Source: Naegleria gruberi
Taxonomy: Eukaryota
DNA: 64,000 nt
Assembly: GCA_000004985.1 (NCBI GenBank)
Contig: GG738876.1
Direction: 5' to 3' (one strand)
This document shows, piece by piece, positions 1 through 64,000 of this stretch. The translations under genes and the position numbers were made by a program. How positions within the stretch are numbered: position 1 is the stretch's first letter; every line of letters starts with the position of its first letter. Below the pieces are notes generated by a model. The model was not told the origin of the DNA, searched no databases, and worked only from the letters and a program-made list of their open reading frames with translations.

Positions 1-29
1 TTGCATACGATTTTCTAAAGCTGACAAGA

Positions 30-3000
30 ATGGATCCTGTCTCTTTGGATAGTACCCAACATTCAAATTCTGACAATAGGGCCGAAATAGTAAGTCAGGA
101 TATTTCTTTAGAACCATTGAAGAAGTGGCTCAAGAAAGTCAGGGGGCTGAAACTCAAATTGTTAGACACCATTAAACACGTTCTAGAGTTAGTTTGTGGA
201 GAATTATGGTCATATAAATGGCCAGCAGATCTATCCTCAATGTTGTCCAACATGGCATTCACCCTTACTAGGCACAATATTTCCTATTCCTTTAAAACCA
301 ATCTTTGCATTGCTGAACTCTTATACGATAAATATGAAGAAACTGGTGGCCTGGGATATTTCGAAATGGCAAGAAAGATTTTCAACAAGTTTGGTACATT
401 GCTATTAACCTCCGACAGAATGCTAGAGAAAATTGACAGGACAACATCATGCAGAGCTTTGTGGCTTAGAGGACTTGTGGAGAGATCTTCAAAGTCAGCT
501 ATCACCAATCAATGGTTCGAGCAATCTAAGCAAATGATAGACAAAGATATAATACTCCCTAATTGGTAAGTTTCTGTCTAAATATTAATTAACCTCAGCA
601 GTACAAAGAACAGTATTATTACAATACAAAATATTGAAACTAAGATTTTGGAGCTTAATTTTAACATCATTCTGGAAAATATTAAAAAGCAGAGAGAAAA
701 TGGTAATTGTGCTCTTGCCTTGAAATCAGTGAGCGAACCACTTACTGTTTCATTACCTGAAAAATCCCATGCTCTACTTGCTCAAATCCTTTGCAGTGCA
801 CTTGGCAATATAGATATTAGTGAGCTAGAAACACTTGACAAGGTTCAAGTAATAGCAATTTTAGATTTTTTTATTACTTATTTTACTAAAAATGTTTCAG
901 ATATGTTGGACTATCCAGATATTCAAAGTACAATAGCAAAAATCGATCAATATACTCAAAGAGTTATTTTCCCCGATGAAGATATCAAGCAAACCAAGCC
1001 TATACATACTTTAGCTTACAAAATACTCAATCTCCTAAACTCTTTAGGTCTTGGAAAGCGCTCCATCAGTGTTTACACGAAAGAGATTTGCAGATTCTTG
1101 AAGATATTTTACCATTTAGCTCCGTTTACAAATGAAAAGGAAAGAAAAGAATTTTTGACACATGTTCGTAAAAAGGTACTCTACGAATTTGATCCTCTCA
1201 GAAGAATTAGTAAGTTTATATTTACAATATTAGATACGAATAATTTTATTAAGGCAACTTTAATATTTTCTTACTAAAAGAATTACACAGATTGTATGGA
1301 AAATCTGCAACAGACAAATCATTAACAAGCGAAAAAAATTCAATCCTTGCTGAAATTTCAACAGTCATCTACATGACCTTTGACATGAAAATTAATCTAA
1401 CCGATTCTGGTCCTGACACAAAATTCAAAGATTGTGAGAAACCATCAAAAGTATTAGTTGATGAGGATGCAAACGCAATCCTCTTTAGAATTTTGAAACC
1501 AACATTTGATAGCAAGCTTGAAGGAAAGTCTTCCATGAGACAGATAATATTACCATTTATCAAAAGAATTTCCAATGCATTCGATACTATTCCTACACCA
1601 TGTAAGGATATCAAGCCATCCATAGAAAAGTTAATAGATGGAGATTTGGTATTTGAAGAGGTAGTAACTCTTCCTGCACTCAATCTTGAATGTGAGAACA
1701 AAGGTTTGTAATTATTATTTTATCACACTTACCTCGTTAGATATCTATGAAGAAATACCTCTTTACATTGCCAAATATTTGCTTAAGGAATTAGAATCAA
1801 ATCCAAAACCCGAGGAATATTTTGGAGATGATGAATATCGCTTCTCCTCTTGCGTATACAAATTAGAAAAATCTCTATGTTGTAAACCTGATAATTATAA
1901 TTCTTGGATCAATCTTGCAAATTCCTATTATTCAGTGCTAGAGTTTCTGTTGGATCTAGTTGATATTACAACAAATAGAACTGATGTATTATTTAGGCAA
2001 GGGATTGACAGACAACATTTGAGACTCGATAATGATGCTGATTTCGAAAAAGATTTAGATATTTTTACTCGTAGATGTTTGAATTGCTTCACAATAGCTC
2101 TCAAACTTTGCACAGTTCCAGAAGAGCAAGGTAAAATTCATGAAAAGATTGGAATGCTATTATTTTCGGTTCATGACTGTAGAAAATATTTTAAACAGTA
2201 CCTCGCTCCATTTTCAGAGTCTAGAATTTCTAATGAATGTTTTGATCATCTTCAAAAGGCTTATGACCATGACAAAAAGAATCATCATCTTCTGTTCTTT
2301 ATGGCCAGAATCAGACACAAGATGGACGCCCCAAGTGTAGAATATATGAATCTTTATCTTAAATCCTTAAAGATGAAGAGCAATGAAGACACATGGTTCT
2401 ATTTTAATAGTGGTAGATTTGGAATATTGGATAGAAAAGAGCAAATAGATGTAAGTAGTATTGCCTTTCAGTGCTTGACATTATTGTAATAGGATCGTAT
2501 CTTTAATGAGTCATATTTATGTGAAATTGTAACGTTATCAAATCCTTATTATTGCACATGTCCAATTATCAATAATCTAATTACAATCAACAAAGAAAAC
2601 TTTAAACATTGGCGAGTTGTGGTTGAGTCTTACTATAATATGGTGAAACCAAATCCTAATTTATTCAAATGTGTAGGCTCTATCTCGCAATGTTTTGCAT
2701 CAGAAAATGGCCCATGGAATGATTTGACATCAGCAGAATACGTATTATCCTCAGTTATTAAAAAGAGAATTAATAAGACATCTCCCCCAACCATTGAATT
2801 AGATGTTCCTTCTCCCATGTAAGTTTCAAAAACTCTAAATATTTAATTAACAAAACCAGCAAAGAGAAAAAACGATTTCACAGAGAAGGAAAATTATTTG
2901 TGGTCAAATCTTTCCTGGAAGTTGTCACTCGTAAAATGGCCATGGATAGCTTTATGGATTTGATTCATTGGATGATTCACGAGCTTTTAGAGAAAGACAA

Positions 3001-4042
3001 ACATCTCTCTATTTGCTTCCCAGACATTCTTTCCAATGCAATTAATGTGCTTTTTACACTAATAGAAGAAAAACCATCTGAAAATCATCTCAAATACGCT
3101 ATTCCACTATACTTTGCAATTTCTAAAGTCAGAAAGAACAAGTCGTCTTTGAACAATAATCAGAACCTTATCGAACACAAAATTAGAATCAGAGAATATC
3201 TTTCCAAACATCCATCTACTTCCAGTTGCGTAGTCACAGAGAAGGGTACAAAGAAAAATCTTAATGCTCTGTATCAAAAGGAATACTTTGTGGACCTTGT
3301 TAAATTCAAAAATATTGAAAGAGAAGAACCTAAAGAAAAGAAAAAGGATAAAGAGAAGAAGGATAAGAAGGATAAGAAAGATAAGAAAGAGAAAAAGAGT
3401 GAAAAGAAGGATAAAAAGGATAAGGAAAATAAGGAAAAGAAGGATAAAAAGGAAAAGAAGAAAGATAAATCCGAAAAGAAGGAAAAGACTGAATCCAAAG
3501 ATAAAAAAACTGACAAGAAGGAAAAGAAGGAAAAAAAAGAAAAGACAGAAGTGAAGAAAAAGAAAGAAACTAAAAGTACAGAGCCACTTTTATCTGCACC
3601 AACCGAAACAAAACGAAGAAAAAAGCAACCTCCAACTCCATCAAAACCAATTCAATCCTCATCTTCAGAAAACACTATCCCACCAAGCACACTCGCTCAA
3701 ATCATTGAAAATCCTATTTTACAATCAGTGGCCACTGACCTTCTACCACTTGTTGGTAATCCTGCCCTCAACCTAACTCCTGAGAAGAAATCTCCTTCAA
3801 AGAAAATATCGAGCTCGCCATCCAAACAAGCCAACAATACCAAATCACCAAAAAAAGAATTCATCTTCCACAACTACACTCCTGCTCAACCACCAACCAT
3901 TATTGCACCACCAACTCAATCAAAAACCAGTTTACAACAACTGGTCACTTCAATGGCTCCTACTGAATTCACTCCCCCAAGAACACCCCAAAAACCAACT
4001 GCAACTACAGAGCCAGAAGTAATTTTAATAGATGATGAATAA
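30..4042 (+). CDS. Multi-exon gene for a large hypothetical protein with a K/E/D-rich (KKDKK) low-complexity region and a P/S/T-rich C-terminus. It may continue upstream of the window.
   Basis: Consecutive same-strand ORFs join with conserved reading phase: join(30..565, 599..1209, 1281..1703, 1741..2450, 2493..2818, 2860-or-2884..4042). Donors are GTAAGT(566), GTAAGT(1210), GTTTGT(1704), GTAAGT(2451) and GTAAGT(2819). Acceptors are cctcAG, ctaaaAG, cgttAG and taatAG. Introns are 33–71 nt. The ATG at 30 has no upstream in-frame stop inside the window, so the true start is uncertain. The choice of last acceptor (2859 or 2883) is ambiguous. The region 3300-3560 is an (AAG GAT AAG)n-type coding microsatellite. 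A weak resemblance to TPR-containing Hir3/CABIN1-like proteins is only a guess. Confidence 0.6.
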
Positions 4043-4148
4043 ACTCCTGTATGTTTTATTCATCCGCAGAAACTCCACATTCTCCTACTGGGAGACGCCT
4101 AATATTATTATTGGTGATCACTTTGAAAATTGAGTTAAGTAAAAAAAA

Positions 4149-5868
4149 ATGAAAAGGGTAATCATCTCTACTCTTGCCATCATTCTCTCCGTGATGATGA
4201 TGTTGCAAGTTTCCATGGCTAACAAACTCACAAAGGAACAAATTAAAAAATCCGTCTTTATGAGAGGAAGAACATTAAATGATGAATATGGATATTTGAA
4301 TAGAATGGCCTCTCATCCAGTCTTTGCTTCCATGCCAATCAGTGTTGAAGGAAAGGGTCCAATTAAATCGGAACAAGAAAATCCATTTGTTAATAGTGGT
4401 TTTTTCACTGTCAACAAGACTGTTGGAGGACAAATGTACTATGCTTTCTTTGAAGCTCAAGTAAGTTGTTGACAATGTACTAAATTGACAAGTTCTGTTT
4501 AATAATTGACAATGACAGGATGGTAATCAAAATGCTCCAATTATTTTGTGGCTCCAAGGTGGTCCAGGTTGTAGCTCTTGTACTGTAAGTTATTGACATT
4601 GTCCTAGTTTGATTCGAGCTCTACACTTTCTTTGACATTTTTTTATTTTGTTCAAATTTTAATAGGGTATGCTTATCGAAATGGGTCCATATCGTATTAA
4701 TAAGAAGACTCTTGAACTCTATCCAAATGAATATACTTGGAATAAGCATTATCACTTGTTGTTCGTTGATAATCCTCTTGGAGCTGGTTTCTCACACATG
4801 GCCAATCCAAATGGTTACATTCACAATGAAGAACAAATGGCTAATGAATTATATTCTCTCTTGATTCAATTTATGGCCAAGTACAACCAATATTCTAAGA
4901 ATCCATTCTATGTCTTTGGTGAAAGTTATGCCGGAAAGTATGTTCCATCTATCAGTTACAAGATTGCCAATGAAGGTTTTGCCATTAATCTTAAGGGATT
5001 CGGTATTGGAGATGGTTTGACTCATCCTCTCGTATGTTTTCTATTTGTAATTTGAATTTTAACATTATTTTGTAATAGATTCAAATGGCCAGTTATGATG
5101 AATATGCCTATTCTTTGGGACTTGTTGATCTCAAGCAAAGATCCTACATTCAAGGACTCCAAAAGGAAGTTGAATCATTGATCATGCAACAAAAGTGGTT
5201 CGATGCTACCTCTACATGGGATAAGATCATGTCTGCCCTGAATAACTACACTGGAGGTGTCAATGTTTATGATGTCAGAGAATATGGAGATTATAACTTT
5301 GATTATTACCTTGCCTTCTTGAACTTGCCAAAGACTAAGGAATTGATGCACACTGTTGGTATCACATACAATGATTGTGATGCTCAAGCTTACTCTGCTT
5401 TATATGCTGACATGTCAAAGTCTGTTCAATATAAGGTTGAAAGTTTATTGGATAGAGGTGTCAGAGGTATCTTATATAATGGACAAGTTGATCTTATCAT
5501 CAATATGGTTCAAACCAAAGTAAGTTTGATATATCATCCAAGTTGAATTTTAACAATTCCTTATTAATTTTTATGAATTTTAAATAATTCCTTAATAATT
5601 TCCCCTAAAAACAGTGGATTGAAGAAATGAAATGGAAATATGCCAATCAATTCTATAACGCTCCAAGAAAGCAATGGACTATTAATAATAATATTGTTGG
5701 TTATGTCAAGCAATACCAAAATTTATATAAGGGTAAGTTTAATTTCAATTAAGTTTTAATATTAACACAATAATAGTTCAAGTCAACCTTGCTGGTCACT
5801 TGAGTCCAATGGATCAACCAGCCAACTTGTTGGATATGGTTACTCGTTTCATTAACAACCAACTTTAA
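4149..5868 (+). CDS. Serine carboxypeptidase (peptidase S10 family), secreted, 6 exons
   Basis: join(4149..4460, 4519..4584, 4666..5031, 5079..5519, 5615..5732, 5777..5868). All junctions are GT..AG and keep phase. There is an N-terminal signal peptide. S10 hallmarks are present: WLQGGPGCSS, the active-site Ser motif GESYAGKYVP, and a C-terminal His motif GHLSPMDQP. Confidence 0.85.
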
Positions 5869-6098
5869 TTTATTTTGAATAAATTTAAATTATTATTTTA
5901 AAGGTCTGACATATTTTATTAATAACACCATAACTGGTAATCCAGTGGGGATCATGTAATTATTAATAATATTAAATTATTCGTCGAATTCAAAGTTTTC
6001 TTTTTTTAAATTTTAATGTAAAACTTGAGCTAATATTTAATCAATTTAAAACACAAAATTATTAACAAGTTCAAGTTTTGTAAATTATTTTGTAAAAA

Positions 6099-6749
6099 AT
6101 GTCTCAACATCATGAAAAACGAAAAGCATTCATGTTTGTTAGATATCCGGAAGCATCAGGTCCCAAATCAATAATGAAACATCTTGGATCATTCTTTATT
6201 TTTCATTATTCGTATGACATTTCCGATTTGTTAAAAGAATCGTTTAGTCTAGTGGTTATTCCTGGAGGAACTGCCAAAAAACAAGCAAAAGACTTGGGCT
6301 CTGAAGGTTTGGCCATCATTAAAAAGTTTGTTTCTGATGGTGGTTCTTATCTGGGAATTTGTGCTGGAGGATATCTGGCATGTTTTTCAGAGTTGAAATT
6401 ATTGGAAAATGTCGAGTTTATTCTTCCAAAAAAGAAGAGTAATTTCAAAGGAAATATAAAAGTGAGCTTGAGTAAGCAAACAGAAGACAGCATGGAGAAT
6501 AGTGAGGCAACAGTTTACTATCAAAATGGACCAGTTTTCAATGTTGGAAATGATTCGAATATTTCCATTCTTGCGACAATTGTAGAGAGTGGTGAAATTG
6601 AGTGGCCAGACATGATTGGAAAACCATGTGTAGTCTATGGTAGATCTGGTAGGGGAAAAGTCTTACTAATGGGTCCTCACTTTGAAACATCTAAAGGTAC
6701 TTCTCAATTGTTTGTAACCTTTGCAAACAAACTGATTGATGAAACTTAA
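6099..6749 (+). CDS. Class-I glutamine-amidotransferase-like protein with a BPL_N-like domain
   Basis: Single exon with an ATG start, 216 aa. The motif VVIPGGTA...GGSYLGICAGGYLAC matches the GGxYxGxCAGxY signature of the biotin-protein-ligase N-terminal (BPL_N) / GATase1-like fold. This is family-level inference only. Confidence 0.6.
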   Translation: MSQHHEKRKAFMFVRYPEASGPKSIMKHLGSFFIFHYSYDISDLLKESFSLVVIPGGTAKKQAKDLGSEGLAIIKKFVSDGGSYLGICAGGYLACFSELKLLENVEFILPKKKSNFKGNIKVSLSKQTEDSMENSEATVYYQNGPVFNVGNDSNISILATIVESGEIEWPDMIGKPCVVYGRSGRGKVLLMGPHFETSKGTSQLFVTFANKLIDET

Positions 6750-7005
6750 AGATATAATTGAATAGCTAAACTCATGTCCCATCCGATTTAAATTAAAAAT
6801 TAGCTAATAGTTCGTTCTTAAAAATTCTAAATGCATTAATTTAAAAAAAAATAAAAAAAAAAATATTTTTAACAATTTTTTTAAAAAATAAAATTTAACA
6901 CAATATTTAAATAAATAAGATAGAATTAACGTATATTAATTCTTGATATTTTGTACAGGTGTAATGATAAATTAAGAAAAATGGGAAAAGGGGAAAATTG
7001 GGAAA

Positions 7006-8175
7006 TTAGAAGTTTGGTCTAATCTTCTTGATAGCTCTGGCACAACCTTGTTCATCATATTCCTTCTTTGTCAACCAGAAATTAGCACCACTATCCTTCA
7101 TGATTTCAGCAAGGACAGCACCACCCAAGAAGACCATGTGCTTTCTACGTGGAGGATCTTCAATCTTCAACTTGAACTTGCTCAAACCTTCTTCGTTACC
7201 TCTGAGAATATTCTTCAAATAGAGATCAGTAATTTCCTTTTCCAAACGAGATGGGAGACCAGGATACATAGTAGTACCACCAGACAAGACAATGTGTGAG
7301 TAAAAGTCAGTACGCAAGTCAATATCAGCCTTGTTAATAGTTTCGAACACTTGCAAGTGCATACCACCTTCTTCTTTATCACTGAGAGCAGGATTGAAAA
7401 GACATTCTGGAGCTTGGAAACGTTCAGCACCAATCTTAATAACTCTACCATCAGGCAAAGTATATTTCTTCATAAGAACAGTAGTTTCCAAAGCAAGCTT
7501 ATTTTCCAAAGCCATATCATAACCAACATAACAATACTTTTCCTTGATTTGACGAACTGTTTCAAAGTCAGCAGTTCTGTTGAATGAATAACCACGCATC
7601 AACAAGAGTTTGATTAAGTGGTCGGTAACATCTCTACCAGCCAAATTCAATCTCTTGACTAAATGTTCCAAACTGAAACCATCATAGACAGGAACTGTGT
7701 GAGTGACACCATCACCAGAGTCAACAACGACACCAGTGACGAGACCTTGAGCGTACAAAGTCAAGACAGCTTGAATAGAAATGTACAATCCTTGGAATCC
7801 GTAATGTTCAAACATGGTTTCAACAACCTTCTTTGTCTTTTCTTTTGGATTCATAGGTGGTTCAGTCAAGAGGATTTGACTGTCCTTTGGGTCAACCTTT
7901 AAACGATCCCAAGTATAATCCCACAAGTGGATCATGTCTTCAAAGTTAGTAACAATACCATTGGTCAATGGATAGGAGACTTCAAGAGCAGCTCTGAGCT
8001 TTGCACATTCATCACCGACCATAATATCCTTCAATTCAACATCTCCAATAGATTCTTCGGCACGCAAGAGTGGACGACCAACCATAGCTGGGAAAGTAGC
8101 CTTTGGGAAGTTATCACCAGCAAAACCACACTTAACGAAACCAGTACCGTTATCGCAAACTACAGTTTTAACCAT
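7006..8175 (-). CDS. ARP2: Actin-related protein 2 (Arp2)
   Basis: Single-exon ORF of 389 aa starting [24 protein letters not shown]. The full-length actin fold, with ...LTEPPMNP..., DSGDGVTH and [12 protein letters not shown], is typical of Arp2 rather than conventional actin or Arp3. Confidence 0.9.
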
Positions 8176-8250
8176 TTTAAATAAATTTGTTGTTGTTGAT
8201 GATGATGATCAAATAATTTAAAAATCTTTTAAAGAGGAAAGGCTTATCAG

Positions 8251-8262
8251 TTTCACGTGAAA
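8251..8262. promoter_or_regulatory. Perfect palindrome tttCACGTGaaa (E-box core) about 80 bp upstream of the Arp2 ATG
   Basis: Seen directly at 8251-8262. CACGTG is the canonical bHLH/E-box core. A regulatory role is inference only. Confidence 0.2.
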
Positions 8263-8541
8263 ACGGGGAAGGGTAAGACTAGCCACTTAATTTTTTTTTG
8301 ATGATTTTTTTACAAAGCTGCTGTGTGATGACTTGTTGATAGGTGAATGCTGGATTTAACAGCAGGAGAAGAATAACTTGAAAGACATCAACCACTGAAT
8401 TCATTGGTGATGTTGATAAAAAACATACCAAATCATTATTCATTGAACAGGCAAGAAAATCTTCAATCCATGACTTGTATCTACTTTAGTGTGTTATTGT
8501 TCGGAAGCGATGGTTCAAATTAATTGTTATTGTTTTAATAT

Positions 8542-10006
8542 CTAATTGTTAATACTGTCAAGATTAGTTGAAGGTAAGCCACTGTCTGTGTATGCTCTAA
8601 CAAGAATCCTTTCAATTTCACTAATTTGTTCTGGTAGAGTATCAATGTCTCCATATTGGTGTGTTTCTGGGATTGTCTTCTTTGTACAATAGAAAATGTC
8701 GTCAGTTTTGTATGTGTGAATATCTACATCCAAATCATATCTTTCTTTGGCCAAATCGTCAAAAGATTTGATTGACTAATTGATTTGCTTTAGCTGAGAC
8801 GTTATCTTAATGGTACTTACTTTTTGGTTAAATTTGTTTCCTGCAACGAACAATTTGGATAATACTTCATTCTTACTGGCAAGTGTCTTGGCAAGAAAAG
8901 TCAAACTATCATCTCCAATATTATTTCCAGAAAGATCCAGATAGGTCAGTGTTTTGTTCTTGATTAAGCACTTTGCAATTTGAATACCTCCATCACTATC
9001 AATTCTATTTGCAGATAAATCCAACAGTTGAATAGCACAATTTGGATTTTCCAAATATTTAGCAATAACATCAACACTCATTGTAATACAATTTGCTCCT
9101 AACCTTAAATGAGTGAGTGTTCTGCACAATTTAATTCCTTGGAAAAATGTATTGATACCAGAATCAGATATGGATTGGAAACTCAAATCTAATGATCTTA
9201 TAACGGTATTAACTCTAAAAATTTCTGCCAAGTGTTGCAGACTTTCCTCTTTTTTTGAATTACAAAGTGTTTTTCCAATTCTCAATTCTTGAAGGGAAGG
9301 ATGATGACGAACAGAAATGGCTAATTTAATAACTGAAGATGTTTTCAGATCACAACTGCTCAAATTCAAAAATTTTAAAGTAATATTTTCTTCCAACATG
9401 TCGGCCATTTTCATTCCTCCCTTATCCTCAATAGCATTGTAACTAAAATCAAATGATAATAAATTTCTATTTTCTTTTAGAGAATCTGCAATATCAGAGG
9501 CTCCTCTTTCTGAAATGGAATTTGATCTGAGAGACAAATGCTGAATTGAGCTATTAATCTTTAACATTCTTGCTATTGAGTTTGCTCCACTATCTCCAAT
9601 ATTATTATAAGATAAATCACAACTGACAATAAATCCTGTATGTAAAATTTCCAAAGTATCACAAATTGGGAAAATATCCAGATTGTGTAATCTCTTTTCA
9701 AACATTGAAACACAATTTCCATTCAATATTAAATGTCTCATTTCCTTTCTATTATTTCATTGACCCAACTCTTTAAACCAAATGAAACAGACAGAAAACA
9801 TACCCTTTCTCTTTTACTGCATTATATTCCTTAAGAAGTCTTGTTACAGGTGTAGATATCGAGTAATCGGAACACTTTTGGAGATATAATTCAAGAAAAT
9901 CAGAAGGATAGGATGCATACTCCTTTGCTGATGAGGCTTCCGACAAAGCAGCAGGTGTTGCTGTAACAGTTCTATCAAGATTAGTTGCTGGTTCTTCGTA
10001 AGACAT
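8542..10006 (-). CDS. Leucine-rich repeat protein (RNI-like LRR), 3 exons
   Basis: join(10006..9804, 9748..8821, 8775..8542) on the minus strand. The introns are 9749..9803 (55 nt, GTATGT..AATAG) and 8776..8820 (45 nt, GTAAGT..ATTAG). Phase is conserved across both. Repeated LxxLxLxxNxIgdxGa units are typical of ribonuclease-inhibitor-type LRRs. The ATG at 10006 was verified. Confidence 0.75.
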
Positions 10007-10262
10007 TTTTTATTTTTGTTGTTTGATTAATCGTAGATGACAACGATTTGTTTGAGCGGGTTTTCTTCAATTATTTAATCAAATAAGAGATTATTCAATC
10101 CTGTTTAATATTTAATAATAATTTAACGAAATAATAAAGTTTATAAAGGTTTTACGTGCATTGTGCACATAGTGCCACATTTCATTTCTCGCGATAGTGT
10201 GGCATTAGATTGTTTAATTCCTTCTCGTCTATCTTACCACAGATACCTACACCTTCTCTGAT

Positions 10263-10823
10263 TTATTCATTGTCCACAATTTCAACATCATCATCCTCCG
10301 ATTGCTTTCTCTTTGTTGATTTCTTGGAAGTATTTTGTAATTTCAATTCGGTATCCAACATGGCTTGGTTTTCTCTGAGAGCAGCCATTTCTTGAGAACG
10401 TTTAGCAGAAACTGGAGCATAGATCAAATCAATATTAGTCTTCAACTCTCTAGCAATTTGCATCTTTCTAACCTTGAGAGATGGAACCATTCTCTTGAAG
10501 TAGTAGGCTCTTTGTCTTTGTTCTTGAATTTCGTTGACTCTCTTGATAGAGTGGATAGTCTTGGCGTAGAGTTCTCTGTCGTATTTGACTGGAACGTTTC
10601 TCTTCTTTTCAAATTCAAAAGTATTATCAACAGACAATTCCTTGCCGTTCTTTCTACGGTAGGCCTTTGTCCATCTCAATCTGTTAGGATTAACTCTACG
10701 TTCAAAGAGTTTTCTGGCCTTCTTGGAGGAGAATCTAAAGACTTTACCATCGTTTCTGACAAAGGTGATACCATGTCCAGGATACATTGGTGCACCTGAT
10801 ACGGAACATTGCTCAATACGCAT
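10263..10823 (-). CDS. RLP24: Ribosome biogenesis protein RLP24 (L24e-like)
   Basis: Single exon, 186 aa. MRIEQCSVSGAPMYPGHGITFVRNDGKVFRFSSKKARKLF...RWTKAYRRKNGKELSVDNTFEFEKKRN matches the TRASH/L24e fold. The extended basic C-terminus is characteristic of Rlp24 rather than ribosomal protein L24e itself. Confidence 0.85.
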   Translation of the reverse strand: MRIEQCSVSGAPMYPGHGITFVRNDGKVFRFSSKKARKLFERRVNPNRLRWTKAYRRKNGKELSVDNTFEFEKKRNVPVKYDRELYAKTIHSIKRVNEIQEQRQRAYYFKRMVPSLKVRKMQIARELKTNIDLIYAPVSAKRSQEMAALRENQAMLDTELKLQNTSKKSTKRKQSEDDDVEIVDNE

Positions 10824-11280
10824 TTTGAAAAATTTATGAAGGGTTTTTGTGGAGAAGAAGTTGTGGAATTTTTTTCAAGTCAAAATTTTTGAACACCACA
10901 CAATAAAAATAGAGCTGAAGTAAAATTCGGTTTGATGATGAATAATTATTTTGAATATTTAAAATCAATGTATTGTTGATAGTTATCCAATAATCAATAT
11001 ACCTTACGGAATGTACCATCAAACACCAACTTGAAATTGTAATATTGTTGAAATATGTTCCATCTACAAATGCCATAATACGTTAAAATTTCGTCATCTT
11101 GAATGAAGGAAGTATGATGAACTGTGCTAATTGCAGCTAAAAATAAAACAACCAATAAAATTCAGCATAAATACCCAGAAATTTCAAGGAAACAATTTTC
11201 AACACACAAATAAAAAGCAAAACAACAACAATACTGCATTGTATTGAAAAGAAATTATTATACTGATCTAACTGATACAA

Positions 11281-11931
11281 ATGGCTATTACTTATGCTCT
11301 TGTTGCCGAAGGTTCTATTAAGAGTACCACTGAAAGAAACTATCAAGTTTCAGTTGTTGCCGAAACTTCTCGTCAAAAGACATTGAGAAGGGTCATTGAA
11401 GAGAAGGTCATTCCAAGAATGATGGATAAGCAAGCCATCTCTTCCTATGACAAGTTACTTTTAACTCATGAAATGTTTACCTTCTTCATTAAGAGAGAAC
11501 GTTCAAGCTTGGGTGATGTTTTCCATGTTGTGATTTCAACTCATGAAGGAAAACAAAGAATTTGTTGGAAGATGATTGACTCAATGTCCCATGAATATCA
11601 TACTGATAAGAAGAAGATGAATTTAACTAAATTATTGGAATTCCACAATAATCCAGAAAATGACAAGATTACCAAATTGCAAAATGCAATTGAAGAAACA
11701 AAGAATGTCATGATTGTAAATATTGATAAGATTTTGGATAATCACAAAAAGATGCATGAAATTATTGTTGAAACTGATTCTCTCAAAGAGCAAGGTGAAC
11801 TATTCGAAAAGGGTAGTAAAAAGTTAAAGTGGGCCATGGTCAAAAGATGGATTTATTTAACTGGTGCTGCTATTGCTACTGGTGCTATTTCAATTGGTAC
11901 AATTGCCTTAATTCTGGTCATTGCATTGTAA
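11281..11931 (+). CDS. Longin-domain R-SNARE (VAMP7/Sec22-like), tail-anchored
   Basis: 216 aa with an N-terminal longin-like region. The SNARE heptads (ITKLQNAIEETKNVMIVNIDKILDNHKKMHEIIVETDSLKEQGE) resemble VAMP7-type R-SNAREs. There is a C-terminal transmembrane anchor (WIYLTGAAIATGAISIGTIALILVIAL). Confidence 0.7.
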   Translation: MAITYALVAEGSIKSTTERNYQVSVVAETSRQKTLRRVIEEKVIPRMMDKQAISSYDKLLLTHEMFTFFIKRERSSLGDVFHVVISTHEGKQRICWKMIDSMSHEYHTDKKKMNLTKLLEFHNNPENDKITKLQNAIEETKNVMIVNIDKILDNHKKMHEIIVETDSLKEQGELFEKGSKKLKWAMVKRWIYLTGAAIATGAISIGTIALILVIAL

Positions 11932-12216
11932 TGAAAAAGAATGTTGAAAAAACAAAACGAAACACCTAGGATTGAATCTAAGCAGCTAACAGCTATTCGA
12001 AATTTTGAACGAAAATGTAAATAAACACAGAGAATTATACAAGATTTTAAAAGGGTTATGACATTATTCATCTCTTCATTAAATTGCAGACTGTAAACAT
12101 GATTTTTATAAAACTGTTGTACAACATTCAAAAAAAGATCTTTGTGGATCTAACAAACCATTACCTTTCATCTTTGTAAGGGGCTTTAAATTTCATCAAT
12201 CATCAACAACTAAAAA

Positions 12217-15200
12217 ATGTCAAACTTCAACAGCAGTCCACTGTTGTTGGTATTGGCACTTGTATTCCTCACGCTTACATTTTCATCTTTATCATTCGTT
12301 AGTCCACAATGTCCTCATCAACAATCTGGTCTCATCAACTTTTCCACACTCTCCAACTACAACACTCAGTCAGCAAATATTGTCCTCACAGGTGGACAAC
12401 AAGTTCTCGTCGATGTTTCCACAACAAACGTTCTACGTTCCATCGTTGTTAGTTCGGGTACTAGTTTGATATTTAACGATGCCAATTTGAATTTAAATGT
12501 TGAATTTATTAGAGTGGAGAGTGGAGGAAGTTTAATCATGGGAAGTTTGTCGTGTCCAATTAATAATAAGATTGTTGTTACTTTCTATGGAGGTAGAACA
12601 ACTGATAATGTTATTGGAAGTGATCCAGCAGATTCTACTGAAACTGGTATGTTTCATTTTCTAATTTCATGTGTTAAATATTTCATTGTAAACTATTATT
12701 GAAAATGTTACAAAATAGGTTACAAGGGATTAGTGCTCATGACTGGCTCAACAGTTCAAATGCACGGTAAGGTCTACACTCCATCTTGGACAACCCTTTC
12801 CACAACTGTCACCAAGGGATCAGCAACTATTCAAGTTTCCGAATCAACTCAATGGAGAGTTGGTGATAAAATTGTAATCGCTTCAAGTGATTATTCTGAT
12901 TTGTACAATTGGGATGAAGATACTAGAGACTCGTTGCTTTGGAAACGTGGATTTGGTTTTAAGGATCAAACAGAAGAACGTACCATTAAGAGAATTATCA
13001 ATGCTTACACTTTTGAATTGAACTCACCATTGAATTACACTCACTTTAGTCAAGCACCTGACATGATGTGTGAAGTTGCAGTTTTGAATAGAAATATTGT
13101 GTTCACAGGTGATTCATCATCTGATACTAGTTTATTTGGTGGACATATTATGGTTCGTCCAACTGCTTCCAAATGTGAAATTAAAGGAATTGAAATTACC
13201 AAAATGGGATTGAGTGGAATTATGGGAAGATACCCAATCCACTTCCACGTTTGGGGAGAACACGCAAATTCCAATCCAGGAGCTTTCTATTTGAAAGATT
13301 CTTCCATTCACGACACTTATCAAAGATGTGTCGTTGTTCACGATACTAATGGATTGATTATTCAAGGAAATGTTTGTTACAACACTGTAGGCCATCAATA
13401 TTTCTTGGAAGATGGTCCAGAAATGTCCAATTCGTTCATTGGAAACTTAGGCTTAAAGGCAATTCCAGTCCCCAATGAAGATACCAAGCAATTAATCAAA
13501 TCTGAATCATCACCAGCAATTTTCTGGATTACCAATGCCAATAACACATTTATTGGAAACCATGCTGTTGGAGGTCGTTTTTCCTATTGGTTTACTCAAC
13601 CAGCCAATCCAACTGGTCTCTCAGCAACTAAATACGGTACCAATAACTATTATGTCAGGCCAAGGAATCAACCACTTGGTGTCTTTAGGGATAACGTTGC
13701 TCATGGTGCTGGTGAAAATGCACTCCATATTGATGACATGGTTAAGCCAGATACAACTACTGAACCGGAGGCTTTCGTTCCTTTGAGAGGTCCATATCCT
13801 GTTCTTGATTATTGGGTAGCTCCTGATTATGTGGATGCTATTTTTGAAAATTTTGTTGCTTGGAAGAATAGAGGATATGGTATTTGGTCTCGTTCCGCTC
13901 ACTTGGTTTTCAGAAATTGTAGATTGTACGATAATAGAATTGGTATGAATGCTCCACCTAATGGTCCTGTTTTATTTGAGAATTGTTATATTGTTGCTGA
14001 AACAGCAAATGTTGGCGAAGTCACCTCAATGAGAAGTCAAGTTGATAAGGGAGGAAGAACTAGACCTGGGCAATGGTCTTCTGAAGAAGTTTTGAAAGGT
14101 ATGGAACACTATGATAATGGTGGCCCTCAATTGGTTAGAAATGTTACCTTTGTTGGATTTAAGACTGATCAATACAGAGCTGCTGGTTCGCTTTCTGGGT
14201 TGAGTTACGCACCATTTAAGCATCAAACCAAGAACAAGTATGCTGATATGAAATTCATTGATAGTAATGTCTATTATCAATATGATTCTTTCTATGATTC
14301 ACACAAAGGAACAACTGTATTGGATGTTGATGGTTCATCAACTGGACTCAAACCAAATGGTTGGATTGTTAGCAATGATTCCCTCCTTATTCATCCAAAA
14401 TGTGAAGCCAAATCTGAATGGAATGGTTTTAAATGTCCTGTATTCCCTGAAAGTTATGGACAATTGGAAGTTTTGAATTTACAATTCTCTAGTACTTCAA
14501 ATACTGGTTCCAATGGTGTCAACTATCCTGATCTTTCTGATCCATCAAAGCGTGTCATGAGAATGAAAGTAATTGATTTAAAGAGAGGCTCTTCATCTTC
14601 AGTAATTGGTGCAACATCATCTGGTTCACCTAATGTATTGGCATTATTGTCAAATATTGTCATGAGAAATTTATATACTCTAAGATGGGCTTTCAACACT
14701 CCTACACCAAGTCAATTGCAACTTTCTCTCCGTTCCAATGCTCACAGTGATTGGGTCATTATTGCAATTCAATATCCAACTGGATCAACTTTTGAAGTTG
14801 TTCGTAAAACCTGGTCACAAAGTCCATTAACTTTGAGTTCAGTTGATTCTCTCTCTGCCTTGATGGATAATCCAGATTCCTACTATTACGAAAGTTACTC
14901 TCAACATTTGTACATTAAATTGGAAAATAGAGCCGGATTGGATGCCTGGGAAGAATGGCGTGGTTTCAGTGATTATGCATATGATGGTATTTCAATTACT
15001 ATTAAGGCAACATGTCCTAGCAACTCATGCTCGCCTACCAAATTTGATTATCCAACCAATTATGCCACTCTTTTGCAAAGAAACATTCGTGAAGAGAGAT
15101 ATGCCGGTGTTTTGCAAACTTGTCAACAAAACCTTGTGAAATCTGTCAATACCAATACTGGATCTGGTTATGTCTTTGCTTTTGCCAATCCTGTTAAGAG

Positions 15201-16347
15201 AACTGTCGATTTTAGTGTTTATCATGACTTGTCTTCAATTGTTACTAAGGTTGAAGTTGGAATTGGGTTGCCAGGTGCTGAAAAGAGAATTGTTCAAAGA
15301 CCTTACAAGATTAGTCCTTACACTGTTTCACGTTTCACTCTCCAATACACTTATGATGAATATGTTTCACTTTTGAAAGGTGAAGTTTTTGTGAAATTAT
15401 CAACAAGTCAAAATCCAAATGGTCATTTGAGAGCTCAAATTTATTGTAATAACGGTAAGAGAGATGGTCTTCCTAATTGTTCTCTTCCACCTACTATTTC
15501 AACTGCCAAACCGTGTGATGCTGTCCCTGGAGCTTTAAATATTTATTCTGAAAAGACTGATATTACTGGATGGCCTGATTGGGATATTTACTCATACACA
15601 GATAATATTGACACAAACCAGACCTATGTTAATTATTCATATACTGAATCTCCAATTTGTGGTGCTACTTCTATTCTATTTGGTACTCAAAGAGGAGCTA
15701 TTCAAATTTACCATCACACTGGAAGCCCAATGCCTTCTATTGACACTGCTCAATACAAGTACTTTGAATTCTTTGCCAAGGCCAAGAGTGGAGGACCAGT
15801 TCAATTGGGTATTGCCTTTTTCAAATACGATTCTGCTAAGGGTTCATCTGTTGCAATTGGAAATCTTGAACCAATCACCAACTCTTACATTCAACATTTC
15901 ATGATTGATGATCAAAGAGTAACTAGAGTGAGAATTCCACTTTCTGCCGTTCCTGGATTTACTGGCCAACAAAGCCTTCAAACAATCACCATTTACACAG
16001 TCCAACCATGGAACAGTGCTATTTTCAGAGAAGTTATTATTGATAATTTGAGATTTGTTAAGGAAACTACCGATGTCAAATCATTACAGGGAATTAATGG
16101 AACTAGTGATATTGTTTATTTCAATGAAAAGGTCTGTTCAGCTTCACCTGTCACTAATCCAGACTCTGATCCATTGGGATTAATTACTTTCAGTGCATTG
16201 CCAGCTCCAGATCCAATTCCACAATCTAGCACAACACCATCCAATAGTTCTGGAAATAATTCCAAGCTCTCTGTTGGTTCTATCTCTAGAGCTAATAACT
16301 TTATTGTTGGATTATTGGTTGCTTTGATTTGCTTCTTTCTAATATAA
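12217..16347 (+). CDS. Large secreted/GPI-anchored protein with a G8 domain and CEMIP/TMEM2-like beta-helix
   Basis: join(12217..12646, 12719..16347). The intron is 12647..12718 (72 nt, GTATGT..AATAG, phase 1). There is an N-terminal signal peptide. The G8-like segment starts YKGLVLMTGSTVQMHG. The GRYPIHFH motif with repeated N/G-rich beta-helix-like units resembles CEMIP/TMEM2/fibrocystin-type ectodomains. A C-terminal hydrophobic tail after a Ser-rich stretch suggests a GPI anchor. Confidence 0.7.
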
Positions 16348-16534
16348 TAAAATAGTTTTCAGTTGTAACAAGATGAATTTCAAAATTATTACTTCCATTT
16401 CCAGTTTCATTTTATTGTCTCAAAACGTTTCTTTAAGGAAATGTAAACATGTCAATTAAAAAGTATGTGATTTAGTTTATTTACAAGTTGTGAGATATTT
16501 ACAAATTTTCAATGTCAAAATCCTGCTTTCAACA

Positions 16535-18584
16535 TTATTGCTGTTGTTCTTCGTGAGCAGAGTCGTGATGATCGTCATCCACCAAGACGTCCATGACATC
16601 TTCAACATCGTTGACCTGTTCCTCAGTGATAACCATTTGCTTTTCAGCCAAGTTTCTATAGATACCATTTGGAATCTTGACGAGTTCACTATGTTTACCC
16701 TTTTCTTTCATGACGCCTTTAACCAAGACACAGATAACATCTGAGTTAATGACAGTTGTCAATCTGTGAGCAATACAAATGGTAGTTCTTCCCTTCATCA
16801 ATTGATCCAAAGCAGCTTGAACCAAACTTTCAGATTCAGTATCTAGAGCAGAGGTAGCTTCATCCAAAAGTAAAATCTTTGGATTTTGCAATAAGGCTCT
16901 AGCTATGGCAATTCTTTGCTTTTGACCACCAGATAAAGAAACACCCTTTTCACCAAGTTGGGTTTCATACTTATCAGGTAAATCCATAATAAAGTTGTGA
17001 GCATTAGCTTGTTTGGCAGCATTTTCAATTTGTTCAGGAGTACAATTTTCCAATCCAATTGAGTAGGCAATATTATACTTGATAGATCCAGCAAAGAGAA
17101 CTGGTTCTTGTCCTACAATACCAATCACCTTGTGTAAGTACATTGGATCGATAGTTTCCAAATCGACTCCATCCAAATAAATCTTTCCCTTAACTGGTTT
17201 GTAGAATCTTTCCAATAAACCAACAATTGTTGATTTACCAGAACCAGATGGACCAACTAAAGCAATGGTTTGACCCTTTTTGATATCCAAACTAAAGTCC
17301 TTCATAACAAGAGTATTCGGTCTGGAAGGATAGGCAAAATCAACATTATCAATAACAATGTTTCCTTCAATATTTTCAGGTTGAACTCCTCCCATGAATG
17401 GAATATCTGGCTTTCTCAAAACAACCTTCAACAAGGTTGTTTCAGAAACGAATGCTTTACCATAATGAGGATAAAAAGTTGCTGATCTAGTCAAACTGAT
17501 AACACCCAAATAAAGCATACCAAAAACTTTGAATATCGAACCGAGTGTGGCTTGTTTTTCAGCTACCATATCACCACCAAACCAAAAGGCCAACGCAATA
17601 GTTCCATAAGTAACCATAGCAGCCCATCCATAAGCGAAAGAGTGAGCCATTCCCTTATAAATACCATTTCTATTAATCTTGAATAAATCCAATTTAAATC
17701 TTTCAATTTCCTTTAATTCTCCAGCCATTGAACGAATTGTCTTGATACAACCTGTAATTTCATTGGAAACAGCAGCAGAATTTTCAGTCAATCTATTAAT
17801 TCTCTTTGTGATGAGTGTAGAGATGGTGGACATGATCATGTAATTGATAAAAGTTAATGGTGATGTACTAACTAGGATCAATGCCATTTTCCAATTGACA
17901 CACATTGCCAAAATGAAACCAACAATAAATTGAATAATTTCTTGAAGGTAGAGATACAATTCGTTGGTGTAAACATCTTGAATTTTTGGAATATCTTCAG
18001 ATAAGACAACTGTCAATGCACCCAATTTCTTAATATCAAAGAAACTCATTTCTTGCTTGGCGAGGGCCTTCATATAGGCCTCTCTGAGAGCAGTACCCAA
18101 ACGAGCATTACTCAATTGCAAGAAGAAATGTTGCATGGCAAAGGCAACCATACCACAAAATGTAATAATTGTCAATTTGATAGCTGTTTGAGCGACAGCA
18201 TCTTTCAATTGATCCACAGTTGCAGTTCCAGCATTGAGGAAAAAGGCATCAATTAAATCACCTAAAATCCATTGACAACTGAAAATGCAAGTCAGATTAT
18301 TGAAATTTCACTAGAAAAACTTACATGACAGGAATTAAACCATAAGCCATACATCCAATAGCTCCAATTCCTACAAAAATCAAATTCCAACCAAATATTT
18401 GAAGAATCTTTAAGTGGTGATAAAACTTAATGTTAGGTTCTCTTGCATCTTTGATTGCAACTTCATTCTCCTTCTTTACTTTCTTATTCTTTCTTTTAAA
18501 AACGTGTCTTCTTTCCTCAGTTGATTGTTTGGTGGCAACACCAGTTCCTTGTTGTTGTTGCAATTGTACAACTTCAGTAGGCAT
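16535..18584 (-). CDS. ABC transporter, ABCB-type half transporter (TMD-NBD)
   Basis: join(18584..18325, 18278..16535). The intron is 18279..18324 (46 nt, GTAAGT..TTCAG, phase 2). Six-helix TMD features are followed by an NBD with Walker A (GPSGSGKST), the ABC signature (LSGGQKQRIAIARAL) and Walker B (ILLLDEATSALD). Confidence 0.85.
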
Positions 18585-19019
18585 AGTGAAATAATGAATA
18601 TTAGTTTTTTTTGTGATTGTTCTATATCGAAATCATTCAAACATTTGCTATTTAAATGATGATAGTACTGTGATGATCTCATATTTCGTTGCTGATTCTC
18701 TAACTTGTAGCCATGATGGTGATTCTTTTTCGTTGTTCATAATTTTAGAACAGATTACAAATTGAATAATACTCCTCAATTCGGATTCCATTCTTGAACA
18801 AGTTGCCTCAAGTATTTTCAACTGCACAGTCACGGGGAATTGTCATCATAAACATCCGAATGAAAGATGTTAGTATTCTGAAGGTTATGATGACTTTTTA
18901 TTTAGAATTTTAGCATAAAATAAAAATTATTTAAATAAAAAAATAAAAATAAAATAGAATTTAATTTTTCTTGCTCACAAACACATTCATGTGATTATTA
19001 TTAGTTGTTGTTTTAGTGA

Positions 19020-19640
19020 ACAGGCTCTTAACCTTGTGGTCGTGGGTTCGACCCCCAGTTTAAAGTAATGGCAAGACTACTTTTACCAACATTGGAAGGA
19101 GCAATTAATAGAATTCTTGCCCAGTTAATCTTTTCTGATCGTTTTTTGAGCTCTACGGTTTCCCACATAATTTAGGTTTCCAATGTAAATTAGAAAAATT
19201 AAAGAAAAATTAAAAACATTAGTCTGACTCCCAGATTTCACTCTCTGTTAGCTCATGCTCAGTTCTGCAATCTGACCATCCTACAGTGTGAAGGCTATGA
19301 TTTGCTCAGTTATCCTGCCTCAACCGGTTCACCTTTCATTAGGACCCTAGTTTCTCCTTATTCATGGGGAGGTACTATGGTCACACCGCTATTGGCGCAG
19401 ACAGAACATCGTCACCATATTGCTAACAGAGGAATGAGTCTGAAGAACCATCCCTTTGCCTGACGCTGTGGCAGAGAACCATCACAGCTACCTCCCTACA
19501 GTAGCCCAGCTTGTCTTTGTGGATAGATCTAGAGGTAGAAGAGTGGATCTGATCGTAAAAACCTGATTTGATGTGGTTCTCAAATAAAAAATATTTTAAC
19601 CTTATCATGATCAATGGATTATTTGATGACGTCATTTGGC
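19020..19640. other. Non-coding block with elevated GC, a tRNA-like B-box fragment and no ORF. It is a candidate ncRNA, SINE-like element or retroelement remnant.
   Basis: GGTTCGACCCCC at 19046-19057 is a Pol III B-box / T-arm consensus sitting in a partial tRNA-like sequence. That sequence cannot fold into a full cloverleaf. It is followed by roughly 550 bp that is clearly more GC-rich than the flanks, has no long ORF on either strand, and lies between two minus-strand genes. I could not match it to U1/U2/U4/U5/U6, RNase P or SRP consensus motifs by eye. Confidence 0.3.
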
Positions 19641-19659
19641 TTTCAAGGGATTAATAATG

Positions 19660-21713
19660 TTAGTATTGGTAAATCTTGTTAAGCCACTCCTCGCCAAAGG
19701 ATAGAGTTATTAAACAAATGAGAAAGCAGGTGGCCATCTTTCCATTCATTTCTGTGGCAAAGTATCTTCCAATGAAAGGAGATGCATCACTGAGTGAGCT
19801 TTGAAAGAGAGACATGCCACCGAATGAGTAATTTTCATCACTTAGGGACAAATGGAGAGCTGGTGGTACATAATTGCTCTTACTGCAACCTCTAAATTCA
19901 TTATCATTGTCATATGAAATGGAAAATGATAACCTAGTCGCCTCCTTACTTGGCCAGTGAATAAAAAGTGTGGCATCTAGTTTATCGTAGGAATATTCGT
20001 GACTGGTTGAGTGGTCTATTATACAGGTATTGGAAAATATGTTGGTTATAAATTGGTTGAATACACAGGGATTATTCGAGAAATGAGGTTTAAAAGCACT
20101 CACAATCTTTGTGAGTTGAGCTTGGTGTGGAAGTTGAAGCAAGTTGGCATTGTTCAATACGGTGAAGAATTTCCAATTACCAATTCTGGAAGAAACCTCT
20201 TGAGGTAGGCTAGTTCTTAACTTGTGAATGTATCTCCATACTAGATTATTGGATAATAGAGTTGACCACTCCTTGCTTAACATTGACATGAAATTCAATT
20301 CTTTTCCAGATAAGTAGCTCATGATATTAAGCACAATATCAGTGGAGAAGTATTGTTTCTGTATCTTAACTCCTTCCAAAGAAGAAATATCAAATGCTAA
20401 ACTAGTATCATCTGAATTGATAAGTTTAAAATCAATTTCCTGATCCTTAAAGAACTTTTTCAAAATCAAAGGTTGATACAGAATTTTGTGAACTTTTCCA
20501 GCTAATTCTGCAATATTATCTACAACACATGTGAAAATCTTATTGTCGTGGTTGGAGCAACAGATTTTTTGAACAGCAAGTAGAATGTGCTCATCGAGAT
20601 TATCAATATCCATCCAAGTATTAAATCTTGGAAGGATAAATCCACAAACCTGCTGAGCAATATAATCCCATGATTCTTGATAGAATTCAATATCATCAGT
20701 CGATTTTAACTTCCTCTTGATGGGAGATGTTTTGAAAACATCCTTCAATCGTTTCATATTAGATGGTAATATCTCATCACAGAGCATATCTTTTGTAATA
20801 TTGTAAGGATAATTATTGGTGACAATCTGTGAAACAATATTAATAGAAATTTCTCTAAACAATTCACTATCGGTATTTTGATGGGATTTGAAGAGTGTTT
20901 GTAATACTGTCACTTTGATCAACCTATCATAGTATATAAAATCAAGTGGATCGGTAGCAGTGTCAAATGGAGGGTTGAGAAATGCATTCTCGAGCTTATT
21001 AATCATCCTAATGAGTGAAAAATCATTCAAGTGAATTTTCCATTTTTCCATCTCAATATTTTGACAAAGGTGGGATCTTTTCAATACTTCCAATAAGCTT
21101 AATGGCGCTAAAAATGCTTTTTTAAAGAAAGGTACCGAAACCTTTTCCAATATTTCAAACGATTTTAATCATTGCAATATTCAATCTCAATAATCGATCC
21201 ACAATTCAATTGAAGGCAAACAGATATTTCCTTCCAATCTTTTGGCAAAATTTCATTAATTCTCAAAGTTACTTCCTCTTCGCTGTCATCATTCAAATTT
21301 TCATGGGTGAAATTCTGAACCTTGATCAAGTAATTAATTCTCACCTCTCGAATAACCTTACCACTACTCGATATCAATAACTCTTTCAATGATCCAATAT
21401 CCATACACACCAAATCCCAATCACTTTTATCAATATTCAAAAATCTCTTCCGACTCTGCTTCATAATAAAGTGATTTCTATAGAGTGTATCATCAAACAT
21501 CTCTAAATTAGTATCCTGATAGTATTCTATTAAAGCCCTCGAGCCAATCAATAGAAAATCAAGAGGAGGAATCTTTTCTTGATCATCATTGTACCTCTGT
21601 TTTGATGGAAATTCCCTTTTTAAAATGTTGATCAATTCATCAACACTGATCACTCTCATCCATTCCGTTAGTGATAATTGGCGATTATCATCACTAGTAT
21701 CGTGTTGAAACAT
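19660..21713 (-). CDS. Hypothetical protein. Two adjacent ORFs are probably one gene.
   Basis: Track ORFs 21165..21713 and 19660..21150 are in different frames and 14 nt apart. The downstream ORF begins with a TTG, so it has no ATG of its own. An 80-nt intron 21142..21221 (donor GTTTGC, acceptor AAAAG) joins them in phase: join(21713..21222, 21141..19660), about 658 aa. A sequencing frameshift or two separate genes remain possible. I recognised no domain. Confidence 0.4.
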
Positions 21714-21819
21714 TTTTTTCTACTCAAACTTGGAATTTAACTAGCTTACAATATATTAAGAACTGTTTCGAATACAGTTCAATATTCTTCTTCCTAAATT
21801 CGATACATAATTAAACAAA

Positions 21820-22236
21820 ATGGGACAATCACTGGCTGCAGAACATTCCCATCTCTTCCTAGCTCCACCAACCTCTATTTCCTATCCAATCCCATTTCAA
21901 TCACGAGATGATTTCACTCAAGATGCTCATCAATTCCGAATTGATTTCCATTCGGTGAGTCATGAGGATTATCAAAGGAGTTTCTCAACGAAGGGATTCT
22001 ATGTAAGATCGTGCGTGAATTTGTATGTTGTTCGGAAGCTGCTCGAGAATGAACAAGATTATCAATTACTTGCTCAGTACTGTTTAGTGTATGGTCCTTG
22101 TTCGGGACAATATAAAATCTATAGAATTTGTTCGAGTTTGAATGGTGGAAAATCAGAGTTGGTTAATTCGCAGAGATTGACTGCTGATTTGATTAATTTT
22201 GTCAGGAATGACATTGTAAATATATTATTAAATTAA
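21820..22236 (+). CDS. Hypothetical small protein (138 aa) with a possible N-myristoylation signal (MGQSLA)
   Basis: ATG-initiated ORF. It shares a 106-bp divergent promoter with the minus-strand gene that starts at 21713. No family was recognised. Confidence 0.45.
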   Translation: MGQSLAAEHSHLFLAPPTSISYPIPFQSRDDFTQDAHQFRIDFHSVSHEDYQRSFSTKGFYVRSCVNLYVVRKLLENEQDYQLLAQYCLVYGPCSGQYKIYRICSSLNGGKSELVNSQRLTADLINFVRNDIVNILLN

Positions 22237-22305
22237 TAATACTGTAACTATTAAATTATTAAAATAATATTTAATAATTATTTAATAATTATTAAAAAAA
22301 ATAGC

Positions 22306-23820
22306 ATGAATAAGGAGGAGCAAATTCAACAATGTAGAACAGAATTACAAGATGAAATTGCTAAATTATTAGATGATCATGATAAGAAGAATAATTCGGA
22401 ATTTACAACTCGTGAACAACGAGTGATGACGAAAATTGTGGAGAGGGAAATTAATTTGGCTAGTAATCGATTAATTCAATCCAGTGAAGCCTTTGCAACC
22501 ATTCCTCTGCAAAGAGTGGTCGATAATTATTATATAGAATTTGAAAAACAAGTAATCAAACCACTTGAAGGCTTGGAGCAAGGCTTTGAAAAGTGTTTTG
22601 TATTGTTTTATGAAACTCTATGGAAACAAGTAGTAGTTAATAGAAGTTTTGATGAAGGGAATAATGAAAAAGTGAACACTGATGGACAAGAAGAAGTATA
22701 TTTTGATATAGGGATGAAAATAACAGAGAGAGGAAATCATGTGGAAATTAGTTATTGGTCATTGATGGACTATCATGGAACTTGTGAAAGAAAGTTGACT
22801 ATTCCATATGATTTGAAGAATATGGCATCGATTTTTAAAGAATTATTGGTTAGAGAAGACAAGGAGAGAGTTGAACCTATTTCAGTATTCAATTTTTTAT
22901 TCAAAATGAGCTTGTTGATTGAAAAGATTAAATTTCTAACCCTTGTAGATCAATGCAAGAGTAAGGATAGTATTTTACTGAAAAGTATCTGCATTAATAG
23001 ATGCTTTCTTGATAGGGATACCATTTTAAATGTTGATGAGGAAAGAGATTTGACGGATGAGGAGAATGATATTATTTTTCAAAATAGTGTGGAGAGGTTC
23101 GAGATTCAACGAGAGAAAACAATTGAAAAAATTGTGAGTGAGCATCTTGGTAAAATCAAGATCAAGGATGAAGGAATTAACTTGGTTTGCAAAAAGGGAA
23201 TAATAGAGAAGAAACGTGAAGAGCTTACTGAGGAATTTTTAGGAAATGAAAGATTATTTATTAATAATGAATTGATTTTACACAGTCAACCTGTCAAGGA
23301 AATTCCTCTTACTGAAAAGATACCACCTCAATATTTATTCGAACCAATTGAAATACCAAAGGAGAAGAGACAGGAAAAATTCGTAGATTTTGTCTACAAG
23401 ACGAGAGGTTTCAAGGTTCAATCTGATCAGCTACTTGACGATATGAGGTTTTCAAAAATTATCGATAGAAATACTGTCAAAAGAGAAAAGAAGGCAGAAG
23501 TACCCAATTTCAATCTTCCAGTTACACCAAAAACTAGCCAAGATAATGGAGTAATTGCTAGAACGGCATCAACTCTTATTTCAGAATATCTAAGAAATGT
23601 TTCACTAAGAAATTTTGCCTTTGAACAATACAAGAATGACAGATTGAGCATTATGCAAAACAGACTCGGAAACGTTGGTGGCAGAGATCACTTTACAACT
23701 TTGTTAATCAGAAGAATGAGAAATCGATTGAAATATTTACTTGCCCAACCAAACCATAAAGTATCAACTGAAAAGAAGGAAGAGGCGATTATTGGTTTTT
23801 TGAGAATGTTAAGTCAATAA
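22306..23820 (+). CDS. Hypothetical protein (504 aa), acidic/coiled-coil-like
   Basis: Long ATG-initiated ORF with no introns evident and no recognisable domain. Confidence 0.5.
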   Translation: MNKEEQIQQCRTELQDEIAKLLDDHDKKNNSEFTTREQRVMTKIVEREINLASNRLIQSSEAFATIPLQRVVDNYYIEFEKQVIKPLEGLEQGFEKCFVLFYETLWKQVVVNRSFDEGNNEKVNTDGQEEVYFDIGMKITERGNHVEISYWSLMDYHGTCERKLTIPYDLKNMASIFKELLVREDKERVEPISVFNFLFKMSLLIEKIKFLTLVDQCKSKDSILLKSICINRCFLDRDTILNVDEERDLTDEENDIIFQNSVERFEIQREKTIEKIVSEHLGKIKIKDEGINLVCKKGIIEKKREELTEEFLGNERLFINNELILHSQPVKEIPLTEKIPPQYLFEPIEIPKEKRQEKFVDFVYKTRGFKVQSDQLLDDMRFSKIIDRNTVKREKKAEVPNFNLPVTPKTSQDNGVIARTASTLISEYLRNVSLRNFAFEQYKNDRLSIMQNRLGNVGGRDHFTTLLIRRMRNRLKYLLAQPNHKVSTEKKEEAIIGFLRMLSQ

Positions 23821-23905
23821 GAAATGGTTTTTTATAATAGCTAAGTCAATAAAAGAATACTGAAAAAATTACAGAGGATAAACCAATAAGTTATTATTGT
23901 TACAA

Positions 23906-26404
23906 TTACAGATTTTGTTGAGTGTTAGCATAATTGGAGAGTTCTTCCTTTTGCTTTTCGCACAAATCAATTAATGCTTCAGTATCACGCTTATATTTTT
24001 CTTCCAGTTCTTCATTCTTCTTCTTGAGTCTTTGAATTTCTTCCCACATGTTTTTGAATTCTCTTTGGAATGTTTGAACAGTAGCTTCGTTTTTGCTTTC
24101 TGAAAGAGCCTTAATTTCTTGAAGCTTATTCATATCAGCAATAATTTCATTTGCTCTGATTTGAAGAGTATGCAAAGGTGTATAACCATAATATTCGTAT
24201 CCATTTGGATCCTTTGCATATCTAAGCCAATATGTGGACCATAACTGTATAGAACTATGTCTTAAATCTGGATATATTACATAGGTTGTATTATCAGGAT
24301 CATAGAAAGGATTAAGATAGTTGGTACCACAACCTTCATATTCAACAAGGACGTTTCTATTCAACAAGTATGTCCACATAGAATGAGTCTTTTCATAAAT
24401 CTTGTATTTGACTCTTTCTCTTTCATTATCGAAAATAAAGTTACCAAATCTACAAGAATACAAATTATCAAGGACGAAAATCAAGAAAAGTTCGTTAAAC
24501 TCAAATGCAGTTGGATGTTGACGCATCATTTGATAAACGCAATCAATAAATTGAACAAAAATAGGACCACGTTCATCAGTGTAGAAAGTTTGACGACTAC
24601 CGTGACCAATTCTCTTTTGGAACTGGTGACCAAATGCACACCATTCCTTTTCAATGAGAACAGCAAAACCTTCCATGGTTCTACAGTATGGATCTGCCAT
24701 AATTTGGAAGAGGCAAACAACTTGACTGGTTCTATCCCAACCATCAGAACAGTGAGTAAGTACAGATGTACGTTCTCTGAAAAATACATCAACACAAAAA
24801 TGGGCAGCTGTCAAAATTGAACGAATATGTTCTAACCATTGTGTGCTTTCAACCTTGCTATGCCAATTCAATTCAACACCTCCGAAATCGTGGCAAACAT
24901 CAGCCAATCTAGCAAAGGAATTTCTAACCACGTGAATATTTTCAATATTCATGAATCTAAGTTCGCAATTCTTATAATTCTTTTCATAACCAGCACCTTT
25001 AATGACACGATTAGCTTCAGCATTAGCTCTTGGACGCAAATCGACAATCATTAATCTTTGTTGAGTCTTTTCACTGGCTTGCATAATAGATTCAATAGTT
25101 CTATAATCACCAATATGCTTCTTTGTTATTTTACCAGTAAAATTAAGACCAATCATTGGTTGAGCACATCTGGTTAATGAAAGTTCAGTCTCAGGATCAT
25201 ACCAACTCAAAACTGGAATTCTGCCTCTCGATCTGAATTCTGCAGCAGCCTTAACTTCTTCATCAGATAAATTGTTTGGAACAAGGAAAAGACTTGGATA
25301 GGTGTCACAAATCTTGTAATTTTGATTCAAAGTACAAATTCTCCAGTTTTGTTTAGACATGTTAGAAGGTGGAGTTTTGATTTGTCGGTGAGAAGTATTT
25401 TGAGGTGTTACATTATTATTACTAAGAACTCCTTGTCTTGTATATTCCTTAACCAAATCGTACACTCTCCAGCCATCAACAGGTTCAGAAGATGGTGTTG
25501 GTAAAATACTTGGTATACCATTTGATGAAGATCCATTTGATGGACTTTCCACACCTGTTGGAGAAGTAGCTTCACCAATAGTATTAGTAGTAGGTGGAGG
25601 AATAGTAAGTCTATATTTGTAAGCAAAGAAATGTTCTGGATTTCTATCATCTCTAATTGTTCTGAAAATTCTTCCTCTGGTTCCTCTTGTTGGAACGAAT
25701 GCAAATTTCACATGTTGGAAATTTTTAGTGAAAATTTCAATGAGATAGGAATAGTCCTTAGTAGAATTTGTTTTACCTCCAATCTTTTCCAATTTAGAGA
25801 TGGTACATAGAGGAATATCACTTCCTTGGAATTGATGAGGAACATCATCATAGGTTGATTGTGTTGCAGGCTTGAAAATAAGTCTATAATTTGTAATGAA
25901 TAAAACACCTTGATGCCAAGCAACTCTCTGAGGTGAAGTATGTCCATTCCACTCAAACACCTGAGTATCCTTGTCGATAATTTCTTCACCAGGAAGAAGA
26001 GCAGGACTGAGAAGTACTTTGGACATTTTAACATCTTGACTCACAACGCTATTACTTTGTGTTGTTCTATTAGTTTCATAGTAATTGTTAATAATTGATG
26101 ATCCAATTATTGTATTTGATGTTCCATCATCGGTTGATGAATCGTTATTATTGGCCATGTTGCTATCACTTCTAATTGGTCGTAAATTTTCATGATGTTG
26201 TGGAAGGGTTGAAACAGATTCAGAGTGGTGAATACTAGTATTATTGTTATTGTTGTGCGTATTAGAGGTAGTACTTGATGAAAGTGGATGAATTTGTACG
26301 CCATCCTCTACGTCATCATCATTGACTGATGAATCATCTGTATTATCACCTGTTAGATTCTCGTTAACAGCCTGTTCGCTATTGGAAGCAAAAAATCTTC
26401 TCAT
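23906..26404 (-). CDS. Myotubularin-related phosphoinositide 3-phosphatase
   Basis: Single exon of 832 aa. It has a Ser/Asn-rich N-terminus, a GRAM/PH-like segment and the CX5R active site (VLTHCSDGWDRTSQV) of the myotubularin family. The SID/coiled-coil C-terminus is typical. Confidence 0.9.
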   Translation of the reverse strand: MRRFFASNSEQAVNENLTGDNTDDSSVNDDDVEDGVQIHPLSSSTTSNTHNNNNNTSIHHSESVSTLPQHHENLRPIRSDSNMANNNDSSTDDGTSNTIIGSSIINNYYETNRTTQSNSVVSQDVKMSKVLLSPALLPGEEIIDKDTQVFEWNGHTSPQRVAWHQGVLFITNYRLIFKPATQSTYDDVPHQFQGSDIPLCTISKLEKIGGKTNSTKDYSYLIEIFTKNFQHVKFAFVPTRGTRGRIFRTIRDDRNPEHFFAYKYRLTIPPPTTNTIGEATSPTGVESPSNGSSSNGIPSILPTPSSEPVDGWRVYDLVKEYTRQGVLSNNNVTPQNTSHRQIKTPPSNMSKQNWRICTLNQNYKICDTYPSLFLVPNNLSDEEVKAAAEFRSRGRIPVLSWYDPETELSLTRCAQPMIGLNFTGKITKKHIGDYRTIESIMQASEKTQQRLMIVDLRPRANAEANRVIKGAGYEKNYKNCELRFMNIENIHVVRNSFARLADVCHDFGGVELNWHSKVESTQWLEHIRSILTAAHFCVDVFFRERTSVLTHCSDGWDRTSQVVCLFQIMADPYCRTMEGFAVLIEKEWCAFGHQFQKRIGHGSRQTFYTDERGPIFVQFIDCVYQMMRQHPTAFEFNELFLIFVLDNLYSCRFGNFIFDNERERVKYKIYEKTHSMWTYLLNRNVLVEYEGCGTNYLNPFYDPDNTTYVIYPDLRHSSIQLWSTYWLRYAKDPNGYEYYGYTPLHTLQIRANEIIADMNKLQEIKALSESKNEATVQTFQREFKNMWEEIQRLKKKNEELEEKYKRDTEALIDLCEKQKEELSNYANTQQNL

Positions 26405-26844
26405 ATTTAAAGGTAATATTATATTATTATTATTATTTGTTTGAATATATTGTGATCAAATAGTTGATCCTCTACAATCGGCAACAATATGTTCCGTTAA
26501 TGAAAAAATAGTAAGAGCTTTGTTAGTAGCACTACTCAAAGAGTGATTCGAGAGAGAGATTGTAATCAAAAATGTGATGAAACACAGCAAAATTTATGTA
26601 TTAGAGAAGCAACAGCTGTGGTGAATATTTTTTCTCTTGAAAGTCCGTACAAGATTTTGTCAAACTTTTTTAACTCTTCACTTGGTTCATAAAGGAACAG
26701 TGGAGAATTATCTTGTGGGCAGTTCGTAAGGCCCTAAGAATCTAGAAAATGTTAAATATCAGCAGCTATTCCTCATTACAAACCTAATCTTCACTTCTTA
26801 GATTTTCATATTTATTTAAGGCTAAATTTCAACATTAACAAGAT

Positions 26845-26916
26845 TCCCGTGTAGTCCAATGGCTAGGATACCTGGCTTTCACCCAGGAGGTCCGGGTTCA
26901 ATTCCCGGCATGGGAG
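26845..26916 (+). tRNA. tRNA-Glu (anticodon TTC)
   Basis: A 72-nt cloverleaf: 7-bp acceptor stem (one G-U), anticodon loop CTTTCAC, T-loop GGTTCAATTCC, and a T-run (ATTTTT) within 12 nt downstream. The plus-strand track ORF 26859..27107 overlapping it is spurious. Confidence 0.9.
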
Positions 26917-26943
26917 AATCATTTTTGGATATGAACTTTGCAT

Positions 26944-27423
26944 TTACTTTATTTCAATATTTCGATCTTTATAGATTTTCTCTATCATTTCAATACACTC
27001 AGCAACAGTCTTTGACCATGCCTTTCCTGAATCCTCTTTCCAATATTTATATCCTTCAATTGTTTCATTGGCAGGCTTTTCAGTACAATGTCCAATTAAT
27101 TCAGTAATGTCCTGTTCAAAATATTCTCTTTCAAATGGTAAATGGTAAATTATAATGTTCTTTCCAGAAAAATTTAATCCATCAACTGTAATGTGAATTA
27201 TATCTTTTCCATTAATATGGTCTATTTTGTAAATAATTAATCGAGAGGATGTATCTTGAGGTCTGTGGTGATAAGACCAGATTTGCCCTTCTTTTAATTC
27301 TTTCAATTTGACAGATTCAGCCCTTGACAAGTTTCGAATAGTTGAATATTTTGAAGAAGCGGAAATACTGGTAAATGTCTTGGGAATGGATTGTGTGAGA
27401 ATAGAACGACGAAGTGAAAGCAT
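26944..27423 (-). CDS. Hypothetical small protein (159 aa) with an N-terminal mitochondrial-presequence-like segment
   Basis: ATG-initiated ORF. MLSLRRSILTQSIPKTFTSISASSKYS is basic, hydroxylated and amphipathic, like a matrix-targeting signal. It sits between tRNA-Glu and the 5S gene. Function unknown. Confidence 0.45.
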   Translation of the reverse strand: MLSLRRSILTQSIPKTFTSISASSKYSTIRNLSRAESVKLKELKEGQIWSYHHRPQDTSSRLIIYKIDHINGKDIIHITVDGLNFSGKNIIIYHLPFEREYFEQDITELIGHCTEKPANETIEGYKYWKEDSGKAWSKTVAECIEMIEKIYKDRNIEIK

Positions 27424-27527
27424 TTTTTGAACAGATTTTAGTCTTTAATTTTCAAATCAAAATGATTTTTCACATCACGAACAAACAGAATTAGTCAAGT
27501 TGATATTTCACAATTTAAGGCATTGAA

Positions 27528-27646
27528 TGGCTACGGCCATATCACGATGAATGCACCTCATCCCGTCCGATTTGAGAAGTTAAGCATCGTCGAGCCACAT
27601 CAGTACTGAGGTTGGAGACAACTTGGGAACCTGTGGTGCTGTAGTC
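27528..27646 (+). rRNA. 5S ribosomal RNA
   Basis: A 119-nt sequence GGCTACGGCCATATCAC...GGTTGGAGACAAC...GGTGCTGTAGTC aligns along its whole length to eukaryotic 5S rRNA (box A, box C, loop E region). It is immediately followed by a TTTTTGTTTTTT Pol III terminator. Confidence 0.9.
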
Positions 27647-27869
27647 TTTTTGTTTTTTAAAATTCTCTTTTTCTAAATCCAGTTTCCCACATTCTTTCCA
27701 AACAGCTTCATTGAGCAGCACTGCTCATCATAAATAATGATTAATTAAGATTCGCTACATGTTCAATATCAATAGTTAGAATTTATTAAAATACCACAAA
27801 CATTTTGTCATTCTTCACTTCACAACAAACAGAATAAATACTATGTTCCGTATGCAGTATCTCAAAACC

Positions 27870-28060
27870 ATCTTTCTCGGCCAATTGGCTTTGATCGAGT
27901 GAAGTATCTGTTCTTTTCAGTTTAATAGCTGAAAGCAGCCACGGGTTGCCTTACTATTAACTCAATTTTTTGTAGGGATCAGGGTTTGAGCTTAATTGCT
28001 CACTTTGATTTGGTTTCAATCAGACATTGCACAAACCGTCAGATTAGGAGCCACCTAACT
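27870..28060 (+). ncRNA. U2 spliceosomal snRNA
   Basis: The 5' end ATCTTTCTCGGCCAATTGGCTTTGATCGAGTGAAGTATCTGTTCTTTTCAGTTTAATAGCTGAAA matches the universally conserved U2 5' domain (U6-interacting region, branch-point-recognition sequence GUAGUA present as GAAGTA, stem-loop IIa). An Sm site AATTTTTTG lies at about 27962-27974. The 3' end is approximate. Confidence 0.8.
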
Positions 28061-28138
28061 CTTTTAAATAATTGAAAAATCATTGCTCAAAGACACAATC
28101 AGACCAAAATTGAGATTTGAAAATTTTATAAATGTGGG

Positions 28139-29749
28139 TTAGAATGTTAAATACTTATCAATTTTAGTGATCATTATTTTCATAGGATTGGAATTCTTGT
28201 ACGCGCCACATTGTTTAACAATGGAATTTATCAATTGTCTGAATCCATTCCTCTCCATTTCATACTTAAGCTTCTCCTCTCCAAGGGTTTTCTTTAGACT
28301 GTCCATGCTAGATTGGAAAATGGAAAATTTCACCTTTTTATCAGTCAATGAGTAACACTTGCATCTGGGATCAAACTCAACGACTTGACTTAAAATCTTT
28401 GTAAAAATTGTTCCATTATCACAAACTAGTTCCAAAGTTTTGCTAAATTCATCCTTTTCCAACATCTTTTCGAATAGCTCAGTTTTTTGAGAAAATATGA
28501 CAAGAAATTCTTCCAATAGCTCATTTTCTTTCTCAATCTGTAAGGATTTCGTAGTAAGAAAACAATCATAAATCTTTACAAATGATTCCAAGGCAATAGA
28601 TTTACAACTGGTAAGATTATTTTGCACATTTACAGATAAAAGCTCCATCATATATAATATATTGTGCTTTTTGAAAGGGGAGCCAACAGAATTGAGAAAT
28701 CTAATGATAAGCTTCAATAAATCTTCCAAACAATCATTCTTGTCAAAAAATTCCAAGTGTTTAAAATATACTGAAATCATATCTTTCACCACAATCCAAA
28801 TTAAAGTTGATTTTTGATAATTGTTTGGTATTGAATCGGCAAGTTTTTGAATTCTTTCAAAATCTCTCCTAACAAATATTGATTCAATGAAACCATATTC
28901 ACCAGCAAATAATCTCAGTAGGGTTTCTGATTTTTTAGTTTCGTCCAACCTGTCGTTATCAGTAATTGTATACCGTATAATCTTGTCAATTAAAGGGTCA
29001 TTCTTGTCCGCGAGTAGCTCAACAAATGCTAAAATCATACATAATCGTGTCATTCCAGTGGTTGTTAATTGAACATCCACAAACTTTCTATCAAATATTG
29101 CACGAATCAATTGAGAAATTCTTTGATTTTTCTCATTAGAATCTACACATCCATTCTTTGTAATATATTCGATTTGGTTTGGAAAATTAGATTTCAAAAC
29201 GTGATAACAATTCTCCATTATTCTTGAAGCATTCTTGGAATCTTGAGTCAAACTTGGAATTCTATCCAATCTGGAACGAAACCTTTCCAATTCAATTTCA
29301 GAATCATTTTCTCCATTGATCAAACTTTCAAAATAATGACACAGTCGAATATCTAGTTTAAAAAATCGAATAAATGTTTTTGCATCATTCATCATACTAA
29401 ATAATTTTCTAATTTTCTGCATATTTCCTTCCACCAAATCTAATCCATTATTCGAAACATTCCTCTCTGTTCCATAAATTACACAATATTCACAATTTTC
29501 TATAATCATGTGCCACATGTTTTTCATGACCAACGATAAATCATCATTCATCAAGATATCATAAAAAAGGTTCTTGTTGATTAACATGTAGTTTTGTAAT
29601 TCTTCAAATTGTTGGTAGAGTTCGATGGAATGGTAAAATCGATATGTGTTGGTTAGTGGTGTGGTCAATTCAAAGGGAGAGAGGTACCTAAAGATGCAAT
29701 AGCGTATTTCTGGAGGTAAATCCAGCAAGGTCATTGTATCTTCTTTCAT
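28139..29749 (-). CDS. F-box domain protein (536 aa)
   Basis: The N-terminal LLDLPPEIRYCIFRYLSPFEL is a canonical F-box (LPxEI...I..L). The rest is helical/leucine-rich without a second recognisable domain. Single exon. Confidence 0.7.
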   Translation of the reverse strand: MKEDTMTLLDLPPEIRYCIFRYLSPFELTTPLTNTYRFYHSIELYQQFEELQNYMLINKNLFYDILMNDDLSLVMKNMWHMIIENCEYCVIYGTERNVSNNGLDLVEGNMQKIRKLFSMMNDAKTFIRFFKLDIRLCHYFESLINGENDSEIELERFRSRLDRIPSLTQDSKNASRIMENCYHVLKSNFPNQIEYITKNGCVDSNEKNQRISQLIRAIFDRKFVDVQLTTTGMTRLCMILAFVELLADKNDPLIDKIIRYTITDNDRLDETKKSETLLRLFAGEYGFIESIFVRRDFERIQKLADSIPNNYQKSTLIWIVVKDMISVYFKHLEFFDKNDCLEDLLKLIIRFLNSVGSPFKKHNILYMMELLSVNVQNNLTSCKSIALESFVKIYDCFLTTKSLQIEKENELLEEFLVIFSQKTELFEKMLEKDEFSKTLELVCDNGTIFTKILSQVVEFDPRCKCYSLTDKKVKFSIFQSSMDSLKKTLGEEKLKYEMERNGFRQLINSIVKQCGAYKNSNPMKIMITKIDKYLTF

Positions 29750-29833
29750 TTTTTTTTATTCGAATCTGTGTGCATTTTCTAGTTTGACAAAGCTTGTTCG
29801 AAACTGTTAATAATATGGGACATTGGCAGTTTA

Positions 29834-32800
29834 TTACTGATTATATTCCAATAACTCATCTTGCAAAGTATATAATTGTTGAGCTAATTCTTCAATACTT
29901 GGTCTCTCCTTTGGATTGTGATCCCAACATCTTTTAATGAGCTTGGTCAACTCATACACAATAGCAAAATCAGCTGATTCATCCTCCATAAACATTTCAC
30001 ACCACTCCTCACACGAATCCAAAGATTCGAATGGTATAATTGGCCTTAAATTCTTTTCACAGACCATTCTAGATAACTTGTAAGGTGACATGTACTCTGG
30101 TTTAGTTTCCAATCCTAATTTTTCCAAAACTGAGGGAATTCCACTCATATACGGATCTCTCACTTCAAATAAGAGTTGCCACATGATTATTGACAGACTG
30201 TAAATATCGACAGCAGTTGCATTTTCTGGATCAATTGACTGAATATCATTCATTTCTGGACTCATGTAAAAAACTGATCCAATATTATTAGTAATTGAAT
30301 TTTTGGTTCCTTGTGATAATAATCTACTCAATCCAAAATCACAAACTTTACAATTTTCATTCGAATCTAATAGAATATTTTGTGGTTTCAAATCTCTATT
30401 TCAAAAAATTAAAAAATCTCAATTCAAAACTTGAACACACATACCTATGAATAATCTTTCTCGGTTTCAAATTGTGTAAATATTCCACACCATTCGAAAT
30501 GGAAATTAACATTTTAATCTTTTCCACAAGTGGAAGGGCCAATGTTTTGGATTCCAATTTTAAAATTACCTTATCCAAACTTTGTTCCAAACATTCCATG
30601 ACAATGTATCGTTTCGTTGGTGAGGTAGAAACTCCATAAAAATTGATAATATTTGGATGTCGGAGTTTGCTTAATAAAATTGCTTCCACTCTGAAATCTT
30701 CCTCTGAAATATTGACATTATTCAAATCAAAGACTTTGACAGCAACAATCATTCCAGACCACATGGTTTGATAGACACTCCCTACTCCGCCCTCACCCAA
30801 TCTTTTCATTGGTTTTTCCATTCCTAATTTTTGAAGTGGAATGATAAAATCATTTTCTTTGAGTTCCTCAGCAATTGGTTCCAAATGATACGAGTTGATA
30901 ATGAGTCTTTCATCCAATGCCAAGTCAACTTGAATAATCTTTCGTTGGGCTCTATTCTTCTTAATAAGTATGGAGCTGAAAAAGGTAATGGCCACAACGA
31001 GTGCAATGCAAAGGAATAGCACAGCAATGAAACTCACAATAAAGGCAATGATTTGTCCACCATCTTGACAATTATTTCCAGAATATCCAAAATTACATTC
31101 ACAATCTCCTGTAGTTTTGCAAACTCCTCTTCCATAACAAACATGTGGATCCTTTTCGCTGATTCCAGAACATGAACTGAGCTGGCACTCCTCTCCAATG
31201 AAACTTCCCTTACATGAGCACTTGTTTCTCGAGGTGCAAATTCCACGTTCGCTTCCTCCACACGAATCTCCAATTAGTTTGGAGAAACAAATTGCATTTT
31301 CACATTGGAAACCATAATAACCATCATTGCATCGACATGAATCAGGTTCACTACAGGTTCCATTATTATTGGAGCATACTTGAGAATTGTTTGCTGTAAT
31401 TCCATAACAAATTGGAATTTCACATTGACTGCCCGTGTATTTTTCTTGACATTGACACTTGTTTGGTGACACACAAGCACCATGGTTGTGACAAACTGAC
31501 AAGGTTTCATTATCAGGAATCCCAAAGCATACAGCCAAACATTCAGTTCTATTAGAATCTAATTGATAACCCTCATTACACATTGGAGTTAATCTCATAA
31601 TGGTATCGTACAATGCAAGGTAAATTGTGTTATCGCTAGTGACCTGAATATCTGAAAGGATGCCATCATGATTAACTGTTGTTCTAATTTTCCCTTTGGA
31701 AACAATTCTAAGCATATAATTAAGCGTGTCACCAATCACCAAGTCTCCATTACTAAGGAAGGAGACAGCTCTTGGGTAGGATAATTTAACTTGTAGAGGA
31801 TCAGTGCCAGAACTGAAACCTTCCTCTCCAGATCCAGCAATTGTAGAAATTTCATAATGATCATCTTTTTTAGTCAACTTTCTAATACGATGATTACTCG
31901 TGTCTGAAAAAACAATATCCTTAGTTATTGGATTTATGGCTAATCCAGTTGGTGATCTTAGATTTGCTAAAATACCAATGCTGCCATCACCTGAAAATCC
32001 AAACTTTCCAGTTCCAGCTATTGTTCGAATTATACCACTATTATCAACTAATCTTATTCGATTCGTATTCGATTCGGATATTACCAGTTCATTATTGGAT
32101 GTTTTAACCATTTTAGCTGGATAAACATTAGCATTATAAACACTCATTCCATCACCAATTCCTCCAACTGGGGTTAACAATAGAGTGTCCAACTTTCGTA
32201 TATTATTATTCTCTGTAAAGAAGAAACTTCCATCACTTACTATTGAGCAAACACCAAATGGAAATCCAATAGTATTGCCATCATCATTAGAAACCTTTGA
32301 ATAAATGAATCCAGTCCGTGAAACAAAACGAATCCTATTATTATACGAATCTGCAATTAAAAAACCATTGGAATGAACTGTTATCGATGTTGGATTGAAT
32401 AATTTGGCTGTTTTAGCCGTAATTCCATCTCCATTATATCCTGCCACAGTTGTCCCAGCCAAAGTACTAATTGTTCCTTCAGGAATCAAAAAACCTTGAG
32501 AATCTTGTTTCACATTTTGATATTTCACCTGGAGAATTCGATGATTTGATGAATCTATATGAAAAAAAATTGAACAAATTAGAATTGAATGAGACTTGAA
32601 TGAAATAACATACCAGCAATGTAAATATCATAAAAAAAGAATCCATTTCGTATAACTTCAATTCCAGAAGGTGAATTGAGCTCTGTTTGTCTTGGATTAT
32701 TTTCCACAATGGTAGAACCTGACGAACCCAATCCAACAAGTGTAGAAACTGTGGATGCATTGGTGTAGGGCACAATTCTAACTCTATGATTAAGGGTATC

Positions 32801-34796
32801 AGATATCAAGATTCCAATTCTTTTACTTGTAGCATACTGTGGAGAATTCAAATGAGTATTAAGGGGATGAAGAGAATCTCCATTGAATCCAGCAATTCCA
32901 GTTCCTACTATAGTGTTGATTATTCCATCTTTCGTAATTTTTCTAATTCTATGATTTCCAGTATCTGCTATCAATAGAAAATCATCAGATTTATCATAGT
33001 AAACAGAATAGGGTCTATTTAATTGAGCATGGATTGCTAAATTACCATCTCCTCCATAACCTGGCTCTCCTGTTCCAGCTACCAATTGAACCTGCAAAGT
33101 AGATGGATTATATTCTAATATTCTATGATTATCAGTGTCTGTTTGACATTTTTGAATTGCAAGGAACACATGTGAAAGACTTACCTGCAATGTATATTTG
33201 AGTAAAATCTGTAGAGCAGTGAATACCCATTGGATTATTAAGAATGATTCTGGAAGCATTCGTATTGGCGAATAGTCTGTCAGAAGTTATGGAACCTGCA
33301 TACATGCAATTGTTTCCGTTGGTATTTAACGAAAATTGTTGTAAATTAAACTTTAGTCCCACATTGCTTGCCACGAGGAGTTTTTCATTATTAAGAATTA
33401 GACCACTTGGGTTTTCTATTGTGGAAATTACATTTGTGGAGGCACCAGGAACAGTACATGATTCGTTCGAAATCTTATTAGAAAGTGAATATTTCACAAC
33501 TTGGTTTGTATCAATATTCAATACATTAATTTTCAATTTCTTGGTCAAATCATCTGCAATGTACAATAATCTACTTGTTTCATTGAGAGTCATTGCAGAA
33601 ATTGAATTAAATCTCATAAATTTTCCATCAATAAAATCAGAAAAAGATCCATATTCACAATCGTATAAACGAGTGAGCTCTCCACTCACCAAATCCACTC
33701 TACCAATCATACAAATGTCATTCACATAATTTCCAGAGAATAAATTAACATCAGTACTGACATACTGAGCCAAATTCACAAATGATGAAATAATTCCATC
33801 CTTAATTTTCAACAATTGACTGCCAAGTGAAACCAAAATCGTTCCATCACTTGTTACTGAAATTCCAGCTGCATCATTCAAGGAAGCATTAATTGCTAGT
33901 CCATTCACTTGATACTGAGTTCCTCCCTTAAATTCTCTTCCACTAATAACTGTCAACCAACCACTTTTCATTTCAATTTTAAAAGTGGAAAATGAATCAA
34001 TCACAAAAAGGTAATTCTCCATTCCAACAATTTTCTTTGGACTACTCAAAACTGTTTCATTGGCAAAACCATCTAATTTAGTTTGAGTTACTAAACCATC
34101 ACTACCAGCAAATGTTGAAATTATTCCATCCAAGCCAATTCTTCTAATTCTATAATCTGTATAATCACAAACAAAGACAATTCCATTTTGGTCAACCCAC
34201 AAGGAATTAATCGAAAGAAACCTAGCTTTCGTAGCTAATCCTCCATCCCCTCTCTCTAATGCTCCAAAATATCCTGCAAAAACACTGACTAATCCATCAT
34301 TGTCAATTTTAATAATTTGCTTGAATCCAGAAACATAAATCGTCTTGTTTCCACTTGTCAAATCTTCCAAAACATAAAAATAGGAAAGTGGGTAGTAGAG
34401 ATTGGTTGCTTTGGTATCGTTTTTCTTCTCCAGACTGTCTGCAGTATCACACCTTTCGAATACAGAATCCTCACATCCCATGAGTGTAATAATTTCTCCA
34501 GTTTTCTGATTAAATTGAATGATTTTTACTGCAGTAGCAATGTAGAGGATAGCAGAGTTGATGAGAGACTGTTGACCTGAGCTGAAACTGTAATTATATT
34601 TGGGGCCACCTGCAATTATTTCTTGTTTAAATTCTAATGGAGCTTCTTCCGAGTTTCGAATAATGAAGAGTAGACAAGAAAACAGTAGAAGCAGTACTGC
34701 CATCGATGGCAGCTTTGTGTGTTTCCTACAGAAGCCGGATAAACATTTGAGCATATTTTTTCTTTTAAGCAAAGATATTCTTCTGTTGTCGGACAT
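29834..34796 (-). CDS. Receptor protein kinase: signal peptide, NHL-repeat beta-propeller ectodomain, EGF/tenascin-like Cys-rich repeats, one TM helix and a TKL-type Ser/Thr kinase
   Basis: join(34796..33184, 33137..32613, 32553..30445, 30395..29834) on the minus strand, about 1600 aa. The introns are 33138..33183 (46 nt), 32554..32612 (59 nt) and 30396..30444 (49 nt). All are GTAAGT/GTATGT..AG with phase conserved. The ectodomain has many NHL-type units (..GxxGxxGf.GDGG.A..A.L..P.gv..D..GN..IaD..NHRIRki). It is followed by about 4 EGF-like Cys-rich modules, the TM segment IIAFIVSFIAVLFLCIALVVAITFF, and a kinase with GEGGVGSV, VAVK, HRDLKPQN (split by the last intron) and DFG. Confidence 0.8.
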
Positions 34797-34936
34797 TTCT
34801 TTTAATTGGTCACTGTCGCCAAATATTCTGAAAACGGAACTAAAATAATTTCCAAAACCTTAAGGTTATGGAATTAATTAAAAAATTACATGTAATTAGT
34901 TTTAATTTGCTATCATTTTATTTACAAGTTCTTAAA

Positions 34937-36867
34937 TTAGTCGATATCCACATCTTCAAACTTTGGTTGAGCTGTGCTCGAAGTAGTTGGTCCACTGCCA
35001 CTAGAAGGGCCATAACCTCCTGGTGTTTGTTGTTGTTGAGCTTCTCCTTGATATAATTTGGTGATAATTGGAGCACATTTGTTTTCCAAATCCTTCTTTC
35101 TTCTTTCAATTTCGTCCTTTGAGGCCATGTTATTATTGTCAATCCAATTCATTGCTTCTTCACAGGCCTTCTTGATGACATTCTTGTCAGATTCTGAGAG
35201 TTTACCAGATAGATTTGGATCTTCTGTTGTTGATTTCATTTGGTAGGCGTAGGATTCGAATTGATTCTTGGAATCAATCTTTTCTCTCATTTCCTTATCT
35301 TCTTGTTCCATGTCTTTGGCCTTTCTCAACATTTCTTCAATTTCCTCCTTACTGAGACGACCCTTCTCATTGGTAATTGTAATGTTTTGAGTTTTACCAG
35401 ATGAAGTGTCCTTTGCTCCAACTTTCATGATACCATTAGAGTCAATTTCAAAGAAAACTTCAATCTTTGGTACGCCTCTTGGTGCAGGTGGAATTCCTTC
35501 CAAATTGAATTTACCCAACAAGTGATTATCCTTTGTTAATGTTCTCTCACCTTCAAAAACTTGAATAGTGACAGCTGTTTGATTATCAGAGTAGGTGGTA
35601 AACATTTCTGATTTCTTACATGGAATAGTTGTATTTCTCTCAATCAATTTAGCCATTACACCACCAGCAGTTTCAATACCCAAACTCAAAGGAGTCACAT
35701 CAATCAAAAGTACCTTAGTTTCCTTACCAGTCAAAACACCAGCTTGAACAGCAGCACCATAAGCAACAGCTTCATCAGGATTGATGGACTTACAGAGCTC
35801 CTTACCATTGAAGAATTCCTTAAGCATTTCTTGAACCTTTGGAATACGAGTTGAACCACCGACCAAGACAACATCATCAATTTGTGCCTTGTCCAAACCA
35901 GAATCTTGGAGAACCTTCTTAACTGGTTCGAAACAATTTCTGAACATATCCATATTCAATTGTTCGAATTTGGCTCTAGTCATTGGAATGTCCAAGTCAA
36001 TTCCATCAACAATTGAATCAACATTGATAGTTGAAGTGGAGGCAGATGACAAGTTTCTCTTTGTTCTTTCACAAGCAGTTCTCAATCTTCTCAAAGCTCT
36101 TGGATTATCATGAACGTCTCTTCTATACTTTCTCTTGAATTCTGTACAGCAGTATTCCACCATTCTTGAATCGAAATCTTCACCACCCAAGTGAGTATCA
36201 CCAGCAGTAGCTTTCACCTCAAAAACACCATCTTCAATATTTAGGATTGATACATCAAATGTACCACCACCCAAATCGAAAATCAAAACATACTTCTCAT
36301 CCTTCTTATTTAACCCATAGGCAATTGCAGCAGCTGTTGGTTCATTGATAATTCTCAAAACTTCTAGACCTGCAATTTGACCTGCATCCTTAGTGGCTTG
36401 TCTTTGAGAATCGTTAAAGTAAGCTGGAACAGTGACAACTGCCTTTTGGACCTTCTTTCCAACGTATTGTTCTGCAATATCTTTCATTTTGGTCAAGACC
36501 ATGGATGAGATTTGTTCTGGTGTGAAAATATGAGATTCTCCCTTGTACTCAACTGAATATATGGTTTATCATCTCCTTTGGTAATTACTTTGAAAGGCCA
36601 ATGCTTAATATCATTCTGAACACTTGTATCACTGAATTTTCTACCAATCAGACGTTTAGCATCAAACACTGTATTATGAGGATTCATTGCAACTTGATTT
36701 TTGGCAGCATCACCAATCAAACGTTCATCATCGGTGAATGCAACATAGGAGGGTGTAGTTCTATTACCTTGATCATTGGGTATAATCTCTACATTATCTC
36801 CCATATAAACACCAACACATGAATAAGTAGTACCCAAGTCAATTCCAATTGCTCCGTCAAATGACAT
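34937..36867 (-). CDS. Hsp70 family chaperone (cytosolic type) with an apparent 1-bp frameshift near 36553
   Basis: ORFs 36493..36867 ([20 protein letters not shown]...) and 34937..36502 (...[12 protein letters not shown]...) together cover a complete Hsp70. The frame breaks inside the conserved KPYIQ|VEYKGE segment. The sequence reads ATTCAGTTGAGTAC where ATTCAGGTTGAGTAC is expected, so one base is missing at plus position ~36553. The C-terminus ends FEDVDID (EEVD-like). This is either a pseudogenised paralogue or a sequence error. Confidence 0.7.
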
Positions 36868-37283
36868 TTTGTTTCAATTTTTTTGATCTTTAAATTGCAA
36901 CCACCTTAACATTGTGTGAATATTTAAAGAAAAGAGCCAAAACTATTGTTAGATTTCGGAATTAAGCTTTTGATTCCGAACTTTAAATTCCTCAACCAGC
37001 AACCCTATTCTTTCCAATTATAGAAAATTTCTTTTTCTATTATTCATAAGATAATTTCATTCCGATTGTTCAACCTCAATAAGCATCTTTTTCATTCCGA
37101 TGCCATCACAGCAATATGCACCTTGATGAAAATCATCAAAACAATTTTCTTCGTTCCCTTTCAAATAACAAATCAATTTGAAATCTATCAAAGGTGTCTT
37201 CCATTTTCTTGAATGTGTTGCCTTTCTATTTTTATCATTTCCCTCCTTTTCGAAAAACCAATTTGAAAAAAAACGTCAACACA

Positions 37284-37724
37284 ATGCCTCCTTCCAGTTC
37301 ACCTTCGACCAATCAGCACCCTCAGAAAGTTCTTGCATTGCAAGAATTGGATACAACAACAAACTCTGTTTCATCTTCTTCTTCGGGTGGTGTAAAGACG
37401 AGTGGTAGTAGCACTCCTACAACATCAAATAATAAGAATACATCAACATCCGATCAAAAAGTTCCAACACCATCCAAAAAGAATGCAAAGCAACAACAGC
37501 CTCCACAACCTGCCTCCAAAAAGACTATTTCCCTCAAAACTAAAATTGCATTCAGGTTTGGTACGTTTAGCAAGGTACCAATCTTGTCGAGTATTGTCAG
37601 ATCAAATCCTGTACTTGTCAAACTTATCAATCCAAAGACATACAATAGAATCAAGATCAAGACTATTAGAAAGGATAACAAGACTATTATTGTTATCAGT
37701 AAGAGAAAGTTATTCAAGCCTTAA
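37284..37724 (+). CDS. Hypothetical S/T/P-rich basic protein (about 146 aa)
   Basis: ATG at 37284 inside track ORF 37194..37724. Low-complexity composition; the weakest gene call in the window. Confidence 0.3.
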   Translation: MPPSSSPSTNQHPQKVLALQELDTTTNSVSSSSSGGVKTSGSSTPTTSNNKNTSTSDQKVPTPSKKNAKQQQPPQPASKKTISLKTKIAFRFGTFSKVPILSSIVRSNPVLVKLINPKTYNRIKIKTIRKDNKTIIVISKRKLFKP

Positions 37725-38815
37725 GTATCCACTGTAATTCTTTTCAAATGAGGAAAGTTGTTAATAAGGCTCTTCTTCACTTCGAATAGAATATCATTAT
37801 GACTAATATCGAGTGTTGTCAAGTTTGATAATTTGAATAGAGGCATTGGAAGTTTGATATTCCAATCCAATTCATTGCATCTAATATTTAGAAAGGTTAA
37901 ATTGCCAAGATTATTACTATTGGCAATATGTTTCAGTGAATCATTTCCAATAGAATTATATTCCAAATGTAAATTCCTCAAATTACTCATTAACTTGCTA
38001 TCCACAATTGACTTGACTCCATTTGAACCAATATTATTATGACTCAAATCCAGAAAAGTCAATCCATTAAGAATTTTAGCTTCTGAAATGAATTTGGCAC
38101 CTTTACAATCAATTCTATTGCAAGATAAATTGAGATGAGTTATGTGAGATAATTTTCCATCCACAAGATATTTGAGACCCTCACTCTCAATATGATTATA
38201 CTTTAGCAGAAGGGTCTGAACAGAGACAAGTCCATCACTGCTCATCAGAGCTTTCATTCCCTCAATTCCCAACATGTTATGATTCAAATCCAAATACGTG
38301 AGTTTATCAAATGATCCTCCAGATAATAATTTTGCACCCTTCTCCTCAATTTGATTTCCACCCAATTTCAAACTATTTAATTGTTTTGCCAATCGACTCA
38401 TACTAATACTCTCAATAATATTGTCATCAATTTTCTCAAAATACAACCGATAGAAATCTGATAAATTCAATTCATTCAAACTGTCCCAAGTATCGTTATC
38501 ATCATCATTCCGAAATATTTCCATCAATTGTTTGTTTACTTCTTCGGGTTGATTTTTAGAGAAGAAACACAGCTTTTCAATATATTTAAATTTCCCCAAT
38601 TTACAACATGAAACAAAAGATTCCAAATCATCATCACATGATACAATACTCGTTCTTGTCCGCATTACTAACTGATTCCAATATTTGCAAACCAAAGATA
38701 AGCTTGCAAATAATTCCTTCCCATCCAAATATCGGAATATATGAATAGTAAATAATTCAGAGGGCAAGTGATGTATCGTTGAGAGTTGTTGATCGTAATG
38801 AATGAAAACTACCAT
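37721..38815 (-). CDS. F-box/LRR-repeat protein (RNI-like), 364 aa
   Basis: F-box at residues ~16-50 (LPSELFTIHIFRYLDGKELFASLSLVCKYWNQLV). It is followed by about 8 RNI-type leucine-rich repeats (LDLSHNNIGSNGVKSI...). Single exon. Confidence 0.8.
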   Translation of the reverse strand: MVVFIHYDQQLSTIHHLPSELFTIHIFRYLDGKELFASLSLVCKYWNQLVMRTRTSIVSCDDDLESFVSCCKLGKFKYIEKLCFFSKNQPEEVNKQLMEIFRNDDDNDTWDSLNELNLSDFYRLYFEKIDDNIIESISMSRLAKQLNSLKLGGNQIEEKGAKLLSGGSFDKLTYLDLNHNMLGIEGMKALMSSDGLVSVQTLLLKYNHIESEGLKYLVDGKLSHITHLNLSCNRIDCKGAKFISEAKILNGLTFLDLSHNNIGSNGVKSIVDSKLMSNLRNLHLEYNSIGNDSLKHIANSNNLGNLTFLNIRCNELDWNIKLPMPLFKLSNLTTLDISHNDILFEVKKSLINNFPHLKRITVDT

Positions 38816-39111
38816 GATGATGACACTGCTGTTTTGTTATTTGTATTTTTTTTGATTGGATTTCAATTCGGAATTGTATTATTAAATGAGCTTGTCAACT
38901 AATAGTAAGCAATTTTGGTATTAATTCTTTTACAATATTCGTAAATCAATAATTAGAAATAAGAAAAATATCACACGAGATCTACTAATTCATCAAGTTC
39001 TTTAAGAAATCCCAACAAGTTCTCATCCTAAAAACACGTTTTTGATTACAATTAATATTATTACAAATAAAGGCCTTAATAAAATAATTTAAAAATAATA
39101 TCTAAAAAAAA

Positions 39112-39969
39112 ATGGCAACAATTCAACAAGAACGTGAAATGATGTCGGTTGCTTCTCCTTCCGATGATCATCACAATAGTGCGGATGATGAGCAACAGGA
39201 ATTACCTTCACAACAAAATAATTATACAAATAATAATATTAACAAGGAAAATGTTGATTTGGAATCACAATTAGAACCATTGAAGGGTCCTGGTTTTTAT
39301 CCACAACAAGAAATTAATTGGCAAGCTATTGGAAACTTTTCGGGTATTGAACATCAAGTGAGACACAAGTTGAGAAGTATTTATTTAATTTTGGCTGGTA
39401 CAGTTTTGATGAGTACGTTGGGATCTGGTTTGGCAGTTTATTTCAGATTAGAACCATCTCTTCTTTATACAATTGTTGCTTTCGGATTTATGATTTATGT
39501 GGCAGTTACGAGCTCTTTGGCTGGATTGTTATTATTTGGTTTGACTATTGGATTGGAAATTGGACCTGCAATCAGAATGATTATGGAAGAAATTGATCCA
39601 AACCTTCCAATATTTGCTCTTGGAGCAACTTGTGTAGTATTTGCATGTTTTTCAGTTTTTGCTCATTTTTCTAAACGTAGAAGCATGCTGTACTTGGGTG
39701 GTATTTTGTCAAGTTTCCTCTCAGTTTTAATGTGGACTCTTTTATTTAGTTTCGTATTTGGAAGTTTTGCACTGTATGATATTTTGTCAATTTATGGAGG
39801 ACTTTTCATGTTTTGTGGTTTCATTGTTTTTGACACACAGCTCATTATTGAAAGACTACATGCTGGTGACAATGACCTCGTTAAAATGAGTTATCAATTA
39901 TTCATTGATTTCATTGCAATCTTTTTGAGAATTCTCATCATTTTGGCTAAGAGAAAATCAAAGGATTAA
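39112..39969 (+). CDS. Bax inhibitor-1 / TMBIM family membrane protein (Lifeguard/GAAP-like)
   Basis: 285 aa with 7 predicted TM helices. The C-terminal signature ...YQLFIDFIAIFLRILIILAKRK is typical of the TMBIM/BI-1 family. Confidence 0.75.
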   Translation: MATIQQEREMMSVASPSDDHHNSADDEQQELPSQQNNYTNNNINKENVDLESQLEPLKGPGFYPQQEINWQAIGNFSGIEHQVRHKLRSIYLILAGTVLMSTLGSGLAVYFRLEPSLLYTIVAFGFMIYVAVTSSLAGLLLFGLTIGLEIGPAIRMIMEEIDPNLPIFALGATCVVFACFSVFAHFSKRRSMLYLGGILSSFLSVLMWTLLFSFVFGSFALYDILSIYGGLFMFCGFIVFDTQLIIERLHAGDNDLVKMSYQLFIDFIAIFLRILIILAKRKSKD

Positions 39970-40482
39970 CCTGTAAATAACCCATTGTAAATAAACTCTA
40001 ACCTCTTCATTAATTCTCAGGCAGAGTCGTCTTTTCTTAGCAAATGAACATGTTAGTTGCACAAGGATAATTAATTGAGTTCTATTGCATTCTTATGAAT
40101 ATTTTTGAATATATGAGATTGTGTTGTTGGGTATTCAGTTGTTTGAATCTTTGGGAATGTAAGTGCCTTTTTTGTAACAAACGAGATTTGTAACCAGTGT
40201 TTCTAACAAACCTATCATAGGAGAAAATCTCTATTAATCCCTCTCAAAATAAAAAGCAACACAATTAAAACCTTGAAACATATGCACGACGACTCTAGTG
40301 CATACACTGGTATGCCGTGAGGTTTTCAAAGTTTAAAACTGGATACAAAATTGCACAAAAGAGCCAAATTAATAAATGCATTTTAATATTTATTTAACAA
40401 TTATTAATATTTAACTATTAAAACTGTCTAAACTTTATTCATCAATCCACACCAATAAGAAATTTTGATCCTAATAAAAATA

Positions 40483-41629
40483 ATGGCTTTTCATGGTCAT
40501 GTAATATTAATATTGGATGATAGTTTTACGGAGGGAATTTATTCAAGCTGGATGACTTGTTTTAATTCAATGAAAATTCAACATGCTATTAAATCCTTTC
40601 AAACAATAGCCTTGTTTGATTCGGAAGTTATAAAAGATGATCAAAATGTTGTTAATCTTCTTCCTCAACAAGGAATTGCAACTTGTGTGAAGTATGTACA
40701 AATAATATTAATAATAATTTTAATATTAATAATTGAAATCATTCATAAACAGACCCTATTATAATTGTTTGATATTTGAAAATCATATTAAGCCAATAAT
40801 TGAAAAAGTGGTGGATGGTTATGATGGATGCTTGGCTATTTTATGTAAAGGTATGTTTATTAGTGTGAGTTGTGGGAGATATTCTAATTGTATTAGGCGA
40901 TAGGAAACATAGGTTCTTGTATGTAATTAGCTCATTCACTTCCATTAATTCAAAAATAGAGGAGAAAATGACTTGGTATTTAAAAGTTTTGACTCTTTAA
41001 TTGAAATCTTGAAAAAGAGAAAAAAAGATTTTACACTAGGAATGGAATTGTATGCTATTTATGGAGATGAATTATATGATTCTTCTAAAAAATGGAATAG
41101 TTCTGATAGATTGATTAAAATAAGGGAATTTAGAGAAAATCCTGGCCACTTGAATTTATTGAATTGTGATAGAAAATCTGTAAACAATATTGAGGAAATT
41201 TGTAAGGAATTAGAGAATGCCTGTTTAAATAATCTAGCCTATATAACAGCATGTTCACTGACTAGCAGACGTTTAATATACGGATGTAGACTTTTTGTGG
41301 AACAGATAGAAGACAATTCTGTGAAAAAGAGCATGTTTGAAATATTTGATATACCAATTAGTGATCATCAAGAGGATAGACATTACATTAAATTACAAAG
41401 GTATCAAAAATGTCTCTGGGTTATTGCTCACACCATCGGGCGCAGGGAAAAAGAGAATATATCTTATATACCATACCGAGACTCAAAGCTTACCAGACTC
41501 ATGACGAACTACCTTGGTGGAAATTCATATTCAGCAATGATATTCGATAATTTTGAGGATATTAGGATTCTAAAGATGTTTGGTTCCATTAAAAACAATG
41601 CTTGCATCAACAAGAACTCTGATATTTGA
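40483..41629 (+). CDS. Degenerate kinesin-like motor-domain protein lacking catalytic motifs (pseudo-kinesin or pseudogene)
   Basis: Approximate structure join(40483..40691, 40753..40850, 40965..41629). The last intron needs a weak GAG acceptor, because the obvious TAG acceptor gives a stop after 12 codons. The C-terminal part keeps the kinesin neck-linker/alpha6 signature [21 protein letters not shown] and the overall motor order. The catalytic motifs are not conserved: the P-loop GQTGSGKT reads GCLAILCKG, switch I SSRSH reads SLTSRR, and switch II DLAGSE reads DIPISD. There is no stalk or tail. Confidence 0.4.
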
Positions 41630-42682
41630 AATTTCCATTCTTTAAGAATTGTCTCAAAAGGAATATTAACTTGTCCTAGGATGTTTTTGAAGATCAATAA
41701 AAGAAAGAGGAAGAACAAGATTGAGGATGATCAGGAAGTTGATCAAGAGGATGAAGGTCAAGATGAGAAGATGAGTGAAGAGAACCAACAGCAGCAATAC
41801 GAGGGGAATCCTAAAAGAGGAACAATCCCGCAACTATGGAAACACGTTTAAGAGAGGAGGAAAAGGATGATCCTATTTATTCCGTTCCTAATCTGTTTTG
41901 TTATTCACCTACTCGGGAAGCTTAGATCGCTCCTTAACTGATTAGTAATTCGAATAGGTATTTGCTTATGCGACCTAAAATTGTTGCATAATTTTCTCTC
42001 AGCACTTGGATTAAGAGTTGTAAGGATTTTCCATTATTAACTGCAAGTTGAACTAATAATATAAATATAGTTAAATTGACTATTAGTTCTTTATTGAGGT
42101 TAGTGTTTTCTAATATCCATCAAGAGGAAGAGATTCCTTTGAGGAATTGTTACCGAAATTAAGGAAAACAATTCTTATTGTGCACTTTACAAGCAAACAG
42201 ATTAACAAAACAGAACTTTGCCCAAAACGTAGTTCATTACCAAATCCAATCCTCACCATTTTAGTACGTGAACATTAATCAACGGTACTACACTTGCCAA
42301 GTACACAGCAAGTAAGCAAGGCAAGCAATCGCTTCCTTCTTGTTTAACAGTTTGTATAAAAACTTATCAAGGTTTTCCTTAATGCCTTGCGTGAAAGAAG
42401 CAAACGTCTATTTAAAGTTCTTTTATGGTTTAATTCGGCCTTAATTGCTTGAATTTTAACAAGTCCAGCCATCAAAACACAAATAAGGTAAAGGTAATCA
42501 CATCATTACGATAGCAATAGCGATACAAAAAGAGCCAAACATTGGAGTGGGTTTGCCTTCGAATCATTTGGCATTTTCTAAGTGCTCTCACAAAAAGAAA
42601 CTCCTCACCATCACTACCTCAGTTTCCCTTCCTCAATACTACTACTACTGCTGGCACTACAATCAATATAATCAAAGGCCTC

Positions 42683-43729
42683 ATGTCTATAAATTCCTCA
42701 ATAGTAAATTCTGCTGTTGTTGACAGTCCTCCTCGTCGTTGTGTTGATTCTCCCTCTTCATCTACCACATCAATATCAACATATACCGATAATAGTGATG
42801 AGAATAACTGCTTATTTCTCCCTCTTCGACCATCTCCAACTAGTCCACCTCAAAAATCTCAAGAGCAGCATCATGTTGAACCACATGCAAATAACAATTC
42901 CTCAACTGTTATAGAAATATCGGATGCTGCTACCCCAAACATGATTGTTTCTTCTCCACATCTTGAACCATGTAAATCTAGCTCATCACTCAATAGTACA
43001 ACAACAACATCAAGTAGTGGAACCATTTCATCTCAACAAGTTGGGCATGCCGAAGCAAGCAGTACACTAGCAGCAACATCTTTCCTTACATTCACTCCTC
43101 AGAATGCAGAAATCATCAAGCCAAAACGAACCAACAAGGCATGCACAGCTTGTAAATCTGCTCACAAAAAGTGCTCAAATACACGACCATGCACAAGGTG
43201 CATTTCCTTAAACAGAGAGGACAAGTGTGTAGACATGGACTCTGGGAGAAAACGAGGCAGGAGGGCTAATACACCTCGATCTGGAGGGTTACTAGTACAT
43301 AATTATGATCCCCATAATCCTTTTGTGTCTGGAAAGCCAAATACAGTTGTGTTTTCATTGCAACATGCAATTAATGAGGATCCTGGGAGCCATCATAAAC
43401 CATCCAAAAAGGTAAAACAAATTCCAACCTTACATGCTCCTGACATGTCCAATAATAATAATCATCATGCAACAAATGAACCCATAGGGCATGTAGATGT
43501 ACCACATGCTACTAACATGTTAAATCACACAAACATGCTTTATCCAACCTCTCATCATTTTTCAACACCATCTCATCATACTGATAATTTATCAACACCA
43601 TATCAGCATGCATCTCATTCTACCTCATCAACAATTCAAACAAGTCAAAAAACTCTTCCATCCATTAATGAATTAACAGAATGCAAAAATATTCTGTCGA
43701 ATTCTCAATCAGTTTTTTACCATCAATAA
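42683..43729 (+). CDS. Zn(II)2Cys6 binuclear-cluster (GAL4-type) DNA-binding protein, S/T/H-rich
   Basis: The track ORF starts at a TTG; the first ATG is at 42683. CTACKSAHKKCSNTRPCTRCISLNREDKC fits the CX2CX6CX5CX2CX8C pattern. It is followed by the basic KRGRRANTPRSG segment and has low-complexity flanks. Confidence 0.65.
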   Translation: MSINSSIVNSAVVDSPPRRCVDSPSSSTTSISTYTDNSDENNCLFLPLRPSPTSPPQKSQEQHHVEPHANNNSSTVIEISDAATPNMIVSSPHLEPCKSSSSLNSTTTTSSSGTISSQQVGHAEASSTLAATSFLTFTPQNAEIIKPKRTNKACTACKSAHKKCSNTRPCTRCISLNREDKCVDMDSGRKRGRRANTPRSGGLLVHNYDPHNPFVSGKPNTVVFSLQHAINEDPGSHHKPSKKVKQIPTLHAPDMSNNNNHHATNEPIGHVDVPHATNMLNHTNMLYPTSHHFSTPSHHTDNLSTPYQHASHSTSSTIQTSQKTLPSINELTECKNILSNSQSVFYHQ

Positions 43730-43758
43730 CATATGCATGCATTTCAAAGTATTTTTGC

Positions 43759-44904
43759 TTAATCAACCATATCAAAACTCTTTGAATTTTGCTGCTTGGA
43801 AACAAATCTCTCCTCATCGAACCATGTAATGGAATTATAATTTTCCATAGTTTTCATTGGAAATTCTTCAAATTGAGCAACATCATCGAAAACAACCCTA
43901 GTCTTTCCTGATTTTTCAACTCTAATTTCAATATCAAAATTTGCAAATGTACCACTGAATATTACTACATCCTTGCTCATGTCAAAAAGTTCTGTGAGTT
44001 TCTTGGAAATTTCGCATGAATATGAAAATGCATACCATATCTTGGCTTGTTCCAAAAGTGACTGGTGGAAATTCTTTCTTTCAAATACATTCCAATCATT
44101 CCAACCAATGAATTGTCTAAAATTTTTAGCATCCTTTCCAGAACATTGAGAGTATTCATCCAAAAGATAATTGATATATTTTTGAATAGCTTCTCTAGCT
44201 CTATTCAGGCATGTGTATCTCACAAAGAGTGCATATCTTTCTGGCTTGTCCATTGGAGAAAAGAGGAATTTACCTTTCGAATTTCTATCATATTTCAATT
44301 CTGGTGGAATAATTTCCCTTCCTTCCTTTTCCACAGAAAATTTCACTCTTCTCGAATCTTCCTCATCTTCCATTTCCTCTTGCTGTTGAGAAGAGTCCAT
44401 AAAATCACTCGTCCCAACATCAATCCTAAGCTTTCTATAAAAATACAATTCATTTTCCAATTCGTATTGCTCCTTGAATTTTGCAGAGAACTTTTCCAAC
44501 ACAAAATCTTGCCACGACTTGGAAACATAAACCATACACTGCAACAAATCTTTCAATTCCAAAAATTGGCTAATCAAATTCATTATCAATGAATTCTCCA
44601 AATATTCATTCCAATTAGCATCCACATATATCGAATTTGCAATTATTTTGTACGAATCCTTCTTCTCTCCAACATTTCTCCTAGTTGAAAATTGATTAAA
44701 AGCAATCTTTTGATTTCTTGATGATGTATCAGTCTCATTCTTGGCCGAAAGGATAGATCCCTTCCCAATGACCTTCCGATTACTAACCCTCTTCTTCTCA
44801 TTCCTATCTTGTTGCTGGTGATGAGAAACGATCAACATTCCCTCACCATCATCCAACTCAATGAGTGCAGGCATTTTTTTGCTATTCGGAAATTGTTTTC
44901 TCAT
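43759..44904 (-). CDS. Hypothetical protein (381 aa)
   Basis: ATG-initiated single-exon ORF with an acidic central stretch and no recognisable domain. Confidence 0.5.
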   Translation of the reverse strand: MRKQFPNSKKMPALIELDDGEGMLIVSHHQQQDRNEKKRVSNRKVIGKGSILSAKNETDTSSRNQKIAFNQFSTRRNVGEKKDSYKIIANSIYVDANWNEYLENSLIMNLISQFLELKDLLQCMVYVSKSWQDFVLEKFSAKFKEQYELENELYFYRKLRIDVGTSDFMDSSQQQEEMEDEEDSRRVKFSVEKEGREIIPPELKYDRNSKGKFLFSPMDKPERYALFVRYTCLNRAREAIQKYINYLLDEYSQCSGKDAKNFRQFIGWNDWNVFERKNFHQSLLEQAKIWYAFSYSCEISKKLTELFDMSKDVVIFSGTFANFDIEIRVEKSGKTRVVFDDVAQFEEFPMKTMENYNSITWFDEERFVSKQQNSKSFDMVD

Positions 44905-45042
44905 TGAACATGAAGAAAACTAATAGGATATTCAACAATGTTATCATTACATCAAATAAATTAATTGATTTTGGGTGTGAAACTAATTTTCATTATTATT
45001 TGAAAATTGAAATTTAATTTTGTATTTAAAAAAATAGAAAAA

Positions 45043-46440
45043 ATGGACGGATTGATCGGAAGAGATTTAATCACAATTGAAGTTGAAATGTTGAGAGCCT
45101 TGTATCCAGAGGAAGAAGGTCTTTTAAAAGTTGATAATTACTTGGATTCGGAGGATTATAATGAAGGGAAACCATTGAAACTTTTTATTACAATTTCTCC
45201 AAGTACTGGATTGGACGATGCGACACAATTTGTATCATTGCAAATTTGTTTTAATATTTCAAATCTTGATGAGTATCCATCATGTTTGTTGAAGGAGGTT
45301 AGTTCGAATAGAAAAGGATCGAGTGAGGATCAAAATTATTTTATATCAATTCCTTGGAGAAGAGGTTTATCCGAAGTTCAATGTAATTACATGCTTTCCT
45401 ATTTGTATAAGAAGGCTCAACAATTAATTTCCGAATCAGAGGATTTTTCATGCTCTCCACCTGTTTATAATTTATTAGAGGAAGCGAGAGAATATTTGAA
45501 CAATGAAAATGCAAGACAATTGGAGGTTAGCAGATGTTCTGTTTGTTTGGATGGATTTTCTGGAAGTGAGGCCTTTATCAAATTGCCATGTTATCATATT
45601 TTCCATACCAATTGTTTGAAAACTTGGTTTTATCACAAGTGTAGAGACAGATATGATCGTTATTTGGTATTGATGGATAGAGATGACAGAGGTGTGACAA
45701 GCGGAGGTGAAGAAACACCAACTCAACCAGAAAATGAACCACTTTCAGGCTCTGATTCTCCAATTGTATTTGATGCATCATGGAAAGAAAATATTCTCAA
45801 TCATGATTCTATTTTCACTTGTCCTATTTGTTTGGTCACTATTCCAGTAACAGTTGTGGAGCAACAATTGGAAGTTAAGAAGGATGATATTATCAATCAA
45901 TACAAGAAGGAGAAGAAAAAGGAAGATCTGGAACGAAAGAAGGAACTAAAACGGTTGCTTGCATTGCAAGAGCAACAAAAACCACAACCACCTCCTCAAC
46001 CAAAACCAGTTCCTGTCATCAACAAGGAGATACCAAAGAAAAAGAAGGAACAAAAAGGAGGATGGAATGGTAAATCTGAACTTTATGGCGTGGAAATTGA
46101 GGGTTTAACATATAGTAACAATAGTAACAATATTGGAGTGAAACAAAAGGAAAAGGTATTCACTGATTTGAAGGAAGTAGCCAGAGTGAGAATGACCAAT
46201 ATGGGAACAACAACTGGAAGAGGTCCAAGAAAAATCACCTTACTTGCTGAATTCGTTTCCCTCGAATTAGCAGAAAAATTCCAAAGAGAATTCAACAATA
46301 AGAGTATCTATGATGAAACTGTCACATGTTCCCTTGCTGCCATCCAACCCACAACGGCTAGCATTGAGAAGAGCAAACCAGCTTCAAGTAGCAGCTCGAC
46401 AAGTAATTCGAATGAAAAAACCAAAAACCAAGAAAAATAA
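45043..46440 (+). CDS. RWD-domain RING-H2 E3 ubiquitin ligase (RNF25-like)
   Basis: The track ORF starts at a TTG; the first ATG is at 45043 (MDGLIGRDLITIEVEMLRALYPEE = start of an RWD domain). RING-H2 motif: CSVCLDGFSGSEAFIKLPCYHIFHTNCLKTW...CPICL. A K/E-rich coiled-coil tail follows. Confidence 0.7.
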   Translation: MDGLIGRDLITIEVEMLRALYPEEEGLLKVDNYLDSEDYNEGKPLKLFITISPSTGLDDATQFVSLQICFNISNLDEYPSCLLKEVSSNRKGSSEDQNYFISIPWRRGLSEVQCNYMLSYLYKKAQQLISESEDFSCSPPVYNLLEEAREYLNNENARQLEVSRCSVCLDGFSGSEAFIKLPCYHIFHTNCLKTWFYHKCRDRYDRYLVLMDRDDRGVTSGGEETPTQPENEPLSGSDSPIVFDASWKENILNHDSIFTCPICLVTIPVTVVEQQLEVKKDDIINQYKKEKKKEDLERKKELKRLLALQEQQKPQPPPQPKPVPVINKEIPKKKKEQKGGWNGKSELYGVEIEGLTYSNNSNNIGVKQKEKVFTDLKEVARVRMTNMGTTTGRGPRKITLLAEFVSLELAEKFQREFNNKSIYDETVTCSLAAIQPTTASIEKSKPASSSSSTSNSNEKTKNQEK

Positions 46441-46442
46441 AA

Positions 46443-47281
46443 ATGCTCAACACTTCAATTAGGAATTTATACTTGAATGCAAGAAAATCATCATCAATAT
46501 GTTTATCGATGAATAATAACAATAGATTGATGAAGAAACTCTCATCGGAATGTAAATGTTCCTTTTCGACAAGTATGAACAAATTACAGAGACCTATCAT
46601 TTCAAATCTAAATGCAAATTTACATACTCAACAACAACAACAACAAAATTCAACCTGTATTGTCATTCTCCCACAAACAAATAGAGGAAATTATATTTTA
46701 TTACGTGATGCTAATGGAAATTGTACACTTCCAAAAATTACACTTCCAAATAATTCGGAAATTGATTTACATAGAGAAATTGAAAATTTCTTATTAACTA
46801 GATGTGGACATGGATATGAATTATTGAAAACTGATCCTAAATTTCAAGTGGCTCAAGTGATATCCCCAGTTGTGGATTTTGATTTTACACATGGAAATTT
46901 AAATATTACTCACTATGTCTATCATGCTCAATCTCTGGATCAAACTGTTTCATTAAATGATTTGGATTTGGCAAATGGTGGCAAAAATTCTAAAACTCTT
47001 CACTTTATGTCAATTGTAGATATGGAAAAGGAATTGAATGATCCACAAATTATTAGAGATGTTGTCACAAGATATACTCTTTCGTTTTTAGTTTCTCAAA
47101 AGGTATGTTAAATTTTATATTACTGAAATAATTGTTATTGAAATATTTTGAATGGGACCAATTGAAAACTCTATAGATTAAGGAATCATTTGATATTAAA
47201 TTAGGAACTACCAGAATTATGTTTGCTACTGCTGGTATTCTCGTCAGCATTGTTGTTGGATTTATTGCTGGTCAATTTTAA
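46443..47281 (+). CDS. Hypothetical tail-anchored protein with a presequence-like N-terminus, 2 exons
   Basis: join(46443..47102, 47177..47281). The intron is 47103..47176 (74 nt, GTATGT..CTATAG, phase 0). The C-terminal TM segment is IMFATAGILVSIVVGFIAGQF. The ATG lies only 2 nt after the TAA of the upstream RING gene. Confidence 0.55.
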
Positions 47282-47840
47282 ACAAAATTAATACCCAAAT
47301 AAATTAATCAAAATGAAATGGAATCAATTTTCAACAAAACTGACCTCATTCATTACATTCAACAAAATAAACTCTCTGAAACATTGTAAATAAAACAATG
47401 TAACCAAATAAAGGCTCTGTAACACAGTGACGCCAACTTTCAGGGGGGCGGAAAGTTGGTATCAGCCCAGCGAAAATGTTGAGATTCTTCAAAGTGATTC
47501 CAAGTTGATATATGTTTTTACAATCAATATAGAATGCTAAACTACAATCGCTTCATAACTTATCATAAAATACTTGAATTTTACTATTATTGATTTAAAT
47601 ATTAAATAAATAATCTATTTTAAGAGAAATTAAACAAACTAGTCCATTCTGGGACGAACATAATATATAATAATATTGTATAGATTTTATTGCATTATTA
47701 TATATGTTAATAGATTACTTGTCCTGGAATAATTTGTTTTTATGAGGCAGATGTTGTGAACAAGTAAATTTCTTATTTAAATTTTGAGCCATAAAAATAT
47801 TGACTGATTAGGAAGTTTCAAAAACAATAAATATGGTGAA

Positions 47841-48131
47841 TTAAAAAAATAGCTATCCTCAAATCATTTTAAATTGTATTTACTCCAATATTTGAAGATA
47901 TGAAACATTTTAACCTTTCTTTCGTGGTAGCTGCGTAATTTTAAAAATCAGTGTTTTTCGCTTGGTTGTTACTTTACTATTTTGAGGTTGATAACCAACA
48001 TTCGTTCTTGAGATATGAGCAAAAACAAAAAAATAGCTATTCTCAAATCGTTCTAAATCTTGTTTACTGTTAAAAAAGACGATTTAATTTAAATAATTCT
48101 ACCATTTCGTGGTAGCTGATTACAAAGTTTA
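47841..48131. repeat. Two copies of a ~100-bp intergenic direct repeat, 182 bp apart
   Basis: AAAAATAGCTAT(C/T)CTCAAATC(A/G)TT(T/C)TAAAT..TGT(A)TTTACT and ..TTTCGTGGTAGCTG..TT occur at 47848-47945 and again at 48030-48131. Confidence 0.6.
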
Positions 48132-48352
48132 ATAGTGTATGAATTCATTGAGTTACTTTTCTTGCTGAAAAAAATGTCAAACTCAAAAATAAACTACAGA
48201 TTACAAAATATTTGTTTATTGTTCATTTTTTCCTTTACTCAACATTTTTCTTCACTTTCTGCCCCCCTGCCAACTTTTGAGACAATTCTGAAAATGATCA
48301 TCAAAATAAAATTGAAAAAACTATTTTTAAAAAATCTTTAAACTTTTAAAAA

Positions 48353-49287
48353 ATGTCCAAGGATTTTAGTATTGTCAAATTTAAGAAGGGCGAGGCAACC
48401 TTTGAAGTGTTGGTTAAGCCAAATACAGTGATTGCTCATCGTGAGGGAAAGATGGGAGTTGATGATGTTATTTATACTGATGAAATTTTCTCCAATTATG
48501 CCAAAGGTGATAAAGTTAAAGATGAATCATTAAAGGCTGTTTTCGGAACAACAAATGTTAAAGAAGTTATTACCAAGATTATTGCTGATGGTGAATATCA
48601 CATGTCTACTCAAGAACGTAAAGAAAAAGTTGATCAAAAGAGAAAGCAAATGATGTAAGTAGTAGTTTAAAATTATAATATGAATTTTAATGATGAATTT
48701 TCATAATAGTTACTTTATCCATCAAAATTACATTGATCCAAAGACTAATATTTGCCATCCTCTCACCCGTATTGAAAGTGCTTTGGATTCTGTCAAATAT
48801 GTAGGTTTTTATTGACCAGACTGTGATGATTTTAATATTTGATTTTAATATAGAATATTGATCCATTCATGCCAGCTGATAAACAAGTTGCTTCCATTCA
48901 CAGCAAGTTGGTTGAAAAGATTCCATTGAAAAAGTCACAAATTGAAGCTGAAATTGACGTCAAGCATCACGTTGCTGGTCAAGGTATGTTTTTATAATGA
49001 GAATGATAATAACAATTCAATTACATAATGAATTACAATATTAATTGAATCTATCAGCTCTTGGAACTTGTCACAAACATGCCAAAGTCGTTGGCCAAAA
49101 CTATACTGATACCGGTTGTACTATTAGTATTGAAATTTGTCCAGGTGAATATGACAAGCTTATTAATGAATTGAACTCATCCACAAAGGGAGATTTCCAA
49201 TTCAGAATTGCTGGTGCCTCAGCTAGTGTTGAAGCTTCCGAATCAAGTGATTCTGGTAAGAAGAAGAAGGGTGGTAAGAAGAAGTAA
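48353..49287 (+). CDS. SBDS: SBDS / Sdo1 ribosome maturation factor, 4 exons
   Basis: join(48353..48654, 48710..48800, 48854..48983, 49058..49287). The introns are 55, 53 and 74 nt, all GT..AG with phase conserved. There is an N-terminal FYSH domain (MSKDFSIVKFKKGEATFEVLVKPNTVIAHREGK...). The central and C-terminal domains align with SBDS (..NIDPFMPADKQVASIHSKLVEKIPLKK..). Confidence 0.85.
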
Positions 49288-49842
49288 ACCGAATCGATCA
49301 AAACCCCAATCCTTACTACCTTCAAAAATTGAAATAATCACAAATTACTTATTGAGATTATTTAATGATACCAAAATTATTACATTACATTGAATAAATT
49401 TGGTATCATTACGATACACTATTTACATTATTAAAAAGTTTTTTATTGATATCACTAAGGTTGTTTCCTTCTTGATATGTGTCAAAGTTGGAGTCAAGTC
49501 CTCTTTAACTCGTAGCATTGTGGTGGCCTTCCAATTTCATAAGATGATAAATATAAGGAATTTCTTTGGTTGACTTTGTACTCTTGTGTTCACACTACCG
49601 AATTTAATTCAAATTAGTTGTGCATTGGAAAAATTGCCAGTTGTACAATTTCTGAGAAACTCCCAAACACCCTTGTTTGGCGAGATGAAAACTGTTCAAG
49701 CACAGGCTACACAACCAAACTCCAAAACTTACATTTTCGATCATGTTCTTCTCTGTTCTCCGTTTACAATCTCAAAAACTACAACAACAAATGGAAATAA
49801 ATTTAAGGTGTGTGCATAACCAAATTGACTATACGAAAAAAA

Positions 49843-50820
49843 ATGATTTCAAAGGTGGCAATTCTTGCCTTGCTTTTTGCATGTTGCATGTTGATGATTG
49901 CTTTTACTCAAGCAACATCACCTGCTGGTTTGAGATACAGATATGTTGAAAATTTGAAGGAGGAAGAATTGGCTGATGAAGTTTTTGATCTTCTTGCTGA
50001 TAAGCTTGCTCATGTAGTTTCATCTAGTCAATCTCGTACTGGTTCTTACAATCCTGATACCAAGTCTCATGGAAAGGCTTTTGTTGTTACTCCAGGCATG
50101 AAAGGTGGAAACTATAGAACTCATTCTGATAAAGCATTTGTCATGACATCTGGCATGAGAGGTGGAAATTACAGAACAAACTCTGATATTAAAGCCTTTG
50201 TTATGACTCCAGGCATGAGAGGTGGAAATTACAGAACCAGTTCTGACAAGGCATTTGTCATGACATCTGGCATGAGAGGAGGTAACTATAGAACAAACTC
50301 TGATATTAAAGCCTTTGTTATGACACCAGGTATGAGAGGTGGAAATTACAGAACAAACTCTGATATTAAAGCATTCGTCATGACACCAGGTATGAGAGGT
50401 GGAAATTACAGAACCAGTTCTGATAAGGCATTCGTCATTACATCAGGAATGAGAGGAGGTAACTATAGAACAAATTCTGATATTAAAGCCTTTGTTATGA
50501 CACCAGGTATGAGAGGCGGAAATTACAGAACCAGTTCTGACAAGGCATTCGTCATGACATCTGGCATGAGAGGTGGAAATTACAGAACAAACTCTGATAT
50601 CAAAGCCTTTGTTATGACACCAGGTATGAGAGGAGGTAACTATAGAACCAGTGCTGATAAGGCATTCGTCATGACTTCTGGTATGAGAGGTGGAAACTAT
50701 AGAACTAATTCTGATAAGGTTGCTTATGAAGTAACTCCTGGAATGAGAGGTACAATTGGTCACACTACCTATAATCCAGGTACAGTTAACCATGGAAAGG
50801 CCTATGTTGTTAGAAAATAA
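49843..50820 (+). CDS. Secreted tandem-repeat protein: signal peptide plus 12 alternating 19/20-aa repeats KAFVMT[PS]GMRGGNYRT[NS]SD(I)
   Basis: The track ORF begins at a GTG; the first ATG is at 49843 and is followed by a signal peptide (MISKVAILALLFACCMLMIAFTQA). The DNA repeat unit is 57/60 bp over 50080-50760 with over 90% identity between units. The flanking units are degenerate (HGKAFVVTPGMKGG.. / HGKAYVVRK). Confidence 0.75.
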   Translation: MISKVAILALLFACCMLMIAFTQATSPAGLRYRYVENLKEEELADEVFDLLADKLAHVVSSSQSRTGSYNPDTKSHGKAFVVTPGMKGGNYRTHSDKAFVMTSGMRGGNYRTNSDIKAFVMTPGMRGGNYRTSSDKAFVMTSGMRGGNYRTNSDIKAFVMTPGMRGGNYRTNSDIKAFVMTPGMRGGNYRTSSDKAFVITSGMRGGNYRTNSDIKAFVMTPGMRGGNYRTSSDKAFVMTSGMRGGNYRTNSDIKAFVMTPGMRGGNYRTSADKAFVMTSGMRGGNYRTNSDKVAYEVTPGMRGTIGHTTYNPGTVNHGKAYVVRK

Positions 50821-51006
50821 ACATCATTACAATTCCACACAACAAACAACCCAAATATTACATTGGCAAAGAACATAAATGGTAATTAGTTGAGTTCATT
50901 CAATTATCAACAATCACGTAGCATTTATCTAAGATTATTCAATACTACTATTGGAGTCATTCATGTGGATATTTACATTATTTACATAATATCTATGGAA
51001 TTCATT

Positions 51007-52235
51007 TTAGAAATGGACAACCTTACAATGCACAAGCTCTGAAACAGAAGGACAATATGGGCACTTGAACTTTGGAGCGCTTCTTGTGGTGGAGAGGATT
51101 TTCTTTACAGAAGATTCTGCTAGCACATGATTGCAAGGAAGCAATAGTGGAGGATTTTCTGGAGTGGTTTGTTCTTTTGTAACTGGACATGAAAATATAG
51201 AATGATATTGGAATTCGTCATCCAAATCAATCTCAATAGCTAATTGTTCTGAAGATGTCCTTAAATCCATTCCTTGTGTCACACTAGCCAATTTGATCAA
51301 TGTAGGCACAGCTTGATAACCTGCAGTAATGGAAACATAAAGAGGAGATTCCATAGCTTGGTTGATTCTTCTACATCCAATTTTCTTAAATAATCGAAGT
51401 ACTTCAGTCCACAGTGATTCATCAAGTAAAGGTCTATATCTTTCAGATTTGAGTAACTTGTCTCTTCCAGAGTAAAGAATGCTTCCCATTAAATATTTAA
51501 TTTCCTCAATATTTTGATCGGAGAAGGATTGTAAATTATCTCTAGCATATTGAATAGCCTTCTTGGAATCATTCTGTACCAGTAATTCAACATATTGAAG
51601 CTTGTGCAATTGAAATGCTAACATCCTCAAATCTCTAAATTCTTTTTCATCAACTTTATCATGATTCCGAGCCTTTTCAATGTGACAATTACACCATTCA
51701 AGGGCTCTACTAATTTCCTTTCTTTTAAGAGATTGACTAATGGCATTCAATTCTCTAAATTGTTCCTTAAAATCATTAGAGACTGTAACACCAGCCTCCT
51801 TTTCGAATAATTCTCCAACATCTGTATTTCCTTCTCTGAAAAAGTGTTCAGCAATAATTTGATTGATTATATCCTCAGAGAGTTTCACCTTGTCTTGAAT
51901 AATCTTCTCCTGATCGGGAGGGAATTTTTCATTAATTGTTTTTCCAAATTTCGAAAGTTGTGAATGAAACTCTTTATGAGCCTGTTGAAATTTAGTATGA
52001 GTGTTTTTAATATGAGTAATAACATCCTTTCCAATATCTTTTATGCTCTTTCCTAAAGAGTTTCAATTTTTGAAACACATTATTTAAATAACTAACCTTC
52101 ATTTTGTATTTGATTTTTACAACTCTCAACATATTCAATTAAATTATCAATCTCCGATGTGAGAATATTAATGGTGGTTTTTTGCTTTTTGGAGGCTCTT
52201 TCATAATTTTCCACCAAATCTGAATCAGTTTGCAT
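51007..52235 (-). CDS. MAEA: MAEA/Fyv10(Gid9)-like CTLH-complex RING subunit (LisH-CTLH-CRA-RING-Gid)
   Basis: join(52235..52097, 52052..51007). The intron is 52053..52096 (44 nt, GTTAGT..CTTTAG, phase 1). The C-terminal degenerate RING reads ...FSCPVTKEQTTPENPPLLLPCNHVLAESSVKKIL...KFKCPYCP, matching MAEA's ...KLKCPYCP. LisH/CTLH helices lie upstream. Confidence 0.75.
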
Positions 52236-52679
52236 AATGTTATTTTTTATTGTTTTAAAAATAAAATTATTGATGATTGTAAACTTTCAGTAAGATATAA
52301 GATTAATCTCTGAGCAATGGGTAATCTATGTTGCTATTAGGATTTAAATTTATTAGTATTTGAATCACAATTTTAAAAATTAGAAACAAATTGAATCTTT
52401 TCCGATACCTCAATCAAACTCCTTCTTTTGCCTTACGATATATAACAATTCCATCAAGATGAAGCATAATTCCTCCTTCATTTTGTACGCACAATCAAAA
52501 ACTCACATTTACCTCACTAATAAAATTCGTGTTCGTCTATCATTGCAAGGACGATCTTAATAGAACGCGGACCTTTCTTCAACTCTTAGATGATAAAAAT
52601 AGCTCGCAACAAATATTTTATCAGAATCATTTAAGAACGGAAACGCGAGAAATTATTTTTTTCAATTCAATCAAAAAAA

Positions 52680-53702
52680 ATGTTTAGAAACTTCCGTCGT
52701 TATGCCTCATCATCATCGGCATCATTTAATGCTCGTTTAAATCCAGCTGGTCACAAAATGTTGAATAATAGTGTCAGAACCTTCTCTGGTACTGCTTCCA
52801 GCTCTACTTTTTCTCCGCTTGTTAAAACTCTTGTTACTGGTGGTTTATTGATTGGTACTGGTTACCTTCTCAACAAGACTATGAATGAACCTACACAAGC
52901 TATCGGAAGATATGGTAATACATCAGAATTGGCCCAACAAAGACTTGTTCAACCAGACATGGCTAGAACTGGTTTGAATCCAATTGTTCAACAATACATG
53001 AGTGGTACTTACAAATATGTTGCCTTGAACGTTGCTCTTACAACTCTCTTTGCTGTTGGTGCTTACAAATCTGGCTTAGTTTTTAGAATTTTGAATATGA
53101 ATCCATGGATGCATTTGCTCGTCTTTGGTGGTGGTATGATTGGAACAAACATGATCACTAGATCTCTCGATATTAATACTAATAGTGCATTGAAGCATAC
53201 CATGTTGACTGCCTTCAACGGAATTGTTGGTTTGTCACTCTGTTATGTTGGTTTAATGTATAGACCAGAAATTATCATGAGAGCTGCTCTCTACACTGCT
53301 GGTATCTTTGGTGCCTTGTCCTATGTTGCTATCAATGCTGAACAAGACAAGTTCCTTTCTATGGGTGGTCCATTGTTGGCTGGTTTGGCTGTTGTCTTCT
53401 TGTCAAGCTTGGCTCCATTGGTTCTCCCAGCCACAATGACTAGAACTTTGCAAGCTACTGAAGCTATTGCTCTCTATGGTGGTTTGTTGTTGTTCGGTAT
53501 GTTCATCTTGTACGAAACCCAAAAGGTCAGAATGAAGGGTGAAAATTATAAGAATTATGTTGAATCTGAAACCATGAGAGGTACTCCAAACCACATGATC
53601 CAAAAGCCAGATTACATCAACTCTTCAATTTCTCTCTACATGGATATGGTCAACATTTTCGTTCGTTTGCTCTACATTCTCGGTGGTAACAATAGAAAGT
53701 AA
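52680..53702 (+). CDS. TMBIM5/GHITM-like mitochondrial Bax-inhibitor-family membrane protein
   Basis: 340 aa with a presequence-like N-terminus (MFRNFRRYASSSSASFNARL), 7 TM helices and the BI-1 family C-terminal motif ...LYMDMVNIFVRLLYILGG. Confidence 0.7.
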   Translation: MFRNFRRYASSSSASFNARLNPAGHKMLNNSVRTFSGTASSSTFSPLVKTLVTGGLLIGTGYLLNKTMNEPTQAIGRYGNTSELAQQRLVQPDMARTGLNPIVQQYMSGTYKYVALNVALTTLFAVGAYKSGLVFRILNMNPWMHLLVFGGGMIGTNMITRSLDINTNSALKHTMLTAFNGIVGLSLCYVGLMYRPEIIMRAALYTAGIFGALSYVAINAEQDKFLSMGGPLLAGLAVVFLSSLAPLVLPATMTRTLQATEAIALYGGLLLFGMFILYETQKVRMKGENYKNYVESETMRGTPNHMIQKPDYINSSISLYMDMVNIFVRLLYILGGNNRK

Positions 53703-53879
53703 ATGCCAGAAATCAAATGTTAATAATGAATCGATCAATCATAAATGGAATGGGTAATTGGAAAGAAAAACAGCTTTCAAATCCAAGAATTATCATGACA
53801 ATAAAATAATAACTAAAATGTAAATATTAAATTAAATTGTTAATTATTTCACTTGTTTGGCACTGACACAATAAAAAGT

Positions 53880-53953
53880 TACGCCGTAAGGGAGTCGAAC
53901 CCTTGACCTTCAGCGTGTAAAGCTGACGATCTAACCAACTGATCTAACGGCGC
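53880..53953 (-). tRNA. tRNA-Val (anticodon TAC)
   Basis: The reverse complement folds as a 74-nt cloverleaf: acceptor GCGCCGT/ACGGCGT (1 G-U), D-loop AGTTGGTTAG, anticodon stem TCAGC/GCTGA with loop TTTACAC, T-arm AAGGG-TTCGACT-CCCTT. There is a T-run immediately 3' on the minus strand. Confidence 0.85.
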
Positions 53954-54295
53954 TTGCATGTTAATTTACAAAAATATCCTGTTGCCACTATTCAAATCCA
54001 CTCCTTTGTCAAGCCAACATCTCTAGATATGGTACAAATCTATTTTAAAAAAAGATTTTGAATAAGAGTTCTTTGTGATTGAGTTTTTCGGTTTGAAAAC
54101 ATCATCAACATACCACAGCAACGTTTGAATTTTAAATAATCCATACACATTCAAACTCTTCCATTGTTTTCAATCAAACAATTCATAAGATTAACCACAA
54201 TCCAATTATCATCTGTATATTTAATATTGAAAAGTAAATAATAACTAACAAAGAACAATAACAACACTCTTATTAAAGAAGAACTAGATTAGAAA

Positions 54296-54741
54296 ATGGG
54301 AAGACTCTTCTTAAGATATCTCGATGGACCATCGGTTTATGTTTGTTCCAATTGTAATTCTCACCTCTGCATGAATGATGAAATCATTTCCAAGCATTTC
54401 CATGGACGTTATGGAAAAGCCTACTTGTTTAACAAGGCGTAGGTATTATGAATTATTCTCATATTTCAATTCTTTTCAATTTACTGTTTCAATTAACTGA
54501 TCATTTTAATATTTCAATATTAATATAATGATAATATTCGGAATATAGAGTGAATGTTTCTAATGGACCATTGGAAGAGAGACAATTAATGACTGGTTTA
54601 CATGTTGTCTGTGATGTGTACTGTGTAAATTGCAAGTCAAATGTTGGATGGAAATATAAAGAAGCATATGCCACAACTGAACAGTACAAGGTTGGAAAAT
54701 TTTGCTTGGAAATGACTAAATTGAAAAAGGAAACTATGTAA
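54296..54741 (+). CDS. Yippee-like zinc-binding protein, 2 exons
   Basis: join(54296..54438, 54549..54741). The intron is 54439..54548 (110 nt, GTAGGT..ATATAG, phase 2). MGRLFLRYLDGPSVYVCSNCNSHLC...CVNCKSNVGWKY gives the two CxxC pairs of the Yippee/Mis18 fold. Confidence 0.85.
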
Positions 54742-54919
54742 ATTATTTAATCCTGTGTGGATCTGGATTTCAATGCAGATTTCCTACTTTGTAAAATTAC
54801 CTTGTAAATAATTGTAAATAATGCAATCTGATATTTTTATTGGAAATGGAAACTTTTGAATTGAAGAATTGTTCAAATTCTATCATGTTTGACTGAATTG
54901 GCTAAACATGTGACATGGA

Positions 54920-55816
54920 ATGGTTGATAATAAACTAAAATTTCTTTGGTTATTGCACTTCTTTCACAATAAAAATATGGTCAGAGTAAAGAACAATTCC
55001 CCAGCAGCTGCTGTGCCCATTGTTCAAGAACCAGCTGAAGAGGAGAAAGTCTATTCGATAGGATTAGTTGGAGATGCAGGTGTGGGTATGTTTGAGAGTT
55101 GAACTTTTTATTAATAAATATTAGGGAAAGCTAGCTTGTGTGTTGAGTTTACAAAATCAAAGAAAGTGAGAGGTATGTTCTTTCAGTTTCCAATATTTCA
55201 ATTTTCCTTCCTTGAACAGTTTCAAGACCATCAGCTTACGATCCAACAGATGAATCTCGATTCTATCAAACCATTTCAATTGACAACTCAAATGTAACAG
55301 TTCAATTAATAAGCACATCAGGTCAAGAACTCATGAATGCAGTCGAGGATATTTACTTTAAGAAATGTTTGGGTTTCCTGCTCATCTTTTCTCTAGATAA
55401 CAGAAATTCTTTCATCAGTGCCACAACCAGACACTATGAAAAGATATTGAGAATGAAGGATTGTGTGCAGTCGGAGGATATTCCACATAATATTCCAATG
55501 ATACTTGTGGGAAATAAGGTGCGTATTTTATTCAAGAATTTTATCAATGAATTACATAATATTTGAAAATTAGAATGATCTCGATCTGTCTAAGGTACAA
55601 GTCAGCAATCAAGAAATTGAACAATTTTGTCAGAAAACATTTATCAAATATGTTGCCACTTCAACAGTAACTAATGAGAATATCTATGATTCGTTTGAAA
55701 TGATTGTAAGGCAAGTGGTTGAATGTGATTACATTGAAAGTATGAAGAAAATATTAGAAAGTAATCAAGAAAAGGAAAAAAAGACGAAAAAGAAACCTAG
55801 ATGTATTATATTATAA
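54920..55816 (+). CDS. Divergent Ras-superfamily small GTPase with a CaaX box (CIIL), 4 exons
   Basis: join(54920..55085, 55125..55172, 55220..55518, 55574..55816). The introns are 39, 47 and 55 nt. The P-loop reads GDAGVGGKAS, which has an extra Gly and GKA instead of GK[ST]. Switch II is STSGQE rather than DTAGQE. NKND (NKxD) and a C-terminal CIIL geranylgeranylation box are present. The true start may be the internal ATG at ~54977, because the first 19 residues are odd. Confidence 0.65.
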
Positions 55817-55871
55817 ATTAGGTGCTTAGATTTAATAAATTCCACAATTACTCATCATGGTATTTACACAA

Positions 55872-56795
55872 TTAAAAATTAATAGTAAAATGTTCTTCAT
55901 CAAGGGTATTGAAAAGAATACCATCATTAACTAAAAGTCCAAAAGCTTGTTCCAAATCATCCTCATTGTAAGCTTCATAGAGAGGTGCCAAGATGTCAGC
56001 CTTAGTGACACCAGTTCTTCTATTACCATTCATGACTACAGTTTTGGCGACTTCAACAATATCATCCTTCACTCTTTGAACATTTGAAAAATTGCTACTG
56101 CTTGCATTATAAGTAGCATTACTTGTAGAAGCTGATGAACTAAAGTTGTAACCATTATCAAGAGTAGAAGTATTCATAGTGTCACGATTGGATTGGGTAG
56201 ACTTTTCTGGAAGCCCAACTGTATTAAATAAATGTACTTGAATACATTCAAGCATGTGGAAATAAATTTCATTGGCATCTTCAACTCGTCTGACCATTTG
56301 TGCTTTAATTGAAAGTCTATCTTTATATTCACTAACTAATCCGAAAGCTTTGACAAATTTGTTGACTCTACATTGTTGATTATTGAAATAATAAACACAA
56401 TTAATAATTATTTTCAAATCATGACAAGAACAATTAATGATGATGATAAATAATCAACATTTGTGAATATATAATAATACATACTGAATTTGTTCAACTT
56501 CACTCTTCAAAAATGGATTATTATTCACAGATTCATCAAATACTTTTACATCCAACTTTCCGGTACAATCATCAATTTGAATTGTGGTAAATCCATTCCT
56601 GCTGTTGATTGATGTTACCATTCCCAACACTTCAACAATATACAATTCCTTTCCATCGACAATAAACTTTTCGCTTACCGTCTTTCTACCCAGTAATTGT
56701 CTGATTGTGAGAGGAGTAATCGATGAAGGCTTTTCACCACTCATCCTTGTGTGTTCCTTTGAATTATGGGAGTCTTCGAAAAATCCAGTTTCCAT
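55872..56795 (-). CDS. RPA2: Replication protein A 32-kDa subunit (RPA2), 2 exons
   Basis: join(56795..56485, 56367..55872). The intron is 56368..56484 (117 nt, GTATGT..ATGTAG, phase 2). It has an N-terminal Ser-rich region and an OB-fold (PLTIRQLLG...ELYIVEVLGMVTSI..). The C-terminal winged helix (...DILAPLYEAYNEDDLEQAFGLLVNDGILFNTLDEEHF) matches RPA32. Confidence 0.8.
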
Positions 56796-56830
56796 TTTTT
56801 TTTAAATTTTTATCAATTAAAAAACCGTTT

Positions 56831-56841
56831 TTTGGCGGGAA
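56831..56841 (+). promoter_or_regulatory. E2F-type site TTTGGCGGGAA about 36 bp upstream of the RPA2 start codon
   Basis: Exact match to the canonical E2F consensus TTTSSCGS at 56831-56841. A weaker variant TTTTGGTGGAAA lies at 56859-56870. It sits in the 476-bp divergent promoter between RPA2 and the capping protein beta gene. Confidence 0.35.
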
Positions 56842-57271
56842 GCAATGCTCAAGCTAGTTTTTGGTGGAAAGTAATTTGCTTCAATCGCCAGCAAGAAGTG
56901 ATGTTACATTCCAATAGAACTGTTCTGAACTGGATAATGACCAGATTTATGTAAACATTACCCAACTCTACCTGATCATCAAGGCAGGCCATAAAAATGT
57001 TCATCATGGCAGCACTTGGAAGTAAAATAAAACGGCACTCGTCAATAAAATTTCTCAGCAACAACTCGTTCGACACTTAACAAATCACTCTCCAGAACAC
57101 TTGATGCCAGACAAACCACTGCCATCCAGCCAAAATTATTGATGTGTTGATTGAGTGAAAAAGGATTTAATTTAAAAAATTTTTAATCATCAAAAAAATA
57201 TCTTTCTCTCGTCATTGAGCAGCGGTTTTCTCTCTTGTGCGCGACTAAATATTTAAATCATCATCATCAAC

Positions 57272-58090
57272 ATGGCATCCGAAGATAGTCAGCTTAATTC
57301 TGCTCTTGATCTTTTCAGAAGACTCCCACCTGCTCAATTGGAAACCAACTTGAGTTTTGTTACTGAATTGGCACCACATTTAACTGATGATCTTTTGCAA
57401 ACTGTTGATTGTCCATTGAAAATTCGTAAATGTGCTGAAACTGGAAAGGATTATCTTGTCTGCGATTATAACAGAGATGGTGATTCCTACAGAAGTCCAC
57501 ACTCTAACAAGTATGACCCACCTTTGGAGGATGGTATTTTGCCACCTGAAGATTTAAGAGATTTGGAAAAGAAGGCCAACGATATTTTCCAATCATATTG
57601 TGAACAATACTATGAAGGAGGTATCTCTAGTGTTTATATGTGGGAAGTTATGGATGGAGGATTTGCTTGTGCTGTTCTCTTCAAAAAGGATGGTTCTGGT
57701 TTGAGAGGTGTCGAAAAGGGTGTTTGGGACTCTATTCACGTTGTTGAAGTTCAACCACAAGATTCTAAAACTGCCTTGTACAAACTCACCACTACTATTA
57801 TTTTGAGTATGGCCACTCAAGATGGACAATTGGATCTCTCAGGTAGTGTTCAAAAACAAGAAGATCAAACTTGTTCTTTTGATAATGCATACAATAGCCA
57901 TATTGTTAACATGGGTAACATGATTCAAAAGATGGAAAATTACTTGCGTAACCAATTGCAAGGAGTTTACTTTGATAAGGCTCGTGAAATTACTCGTACT
58001 CTTCGTAACACTCAAAGTTCTGGTGAACGTAAGGCCCAAATCTTATTGCAAAATGAATTGGCCAATGCTCTCTCCAACAGAAAGAGATAA
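57272..58090 (+). CDS. F-actin capping protein beta subunit (CapZ beta)
   Basis: Single exon of 272 aa. LNSALDLFRRLPPAQLETNL...DYLVCDYNRDGDSYRSPHSNKYDPPLEDG...WDSIHVVEV aligns end-to-end with CapZ beta. Confidence 0.9.
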   Translation: MASEDSQLNSALDLFRRLPPAQLETNLSFVTELAPHLTDDLLQTVDCPLKIRKCAETGKDYLVCDYNRDGDSYRSPHSNKYDPPLEDGILPPEDLRDLEKKANDIFQSYCEQYYEGGISSVYMWEVMDGGFACAVLFKKDGSGLRGVEKGVWDSIHVVEVQPQDSKTALYKLTTTIILSMATQDGQLDLSGSVQKQEDQTCSFDNAYNSHIVNMGNMIQKMENYLRNQLQGVYFDKAREITRTLRNTQSSGERKAQILLQNELANALSNRKR

Positions 58091-58427
58091 ATCATCAACA
58101 ACATGAATCTATGGTGTTGATAACATAATGATGACAATATGCTGCTATTTATACAGTTGGATGACCAAATTATTTATTTATTTATCCATTGAATTGTTTT
58201 TGGAGTTTTGGTAATTGTCATCCTAATGTCAACATTATTCTGTATCAACTTGTACCCATATACACACAATGTATAATTGTATCATTAAAAAATAATTTAT
58301 TTGTTTATATGTTATTTAATATTTCCAAAGAATTGGCAAATCATCATTAATTCTGATCCAATTCCATCCCATTCCAAGTTAAAATATTTTATTAATAATA
58401 AATAAATTTGTTTTTTTCAATTGATTA

Positions 58428-60101
58428 TTAACATGTTTGAACAGGGAAATCAGTAATGCCATTCCAGAATGGACAAACAGTGCTATACAAATTATTTGTA
58501 ATAGACAAGGCACCCTTCTTCAACATATTTCTCTTATTATTACAAACTGTATAAGCTGGCCAAGTAACCATATCAGCAGCCAAGTTGGAAGATGCTGCAT
58601 TGTTGTTAACATTTGAACTGACAATAAAATTGGACCAATATCTGATCAATTGCTTGGAGAAGTTGGTTTCTTCATCAGTGAAGGTGTAAAACTTTGAAGT
58701 TAATCTCACTTTCATGACAGATGGGAAGAAGAATGGTAGCTCTGTTGCATGTGATGCACCATAACAAGTTTCGTCAAATAATGGATAATCAATAAAGTAG
58801 TTGAAAGTGTACAAGTAAACTTTGGTAACAAACTTGGTAAAGAGAGAAGCAGCATGTCTTGCATTACAATGCATTTCAGCATCACTAAAATAAACATTGA
58901 AATATTGTAAATTGTTATCATAACCAACATTTGGATAATAAGTTGGCAAAGAACTCCAGAAGGTATTAACCTTATCCTTTCCAAATACAGAATTGAGAAC
59001 TCCACGTTGAGCAGTAGATGATAAATCACTTGGATATCCACAAGTCCATTGAGTTGTTTCATTGTAAGTAGTTCCAATAATTGTTGGAACTTGCTTGTAA
59101 TTACCAATCAAAAAGTTGTTATAAATTGTATCATTGGTAACATAATTATCAATAACTGGAACGAACAAATCTGTGGAACCATCTTGATAGGAGAGAATAG
59201 TGCTTGTTGGCAAATTTCTGAGACAATTCAATGATGAACAGCCGACAGCAGTCTTGAATTTTCCTGAAATAACATTGGCATCATCAACACTTTGTTGGAT
59301 TAACCATGGAAGGAATGATCCACTTTGGGCAATAGCACCTTTGACTTTACCTAATAATGGACTTGTCAAGAGAATGAGAGTACTGACACCTCCAGCACTT
59401 TCTCCACCAATTGTAATCTTACTAGAATCACCACCAAAGTTATCAATATTCTTTCTAACCCAAGTCAATGCAGATAATTGATCCAAAAGTCCCAAATTGC
59501 CAGTTGTCAAACCATTTTCAGTCTTAAAAAGTGAATCAGAAAGAAATCCTAAAATTCCCAATCTATAATTGAAAGTAACCACAACAATTGGTGAACCAAC
59601 TTGTTGACTAACTTGTGTCCAATAATCTCCTTGATACATATTACCACTTTTTCACACATTACAAAATCAAGTCAACTCGACAACTTACGTTCCATATTTG
59701 AAAGCTCCTCCATGAATCCAAAAGAAAACAGGATACTTATTTGTAACATTAGCATCAGCAGGTGTCCAAACATTCAAAAACAAACAATCTTCACTTTGTG
59801 CTTGATCATAATTGTTTCCACTTGAATCTGATTGGACACAAACATTTCCATAATTGGTAGCATTAAAGATTGTTGGAGAAATGACATCAGCAACATTGAT
59901 TGGAGGTTTAAAACGATTGGATCCAGCAGTTGAGCTTGCAAATCTTATACCAGTAAATGCTCTGGTTGTTGGATTTGGAAAGTAACCACGAACTTTACCT
60001 TGTTTAGTGTCAACAATTGGATCGGTGGTGGCAGCATTGATGGATAATGCAAGTAGGAAGAGAAGTAGTAAACAAGTGAGAGAAGTAACAATCTTTCTCA
60101 T
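58428..60101 (-). CDS. Type-B carboxylesterase / cholinesterase-like secreted esterase, 2 exons
   Basis: join(60101..59689, 59646..58428). The intron is 59647..59688 (42 nt, GTAAGT..AAAAAG, phase 2). There is a signal peptide. The type-B signature 2 (EDCLFLNVWTP) and the active-site GESAGG (..ITIGGESAGG) are present. Confidence 0.85.
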
Positions 60102-60554
60102 TTTGTTGTTGTTAATTTTTTTTTAAATGACAAGTGGCAGGAGCTCACAAGTTACTTGACATTAAAGGTTCTGTTACAATATTGTACTTGACTTTGTTTC
60201 TTGTTGGTTGTTCTTTAGTTGTGCAAAAATGAGAGTTCACACTGGTGAACACAGATCAATAATCCGAAATGTAATGGTTCGCTTTCTAGTTCAGCAAAAA
60301 CTAACAAACTAAACTTGACGAAAATTGGGTGGAGAAATGTTTCGCTCTCGAGTTTTATGTAACCTTTGCATTTCGAATCGTTCACATTCATTTCGAATAT
60401 CATTTTGATATTCCTTTCTTTCAGATTATGGAGTTCTTTGATATTGAACTTGTCTATTTCACACTTTCACACACTTTCTAATATTTATCATCTATGTATC
60501 TCAACATTCTATTGTATAACTTTTCTCTTCTTTTTATTCGAAACTACTTTACAA

Positions 60555-62552
60555 TTATTTTTCTTCCTCTTCCAAACTAACCTCCTTCTCAATCTTTCTA
60601 TATTTATACATATTTGCCATAACCAAATGAAACACCAATCCAACCAACATTAACAAGGCAAAGAATGAAAACTCATAAACTTGTTTCAATGGGAATTCCT
60701 TCAAAGTTCCCATTGGAATACTCGCCACCACCACAACAATTACATTTCCCATACTCACAGTTAAGAGATAGTAGGATTGGAGGAGGGATTTCATTTCCTT
60801 TGGGGATTGAGAGTAGGCAAATTCTAAACCAGTGACTGAGACAAAGATTTCGGCAATGCTTAGTAGAATGTATTGAGGAAGTTGCCAGGCAACGTGGATT
60901 TGACGTGGATACATACGGACAAAGATTTCAACGATGGCTGCTGCGACAAATGACATGGATGCAATGACCATTCCAATACCTATTTTACGGAGTGGTGTTA
61001 GGTAGTACTATAGTTGGAAAAATGATATTGATAATTTGGAAAGATTGTGAAATTGTTTTTAAAAAAATTGAGAAAATGGAAATTGTGAAATACTTACAAA
61101 TTTGGAAATGAGCTTGTAAATGAATCGATCGAAAACAATGACGAGTCCAATAACTAGGATTGGATTAATGGTTGTAATTTGATCACTTCCAAATACATAA
61201 CTTCCAACTCTTCTATTCATCATTTCAGCTTGAAACACAAATCTACTCGAATGTTGATCGAATAAAGACCAGAAAACAGTAATTGGTAATAAAGTAATGC
61301 ACACTCTATAGACACATTTGGCATCATTCACTTCCTTTTCAGTGCATTTACCTCTAGCTCTATCAAGCCAGTGATCATTCTTTTCATTGGAATTTAGAGT
61401 TTCATTCTTTTTGGTTTCGTCTATTGGAGTATGTTGAACGAGAACTGAAGTTTCATCACTACTGAGTGGTGAGCTAGGTCTTTCACCTCCTCCACCACCT
61501 CTCACTGCAGTAAATACCACTCTAAAAAACTTCAAAACTGGATTATTCTTCAATCCACTTGGTTTTACAACTCTGTACCAACATTTACCAATTGTGAAAA
61601 TGACAGTTGCCACTAATAACAAACCCAATGGAACAAAGAAAGCCACAGCATATCCAAATTGTGATCTGATGATTGGAGTTACGAATGAACTAACAGTTGA
61701 ACCAATGTTAATGGAAAAGTAAAAAATTGAAAAGAAGGAGGAAATTAATTCTCGTTGATCTTCTCTGAATTGATCAGCTCCAATGGATGAAACATTGGGT
61801 TTGATACCACCTGTTCCAACACCTACAAGGAAGAGACCTAGCATGCAACCCCACCAATGAGGTGGAGTTCCTGTCACTCCTTCAATGGCAGTGACACTAA
61901 TCACAGTCTGACCACTACAGTAAACCACTTTAAATTATTGGAATCTATTGAGAAATAATGAGTAATACTTACATAAAAGCAAAACAATGGTCCAATATTT
62001 ACCAATTAAAGCATCTGCCAAGAAGGCTCCCAAAATTGGTGTCACTTTTCAAAAATTGCTATTGAAATAATTGAAATACTTGAAAAACTTACAATATGCA
62101 AAAAAGACAAATGCGTGAACAATACTCGTTGATGCATCCTGATCAAATTTCAAATAATTCAACAAGTATAAACTGAGAATTGTCTTGAAACCATAAAACG
62201 CAAATCTTTCACACAATTCTGCAAACATGATAAACCACGTCGAGATTGGATACTCGACAAAGATGAAAACTCTTCTAACCCAATGTTTTTTCTGTTTTCC
62301 ACCTTCAATATTCTCATCATTCTTATCAAAATTCTCCTCATCATCACCATCATTCTCATGATTTTCATAATCATTTTCAAATTGATTATTTTCGGAGGAA
62401 ATAATTAAATGATTTTCCTGTTGATAACTTGAATATTGTTGCTCTCCTCCGAGTCTTGCTACTGCTCCATCCTCTTCATATGAGTTACTATTGGTATTAT
62501 CAATAAAATCAACTCCGTTCGGAGAAGATTCATCACTTTGCATTTTTTTCAT
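60555..62552 (-). CDS. Proton-dependent oligopeptide transporter (POT/PTR2, MFS), 4 exons
   Basis: join(62552..62093, 62044..61973, 61927..61098, 61007..60555), 604 aa. The introns are 48, 45 and 90 nt, all GTAAGT..AG with phase conserved. PTR2 signatures: ELCERFAFYGFKTILSLYL (motif 1) and GTGGIKPNVSSIGADQF (motif 2). The acidic N-terminus is unusually long. Confidence 0.85.
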
Positions 62553-62930
62553 CCTTGTTTCAAGTTGACAAAAGATTCTTTTATGTTCTTGTTGATTTTT
62601 ATGAGGAATGAAAGAAGAAACGAATGGAAAATCTGTTGATTTTTACAGATTCACATGAAAAGTGTTTATTGCCCTTTTTGAATGTGGAACTGTAATGTGA
62701 ATTGTGAGTTTTTACAATGAAAATTTTCAAGACGAAATTCATAGGGCAGGAGCATTTTGTAAAATTGATCTCTTGGATTTTTCACAATCATTCACATATT
62801 CACTCAGATTCTTGTTCATTCACTTTTCTTCTTGATTCATTAAATATTAGTATTATAAAAATATGAACGAACTCTGTAAGATGAACTTCATTGTAAACTC
62901 TCGAAATCAATTAAAACTAATTAAAAAAAA

Positions 62931-64000
62931 ATGCCTCAACATTATCGAGTTCATCGTCAATATCCACTTGATACATTCTATCCGAACTTTTTTTCTGCAG
63001 GTCAGGCAATGGTTAAATATTGGGTAGCAACATCGAGTGATGATATTTATGATACGAAAGAGATTAATGATTCGGGATGGTCTTTGATTGAATTACCTTT
63101 TGAAAGTAAGGCTGTTTGGTTGGGAAATAGATTGTTATTGTTTCATACGACCCAAAATTTGTTGGTTCTGAATAGACATGTTGCATTGAAAGTGCTTCAT
63201 TCATTCAAGGTGTTTCATATGCCATTTGAGAAGGATCAATTATCATCATCGGCTTGTCCTTTCTATATTTTTGATATTAGAAAGTTGGTTGATATTGGAT
63301 TTGATGTGAGTGGAACTGATCCTGATTTAAAGTGTTATGATATACATCGGGTAGTTTGTGATTCATCATGTTTTTATTTTGAAATGATAAATGGAATATT
63401 GATCGTACTAAAGAGCGATGAAGGAAAATTGATTATTGATACACGATTTGTAAAGGACAGAATCAAGTTAATAGAGACATCGCTTCAATCATCAAAGATG
63501 GTAGTTTATACAGAAGGTCACAAGCTGTATTTTGATTCAGAAAATGTTCCTATTGATCATATTGATTCACCATTTAGATTGATTGCTGCTAGTCCTGTTA
63601 GTGTTGCATTGGTGACTGAGGACAATAGATTCTATCTTAATGGAGATGATTCAAATGGAACTTGTGGGGGTATTCAAACAGGAGGTAACGAGTTGAAACT
63701 AGCTCTAAAACAATTCTCACCATCGGAAAGGATTGCCAATATTAAATGTGGATATATTCACACTGTAATTTTACTAGAAAATGGTCATGTATGGGCAAGT
63801 GGATACAATGATCTGAAACAATGTGGTATAGAAGGACCTGTCAAGGAATTTACTGAAATTGAGGAACGCTATTACCAATATGGACATTTCAGAAAGATTA
63901 GGTCTACTTCGAGAGGAACAGTTTTAATGTCAGACTCTGGGGCAGTATTCATAGGAGAGGTAGTTCACAAATTCAAACAGTACAAGGATAGATACCTCTT
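62931..64000 (+). CDS. RCC1-repeat-containing protein, 5' part (continues beyond the window)
   Basis: An open frame from the ATG at 62931 to the window end, with no in-frame stop across 356 codons. It is absent from the track only because no stop is reached. ...CGYIHTVILLENGHVWASGYNDLKQCG... is an RCC1-type beta-propeller blade. Confidence 0.5.
   Translation, partial: MPQHYRVHRQYPLDTFYPNFFSAGQAMVKYWVATSSDDIYDTKEINDSGWSLIELPFESKAVWLGNRLLLFHTTQNLLVLNRHVALKVLHSFKVFHMPFEKDQLSSSACPFYIFDIRKLVDIGFDVSGTDPDLKCYDIHRVVCDSSCFYFEMINGILIVLKSDEGKLIIDTRFVKDRIKLIETSLQSSKMVVYTEGHKLYFDSENVPIDHIDSPFRLIAASPVSVALVTEDNRFYLNGDDSNGTCGGIQTGGNELKLALKQFSPSERIANIKCGYIHTVILLENGHVWASGYNDLKQCGIEGPVKEFTEIEERYYQYGHFRKIRSTSRGTVLMSDSGAVFIGEVVHKFKQYKDRYL

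Follow-up and report, generated by a model that had tools for sequence, protein, structure and literature searches.

An SRP RNA gene and a neighbouring tRNA-like fragment in Naegleria gruberi

Composition of the locus

The window considered here is a compact, AT-rich 64-kb stretch of Naegleria gruberi nuclear DNA (contig GG738876.1) in which ORFs are long. Within it, the block at positions 19020-19640 has a GC content of 41.1%, compared with 33.8% for the entire window. An earlier note on this DNA treated the block as a single unit, in which a tRNA-derived head is joined to a unique body, and offered it as a candidate for a novel ncRNA or for the relic of a SINE or retroelement. The block is instead a composite of separate features on opposite strands. 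These are a 40-nt tRNA relic on the plus strand, an AT-rich spacer of ~150 bp, a 298-nt RNA gene on the minus strand, and ~150 bp of DNA upstream of that gene. The features of the locus, with the evidence for each in brackets, are as follows.

19020-19059, plus strand: probable tRNA gene relic, 40 nt, tRNA positions 27-65 (direct reading, B-box statistics)
19194-19216, minus strand: three T5 runs at 19212-19216, 19205-19209, and 19194-19198, read as Pol III terminators (direct reading)
19212-19509, minus strand: SRP (7SL) RNA gene, 298 nt, full length (Rfam RF00017, consensus pairs, MFE fold, compensatory changes)
19290-19336, minus strand: helix 8, the SRP54 M-domain site, with a symmetric loop of 5′ AGG and 3′ AGCA (RF00017 alignment)
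19342-19384, minus strand: helix 6, the SRP19 side, whose apical loop is enlarged and non-canonical (RF00017 alignment)
19466-19509, minus strand: Alu 5′ domain with helix 2, helix 3, the UGUGAU turn, and helix 4 (RF00017 alignment)
19510-19659, minus strand: upstream region of the SRP gene, up to the stop codon of the F-box ORF (sequence)
19660-21150, minus strand: F-box ORF, neighbour of the SRP gene
23906-26404, minus strand: ORF of a myotubularin-related protein (full-length match at 100% identity to an N. gruberi protein)

The rise in GC is limited to the RNA gene. Positions 19212-19509 reach 47.7%, whereas 19020-19211 (35.9%) and 19510-19659 (32.7%) are ordinary. A GC-rich stretch of ~550 bp had been described, and the rise itself is real but much shorter than that. 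The two GC-rich segments quoted as examples are both present, at 19314-19333 and 19394-19416, and both fall within the RNA gene. The accompanying statement that no ORF is longer than ~60 codons is nearly right. The longest ORF of the plus strand has 53 aa (19302-19463), but one of 70 aa lies on the minus strand (19423-19635).

The GC-rich core belongs to a known family, Rfam RF00017, which removes the case for a novel ncRNA. The fallback named in the note was a structured RNA transcribed by Pol III, with SRP among its examples, and the RF00017 match on the minus strand bears this out. The identity was missed because the plus strand was read. Helix 8 has GGUGAACCGGUUGAGGCAGG as its 5′ strand, and the segment at 19314-19333, CCTGCCTCAACCGGTTCACC, is the reverse complement of this strand, which means that the most conserved part of the SRP RNA had been in view on the wrong strand, reversed.

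Architecture of the SRP RNA

The Rfam scan of the 64-kb window, a check that the earlier note had proposed, returns a full-length SRP RNA above the gathering score. The match to RF00017 (Metazoa_SRP, of Rfam clan CL00003) scores 98.2 bits with an E of 1e-23, where the gathering score is 70, and it spans positions 1-299 of the 299 in the model without truncation. Standard pairs are found at 94 of the 115 ungapped consensus pairs (82%). Every element of the eukaryotic architecture can be traced in the alignment: helices 2, 3, and 4, the UGU turn, a long helix 5 in which the conserved GA and GAU bulges are present, and helices 6 and 8. The proposed check of fold and covariation has a similar outcome, with an SRP-like MFE fold and compensatory pairs relative to three metagenomic eukaryotic SRP RNAs. 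In the MFE fold of the minus-strand RNA (−98 kcal/mol), a long helix 5 leads to two terminal branches in the topology of helices 5, 6, and 8; the z-score is modest, at −1.59. Elsewhere in the window, the same scan finds a 5S rRNA, a U2 snRNA, and two tRNAs.

With a probability of about 95%, the cytosolic SRP RNA (7SL RNA) is encoded by positions 19212-19509 of the minus strand, and the tRNA-like sequence at 19020-19059 stands apart from it, as a non-functional remnant of the tRNA-Lys(CUU) type that lies outside the SRP transcript. The existence of an SRP RNA gene in Naegleria is already on record, since clear 7SL homologues were found in the nuclear assemblies of three Naegleria species with the Rfam protist 7SL model as a positive control, coordinates not being given (PMC8321541). 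The gene described here is an ordinary full-length SRP RNA gene of a known family, and it is single-copy within the window and the loci fetched from related genomes.

The Alu domain is formed by short helices around the UGU turn. In the RF00017 alignment, helix 2 pairs CUG with CAG, helix 3 pairs GGCUAC with GUAGCU, and helix 4 pairs UGG with CCA. The turn reads UGUGAU and occupies 19481-19486 (RNA positions 24-29). On direct reading, the loop of helix 3 (GGAG, G15-G18) is complementary to the loop of helix 4 (CUCU, C34-U37). A pseudoknot between these two loops is a conserved feature of the Alu domain (PMC8137916), and, judged by their complementarity, the N. gruberi loops could form it.

Established SRP biology suggests how the RNA would be made and used. 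We infer that RNA polymerase III (Pol III) transcribes the gene and would terminate in the T5 runs after ~298 nt. The Alu domain, comprising helices 2-4, the UGU turn, and the pseudoknot, would fold back on helix 5 and, together with SRP9/14, slow ribosomal elongation. The S domain, comprising helices 6 and 8, is expected to bind SRP19, SRP54, and SRP68/72, of which SRP54 would capture signal peptides and bring the ribosome to the ER.

The S domain is unusual in its apical loops. Helix 8 has the core GAGG-CAG-GAUAA-CUG-AGCA at 19301-19321, in which a 3-bp CAG/CUG stem carries the apical loop GAUAA (19310-19314). This loop of five nucleotides is one longer than the GAAA tetraloop of three comparison eukaryotic SRP RNAs. 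The apical stem also differs, with CAG/CUG in N. gruberi and GAC/GUC or GCC/GGC in the other three, and the differences are compensatory at all three apical-stem pairs and at two of the GGUU/AAUC pairs. In helix 6, the stem is likewise kept by compensatory changes, with six pairs altered on both sides. In N. gruberi, C-A or A-A oppositions occupy the four pair positions adjacent to the loop, and AUGA, flanked by C-A mismatches, aligns to GGAG of the model, where the model has a closed stem. Tetraloops of the GNAR type were looked for on helices 8 and 6 of the N. gruberi RNA and are absent from both. These departures lower the RF00017 score and leave all family-defining motifs intact. They may represent variation of the lineage in non-essential detail, and they give no ground for exclusion.

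The comparison RNAs derive from a scan of metagenomes with a helix 8 pattern that required the pentaloop, and then with a looser helix 8 pattern. The pentaloop-requiring pattern has no match in the metagenomes. The looser pattern yields 30 metagenome loci, none of them similar to the N. gruberi SRP RNA by blastn. Three of the 30 (L024, L031, and L036) are eukaryotic SRP RNAs with scores of 251-255 bits, in an Rfam scan that left out the 17 loci with a GC fraction of at least 0.60. On these three contigs, a U5 snRNA, the SRP RNA, and three to five tRNA genes lie within less than 1.5 kb (L024 496-1459, L031 74-1559, and L036 324-1449). The clusters of small-RNA genes are dense, some of the tRNAs have introns, and the contigs come from a eukaryote of low GC (38-40%).

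The covariation alignment consists of the N. gruberi SRP RNA and the RNAs of L024, L031, and L036. RNAalifold gives the four sequences an SRP shape with 91 pairs. The figures for these pairs are somewhat inflated, as three of the four sequences are mutually close and the alignment tested also supplied the structure: 33 of the 91 pairs are changed on both sides, compared with 3-9 when the partners are slid; 94.5% of cells are paired, a share that falls to 35-46% once the 3′ partners are displaced by 1-3 columns; and none of 500 shuffles matches the observed covariation values.

Flanking DNA and gene order

At the 3′ end of the gene, the first of the three T5 runs (19212-19216) is the end of the RF00017 match, and the other two lie within 25 nt downstream. 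The region of these runs, 19194-19216, contains a tandem 11-mer, AGAAAAATTAA, in two copies.

Upstream of the gene, a recognisable promoter was sought in 150 bp and none was found. The region has an A/T-rich stretch at 19583-19599 (−75 to −91 of the SRP gene) and a palindrome, TGACGTCA, at 19627-19634 (−119 to −126 of the 5′ end of the SRP RNA). The human 7SL gene has an upstream site of the ATF/CRE type. The palindrome occurs twice in the window where 0.53 copies are expected, which is not significant alone, and both it and the A/T stretch are unconvincing in statistics or position.

Other small-RNA genes of the window are clustered on the plus strand at 26788-28059, where tRNA-Glu(TTC) (26844-26917), 5S rRNA (27529-27647), and U2 snRNA (27868-28059) lie within 1.2 kb. 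An exact 12-mer, AACAAACAGAAT, is found at −49 of the 5S gene and −44 of the U2 gene, and these are its sole exact copies in the window. A second motif, TCTTCACTTC, is found at −56 of both tRNA-Glu and U2, with four copies in the window where 0.25 are expected. The two motifs may be common upstream promoter elements of small-RNA genes. Motifs common to the 5S, U2, and tRNA-Glu genes, or shared with the tRNA genes, were sought upstream of the SRP gene and none is there; the SRP gene has neither AACAAACAGAAT nor TCTTCACTTC.

The position of the gene was compared with related genomes through the orthologues of its protein-coding neighbours. After the identical N. gruberi protein, the next best matches of the myotubularin-related protein are from N. 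fowleri (74%), N. lovaniensis (72%), and Willaertia magna (60%). Flanks of 10 kb were fetched around the myotubularin orthologues of N. fowleri (L001), N. lovaniensis (L004), and Willaertia (L005), and flanks were also fetched around the orthologues of the adjacent ABC-B half-transporter in N. lovaniensis (L006) and Willaertia (L007 and L008). By Rfam, these six loci hold tRNAs and one 5S rRNA, with no SRP RNA. Gene order is lost on both sides of the SRP locus, which is at a synteny breakpoint. In the N. fowleri locus, ORFs of a non-LTR retrotransposon (RVT_1, RNase_H, and Exo_endo_phos_2) lie at 16681-20767, just past the end of the gene order common with N. gruberi. Elsewhere in the N. gruberi window, a 1204-aa ORF at 12733-16347 matches the CEMIP beta-helix and CEMIP domain X (E 1e-63), indicating a CEMIP-like protein in an amoeboflagellate.

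The flanks and the loops together bear on the question of whether the SRP RNA sequence is a working gene or a pseudogene or redundant inactive copy. The count of copies covers the 64-kb window and the fetched loci, so that a search of this extent leaves room for another copy; the position is not kept beside the orthologue of either neighbour in the relatives; no promoter motif is recognised; and the loops of helices 6 and 8 are non-canonical. An inactive copy is nonetheless very unlikely. The match is full-length with 82% of the consensus pairs standard, all conserved protein-binding motifs are intact, as are the terminators, and most of the differences from other eukaryotes are compensatory. 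The preferred reading remains that of a working SRP RNA gene.

The tRNA-like fragment and comparison with known systems

The B box reported by the earlier note, GTGGGTTCGACCCCC, is found at 19042-19056 on the plus strand. The fragment that contains it was correctly described as similar to the 3′ half of a tRNA and unable to form a cloverleaf, as it covers only tRNA positions 27-65 and is rejected by both ARAGORN and Rfam. Its anticodon stem is ACAGG/CCTTG, with three of five pairs, and the loop CTCTTAA provides U33, the anticodon CTT (Lys), and A37. A variable loop of five bases, TGGTC, is followed by a T stem of GTGGG/CCCAG (4/5 pairs) and the T loop TTCGACC. The fragment keeps the exact register of a class I tRNA, with U33, A37, G53, T54-T55-C56, A58, and C61 in place and the B box intact. 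The B-box consensus GGTTCGANNCC occurs twice in the 64-kb window, in the fragment and in a genuine tRNA-Val, where 0.11 occurrences are expected by chance. The fragment is therefore unlikely to be a chance match.

The remainder of a tRNA gene is missing. Direct reading of the fragment finds no D arm, A box, or acceptor stem. ARAGORN in its default setting calls no tRNA there, whether introns are allowed or not, and its calls at relaxed thresholds need introns of 36-251 nt. Rfam finds no tRNA at the fragment at E≤10; when truncated matches are allowed, the only match is that of the T arm to tmRNA (6.7 bits, E 0.13). A matching tRNA 5′ half was sought throughout the 64-kb window and none was found, which rules out a split or permuted tRNA there. 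The fragment and the downstream spacer (19010-19155) have no folding signal, with a z-score of −0.01 for the plus strand and −0.54 for the other strand. No further copies of the fragment or of the SRP gene are found in the window or in ~135 kb fetched from related genomes.

These properties indicate that the fragment is probably a decayed remnant of a tRNA gene of the tRNA-Lys(CUU) type, an assignment that we take from the anticodon and the register, together with a likeness to the human tRNA-Lys-CTT sequence. Among the fetched loci, which include no Lys tRNA gene, the best local match of the relic is the 3′ half of a Willaertia tRNA-Tyr. Upstream of the ABC-B orthologue in Willaertia magna is a tRNA of 93 nt with an intron (L007 8845-8937). 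ARAGORN calls it Thr(agt), and by eye the anticodon region is more like Gly(UCC) with an intron. It was considered as an intact counterpart of the relic and rejected, as its sequence differs.

The relic sits in a spacer with the terminators of the SRP gene on one side and the promoter side of the ABC-transporter gene on the other. It is on the strand opposite the SRP gene and points at the 3′ end of that gene from ~150 bp. Farther along the AT-rich spacer, upstream of the ABC-transporter gene, is a 20-nt inverted repeat at 18842-18894, which is 85% complementary, has a 13-nt loop, and contains ATGATGA motifs. A C/D snoRNA on the minus strand at 18801-18854 was considered and rejected; Rfam gives it only 14-15 bits (E 5-8), and no D box is seen by eye beside a terminal stem.

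The perfect B box, statistically unexpected as it is, and its place, with a Pol III gene on one side and a Pol II promoter region on the other, would suit a working element, either a boundary that binds TFIIIC through a B box only or a gene for a tRNA-like partner RNA of SRP. A tRNA-like second RNA of this kind is part of the trypanosomatid SRP (PMC2800229). The fragment, however, has neither a cloverleaf nor a folding signal, and in the N. gruberi SRP RNA the Alu domain is normal, helices 3 and 4 included, and needs no substitute, which makes a working element highly improbable. A more elaborate proposal is that the relic is kept as a TFIIIC site that makes no transcript and either insulates the SRP gene from the ABC-transporter promoter or recruits Pol III and that, separately, the GAUAA pentaloop and the open loop of helix 6 mark an assembly of SRP19 and SRP54 specific to heteroloboseans. 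This proposal is very doubtful.

The reading favoured by the earlier note, a tRNA-derived SINE or the relic of a tRNA-targeted retroelement, holds that the sequence at 19020 drives or marks a repeat with a body of ~550 bp. Part of its appeal could lie in an imperfect direct repeat of 18 nt that flanks the region, at 18860-18877 and 19650-19667. Of this repeat, 11 nt are exact (ATGTTAGTATT), and the two copies, 790 bp apart, enclose the relic, the SRP gene, and the upstream region. An exact 11-mer direct repeat arises in 65% of simulated 2-kb sequences of the same composition, and a target-site duplication was rejected on this ground. The relic lacks the A box and the 5′ half and lies on the opposite strand, facing the 3′ end of the SRP gene, and therefore does not qualify as a SINE head. 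A SINE or retroelement origin has almost no chance of being right. In its favour are the B box in a tRNA-like 3′ half, a plus-strand T6 run (19142-19147), and the flanking direct repeat. Against it, the supposed body is an entire SRP RNA encoded on the opposite strand, with its terminators facing the tRNA fragment, the head is without an A box and its entire 5′ half, no part has a second copy in the 64 kb or in ~135 kb of related genomes, the plus-strand RNA of 19010-19155 has no folding signal (z −0.01), and the repeat is at chance level.

The locus is thus best read as an SRP RNA gene beside a separate tRNA gene remnant. Its significance is mainly one of annotation, in that the N. gruberi SRP RNA gene is now assigned to a strand and to exact coordinates. 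The result also removes what had looked like a new class of repeat or ncRNA. The departures in the loops of helices 6 and 8 and the question of the promoter are minor points for specialists in SRP or Pol III.

Compared with the eukaryotic SRP RNAs of RF00017, the N. gruberi RNA is alike in its length of ~300 nt, its Alu domain with helices 2-4 and the UGU turn, its long helix 5, its helix 6, the AGG/AGCA of helix 8, and its T-run terminator. It differs in the loop of helix 8, which is GAUAA rather than GAAA, and in helix 6, where an enlarged, mismatched loop takes the place of a closed tetraloop. The score against the model is 98 bits, whereas the three metagenomic eukaryotic SRP RNAs reach 251-255. 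The low score reflects how far a heterolobosean has diverged from the sequences on which RF00017 is built.

Trypanosomatids and Naegleria both belong to Discoba, and in both an SRP RNA is found with tRNA-related sequence. In trypanosomatids, this sequence is sRNA-76 or sRNA-85 (PMC2800229). The trypanosomatid 7SL RNA has a reduced Alu domain that is replaced by a separate, complete tRNA-like RNA (PMC2800229, PMC8137916). The heterolobosean N. gruberi, unlike the trypanosomatids, keeps a canonical Alu domain, and the neighbouring tRNA-like piece is a 40-nt fragment with no cloverleaf. A link between the relic and the trypanosomatid tRNA-like SRP RNA is unlikely because N. gruberi has a full Alu domain and because the fragment cannot form a tRNA.

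Resemblance to tRNA-derived SINEs lies in the order of the parts, a tRNA-like sequence with a B box followed by non-tRNA DNA. The locus differs from them in the absence of an A box, a 5′ half, and repeat copies, and in that what looks like a body is a gene of its own, encoded on the opposite strand. With 7SL-derived SINEs such as Alu and B1, and with 7SL pseudogenes, the locus has in common a sequence derived from SRP RNA. Alu and B1 are without an S domain. In N. gruberi, by contrast, the S domain is whole, with both helix 6 and helix 8, and the model is matched from end to end.

Follow-up and report, generated by a model that had tools for sequence, protein, structure and literature searches.

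The window, by which we mean the whole 64,000-nucleotide stretch of Naegleria gruberi DNA that was analyzed, contains within 1.2 kb of nuclear genome intact genes for tRNA-Glu, 5S rRNA, and U2 snRNA, all on the plus strand (Table 1). An initial annotation, made from the sequence alone, had named these three genes, and its identities, coordinates, and strands were exact. In the Rfam search that it had proposed as a check, each gene scored far above its threshold, and ARAGORN also called the tRNA. Gathering thresholds were applied for the main Rfam calls, E ≤ 1 for a scan of the whole window, and permissive settings for a scan of positions 26400–28200.

Table 1. Features of the small-RNA gene cluster and other RNA genes of the 64-kb window
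Feature	Position	Strand	Remarks
SRP RNA gene	19212–19509	−	Whole-window Rfam scan, E ≤ 1
10-mer TCTTCACTTC	26788–26797	+	−57 to −48 of tRNA-Glu; again at −58 to −49 of U2
tRNA-Glu gene (anticodon UUC)	26845–26916	+	Rfam RF00005, 67 bits (threshold 29); ARAGORN tRNA-Glu(ttc)
159-aa protein gene	26944–27423	−	Open reading frame; convergent with tRNA-Glu, divergent from 5S
Upstream element, copy 1, ATTTTTCACATCACGAACAAACAGAAT	27465–27491	+	37 nt from its end to the 5S start; in the 105-nt divergent spacer
5S rRNA gene, full length	27529–27647	+	Rfam RF00001, 105.4 bits (threshold 38), model positions 1–120
Inverted repeat GAGCAG-CA-CTGCTC	27713–27726	none	5S–U2 spacer
Upstream element, copy 2, ATTCTTCACTTCAC-AACAAACAGAAT	27810–27835	+	Ends 34 nt before A27870 of U2
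U2 snRNA gene, full length	27868–28059	+	Rfam RF00004, 107.6 bits (threshold 46), model positions 1–192
tRNA-Val(UAC) gene	53880–53953	−	Whole-window Rfam scan, E ≤ 1

The minus-strand reading frame of 159 aa that the annotation had placed between the tRNA and 5S genes is also present. Its stop codon lies 27 nt from the 3' end of the tRNA, and its ATG is separated from the 5S gene by a divergent spacer of 105 nt. The gap from the 5S gene to the probable 5' end of U2 (A27870) is 222 nt, and a further 79 nt separate U2 from the stop codon of the following minus-strand gene. Each of the three RNA genes has its own T-run directly downstream. The window has ~33% G+C, its open reading frames are long, and its introns are few.

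Elsewhere in the window, the Rfam scan at E ≤ 1 found one SRP RNA gene and one tRNA-Val gene; it gave no match to 18S or 28S rRNA and no second 5S or U2, and the permissive scan of 26400–28200 added no credible RNA gene. With one 5S gene and no 18S/28S match in 64 kb, the 5S gene is solitary here and belongs neither to an rDNA unit nor to a tandem array, just as the annotation had it. The significance that it attached to this point was not upheld. It had compared the locus with amoebozoa, in some of which 5S is linked to extrachromosomal rDNA, and had taken a chromosomal 5S gene as telling; Naegleria, however, belongs to the Heterolobosea (Discoba) and not to the amoebozoa. The extrachromosomal rDNA plasmid of Naegleria encodes single 18S, 5.8S, and 28S genes only (PMC12482156), so a chromosomal 5S gene is expected in this genus and hence is not informative.

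Structure of the RNA genes and the 159-aa protein gene

The interior of the tRNA-Glu gene, which encodes a cytosolic tRNA, contains, by sequence, an A-box-like TAGTCCAATGG and a B-box-like GGTTCAATTCC, and the T5 run downstream of it (26922–26926) is a putative Pol III terminator. The 5S gene matches the whole three-way-junction structure and is followed directly by T4-G-T6 (TTTTGTTTTTT, 27648–27658), a Pol III terminator. A scan with a 5S 21-mer reached 14 contigs, each with a single 5S gene and with neither U2 nor a tRNA; one of them (L010) alone carries a Naegleria 5S, identical to that of the window at 118 of 119 positions, and the remaining 13, which come from other eukaryotes and have ~75% 5S identity, were used for covariation only. 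A further copy, on the contig L020, is 100% identical to the 5S gene of the window. In an alignment of 10 dispersed copies, compensatory changes were present in 18 of 39 base pairs, indicating that the dispersed 5S genes are under structural selection. The internal region appears to be kept across dispersed copies whose upstream flanks are unrelated, which is consistent with an internal promoter.

The 5' end of U2 is likely A27870 (AUCUUUCUCGGCC...). In the Rfam alignment, stem-loops I, IIa, IIb, III, and IV are all present, and the Sm site is AAUUUUUUG (27964–27972). Within the Sm site lies a T6 run (27966–27971) that would terminate Pol III, and Pol II is favored for this reason. U2 would most likely be transcribed by Pol II from an upstream element, a choice of polymerase that comes solely from the internal T6 run. 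A T4 run at 28062–28065, 2 nt past the 3' end of U2, is unremarkable given a G+C content of 33%.

The branch-point box of this U2 (27901–27906) reads GAAGUA in place of the Rfam consensus GUAGUA, with A27902 replacing U and five of the six positions kept. To our knowledge, the box is GUAGUA in the U2 of nearly all eukaryotes, and A27902 stands at the site of the near-universal U, psi34 in human. For a branch-site test, 18 candidate short introns were mined from the window; they include one clear intron of 49 nt (30396–30444), the removal of which restores the HRD motif of a kinase gene. The candidate branch sites in these 18 introns resemble YTRAY, in which the purine would be a partner for U but not for A. 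When the pairing models GUAGUA and GAAGUA were applied to the same 18 candidates, neither scored above shuffles. Literature searches gave no specific report on snRNA genes of Naegleria or on GUAGUA.

These features bear on whether the U2 gene of the window is the functional one. That it is a variant or inactive paralogue, with the functional U2 located elsewhere, would account for an A at a near-universal U position of the Rfam alignment and for YTRAY-like sites that carry a purine suited to U. We consider this improbable, because the remaining gene is full length and very high scoring, with an intact Sm site and every stem-loop in place, and because the branch-site test equaled shuffles under either model. 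Moreover, branch-site pairing at the U2 position in question is degenerate in many eukaryotes, and the U2 branch-point boxes of other Discoba are divergent. If GAAGUA is the sole version of U2 in Naegleria, it would be a notable departure in a core spliceosomal RNA.

The 159-aa protein is 100% identical to an N. gruberi predicted protein, and the product of a neighboring gene, an 832-aa myotubularin-related protein, is likewise 100% identical to an N. gruberi entry. A word-indexed search had returned one match for the 159-aa reading frame, as if it were an orphan or spurious; this was overturned by an exhaustive HMMER search, which yielded 482 homologues (22 below 1e-10) covering residues ~41–152. 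Most of the homologues are 110–160 aa long and have signal-peptide-like N-termini. Pfam holds no model for the family, and the family profile matches the uncharacterized Pseudomonas protein PA1645 (PDB 2xu8, E = 1e-5). With the alignment, AlphaFold2 reached a pLDDT of 85 and predicted the first 40 residues to be disordered and basic, like a targeting peptide; the single-sequence model was poor. A Foldseek search with the AlphaFold2 model gave no significant PDB match. N. gruberi has at least one paralogue (XP_002675865). These results indicate that the gene is real, belongs to a widespread, uncharacterized family of small proteins, and is unrelated to the RNA genes.

Related loci and comparable arrangements

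For comparison, the locus around the myotubularin orthologue, with 10-kb flanks, was taken from N. fowleri (L001), N. lovaniensis (L004), and Willaertia magna (L005). In both N. fowleri and N. lovaniensis, the same divergent slot upstream of the myotubularin ATG is occupied by a tRNA-Pro(UGG) gene that is unrelated to tRNA-Glu; it lies 268 bp from the ATG in N. fowleri and 245 bp in N. lovaniensis, and the tRNA of the window lies at 441 bp. Neither of these loci has a 5S or U2 gene within 10 kb, and the W. magna locus has no tRNA, 5S, or U2. A single intergenic slot is thus filled by tRNA-Glu in N. gruberi and by tRNA-Pro in N. fowleri and N. lovaniensis, which illustrates the free movement of small-RNA genes.

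Metagenomes were scanned for a 5S motif followed by U2 motifs at the observed distance ±15 nt, and this linked pattern gave 0 matches; U2 and 5S patterns gave 0 matches in the genome-contig and viral-contig collections. Seven ENA contigs (L020–L026) were reached by using a spurious 59-aa reading frame antisense to 5S as a protein query. The downstream flank of L020 differs from that of the window, and no U2 is present in its 2.4 kb. Five of the contigs (L022–L026) come from a second Naegleria-like species, and each has a solitary 5S gene, with ~92% 5S identity. The remaining one, L021, carries, within 1354 bp, tRNA-Glu(UUC), tRNA-Met, 5S, a second tRNA-Glu(UUC), and a partial tRNA; both of its tRNA-Glu genes are identical to that of the window, with unrelated flanks. 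U2 is absent from the contigs of all eight further Naegleria-like 5S loci (L010 and L020–L026), at which 5S is solitary or accompanied by tRNAs.

A conserved 5S–U2 unit was rejected, given the absence of linked metagenome matches, the syntenic loci without the pair, and the eight 5S loci without U2. These comparisons show that the 5S–U2 adjacency is locus-specific and is neither a repeat unit nor a conserved syntenic block. The 5S genes of the Naegleria lineage are dispersed singletons with unrelated flanks, and small-RNA genes in Naegleria tend to share short intergenic gaps, sometimes several together. Dispersed 5S genes or mixed Pol III clusters are found in Neurospora and S. pombe, and the tRNA arrays of Entamoeba contain 5S. 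In these systems, as here, 5S genes are solitary, have unrelated flanks, and sometimes stand beside tRNA genes, and we see no essential difference from the Naegleria locus. The locus is best classed with this organization of dispersed 5S genes and mixed Pol III clusters, which many microbial eukaryotes share.

Several systems with linked small-RNA genes offer partial likenesses. [quoted passage not shown] Diplonema resembles the present locus in that 5S and U2 are adjacent in a member of Discoba, in the same orientation, with 5S unlinked to the large rRNA genes. Given this gene pair and its orientation, the locus might be regarded as a degenerate or single copy of such a tandem unit. This is very improbable and largely refuted: in contrast to Diplonema and Euglena, the Naegleria locus is present once in 64 kb without tandem repetition, has no SL RNA gene, has a protein gene interleaved, and is not conserved between species, and both the metagenome scan and the eight other 5S loci speak against such a unit.

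In animals such as fishes and turtles, 5S rDNA is co-located with U2 (or U1/U5) snRNA genes (PMC7197720, PMC3464664), and the physical linkage of 5S and U2 is common to those genomes and to the window. The animal genes, however, are multigene tandem families, often forming one repeat unit, whereas the 5S genes of Naegleria are dispersed singletons, and among the known Naegleria copies only that of the window adjoins U2. In trypanosomatids, the snRNA, U3, and 7SL genes depend on a divergent upstream tRNA gene at 93–105 bp, which supplies A and B boxes (PMC2784804). The likeness lies in the presence of tRNA and snRNA genes within one small cluster in a discobid; unlike the trypanosomatid arrangement, tRNA-Glu has the same orientation as U2 and ends 953 bp before it, with the protein gene and 5S between them. 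No tRNA was found by Rfam or ARAGORN upstream of the SRP RNA gene of the window.

Sequences shared upstream of the RNA genes

Upstream of the 5S and U2 genes lie two copies of one element (Table 1), which are identical at 24 of 27 positions in a local alignment. Their Smith-Waterman score of 37 was above all 1000 of 1000 shuffles and all 993 of 993 random pairs of window segments. The similarity is confined to 26–27 nt, with no extension on either flank. Within it, the exact 12-mer AACAAACAGAAT occurs only twice in the 64 kb (27480–27491 and 27824–27835); when 100-mers were drawn at random from the window, the probability of an exact run of ≥12 nt with offsets agreeing to within 3 nt was 1.1e-4. 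A TATA-like AATAAATA directly follows copy 2. Copy 1 is also 42–68 nt upstream of the 159-aa gene, which is divergent from 5S, and might instead serve that gene.

A 10-mer is shared by tRNA-Glu and U2, again at similar positions (Table 1); among random pairs of window 100-mers, exact runs of ≥10 nt whose offsets agree to within 1 nt have a probability of 8.5e-4. TTCAC(W)TC is found near −55 upstream of all three RNA genes. Among 17 small-RNA genes of Naegleria and Naegleria-like species, seven have [TC]CAC starting at −59 to −50. The upstream motifs were chosen post hoc, and the independent set consists of the 14 genes that had not suggested the motif; four of these (three 5S and one tRNA-Glu) carry it, giving P = 0.013 against an empirical background of 0.0695 in what is a small set. 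The SRP RNA gene has CCACATCAA somewhat further upstream, at −67.

No other Naegleria-like 5S gene has the long element upstream, and neither this element nor the exact 12-mer occurs in any of 26 related loci. The absence of the long element from the other 5S genes indicates that it is not required for 5S transcription in general. Another sequence, TCTTCACTT, has three of its copies within 1.15 kb of the cluster and is enriched in the window (8 occurrences versus 1.45 expected); it was dropped as a general marker, its other copies being scattered in coding or CT-rich contexts.

Short conserved motifs upstream of small non-coding RNA genes, such as the plant USE and the metazoan PSE, serve genes of different polymerases. 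The Dictyostelium DUSE lies ~60 nt upstream of non-coding RNA genes of both Pol II and Pol III (PMC7919456). The Naegleria sequences are like these motifs in being short and at a fixed distance (~−55 to −60) upstream of small-RNA genes; the candidate, TTCACWTC ... AACAAACAGAAT, differs from them in sequence and is found at three neighboring genes, with weak traces elsewhere. The near-equal distance to unrelated gene starts favors a proximal promoter element over neutral duplication. We therefore tentatively suggest, at somewhat less than even odds, that the sequences shared at matching distances may be a counterpart of PSE, USE, or DUSE in the proximal promoter, a suggestion supported by one locus together with a weak positional signal elsewhere.

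Interpretation of the cluster

We read the locus, with a probability of about 0.7, as three intact, independently transcribed small-RNA genes that lie side by side through ordinary, locus-specific juxtaposition and are interleaved with a protein gene. The tRNA-Glu and 5S genes would be Pol III genes with internal promoters, and U2 would be a Pol II snRNA gene with the upstream element as its driver; the shared element may set U2 initiation and boost the neighboring Pol III genes. The cluster as such adds little, since dispersed chromosomal 5S genes are expected and since many eukaryotes are known to have small-RNA clusters and 5S-snRNA linkages.

The initial annotation had raised the possibility of an expression island sharing chromatin or upstream elements. 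The upstream part of this proposal found some support in the sequences shared at matching distances, and the island itself was weakened by the lack of conservation of the cluster. In its full form, the proposal would be a co-regulated expression unit in which a shared PSE/DUSE-like element, perhaps with open chromatin, is needed by each of the three genes and selection favors their adjacency. The element and the 10-mer at matching distances from three unrelated genes, the weak TCAC enrichment at ~−55 in other Naegleria-like small-RNA genes, and the existence of a second dense Pol III cluster on L021 all point in this direction. We nevertheless regard such a unit as unlikely, because neither N. 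fowleri nor N. lovaniensis shares the arrangement, because other 5S copies, including the identical one on L020, have no U2 neighbor, and because no other 5S gene has the long element upstream. The same shared sequences could instead lack function and have arisen when neighboring spacers underwent local duplication or gene conversion, as might be suspected from an exact 12-mer confined to two neighboring sites in 64 kb and absent from all 26 related loci and from the three occurrences of TCTTCACTT near the cluster. Neutrality, however, does not predict near-identical distances (34 versus 37 nt; −57 versus −58) from unrelated 5' ends, and the similarity stops at 26–27 nt on both sides; a duplication origin is thus rather unlikely.

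Beyond the juxtaposition of independent genes, a broader reading takes in both the upstream sequences and the branch-point box: Naegleria, and perhaps Heterolobosea, might use a common external element for small-RNA genes of several polymerase classes and have GAAGUA in its sole or main U2. On the basis of the sequences at hand, we hold this to be doubtful. The element so conceived would join a TTCAC(W)TC box at ~−55 to a AACAAACAGAAT box ending at ~−35, and it would cover U2 snRNA together with a part of the 5S rRNA and tRNA genes. If true, it would be a lineage-specific counterpart of the Dictyostelium DUSE or the plant USE, and 5S and tRNA genes would gain an upstream dependence besides their internal promoters. 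We know of no work on the promoters of small-RNA genes in Heterolobosea, for which the locus supplies a concrete candidate element of 26–27 nt at a fixed distance.

The annotation had also drawn attention to a palindrome between the 5S and U2 genes. The inverted repeat is indeed there (Table 1), as one of 32 equivalent 6+2+6 inverted repeats in the window, or about one per 2 kb. Its occurrence is thus at chance level and uninformative, and we rejected it as a regulatory site.

The tRNA gene upstream of the myotubularin gene

Comparison of the myotubularin loci revealed that the divergent slot upstream of this gene is occupied by tRNA-Glu(UUC) in N. gruberi. In N. fowleri and N. lovaniensis the slot carries tRNA-Pro(UGG), to which the N. 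gruberi tRNA is unrelated. The position of the tRNA is kept across the three Naegleria species, but not its identity.

Features of the window and of related contigs
Feature	Sequence	Position	Strand	Remarks
tRNA-Glu(UUC)	window	26845-26916	+	divergent slot
tRNA-Pro(UGG)	N. fowleri, L001	9662-9733	-	same divergent slot
tRNA-Pro(UGG)	N. lovaniensis, L004	9685-9756	-	same divergent slot
Pol III genes	metagenomic Naegleria contig, L021	1-1354		tRNA-Glu(UUC), tRNA-Met, 5S, tRNA-Glu(UUC), partial tRNA
159-aa gene	window	26944-27423	-	"predicted protein"
536-aa ORF	window	28139-29749	-	adjoins U2
49-nt intron	window	30396-30444	-	GTATGT...TAG
SRP (7SL) RNA	window	19212-19509	-	Rfam Metazoa_SRP, 98 bits
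tRNA-Val(UAC)	window	53880-53953	-	69.9 bits, T5 terminator
SNOR75-like match	window	40594-40673	-	26 bits vs 50, E=0.88

A few kb past the myotubularin 3' end, on the opposite side from the tRNA slot, the N. fowleri locus carries neighboring genes whose products have reverse transcriptase/RNase H and endonuclease domains (L001 16681-20767), a non-LTR retrotransposon; gene order on this side is unlike that of N. lovaniensis.

5S and U2 RNA genes

The metagenomic Naegleria contig packs five Pol III genes into 1.35 kb, and its 5S gene carries a 2-nt insertion (CACCCCTCGTCC versus CATCCCGTCC). At least 11 contigs from one metagenome (L006-L009 and L011-L018; VFQM.../VFQO...) have one dispersed eukaryotic 5S gene each; these share the 21-mer GTCCGATTTGAGAAGTTAAGC with Naegleria 5S, at an overall identity of only ~75%.

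The branch-point recognition box of the window U2 (27901-27906) reads GAAGUA, with A27902 as the variant base; to our knowledge, this box is GUAGUA in nearly all eukaryotes. A27902 is at the position of human psi34, which pairs beside the branch adenosine.

Protein genes near the RNA cluster

Orphan status of the 159-aa protein was rejected because it belongs to a large family of small proteins, mostly with a signal peptide and with a PA1645/2xu8-like profile, for which Pfam has no model; XP_002675865 is a paralogue. The 40-residue N-terminus of the Naegleria protein is basic and disordered, much like an organelle-targeting peptide, which makes a bacterial origin possible.

The N-terminus of the 536-aa ORF (LLDLPPEIRYCIFRYLSPFEL) looks F-box-like, and a Pfam search with this ORF gave no match. 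Removal of the 49-nt intron joined ORFs 30396-32528 and 29834-30391 into a single NHL/EGF receptor-like kinase and restored its HRDLKPQN motif.

Other RNA genes and recurrence of TCTTCACTT

The SRP RNA gene is followed by T5 runs, has CCACATCAA at -67, and shows no synteny in N. fowleri or N. lovaniensis. The TCAC motif was absent upstream of tRNA-Val(UAC). The sub-threshold match to plant C/D snoRNA SNOR75 may be a snoRNA or noise.

TCTTCACTT was commoner than chance in the window, with eight sites (3549, 26675, 26788, 27812, 37774, 46997, 48249, and 59788) against 1.45 expected. Three of the eight are no more than 1.15 kb from the RNA cluster, and the remaining five are dispersed, in coding or CT-rich sequence.

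What the first reader, a model, noticed from the sequence alone, without database searches (positions are those of the whole stretch)
29834..34796. About 1600-aa receptor kinase with an NHL-repeat beta-propeller ectodomain fused to EGF-like modules and a TKL kinase
Four exons on the minus strand encode a signal peptide, a very long run of NHL-type repeats (enough for two or more six-bladed propellers), four Cys-rich EGF/tenascin-like modules, one TM helix, and an intact Ser/Thr kinase (GxGxxG, VAVK, HRDLKPQN, DFG, SPE). NHL propellers are usually intracellular (TRIM-NHL) or in bacterial surface proteins. Using one as the sensing ectodomain of a eukaryotic receptor kinase is unusual. It suggests a lineage-specific ligand or cell-cell recognition receptor. 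The HRD motif is split by an intron exactly at R|D.
Basis: partly seen in the sequence, partly recalled or inferred. Interest (0 to 1): 0.6.

Follow-up and report, generated by a model that had tools for sequence, protein, structure and literature searches.

The report
Naegleria NHL-propeller receptor kinase gene
This is a real Naegleria gruberi gene for a cell-surface receptor kinase with an outer part of about three NHL beta-propellers on a short EGF stalk; it belongs to a small, undescribed Naegleria family, and the public gene model for it is wrong.

Summary
On the minus strand of 29834-34796, four exons and three short GT..AG introns (46, 59 and 49 nt) encode a 1602-aa protein (1571 aa if translation starts at M32). 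It has a signal-peptide-like segment, about 18 NHL blades (probably three six-bladed propellers), a 2-Cys cap with four 6-Cys teneurin-type EGF modules, one TM helix, and a complete TKL-like Ser/Thr kinase with every catalytic motif intact.

The receptor-kinase architecture does not depend on splicing. Exon 3 alone is one ORF that runs from NHL blades through the EGF modules and the TM helix into the kinase N-lobe.

The window is Naegleria gruberi. The public model (XP_002675788) is a chimera. It drops one NHL blade, skips the kinase C-lobe exon, and runs into the next gene.

At least three more N. gruberi genes, one N. lovaniensis gene and one metagenome contig share the architecture, so this is a small lineage-specific family. 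I found no paper describing it.

"Unusual" is overstated. Bacterial PknD couples an NHL propeller to a kinase, and teneurins combine the same EGF and NHL subtypes outside the cell.

Ligand and function are unknown. The ligand-driven activation mechanism is inferred. Interest is moderate.

The parts
29834..34796 (-). Whole gene from the first ATG to the stop codon; 4 exons; 1602 aa
   Evidence: Identical over shared exons to N. gruberi XP_002675788.
33185..34796 (-). Exon 1 (aa 1-537 plus 1 nt): N-terminal extension, signal-peptide-like segment, propeller 1 and the start of propeller 2
   Evidence: Bacterial NHL proteins match with E down to 1.7e-58. AlphaFold model is all-beta, pLDDT 63; Foldseek top matches are teneurin-like protein, teneurin-2 and SOQ1, with NHLRC2 and PknD further down.
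34644..34703 (-). Probable signal peptide if translation starts at M32 (MAVLLLLFSCLLFIIRNSEE)
   Evidence: Hydropathy peak at aa 28-50. Paralogs have their hydrophobic segment at the extreme N-terminus. No SignalP run; inference.
33139..33184 (-). Intron 1: 46 nt, GTAAGT..CAG, phase 1, inside the Asp codon of an 'IA|D' NHL motif
   Evidence: The public model instead uses an acceptor 174 nt further on and deletes one blade. Paralog P0387 keeps that blade.
32614..33138 (-). Exon 2: 525 nt, aa 538-712, about three canonical NHL blades; symmetric phase 1-1 exon
32555..32613 (-). Intron 2: 59 nt, GTATGT..TAG, phase 1, at the same 'IA|D' position of another blade
30445..32554 (-). Exon 3 (aa 713-1415): end of propeller 2, propeller 3, EGF modules, TM helix and kinase N-lobe through 'HR', all in one ORF
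31581..32402 (-). Propeller 3 (aa 764-1037): six NHL blades
   Evidence: Repeat HMM. AlphaFold model pLDDT about 90 over most of this part. Foldseek: 9ifo E 1.9e-19; TM 0.80 to the six-bladed Pizza6.
31056..31580 (-). 2-Cys cap plus four 6-Cys teneurin/tenascin-type EGF modules (aa 1038-1212)
   Evidence: Pfam EGF_2 and EGF_Teneurin above their cut-offs; EGF_TEN matched below its cut-off. Cys positions.
30963..31052 (-). Single transmembrane helix (aa 1214-1243), followed by KKNRAQRK
   Evidence: Hydropathy 3.26. Same position in the paralogs.
29870..30809 (-). Protein kinase domain (aa 1295-1591, spans intron 3): GEGGVGSV, VAVK, HRDLKPQN, DFG, SPE
   Evidence: Pfam Pkinase 5.6e-48, profile 4-262/263. 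Best solved relatives are CTR1, TAK1, Abl and B-Raf. Motif coordinates.
30396..30444 (-). Intron 3: 49 nt, GTATGT..TAG, phase 2, inside the Arg codon of HRD
   Evidence: The junction is validated by colinear paralogs and by the intron-less homologue P0121.
29834..30395 (-). Exon 4: kinase C-lobe and stop codon; missing from the public model

Best explanation
The gene encodes a type I single-pass receptor Ser/Thr kinase of the TKL group.

After signal-peptide cleavage, the extracellular part consists of about 18 NHL blades, most likely three six-bladed beta-propellers, of the bacterial/teneurin NHL subtype. These propellers form the binding surface. A rigid, disulfide-rich stalk of four teneurin-type EGF modules holds them away from the membrane.

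One TM helix and a juxtamembrane segment of about 50 aa connect to a catalytically competent kinase.

The most likely mechanism is inferred, not shown. Binding of an extracellular ligand or surface to the propellers clusters or re-orients receptor molecules. The kinase domains then trans-phosphorylate their Ser/Thr-rich activation segments and signal inward.

The gene is one member of a small Naegleria-specific family built by joining an NHL+EGF surface module to a TKL kinase.
For: Shown:
- A continuous ORF (exon 3) links NHL blades, EGF modules, TM helix and kinase N-lobe.
- The full-length Pkinase match exists only with exon 4 included. The public model, which lacks exon 4, shows only a truncated kinase match (residues 1201-1334 of P0001).
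- All catalytic motifs are intact.
- The kinase's nearest solved relatives are the TKL kinases CTR1 and TAK1. Named database hits are TKL/CTR1-DRK kinases.
- The NHL and teneurin-NHL Pfam families are above threshold.
- Both modelled ectodomain pieces match NHL propellers in the PDB.
- There are exactly two hydrophobic segments, 13 N-glycosylation sequons outside and 2 inside, and 26 paired-number Cys in the stalk.
- Three N. gruberi paralogs have the same order, SP-NHL-EGF-TM-kinase; two of them were aligned and are colinear end to end, at 45% and 36% identity. One N. lovaniensis protein (NHL-EGF-TM-kinase, no N-terminal hydrophobic segment detected) and metagenome contig L001 (NHL-EGF-TM, then kinase) share the order.

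Inferred:
- Signal-peptide cleavage, outside-in orientation, and activation by ligand-induced oligomerisation. These follow from general knowledge of single-pass receptor kinases.
Against: - No transcript evidence was available for any junction or for the 5' end.
- No ligand, localisation or activity data exist.
- The N-terminal 490 aa are modelled at only pLDDT 63, so the count of three propellers is an estimate.
- Propeller 2 spans two introns and could not be modelled as a unit.
- The start codon is ambiguous (M1, M15 or M32).
- No SignalP or TMHMM run was possible; topology rests on hydropathy and on the paralogs.
Confidence: 0.75

Rival explanations
1. It is mainly a contact or adhesion receptor. 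The NHL propellers would bind the same or related molecules on another cell or on prey, as the teneurin NHL domain is reported to do. The kinase would then report contact rather than a soluble ligand.
For: The EGF and NHL modules are of the teneurin subtypes (Pfam PF25021 and PF23106 above their cut-offs; PF25024 matched below its cut-off). The top PDB matches are a bacterial teneurin-like protein and teneurins. Naegleria also has many large NHL/EGF surface proteins without a kinase.
Against: There is no YD shell, FN-plug or toxin domain. All stalk Cys are in even 6-Cys modules, so nothing suggests the covalent dimerisation that teneurins achieve through odd Cys. There is no binding evidence at all. 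This is a variant of the best explanation rather than an alternative to it.
Confidence: 0.2
2. The ORFs belong to separate genes (an NHL/EGF surface protein and a separate kinase), and the receptor kinase is an artefact of joining them.
For: No RNA evidence was available. The public annotation joins the exons differently.
Against: Exon 3 is one uninterrupted 710-codon ORF that contains NHL blades, EGF modules, the TM helix and the kinase N-lobe. Exon 4 completes the kinase exactly (Pfam 4-262/263) and is colinear with the aligned paralogs and with the intron-less P0121.
Confidence: 0.02
3. The kinase is a non-catalytic scaffold (pseudokinase), and the protein acts as a co-receptor or decoy.
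For: There is an unusual insert of about 60 aa in the C-lobe, and SPE replaces APE.
Against: The Gly loop, the VAVK Lys, the alphaC Glu, HRDLKPQN, DFG, the subdomain-IX Asp and the subdomain-XI Arg are all present and conserved in the paralogs.
Confidence: 0.05
4. The NHL propellers are enzymes (lactonase/lyase-like, as in SMP-30, PAL or Vgb) displayed on the surface, not binding modules.
For: Weak sub-threshold Pfam hits to SGL and Arylesterase (E 0.01-0.03). Vgb lyase appears among the fold matches. Source databases label many bacterial homologues 'sugar lactone lactonase YvrE'.
Against: Those hits are below the curated cut-offs and reflect the shared six-bladed fold. Active-site metal ligands were not examined. 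Tandem propellers on an EGF stalk in front of a kinase fit a sensor better.
Confidence: 0.04

Closest known systems
Naegleria paralogs: N. gruberi XP_002672197 (1508 aa), XP_002677980 (1555 aa), XP_002673894 (2807 aa); N. lovaniensis XP_044553469 (971 aa)
   Same: Same order, NHL - teneurin-type EGF - TM - TKL kinase, with an N-terminal hydrophobic segment in the three N. gruberi paralogs. XP_002672197 and XP_002677980 were aligned and are 45% and 36% identical end to end; both show the same C-lobe insert with the RP-IPF...C..WC motif.
   Different: Different numbers of NHL blades and EGF modules. All are annotated only as 'predicted protein' or 'serine/threonine protein kinase'. None has been studied.
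Mycobacterium tuberculosis PknD (sensor domain PDB 1RWL) and bacterial relatives (P0100, P0107)
   Same: An extracellular six-bladed NHL propeller is coupled through one TM helix to a Ser/Thr kinase. 1RWL and its Pizza6 derivatives are structural matches.
   Different: The kinase is N-terminal and the propeller C-terminal. There is a single propeller and no EGF stalk. The kinase is a bacterial Hanks-type kinase rather than a TKL. The resemblance is probably convergent.
Teneurins and bacterial teneurin-like proteins (PDB 6FB3, 9IFO; PMC13018210, PMC5851990)
   Same: The same Pfam subtypes of NHL (PF25021) and EGF (PF23106; PF25024 matched below its cut-off). EGF repeats lie near the membrane and the propeller lies distal. 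These are the best sequence and fold matches in the PDB.
   Different: Teneurins are type II proteins with a TTR domain, FN-plug, YD shell and Tox-GHH, one propeller and no kinase. None of those extra domains is detected here.
Other receptor kinases with propeller ectodomains: plant CRINKLY4/ACR4 and animal ROS1/Sevenless (literature)
   Same: Propeller(s), with a Cys-rich module in CRINKLY4, plus a single TM helix and a cytoplasmic kinase.
   Different: The propellers belong to unrelated families (WD40 type in CRINKLY4; YWTD type in ROS1, from my own knowledge). From my own knowledge, the kinases are RLK/Pelle or tyrosine kinases.
TKL kinases CTR1, TAK1 and Raf
   Same: Closest solved kinase domains (E 4e-29 to 1e-21). 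HRDLKxxN and G[ST]xx[YW]M[AS]PE-type motifs.
   Different: Those kinases are cytoplasmic and have no ectodomain or TM helix.

Membership tests
Eukaryotic protein kinase, TKL group | Complete kinase domain with catalytic Lys, HRD Asp, DFG Asp and APE-type Glu | tested here: met
   Pfam Pkinase 164 bits, profile 4-262/263. Motifs at aa 1299-1306, 1316-1319, 1415-1422, 1435-1437 and 1461-1463.
Eukaryotic protein kinase, TKL group | Nearest relatives are TKL kinases; Ser/Thr-type catalytic loop (HRDLKxxN), not the tyrosine-kinase type (HRDLAARN) | tested here: met
   Best PDB hits are CTR1 and TAK1. Named hits are TKL/CTR1-DRK kinases. The catalytic loop reads HRDLKPQN. No formal kinome phylogeny was made.
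NHL-repeat six-bladed beta-propeller | NHL repeat profile above the curated cut-off | tested here: met
   PF01436 92.6 bits (cut-off 20). PF25021 96.2 bits (cut-off 27.1), 5 stretches.
NHL-repeat six-bladed beta-propeller | Six four-stranded blades closing into a propeller | tested here: met
   Met for aa 764-1037: model pLDDT about 90, TM 0.80 to six-bladed Pizza6, 0.66-0.68 to the NHLRC2 and SOQ1 NHL domains. Only moderately supported for aa 55-537 (pLDDT 63). Propeller 2 was not modelled.
Type I single-pass receptor kinase | N-terminal signal peptide, one TM helix, C-terminal cytoplasmic kinase | tested here: met
   Two hydrophobic segments only; basic residues follow the TM helix; sequons and Cys are concentrated N-terminal of the TM helix. 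Same layout in three paralogs. No dedicated predictor was run.
Teneurin / teneurin-like protein | FN-plug, YD-repeat shell and C-terminal toxin domain | tested here: not met
   No FN-plug, YD-shell or toxin family appears among the Pfam hits at E <= 0.1.
Teneurin / teneurin-like protein | Type II topology (N-terminus inside) | tested here: not met
   The ectodomain is N-terminal of the TM helix and the kinase is C-terminal.
PknD-type bacterial receptor kinase | N-terminal Hanks kinase, TM helix, C-terminal NHL sensor | tested here: not met
   The domain order is reversed here. Bacterial examples P0100 and P0107 have the kinase at residues 14-216 and 57-200 and the NHL repeats after the TM helix.
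Animal receptor tyrosine kinases | TK-group catalytic loop HRDL(A/R)A(A/R)N | tested here: not met
   The loop reads HRDLKPQN.
Plant RLK/Pelle receptor kinases | Kinase domain clustering within the RLK/Pelle (IRAK) clade | not tested
   A LysM receptor kinase is a weaker PDB hit (3.8e-22) than CTR1 or TAK1. No phylogeny was made.

The most novel reading that the evidence does not exclude
Naegleria (or an ancestor within Heterolobosea) captured a bacterial-type NHL surface module, joined it to teneurin-type EGF repeats and then to a TKL kinase. This would be a second, independent eukaryotic re-use of the NHL+EGF combination that also gave rise to teneurins. The resulting family would serve self/non-self, mating or prey recognition in a free-living amoeba.
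Probability: 0.15. Interest if true: 0.6.

Novelty: new variant of a known kind. Interest (0 to 1): 0.35.

Why it matters
The finding shows that a discoban amoeba, far from animals and plants, independently built receptor kinases from an NHL propeller sensor and an EGF stalk. Bacteria (PknD) and animals (teneurins) use the same parts separately.

It adds a defined, testable family to the poorly known surface-receptor repertoire of Naegleria, the genus that includes the pathogen N. fowleri.

It also corrects a public gene model. That model hides the complete kinase and fuses two genes, which would mislead kinome counts and domain-architecture surveys.

The value is mainly comparative and for annotation. 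It does not open a long-standing question.

Tried and rejected
I used the exon 3 ORF instead.
- The AFDB Foldseek library was not available.
- Four literature searches for Naegleria with NHL, kinome or receptor-kinase terms found nothing relevant. Absence from this library is not proof that the family is undescribed.
- tblastn of the protein against the window found no second copy, so there is no tandem cluster here.
- The neighbouring genes (HSP70, F-box-like ORF, myotubularin, ABC transporter, CEMIP-like protein, actin-family protein, carboxylesterase) show no functional link.
- Teneurin membership, PknD membership and tyrosine-kinase membership were each considered and rejected on tested features.
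- An enzymatic reading of the propellers was considered and given low weight.
- I did not find transcript-derived proteins for this gene in the protein collection, so the junctions could not be checked against RNA.
Full report
**What is there**

The window is AT-rich (about 33-36% G+C) and comes from a eukaryote. On the minus strand between 34796 and 29834, four long ORFs follow one another. Reading the sequence and joining them at canonical sites gives these exons: 34796-33185, 33138-32614, 32554-30445 and 30395-29834. The introns are 46, 59 and 49 nt (GTAAGT..CAG, GTATGT..TAG, GTATGT..TAG). Two of the three introns are more AT-rich than the coding sequence (22% against 35% G+C; intron 1 is 35%). 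The CDS is 4809 nt, in frame, and encodes 1602 aa.

**Identity and the public model**

A protein search returns one near-identical entry, "predicted protein [Naegleria gruberi]" (XP_002675788, NAEGRDRAFT_50059, 1842 aa). Its sequence is identical to my model over the shared exons but differs in three places:

- It starts at M32.
- It uses a later acceptor for intron 1 and so deletes exactly one 58-aa NHL blade.
- After "KIIHR" it jumps over exon 4 into the next gene (ORF 28139-29749, "...YLSPFELTT..."), so it lacks the kinase C-lobe and carries about 500 unrelated residues.

With exon 4 included, the Pfam kinase match is full length (profile 4-262 of 263, E 5.6e-48). In the public model, my kinase query matches only residues 1201-1334.

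**Support for the junctions**

No RNA evidence could be reached, so I used comparison.

- Two N. gruberi paralogs, XP_002672197 (45% identity) and XP_002677980 (36%), align end to end with my model, including all of exon 4.
- A metagenome homologue with 55% identity (P0121) encodes the whole kinase, including HRDLKPGN, in a single ORF.
- The blade that the public model removes is a canonical NHL repeat (73.9 bits against my repeat profile) with no stop in 58 codons. XP_002677980 retains it.

Most importantly, the receptor-kinase architecture does not depend on any splice. Exon 3 is one ORF that contains NHL blades, all four EGF modules, the TM helix and the kinase N-lobe.

**Domains**

Pfam finds these families above their curated cut-offs:

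- NHL (PF01436, 6.6e-27)
- Teneurin NHL (PF25021, 2.6e-27, five stretches)
- EGF_2
- Teneurin-like EGF
- Pkinase

A repeat profile built from the clear copies finds eight strong blades between aa 519 and 1025 plus weaker ones.

The N-terminal 490 aa, which look less regular, still match bacterial NHL proteins with E down to 1.7e-58.

AlphaFold models were made from alignments A1 and A2. For aa 714-1215 the model has pLDDT 79, and about 90 over most of the propeller. It shows a propeller followed by four small EGF-like units. For aa 48-537 the model is all-beta with four-stranded blades at pLDDT 63.

Foldseek against the PDB puts both models on NHL propellers.

Counting strands in the two models and the three canonical blades of exon 2 gives about 18 blades. 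That suggests three six-bladed propellers at roughly aa 55-392, 393-763 and 764-1037. The third is well supported, the first moderately, and the second is inferred from sequence only.

The stalk (aa 1038-1212) has 26 Cys: a 2-Cys cap and four 6-Cys modules with tenascin/teneurin spacing.

Hydropathy shows only two hydrophobic segments, aa 28-50 and aa 1214-1243. The second is followed by KKNRAQRK. There are 13 N-glycosylation sequons before the TM helix and 2 after it.

**Kinase**

All catalytic elements are present:

- GEGGVGSV
- VAVK
- the alphaC Glu
- HRDLKPQN
- DFG
- SPE
- the subdomain-IX Asp
- the subdomain-XI Arg

The closest solved kinases are CTR1 and TAK1, followed by Abl and B-Raf. 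Named database relatives are TKL/CTR1-DRK kinases of plants, oomycetes and Dictyostelium-like annotations. The catalytic loop is of the Ser/Thr type. The kinase is therefore an apparently active TKL-like kinase. Dual specificity cannot be judged from sequence.

**Family and distribution**

An exhaustive profile-free search with exon 3 was dominated by giant EGF- or NHL-rich proteins. It also recovered colinear relatives. Pfam scans, local scans and cluster look-ups show the same order, signal peptide - NHL - EGF - TM - kinase, in three further N. gruberi genes:

- XP_002672197 (1508 aa)
- XP_002677980 (1555 aa)
- XP_002673894 (2807 aa, 16 detected NHL repeats)

N. lovaniensis XP_044553469 shows NHL - EGF - TM - kinase, but its public model has no N-terminal hydrophobic segment.

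An EGF-only kinase (XP_002681046) and a Willaertia magna kinase with a different ectodomain are the next relatives.

A JGI metagenome contig (L001) encodes NHL blades, four EGF modules and a TM helix directly upstream of the 55%-identical kinase.

No paralog lies in this window, and the neighbouring genes are unrelated.

The only other kinase+NHL proteins collected are bacterial and have the opposite order: kinase first, NHL last.

**How it most likely works**

Shown: a secretory-type N-terminus, a large propeller ectodomain on an EGF stalk, one TM helix, and an intact cytoplasmic kinase.

Inferred from general knowledge of single-pass receptor kinases: binding of a ligand or surface to the propellers changes the receptor's oligomeric state, and the kinase domains then phosphorylate each other's activation segments and downstream targets.

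The ligand is unknown. A contact-sensing role like that of the teneurin NHL domain is a reasonable variant. An enzymatic role for the propellers or a pseudokinase role has little support.

**Comparison with what is known**

The protein works like PknD (NHL sensor plus Ser/Thr kinase) and looks like the membrane-proximal part of a teneurin (the same EGF and NHL subtypes). It is a member of neither. The domain order and kinase class differ from PknD. The FN-plug, YD shell, toxin domain and type II topology of teneurins are absent.

Propeller-plus-Cys-rich receptor kinases also exist in plants (CRINKLY4) and animals (ROS1), but with unrelated propellers.

I found no paper that mentions Naegleria together with NHL repeats or that describes these kinases.

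**Verdict**

The interpretation as a receptor kinase is well supported. The claim of unusualness is only partly supported, because NHL sensors on kinases and extracellular NHL+EGF combinations are both known and the gene has several paralogs.

This is a new variant of a known kind: a Naegleria-specific family of NHL/EGF receptor TKL kinases. Interest is moderate (0.35).

Noticed in passing
window 28139-34796 (minus strand): The public N. gruberi model XP_002675788 (NAEGRDRAFT_50059, 1842 aa) is a chimera. It omits the kinase C-lobe exon (29834-30395), deletes one NHL blade through a longer intron 1, and runs into the downstream ORF 28139-29749. Only 84 nt separate the stop codon from that ORF's ATG.
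   Followed up: yes
window about 36540-36550 (minus strand), HSP70 gene 34937-36867: The HSP70 gene just upstream is split into two overlapping ORFs by an apparent 1-nt deletion. The sequence reads 'cag ttg ag' where 'cag gtt gag' (..KPYIQ VEYKGE..) is expected, and there is no room for an intron. It could be an assembly error, a pseudogene or an artefactual intron in annotations.
   Followed up: partly
window 33139-33184 and 32555-32613: Introns 1 and 2 sit at the same place and phase (phase 1, in the Asp codon of the 'IA|D' NHL motif) of two different blades. Exon 2 is a symmetric 525-nt exon encoding about three blades. The public model's alternative acceptor is at the same motif one blade later. 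This suggests the intron position was duplicated along with the repeats, and that skipping would stay in frame.
   Followed up: partly
window 28139-29749 (minus strand): The downstream 536-aa ORF starts with an F-box-like motif (LLDLPPEIRYCIFRYLSPFEL) but has no Pfam match at E <= 0.01.
   Followed up: partly
P0384 (XP_002672197), aligned to model aa 538-566 and 700-737: The public model of this paralog lacks segments at the same repeat positions where this gene has introns. That model may also have lost parts of NHL blades through mis-predicted splicing.
   Followed up: no
L001:1360-1375 (JGI metagenome 3300002220 contig): In the environmental relative, the NHL-EGF-TM ORF ends with a stop 4 nt before the kinase ORF begins. 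There is probably a short intron or a frameshift in the juxtamembrane region. The kinase itself has no intron at the HRD site.
   Followed up: partly
model aa about 1498-1560 (window about 29960-30150): A C-lobe insert with a conserved 'RP-I-PF ... C..WC' motif is shared by the aligned Naegleria paralogs, by P0121 and P0123, and in weaker form by the Willaertia kinase. It may be a family signature of heterolobosean receptor kinases.
   Followed up: no
window 26844-26917 (+) and 53880-53953 (-): tRNA-Glu(TTC) and tRNA-Val(TAC) genes lie between the protein-coding genes.
   Followed up: no
window 12733-16347 (+): A 1204-aa ORF matches the CEMIP beta-helix and CEMIP domain X families (E 1.2e-63), which from memory are best known from the animal hyaluronan-binding protein CEMIP.
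   Followed up: no

What the first reader, a model, noticed from the sequence alone, without database searches (positions are those of the whole stretch)
40483..41629. Kinesin motor-domain homologue that has lost its P-loop and switch I/II motifs (pseudo-kinesin or decaying pseudogene)
The encoded protein keeps the order and several diagnostic blocks of a kinesin motor (…LGMELYAIYGDELYD~SYLEIYNEKIRDLL, LKIRE, and the neck-proximal [21 protein letters not shown]~[21 protein letters not shown]). Every catalytic element is not conserved: GQTGSGKT is replaced by GCLAILCKG, SSRSH by SLTSRR, and DLAGSE by DIPISD. There is no stalk or tail. The last intron needs a weak GAG acceptor; the strong TAG acceptor terminates the frame. 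This is either an ATPase-dead kinesin-like scaffold of ~320 aa or a recently inactivated kinesin paralogue.
Basis: partly seen in the sequence, partly recalled or inferred. Interest (0 to 1): 0.55.

Follow-up and report, generated by a model that had tools for sequence, protein, structure and literature searches.

The report
Conserved ATPase-dead kinesin head in Naegleria
This stretch of the Naegleria gruberi genome holds a small gene, apparently missing from the annotation, for a stand-alone kinesin "motor head" that has lost everything needed to burn ATP but keeps part of the microtubule-binding surface; a distant relative has the same gene, so it is a working pseudo-motor and not a dying gene.

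Summary

Two points change. First, the "weak GAG acceptor" is an artefact. A 22-nt micro-exon (40897-40918) was missed. With it the gene has four exons, three GTATGT donors, CAG/TAG/TAG acceptors and a 332-aa product, and the Pfam match runs unbroken through the P-loop position. Second, the pseudogene alternative is refuted. A 1.5-kb contig from an unidentified AT-rich eukaryote (L003) carries a 46%-identical copy. It has the same three intron positions and phases (including a 16-nt micro-exon), the same missing motifs and the same stop position. dN/dS is about 0.34 at dS of about 1.4.

Retention is selective: L12/alpha5/L13 keeps 14 of 18 canonical conserved columns, the nucleotide motifs 6 of 20.

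Best reading: a monomeric, nucleotide-independent kinesin-fold protein. Microtubule or tubulin binding is inferred, not shown. No transcript evidence could be obtained. It is a new variant of a known kind (compare Vik1/Cik1 and trypanosome KIN-B).

The parts
40483..40691 (+). Exon 1 (codons 1-69 plus 2 nt). It is a divergent N-terminal region and the RxRP (N4) motif is absent.
   Evidence: First in-frame ATG after a stop, and the frame stays open for 70 codons (chance about 0.005). Coding potential is +0.22 bits/codon in frame and negative in the other two frames. There is no significant Pfam match on its own. The structure model is of low confidence here (pLDDT about 30). Only its last 9 codons can be compared with L003.
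40692..40752 (+). Intron 1 (61 nt, GTATGT...CAG, phase 2)
   Evidence: The same position and phase are seen in L003 (81 nt).
40753..40850 (+). Exon 2: KPYYNCLIFENHIKPIIEKVVDGYDGCLAILCK(G), corresponding to alpha1-beta3 up to the start of the former P-loop
   Evidence: Aligns to ...PL...V.EGYNATVFAYGQ of canonical kinesins. L003 encodes PYYFSWIYENHLSGMLEKVLEGYNASLALLC(G) at the same place.
40851..40896 (+). Intron 2 (46 nt, GTATGT...TAG, phase 1)
   Evidence: The counterpart in L003 is 48 nt.
40897..40918 (+). Micro-exon (22 nt) encoding (G)DRKHRF(L), which occupies the position of the P-loop.
   Evidence: It is flanked by a TAG acceptor and a GTATGT donor and restores the frame into the strong TAG acceptor at 40959. 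L003 has a 16-nt micro-exon encoding (G)KRRC(L) in the same place and phase, and the L003 frame cannot be kept without it. With it the Pfam match extends from profile positions 102-302 to 58-302 in one stretch.
40919..40959 (+). Intron 3 (41 nt, GTATGT...TAG, phase 2)
   Evidence: The counterpart in L003 is 42 nt. A control intron of the same style (49 nt, GTATGT...TAG) splits HR|DLKPQN in the kinase gene at about 30396-30444 on the minus strand.
40960..41629 (+). Exon 4 (222 codons plus the stop at 41627-41629): alpha2 through alpha6 and the start of the neck linker
   Evidence: Open frame with a chance of about 6e-8. PF00225 match. 99% identical in a second N. gruberi-like strain, with 2 synonymous and 2 non-synonymous changes and no indels, while the 3' flank carries 8-, 20- and 1-nt indels.
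41249..41275 (+). Degenerate switch I: ACSLTSRRL in place of (T)NMNxxSSRSH
   Evidence: Ng keeps 3 of 8 conserved columns and L3 keeps 2 of 8.
41348..41365 (+). Degenerate switch II: DIPISD in place of DLAGSE. The rigor-mutation glycine (KIF5B G234) is Ile, or Phe in L003.
41465..41527 (+). Retained L12-alpha5-L13 block [21 protein letters not shown], a tubulin-contacting element of kinesins
   Evidence: Ng keeps 14 of 18 canonical conserved columns and L003 keeps 11 of 18. This is the most conserved block between the two orthologues. The second strain has K286N in DSK.
41588..41626 (+). End of alpha6 and start of the neck linker, IKNNACINKNSDI, followed by the stop. There is no coiled coil.
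   Evidence: Aligns to IKNkavvN of N-type kinesins. L003 ends at the equivalent place (IKNNPTKYEIA*), and a convergent gene ends 38 nt further on.

Best explanation
The window is Naegleria gruberi. Positions 40483-41629 (+) hold a four-exon gene (exons 40483-40691, 40753-40850, 40897-40918 and 40960-41629) encoding a 332-aa, 38.7-kDa protein that is a kinesin motor domain and nothing else.

Shown:
- It is a true homologue of N-type kinesin motors and is predicted to have their fold.
- The P-loop, switch I, switch II and RxRP motifs are all destroyed, so it cannot bind or hydrolyse ATP in the kinesin manner.
- It has no stalk or tail.
- The same architecture, with the same lost motifs, is kept intact in a copy only 46% identical from another organism. 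The gene has therefore been under purifying selection since the motifs were lost.

Inferred:
- The only canonical block that both copies keep almost intact is L12-alpha5-L13 (PYR[DN]SK[LI]TRL...LGG). In working kinesins this block contacts tubulin and lines the neck-linker pocket.
- The motor part is basic: the calculated pI is 8.3 for N. gruberi residues 71-332 and 9.1 for the L003 fragment.
- The most likely mode of action is therefore a monomeric, nucleotide-independent microtubule- or tubulin-binding module. It would act as a natural 'rigor-like' head, working as a static microtubule-associated factor or regulator in the spindle or the flagellar apparatus, and not as a motor.
For: Organism: two flanking ORFs are exact matches to N. 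gruberi EFC42948.1 and EFC42954.1.

Homology:
- PF00225 at 61.4 bits, E 9.7e-17, covering profile positions 58-302 of 327.
- A profile of the two copies against the PDB gives E 1.3e-16 to the KIF4 motor, and 113 kinesin chains score below 1e-6.
- AF2 model residues 71-324 average pLDDT about 85 over ten-residue blocks.
- Foldseek E 8e-19 to the CENP-E motor.

Dead active site:
[quoted passage not shown] The equivalents of KIF5B G85, T87, T92, S202, S204, H205, G234 and E236 are all replaced or deleted.
- No canonical motif is encoded in any frame within 38000-44000.

Gene model: consensus splice sites, a control intron of the same style, and a Pfam match made continuous by the micro-exon.

Selection:
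- The L003 copy has identical intron positions and phases, and the micro-exon lengths differ by 6 nt.
- 116 of 253 aligned codons are identical at the amino-acid level.
- NG86 gives dN 0.47, dS 1.38, ratio 0.34.
- The chance of a 222-codon open frame at this base composition is 6e-8.
- Strain polymorphism shows indels only outside the CDS.
- In-frame coding potential is positive.

Selective retention: L12+alpha5+L13 keeps 14 of 18 (Ng) and 11 of 18 (L3) conserved columns, including the equivalents of KIF5B R278, K281 and R284.
Against: - No transcript or protein evidence was available. Neither spliced product is in the 15-billion-protein collection.
- Microtubule binding is inferred from one conserved block only. 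The main tubulin-binding helix alpha4 and loop L11 are poorly conserved: 1 of 14 conserved columns in N. gruberi, 5 of 14 in L003, and L11 is shortened.
- A second N. gruberi-like strain carries K to N at the otherwise invariant Lys of DSKLTR. This may mean that contact is not under strong constraint.
- L12-alpha5-L13 also has a structural role, so its retention need not mean tubulin binding.
- In T. brucei KIN-B, an inactive motor domain failed to localise to the spindle (PMC10987093). A dead kinesin head does not have to bind microtubules.
- Exon 1 has no comparative support and is modelled with low confidence.
- The structure model used the 324-aa version without the micro-exon, together with an alignment of canonical kinesins. 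That alignment favours a kinesin fold.
- Only two species-level members were found, and the second organism is unidentified.
Confidence: 0.6

Rival explanations
1. It is a conserved dead kinesin head that does not bind microtubules. It would act as a protein-protein scaffold or as a regulatory subunit of another protein, for example by capping or partnering an active kinesin or a kinase. This would be analogous to the inactive motor of trypanosome KIN-B within the chromosomal passenger complex.
For: - alpha4 and L11, the main tubulin-contacting elements, are largely diverged.
- There is a K286N polymorphism in the DSK motif.
- New blocks not found in canonical kinesins are conserved between the two copies (DSS[KR][KE]WN, IYGCR[LV]FVEQ, FEIFD[IV]P). 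These could form a new interaction surface.
- KIN-B shows that dead kinesin heads can work off the microtubule (PMC10987093).
Against: - Unlike KIN-B, which lost many alpha4-L12 residues, this protein keeps L12-alpha5 almost intact in both copies.
- It has no coiled coil or other domain through which to dimerise with a partner.
- The motor part is basic (pI 8.3-9.1), which suits the acidic tubulin surface.
Confidence: 0.27
2. It is a decaying or very recently inactivated pseudogene of a kinesin paralogue.
For: - The locus has no protein model in the searched collections, although neighbouring N. gruberi genes do.
- All catalytic motifs are lost.
- Coding potential is lower than in neighbouring genes: 0.11-0.22 against 0.38 bits/codon.
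- There is a non-synonymous polymorphism at an invariant Lys.
Against: - The 332-codon frame is intact across four exons with consensus splice sites.
- The same degenerate motifs, intron phases and stop position occur in a copy diverged to dS of about 1.4, with dN/dS of about 0.34 and indels only in multiples of three.
- The chance of the open frame is about 1e-8 or lower per species.
- Indels between strains lie only outside the CDS.
Confidence: 0.05
3. It is still an NTPase that uses a non-canonical nucleotide site, or a canonical motor is encoded by exons that were missed.
For: The micro-exon peptide at the P-loop position is Gly- and Lys/Arg-rich (GDRKHR in Ng, GKRR in L003). Switch II Asp and one switch I Ser are kept.
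Against: - Neither copy has GxxxxGK[ST]. Switch I SSRSH, switch II G234 and E236, and R190 and N255 are all lost.
- A six-frame scan of 38000-44000 finds no canonical motif.
- The orthologue shows the same exon set.
Confidence: 0.03

Closest known systems
   Different: It has no P-loop, switch I, switch II or RxRP. L11 is shortened and there is a 10-residue deletion after beta8. It has no stalk, tail or coiled coil. It cannot be assigned to a subfamily: scores of 64 bits (kinesin-4), 55 (kinesin-5), 52 (kinesin-1) and 50 (kinesin-8) are too close to separate, and no phylogeny was run.
Vik1/Cik1 motor homology domains of budding yeast (partners of the kinesin-14 Kar3; PDB 2o0a, 4gkq)
   Same: A kinesin-fold domain without the elements needed to bind or hydrolyse ATP. 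The yeast domains nevertheless bind microtubules (PMC4338441). This is the working model proposed here.
Trypanosoma brucei KIN-B (an orphan kinesin of the chromosomal passenger complex, also from Discoba)
   Same: [quoted passage not shown] It comes from the same eukaryotic supergroup.
   Different: KIN-B also lost many alpha4-L12 tubulin-contact residues, carries coiled coils after the motor and pairs with KIN-A. The Naegleria protein keeps L12-alpha5 and has nothing after the neck linker.
Kinesin-11 (KIF26A/B) and engineered rigor kinesin mutants (for example G234A)
   Same: Kinesin heads without productive ATPase activity that stay bound to microtubules (my own knowledge, plus the rigor mutant cited in PMC10987093). 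In this protein the G234 equivalent is Ile or Phe.
   Different: KIF26 proteins are large and multi-domain and keep a recognisable, if atypical, nucleotide pocket. This protein is a 332-aa head with the pocket motifs erased.

Membership tests
Kinesin superfamily (motor-domain homologue, PF00225) | Significant match to the kinesin motor-domain profile above the curated threshold | tested here: met
   61.4 bits against a gathering score of 29.3, E 9.7e-17. The L003 copy scores 75.7 bits.
Kinesin superfamily (motor-domain homologue, PF00225) | Kinesin motor fold | tested here: met
Catalytically active kinesin motor | P-loop (N1) GxxxxGK[ST], typically GQTGSGKT | tested here: not met
   The position is filled by C-K-G-D-R-K-H-R (Ng) or C-G-K-R-R-C (L003). 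There is no such motif in any frame nearby.
Catalytically active kinesin motor | Switch I (N2) NxxSSRSH | tested here: not met
   CSLTSRRL in Ng and TSRFSAHV in L003. Ng keeps 3 of 8 conserved columns and L3 keeps 2 of 8.
Catalytically active kinesin motor | Switch II (N3) DxxGxE (DLAGSE) | tested here: not met
   DIPISD in Ng and DVPFKR in L003. The Gly and the Glu are lost in both.
Catalytically active kinesin motor | Microtubule-stimulated ATPase activity and motility | not testable with these tools
   Needs purified protein.
Microtubule-binding kinesin head | L12-alpha5 tubulin-contact motif ([9 protein letters not shown]; KIF5B R278, K281, R284) | tested here: met
   The conserved columns of L12+alpha5+L13 are kept at 14 of 18 (Ng) and 11 of 18 (L3). 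A K286N variant is present in a second strain.
Microtubule-binding kinesin head | L11-alpha4 tubulin-contact elements | tested here: inconclusive
   Conserved columns are kept at 1 of 14 (Ng) and 5 of 14 (L3). The helix is still predicted (H249-262 in the 324-aa numbering) and basic residues persist.
Vik1/Cik1-type motor homology domain | C-terminal kinesin-fold domain preceded by a coiled coil that heterodimerises with a kinesin-14 | tested here: not met
Unitary or decaying pseudogene | Frame disruptions, loss of splice signals, neutral evolution (dN/dS about 1) | tested here: not met
   The frame is intact with consensus splice sites. dN/dS is 0.34 at dS 1.38 against L003. Strain indels lie only outside the CDS.
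Kinesin-4/10 subfamily | Placement inside the clade in a kinesin phylogeny | not tested
   There is only a score ranking, with the KIF4 motor best at 64 bits. Naegleria is reported to lack kinesin-4/10 (bioRxiv 10.1101/2024.01.08.573270). This makes the question worth asking, but the branch is long and no tree was built.

The most novel reading that the evidence does not exclude
The Naegleria lineage maintains a free-standing, nucleotide-free kinesin head, a natural 'rigor' kinesin of 332 aa with no partner-binding coiled coil. It would bind microtubules constitutively through L12/alpha5. It may be specialised for one of Naegleria's two separate tubulin systems (the divergent mitotic tubulins or the flagellar tubulins), and it could be the degenerate remnant of the kinesin-4/10 family that Naegleria is otherwise reported to lack.
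Probability: 0.25. Interest if true: 0.6.

Novelty: new variant of a known kind. Interest (0 to 1): 0.45.

Why it matters
Non-catalytic kinesin-fold proteins are few. Vik1/Cik1 and trypanosome KIN-B are the main examples, and each taught something about how motor folds are reused. Those known cases are tethered to an active partner through coiled coils.

This one is a bare head that is still recognisable by sequence. It has lost every nucleotide motif yet keeps the L12-alpha5 tubulin-contact block, and it has been conserved across deep divergence. If it binds microtubules it would be a natural minimal "rigor" module. The organism uses separate tubulin sets for the spindle and the flagella, which makes it useful for asking what a kinesin fold does without chemistry.

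On the practical side, the locus seems absent from the N. gruberi protein set. Proteome-based kinesin inventories (for example bioRxiv 10.1101/2024.01.08.573270) would therefore have missed it. The 22-nt micro-exon also shows how a missed micro-exon can make a real gene look broken.

Tried and rejected
- More family members. An exhaustive phmmer run against 1.84 billion representatives found only P0001 (the same species) and P0005 before canonical kinesins. A profile search of 5.8 billion clusters gave the same result. Two metagenome scans, one by protein pattern and one with the degenerate DNA pattern for YGCR[LV]FVEQ, gave only chance matches.
- Identity of the L003 organism. Its neighbouring ORF has no homologue at E of 0.01 or better, and no paper mentions SRR25266757 or PRJEB11402.
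- Transcript evidence. Exact look-ups of the 324-, 332- and 338-aa spliced products and of the strain variant found nothing.
- Annotated gene calls around the locus. The neighbouring N. gruberi proteins are not in the contig index, so "unannotated" rests on the protein searches only.
- Structure of the 332-aa model. The afdb50 library was unavailable.
- Alternative exons encoding a canonical P-loop, SSRSH or DLAGSE: none in six frames of 38000-44000.
- ncRNA or tRNA in 39900-42700: none.
- A tail encoded after the stop. The same frame stays open for 73 more codons, but its coding potential is about 0, the second strain has 8- and 20-nt indels there, and L003 ends at the same point. This was rejected.
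- Intron-versus-exon identity as a control: uninformative in such short AT-rich introns.
- Subfamily assignment from score ranking: too close to call.

Full report
**What the window is.** The window is AT-rich (31-37% G+C) and gene-dense, with long ORFs and few introns. Two ORFs are exact matches to Naegleria gruberi proteins EFC42948.1 (39112-39969) and EFC42954.1 (52680-53702). The sequence is therefore N. gruberi nuclear DNA. The finding lies between a Bax-inhibitor-1 gene upstream and a Zn(2)Cys(6) gene downstream. Neither neighbour tells us anything about its function.

**Checking the observation.**
- The 324-aa product hits Pfam PF00225 (kinesin motor) at E 3.7e-16 and 59.5 bits, against a cut-off of 29.3.
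- It also hits 141 PDB kinesin chains, with KIF4 best.
- The quoted similarity blocks, the replacement of SSRSH and DLAGSE, and the lack of any stalk are all real.
- The homology is far beyond chance.

**A corrected gene model.** The orthologous contig (described below) showed why: a micro-exon lies in between.
- In N. gruberi the micro-exon is 40897-40918 (22 nt). It is preceded by ...attgtattag and followed by gtatgt.
- The gene then reads: exon 1 at 40483-40691, exon 2 at 40753-40850, the micro-exon at 40897-40918, and exon 4 at 40960-41629.
- The introns are 61, 46 and 41 nt. All three have GTATGT donors, and the acceptors are CAG, TAG and TAG.
- A clear intron of the same style (49 nt, GTATGT...TAG) splits HR|DLKPQN in a kinase gene elsewhere in the window.
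- The product is 332 aa. The micro-exon peptide (G)DRKHRF(L) sits exactly where the P-loop should be.
- With it the Pfam alignment becomes one continuous stretch over profile positions 58-302, instead of 102-302.
GCLAILCK corresponds to G(T)IFAYGQ.

**Is it alive or decaying?** An exhaustive phmmer search of 1.84 billion representative proteins found two close relatives.
- P0001 is a 218-aa ORF that is 99% identical. It comes from a metagenome (ERR1078381) and represents a second N. gruberi-like strain.
- P0005 is a 232-aa ORF that is 47% identical.

P0005 lies on a 1563-nt contig, L003 (Logan assembly of SRR25266757, 31% G+C). Reading that contig shows the same gene:
- the end of exon 1;
- an 81-nt intron in the same phase;
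- an exon 2 encoding PYYFSWIYENHLSGMLEKVLEGYNASLALLC(G);
- a 48-nt intron;
- a 16-nt micro-exon encoding (G)KRRC(L), without which the frame cannot be kept;
- a 42-nt intron;
- a last exon that ends at the equivalent position (IKNNPTKYEIA*), with a convergent gene ending 38 nt further on.

The L003 copy lacks the P-loop, SSRSH and DLAGSE just as N. gruberi does. Over 253 aligned codons, amino-acid identity is 46%. Third codon positions are the least conserved, and NG86 gives dN 0.47, dS 1.38 and a ratio of 0.34. At this base composition an open frame of 222 codons has a chance of about 6e-8.

Between the two N. gruberi-like strains the last exon carries four substitutions (two synonymous, two not) and no indel. 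The roughly 320 nt after the stop carry indels of 8, 20 and 1 nt. In-frame coding potential is positive for exons 1, 2 and 4 and negative in the other frames.

The catalytic motifs were therefore lost long ago, and the frame, the splice sites and the stop position have been maintained since. The pseudogene alternative is rejected. Missed canonical exons are also excluded, because no GxxxxGK[ST], SSRSH or DLAGSE is encoded in any frame of 38000-44000.

**What is kept and what is lost.** I then scored the columns that are at least 80% conserved among the canonical sequences.

| Region | Conserved columns | Kept in N. gruberi | Kept in L003 |
|---|---|---|---|
| P-loop + switch I + switch II | 20 | 6 | 5 |
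| L11 + alpha4 | 14 | 1 | 5 |
| L12 + alpha5 + L13 | 18 | 14 | 11 |

- The equivalents of G85, T87, T92, S202, S204, H205, G234, E236, R190, E250 and N255 are all gone in both copies.
- L11 is also shortened in N. gruberi.
- The retained L12-alpha5-L13 block includes the equivalents of R278, K281 and R284.
- The protein includes alpha6 and the IKN start of an N-type neck linker, then stops.
- New blocks absent from ordinary kinesins are shared by the two copies (DSS[KR][KE]WN, IYGCR[LV]FVEQ, FEIFD[IV]P).
- The motor part is basic. The calculated pI is 8.3 for N. gruberi residues 71-332 and 9.1 for the L003 fragment.

- It has pTM 0.74, with residues 71-324 confident and exon 1 at pLDDT of about 30.
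- The input alignment was made of kinesins. The model therefore confirms compatibility with the fold but is not independent proof.

**How it most likely works.**
- Shown: it is a conserved, stalk-less, kinesin-fold protein without any kinesin-type nucleotide site.
- Inferred: the one canonical surface that both copies preserve is L12-alpha5, which contacts tubulin in working kinesins, and the domain is basic. The best-supported mechanism is therefore nucleotide-independent binding to microtubules or tubulin as a monomer, a natural rigor-like head. I put this at about 0.45-0.5 within an overall confidence of 0.6 for the whole statement.
- Main rival (0.27): a dead head used as a protein-protein scaffold off the microtubule. 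Trypanosome KIN-B is a precedent. [quoted passage not shown] Points in favour of this rival are the weak alpha4/L11 conservation and the K286N strain variant in DSKLTR. Points against it are the retained L12-alpha5 block and the lack of any dimerisation element.

**Comparison with known systems.**
[quoted passage not shown] - Functionally it most resembles the non-catalytic motor homology domains of Vik1 and Cik1. These bind microtubules without an ATP site (PMC4338441).
- Its subfamily origin is open. KIF4 (kinesin-4) scores best at 64 bits, ahead of kinesin-5 (55), kinesin-1 (52) and kinesin-8 (50). A recent survey reports that Naegleria lacks kinesin-4/10 (bioRxiv 10.1101/2024.01.08.573270). 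That is a lead only, and no tree was built.

**Annotation status.** The protein collections hold the annotated N. gruberi proteome, as the two neighbouring genes show. They return no N. gruberi model for this locus. The only entry is the bacterial-style 218-aa ORF from a metagenome. That survey identified kinesins by PF00225 matches in predicted protein sets and would have missed the gene. This is an inference, because I could not read the genome's own annotation.

**Limits.**
- There is no expression evidence.
- Only two species-level members are known, and one is from an unidentified organism.
- Exon 1 has no comparative support.
- dS is near saturation, so the dN/dS value is approximate.
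- Microtubule binding is not tested.

**Verdict.** This is a real, conserved, ATPase-dead, head-only kinesin homologue, with a corrected four-exon structure. It is a new variant of a known kind and of moderate interest (0.45).

Noticed in passing
window about 36550-36556, minus strand (Hsp70 gene spanning roughly 36870-34937): The N-terminal part of an Hsp70 gene ([20 protein letters not shown]...KGDDKPYIQ) and the rest of it ([24 protein letters not shown]..., PF00012 at 667 bits) are in different frames that overlap on the same nucleotides. The DNA reads ATT CAG TTG AG where ATT CAG GTT GAG is expected. This is an apparent 1-nt deletion and not an intron. It could be an assembly error, a very recent pseudogene or a frameshift site.
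   Followed up: partly
window 41630-41851, plus strand: After the stop codon of the kinesin-like gene the same frame stays open for 73 more codons of charged, low-complexity sequence (KRKRKNKIEDDQEVDQEDEGQDEK...). Coding potential is about 0, and the second strain has 8- and 20-nt indels here. It is most likely 3' UTR or intergenic DNA and not a lost tail.
   Followed up: yes
window 41486-41488 (codon 286) and 41561-41563 (codon 311), compared with L001/L002: A metagenome-derived strain (ERR1078381) that is 99% identical carries K286N, in the otherwise invariant Lys of the kinesin DSKLTR motif, and I311V. It also carries two synonymous changes in the last exon.
   Followed up: partly
window 49810-50820, plus strand: An ORF with a signal-peptide-like start, followed by about a dozen tandem copies of a repeat of roughly 17-18 residues (KAFVMTPGMRGGNYRT[NS]SD[I]). 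It has no meaningful Pfam match.
   Followed up: no
window 42542-43729, plus strand: The ORF has a fungal-type Zn(2)-Cys(6) binuclear cluster domain (PF00172, 24.4 bits, just above the cut-off) in a heterolobosean amoeba. It is flanked by long Ser/Thr/Asn/His-rich low-complexity sequence.
   Followed up: partly
   Followed up: no

Follow-up and report, generated by a model that had tools for sequence, protein, structure and literature searches.

The open reading frame at positions 49843..50820 of a 64,000-nucleotide stretch of Naegleria gruberi DNA (contig GG738876.1; henceforth the window) is a real gene of this heterolobosean amoeba, with one exon and a translated product. It carries a tandem array of short peptide units, and these units are old copies that purifying selection has held identical; the array is neither a recent expansion nor a homogenised one. 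We consider the product to be best explained as a regular extracellular beta-solenoid with a structural or binding role (i.e., in a cyst wall, a coat or adhesion), a reading to which we give a probability of roughly 0.4.

Gene and reading frame

The gene lies on the + strand as a single ORF that opens with an ATG at 49843, 3' of an A-run, ends with a TAA at 50818-50820 and encodes 325 amino acids. Its sense frame is identified as coding by the third-codon-position bias of the differences between units (see below) and by its frame-specific openness: stops occur in every unit in both other sense frames and in two antisense frames, and the third antisense frame is only locally open. As the original prediction had proposed, the antisense ORF of 116 aa at 50443..50793 (- strand) is a by-product of the repeat and no gene, since it covers only part of the array, its frame runs into stops in other units and the pattern of substitutions matches the sense frame only.

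Third-position bias and frame-specific openness, which point to translation, also speak against the idea that, in place of a real gene, there is an artefact of assembly or else a non-coding satellite open by chance, an idea to which we give next to no credence. It could draw on an exact look-up in a public gene collection, which returned no record of the repeat protein; this result is non-specific, given that a neighbouring housekeeping protein had no record either. Moreover, the units can be distinguished from each other, relatives have in common with the protein its signal peptide and an N-terminal region specific to the family, and exact DNA repeats within the array reach no more than 50 bp, so that ordinary reads can resolve it and a collapsed assembly is unlikely.

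The window has a G+C content of 31-37%, and it contains many long ORFs whose domains are eukaryotic (CTLH/RING, Bax inhibitor, F-actin capping beta, myotubularin, Hsp70 and F-box/LRR). It also contains intron-split genes, for example an SBDS-like gene that extends over ORFs 48353-48658 and 49045-49287. The neighbours of the repeat gene encode SBDS-like, CTLH-RING, Bax1-I, RWD-RING and Zn2Cys6 proteins. The CapZ-beta of the window (57272-58090) is 81% identical to that of Willaertia magna and 91% identical to a metagenomic protein, and the gene order Yippee, Ras, RPA-like, CapZ-beta (54382-58087) recurs on the contig of that metagenomic protein (L001). We found no paralogue of the repeat gene and no second occurrence of its family motif within the window.

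Anatomy of the protein and its repeat array

The N-terminus resembles a signal peptide (residues 1-24, MISKVAILALLFACCMLMIAFTQA; 49843-49914, + strand), with Lys4 followed by a 17-residue hydrophobic core (residues 5-21; mean Kyte-Doolittle value of 2.9) and then by TQA/TS, where the slash marks the presumed cleavage point. Cleavage is presumed to fall after TQA, a site judged from the sequence itself. The product is putatively secreted, with the 24-residue signal peptide removed to leave a mature chain of 301 residues, and the earlier suggestion of a secreted repeat protein gains from the conservation of the cleavage region, TQA/[ST]SP[GA], in two relatives. As the C-terminus has no hydrophobic tail, a GPI or membrane anchor would not be expected.

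The signal peptide is followed by a segment resembling a pro-region (residues 25-53; 49915-50001, + strand), which carries an acidic helix motif (EEELADEVFDLLAD) at 49960-50001. The acidic segment of residues 25-77, which includes EEELADEVFDLLADK, has a net charge of -3 and a pI of 5.1; the 11 tight units of the array have a net charge of +22 and a pI of 10.8. The composition includes 15% Gly, 10% Thr, 10% Arg, 9% Met and 5% Tyr, with a GRAVY of -0.67 and with one Tyr and one Phe per unit. Cys, Trp, N-glycosylation sequons and dibasic sites are all absent from the tight units; Cys is missing from the mature protein altogether, and the sole dibasic pair in the whole protein is the RK at residues 324-325.

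The tandem array is indeed present after this signal-like N-terminus, and it is far beyond chance: Tandem Repeats Finder (TRF) reported one array at 50092-50719, with periods of 117, 177 and 294 and matches of 84-86%. An in-register split gave 11 tight units of 19 or 20 residues each (50074-50715, + strand), where 12 near-identical units had been predicted, and the first of the 11 is slightly divergent, with 3 substitutions. The units are of two types, A (KAFVMTSGMRGGNYRTNSD(I)) and B (KAFVMTPGMRGGNYRTSSD), which mostly alternate. Their lengths are, in order, 57, 60, 57, 60, 60, 57, 60, 57, 60, 57 and 57 nt, meaning that the predicted alternation of 57 and 60 bp holds overall, with one break and a short final unit.

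Degenerate copies were expected at both ends of the array, and both were found. Unit 0 (KLAHVVSSSQSRTGSYNPDTKSHG, residues 54-77, K54-G77; 50002-50073, + strand) comes directly after the acidic helix and aligns to the 'DK.AHEVKPNNAGKYNPD' cores of two relatives (P0125 and P0145; see below). Unit 12 (KVAYEVTPGMRGTIGHTTYNPGTVNHG, residues 292-318; 50716-50796, + strand) has a core that matches a third relative, from Willaertia (P0136), and is followed by a C-terminal stub of 7 residues, KAYVVRK, with the TAA stop (50797-50820, + strand). Together, the 11 tight and 2 degenerate units make 13 modules, each 19-27 residues long.

Age of the array and selection on its units

The units are far less alike as DNA than the original prediction of more than 90% identity implied. 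They differ at a mean of 9.5 positions per 57 nt (an identity of about 83%), and identity at a lag of 117 is 0.815; an identity above 90% between units holds for the peptide only. As many as 426 of the 524 pairwise nucleotide differences between units (81%) fall at third codon positions, as do 15 of the 21 variable columns. Silent variation is found at nearly every codon able to vary (those for K, A, F, V, T, G, G, G, N, Y, T and D), with the amino acid constant, and variation of the peptide within the array is limited to unit position 7 and to the junction positions 17, 18 and 20.

We quantified this pattern with Nei-Gojobori estimates of pS, pN and dN/dS between units. Over all units, pS was 0.60 and pN 0.046, with a dN/dS of about 0.03-0.04. 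Comparing type A with type B gave a pS of 0.72, a pN of 0.055 and a dN/dS of about 0.02, and within one unit type pS was still 0.45-0.47, with a pN of about 0.01 and a dN/dS of 0.01-0.02. Synonymous sites that are near saturation together with a low pN mean that the array is old and that the peptide is under strong purifying selection.

These estimates overturn the earlier proposal of recent expansion or concerted evolution, with a pS of this size against a pN of 0.01-0.05 and with most variable columns at third positions. We therefore consider it highly improbable that the product is a recently expanded or concertedly evolving surface protein with a variable copy number. Such a history would be in line with the few close pairs (units 2 and 9 are 2 nt apart, and units 3 and 8 are 3 nt apart) and with the segment variants shuffled among units, as reflected in the periods of 117, 177 and 294. 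By contrast, the mean pS, its high value even within a type, the 50-bp limit on exact repeats and the modest DNA identity all count against it. The few close pairs and the reshuffled segments indicate that some conversion or duplication has taken place.

Relatives in Naegleria and Willaertia

An exhaustive HMMER search over 1.84 billion representatives gave 33 hits, among which we recognise three true relatives: P0125 (E = 2e-9; 116 aa, metagenomic), P0136 (E = 2.9e-5; 121 aa, W. magna KAL9651282.1, ABK040_001235, annotated as 'hypothetical protein') and P0145, also listed as P0154 (E = 3.5e-4; 134 aa, N. gruberi XP_002670269.1, NAEGRDRAFT_74762, annotated as 'predicted protein'). Pairwise alignments back the kinship of P0125 and P0136, with a BLASTP E-value of 2e-13 against the latter. 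N. gruberi and W. magna, the named sources, belong to the clade from which the window comes. The prediction that the protein has no obvious homologue family thus stands in so far as it matches no described family (Pfam), but not with regard to homologues, which the exhaustive search did find. From these sequences, the proteins appear to form a small, undescribed secreted family that has no annotation and is limited to Naegleria and Willaertia.

Three features are common to members of this family. The first is the end of the signal peptide, [FY]TQA/[ST]SP[GA], found in the window protein, P0125 and P0145 (YTQA/SSPG in the Naegleria-type members); the Willaertia member P0136 differs here, with VSA/R. 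The second is the acidic helix, [DE]ELADxLxDxLxD[KR], which in the window protein occupies residues 41-54 (EELADEVFDLLADK). The segment that carries it can be aligned with either ELADxLxDILADK cassette of P0125, at 42-47% identity, as well as with ELADRLADILTD in P0136, and residues E42, L43, A44, D45, D49, L51 and D53 are invariant in the family alignment (A1). The third is the unit pattern [KR]-x?-A-[YFH]-[EV]-[VIM]-[KT]-[PGAS], then a turn that contains Gly and a final D, which fits 13/13 units of the window protein; unit 12 and the core of P0136 are identical over AYEVTPGMRG.IG.

The proteins differ in how these parts are arranged. P0125 and P0145 consist of two cassettes of the form helix plus AYEVKPNNAGKYNPD, and P0136 has a signal peptide, two copies of RAYEVTPGMRGMIGVKRLSD, a helix and three further units. 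The relatives thus have 116-134 aa and 2 units (P0125 and P0145) or 5 (P0136) with helices in between, whereas in the window protein a single helix goes with 13 units. MRGGNYRT, the consensus of the tight units, is likewise confined to the window protein and absent from the relatives. On the other hand, four full cores of P0136 (17-mers) are identical as peptides at a pS of 0.51 and a pN of 0.013, meaning that the signature seen in the window, i.e., identical peptides on diverged codons, recurs in Willaertia.

Other searches did not extend the family. A Pfam search of the protein gave no real match, including to Curlin_rpt, Beta_helix and CW_binding_1, a word-indexed homology search with the whole protein as query gave no match, and a profile search that used the family alignment yielded no member beyond the three already known. 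Searching metagenomes for three copies of the pattern ATGAGAGG at a spacing of 51-66 nt gave at least 120 unrelated loci, and tblastn detected no family member among the loci listed. The window locus is not syntenic with those of the relatives, whose genes lie among unrelated housekeeping genes. The literature searched on NAEGRDRAFT_74762, Naegleria cyst-wall proteomes, secreted repeats and encystation RNA-seq contained nothing on this family.

The remaining matches were rejected. Highest in the HMMER list were P0121 (E = 5.7e-50, summed over 11 stretches) and P0122 (E = 2.7e-20), both of them Cys-rich 20-residue repeats of the Ephrin_rec_like type and both periodicity artefacts. P0121 matches PF07699 (Ephrin_rec_like), and Ephrin_rec_like/TNFR-type repeats have a 20-residue period and a G-x-Y-x-T-x-S spacing in common with the window protein; however, Ephrin_rec_like/GCC2_GCC3 repeats are defined by CxxC pairs, and the mature window protein is free of Cys. 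With a query that has no Cys, only period and spacing are shared, and for this reason we treat both scores as artefacts. P0122-P0124 and P0126-P0131 were dismissed as homologues on the grounds of periodicity or composition. P0137 (KRLVVKSGVKGGGLTLNHNA, also with a 20-residue period) lies on a bacterial contig, flanked by ABC-transporter genes, and was ascribed to chance, as were the metagenome singletons P0148 and P0151 and the Pfam matches to Rho_RNA_bind and Pox_A22, which were below threshold and had no passing stretch.

Candidate folds of the array

In the solenoid that we favour, the mature protein would begin, once the signal peptide is lost, with a short acidic helical segment, continue with the 13 modules and end with the 7-residue stub. 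Each module would comprise a strand (KAFVMT), a turn (P/S-G), M-R, a second turn (GGN), a second strand (YRT) and a third turn (N/S-S-D), and the modules would pile up coil on coil into one regular beta-solenoid that is very basic (pI of about 10.8). Phe, Met and Tyr would form its core, with ladders of Gly and Asn at the corners; the degenerate end units could cap the stack, and the acidic helix could cap its N-terminus or be a chaperone. Such a structure could offer a surface of regular period to a ligand that is periodic or anionic (a wall polysaccharide, the matrix or a prey surface). Coils that have to match their neighbours, or that have to display a strictly periodic surface, would have their residues frozen while their codons drift.

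Several features of the sequences agree with this reading. Across the family, unit positions 3 (F/Y/H) and 5 (M/V/I) are hydrophobic and positions 4 (V/E) and 6 (T/K) are polar or variable, an alternation that a strand buried on one side would show. That variation is limited to position 7 and to junction positions 17, 18 and 20, which are presumed turns, also counts in its favour, as does the lack of both a dibasic site and a spacer between units. Structure prediction is suggestive only. AlphaFold2 (AF2), run on the single sequence, gave a mean pLDDT of 59 and a pTM of 0.53, with values of 63-72 over the repeats and below 50 for residues 17-77. This low-confidence model has at least 2 strands per unit over residues 80-310, as well as helices, again at low confidence, at residues 27-36 and 40-53. 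A Foldseek search with the model gave no significant match, and every weak match was a beta-helix. AlphaFold tends to build beta-solenoids from any perfect short repeat.

Comparison with known solenoids is less favourable. These usually tolerate far more variation from coil to coil than this array shows, which counts against a solenoid. The window protein has no sequence similarity to solenoids with coils of about 19-23 residues (Marinomonas antifreeze RIV 3p4g, curli CsgA 8c50, the TPS adhesin EtpA and two-coil amyloid units of the HET-s type); its units are far more uniform than theirs and have neither a Ca-binding nor a Q/N-rich motif, and a fold of their kind is predicted only by the low-confidence AF2 model. 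In the relatives, whose 2-5 units are interrupted by helices, monomeric solenoids are ruled out unless they polymerise, and the AF2 model of the N. gruberi-type relative P0145, built from a 4-sequence alignment, shows helices and unstructured cores at a pLDDT of 52.

An alternative would be an extended or disordered matrix or adhesive protein, rich in Gly, Arg, Tyr, Asn and Met, which has no fixed fold and acts through its charge, through Tyr cross-linking (dityrosine, by analogy with coccidian oocyst-wall precursors) or as a glue like that of the mussel foot. Its composition (rich in Gly, Arg, Thr, Met and Tyr, hydrophilic, strongly basic and Cys-free), the low AF2 confidence and its putative secretion with no anchor would all suit such a protein. 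We nonetheless regard this alternative as improbable, because every residue is conserved at a dN/dS of about 0.03, which is rare in disordered repeats, because the unit has a clear pattern of strands and turns with hydrophobic alternation, and because it has a modest amount of Tyr, one per unit.

Possible processing into peptides

Identical peptides on diverged codons are the classic signature of genes with multi-copy products. The array may accordingly be read as a polyprotein that is cut at the junctions (approximately ...R-T-[NS]-S-D-(I)-K...) to release 11-12 copies of two near-identical cationic peptides of 15-20 residues, which would act as signals, pheromone-like factors or antimicrobials; the signal peptide and the acidic pro-helix would guide the precursor. 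Yeast alpha-factor, fungal Kex2-processed repeat proteins (KEPs), neuropeptide precursors and polyubiquitin provide the models. We hold this to be possible but on balance unlikely. In its favour, frozen peptides on drifted codons are found in the window and, independently, in P0136, and the relatives are very small proteins of prepro-like layout that are assembled from cassettes of acidic helix plus core, the number of cores in the family being 2, 5 or 13. In both genera the variation is spacer-like, being located in the 3-4 residues that precede the next [KR]-A-[YF], the basic units come after an acidic pro-region, and the cores of P0145 are unstructured in AF2.

KEPs are recognised by a signal peptide, at least 3 repeats and KR, RR or KK between repeats (PMC6339444), and P0136 agrees with this description, with KR after every core; the spacers of P0125 and P0145 carry KKR, SKR or HRK. 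The window protein shares the signal peptide and the series of at least three near-identical repeats that characterise KEPs and alpha-factor, and more broadly has its signal peptide, pro-region and tandem short peptides in common with KEPs, yeast alpha-factor and dikaritin precursors such as UstA (PMC6339444, PMC7329392). It differs from KEPs and dikaritins in that it is non-fungal and that its units are not separated by KR, RR or KK; indeed, residues 25-323 contain no dibasic site, meaning that the defining feature of KEPs is lacking. The three single basic residues of each unit include no obvious preferred cut, and the whole unit is constrained, with no clearly relaxed spacer. Unlike in dikaritin RiPPs, there are no KR-flanked cores, and no UstYa/DUF3328, tyrosinase, protease or other tailoring gene is found next to the repeat gene, where the neighbours (SBDS-like, CTLH/RING and Bax-inhibitor genes) likewise include no processing protease or modifying enzyme.

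To our knowledge, there is no peptide signalling system in Heterolobosea, and the literature searched contained no published case of one, which also weighs against a precursor.

For the family as a whole, we can propose, more speculatively, that its members are either a leader-plus-multicore peptide system or secreted cross-beta blocks with 2-13 coils per chain, i.e., a eukaryotic functional amyloid similar to curli or HET-s; this proposal is fairly unlikely to hold. With a leader and multiple cores, the ELAD helix would be the leader or pro-segment and the AYEV/AFVM unit the released, possibly modified peptide, and the window gene would represent an 'amplifier' version with 11-13 copies.

Discussion

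Secreted tandem-repeat proteins are common, and their usual explanation is a recent, fast expansion with variable copy number. The array in the window is the opposite case: it is old, and essentially every residue of every unit has been frozen while the codons have drifted. It is thus an unusual variant of a familiar kind of protein. Frozen residues on drifted codons suggest a precise, unit-by-unit requirement, which could lie in stacking or a periodic surface, as in the beta-solenoid that we prefer, or in the release of a peptide in many copies. On present evidence the product is an uncharacterised lineage-specific protein, for which the suggested role in a wall, a matrix or adhesion may hold. 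The age of the array and the build of the family leave room for a peptide precursor as well, which the original prediction did not take up.

The pathogen N. fowleri belongs to the same group of amoebae. Were the product to be a component of the cyst wall or of adhesion, or else a peptide with a signalling or antimicrobial function, it would matter for encystment, feeding or cell-cell communication. Should the leader-plus-multicore proposal prove true, these proteins would be the first precursor family of a peptide pheromone, signal or antimicrobial to be described in Discoba.

Repeat-on-repeat matches

The strongest HMMER matches to the repeat protein (window 49843-50820, + strand) were two giant, Cys-rich Ephrin_rec_like metagenome proteins with 20-residue repeats, P0121 (4148 aa) and P0122 (3510 aa), the giant Ephrin_rec_like match to this query reaching an E-value of 5.7e-50. 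We rejected both as relatives, given that the score comes purely from the shared period, and HMMER E-values are thus inflated by matches of one repeat to another. A further match, P0137 (contig L127, 2916-3437), also carries a 20-residue repeat, KRLVVKSGVKGGGLTLNHNA (60 nt in DNA), similar to the amoeba unit both in its period and at several positions. Considering that its gene sits between ABC-transporter genes on a bacterial metagenome contig, we took this resemblance as chance.

Gene model of the Willaertia relative

In the Willaertia magna relative ABK040_001235 (L005 10001-10404; JBEGDK010000072.1), an "intron" of 38 bp is annotated at a T6 run, at a point between two repeat units where the frame changes. 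It does not look like a real intron but like either an error in the homopolymer or a frameshift that the gene model has patched.

Genomic neighbourhood of the repeat gene

Directly upstream of the repeat gene, inspection by eye identified a pair of SBDS-like ORFs on the + strand (window 48353-48658 and 49045-49287), which look like putative exons of a single SBDS-like gene split by an intron. The second ORF ends in a Lys-rich tail and is separated from the ATG of the repeat gene by 555 bp, within which the predicted promoter of the repeat gene would lie.

Elsewhere in the window, a 1204-aa ORF (12733-16347, + strand) contains a CEMIP beta-helix domain (PF24606, E-value 1e-63) and CEMIP domain X, and is a predicted amoeba CEMIP/TMEM2-like protein. 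On the - strand, a receptor-kinase-like ORF (30396-32528) combining NHL repeats, teneurin-type EGF domains and a protein kinase domain adjoins another with a teneurin-type NHL domain (33132-34796). In this non-fungal genome, a further ORF (42542-43729, + strand) encodes a Zn(2)-Cys(6) binuclear cluster domain of the fungal type (PF00172, E-value 3e-5). Two tRNA genes, tRNA-Glu(TTC) (26844-26917, + strand) and tRNA-Val(TAC) (53880-53953, - strand), lie between protein-coding genes.

The window's own proteins were not found in the public gene collection. Its CapZ-beta (57272-58090) shares 81% identity with Willaertia magna and 91% with a protein of metagenome contig L001 (38% GC). The gene order Yippee, Ras, RPA-like, CapZ-beta is common to L001 and the window (54382-56801 and 57272-58090), and the remaining L001 genes correspond to window 22510-26404 and 43837-47105, so that the neighbourhood is conserved but rearranged.
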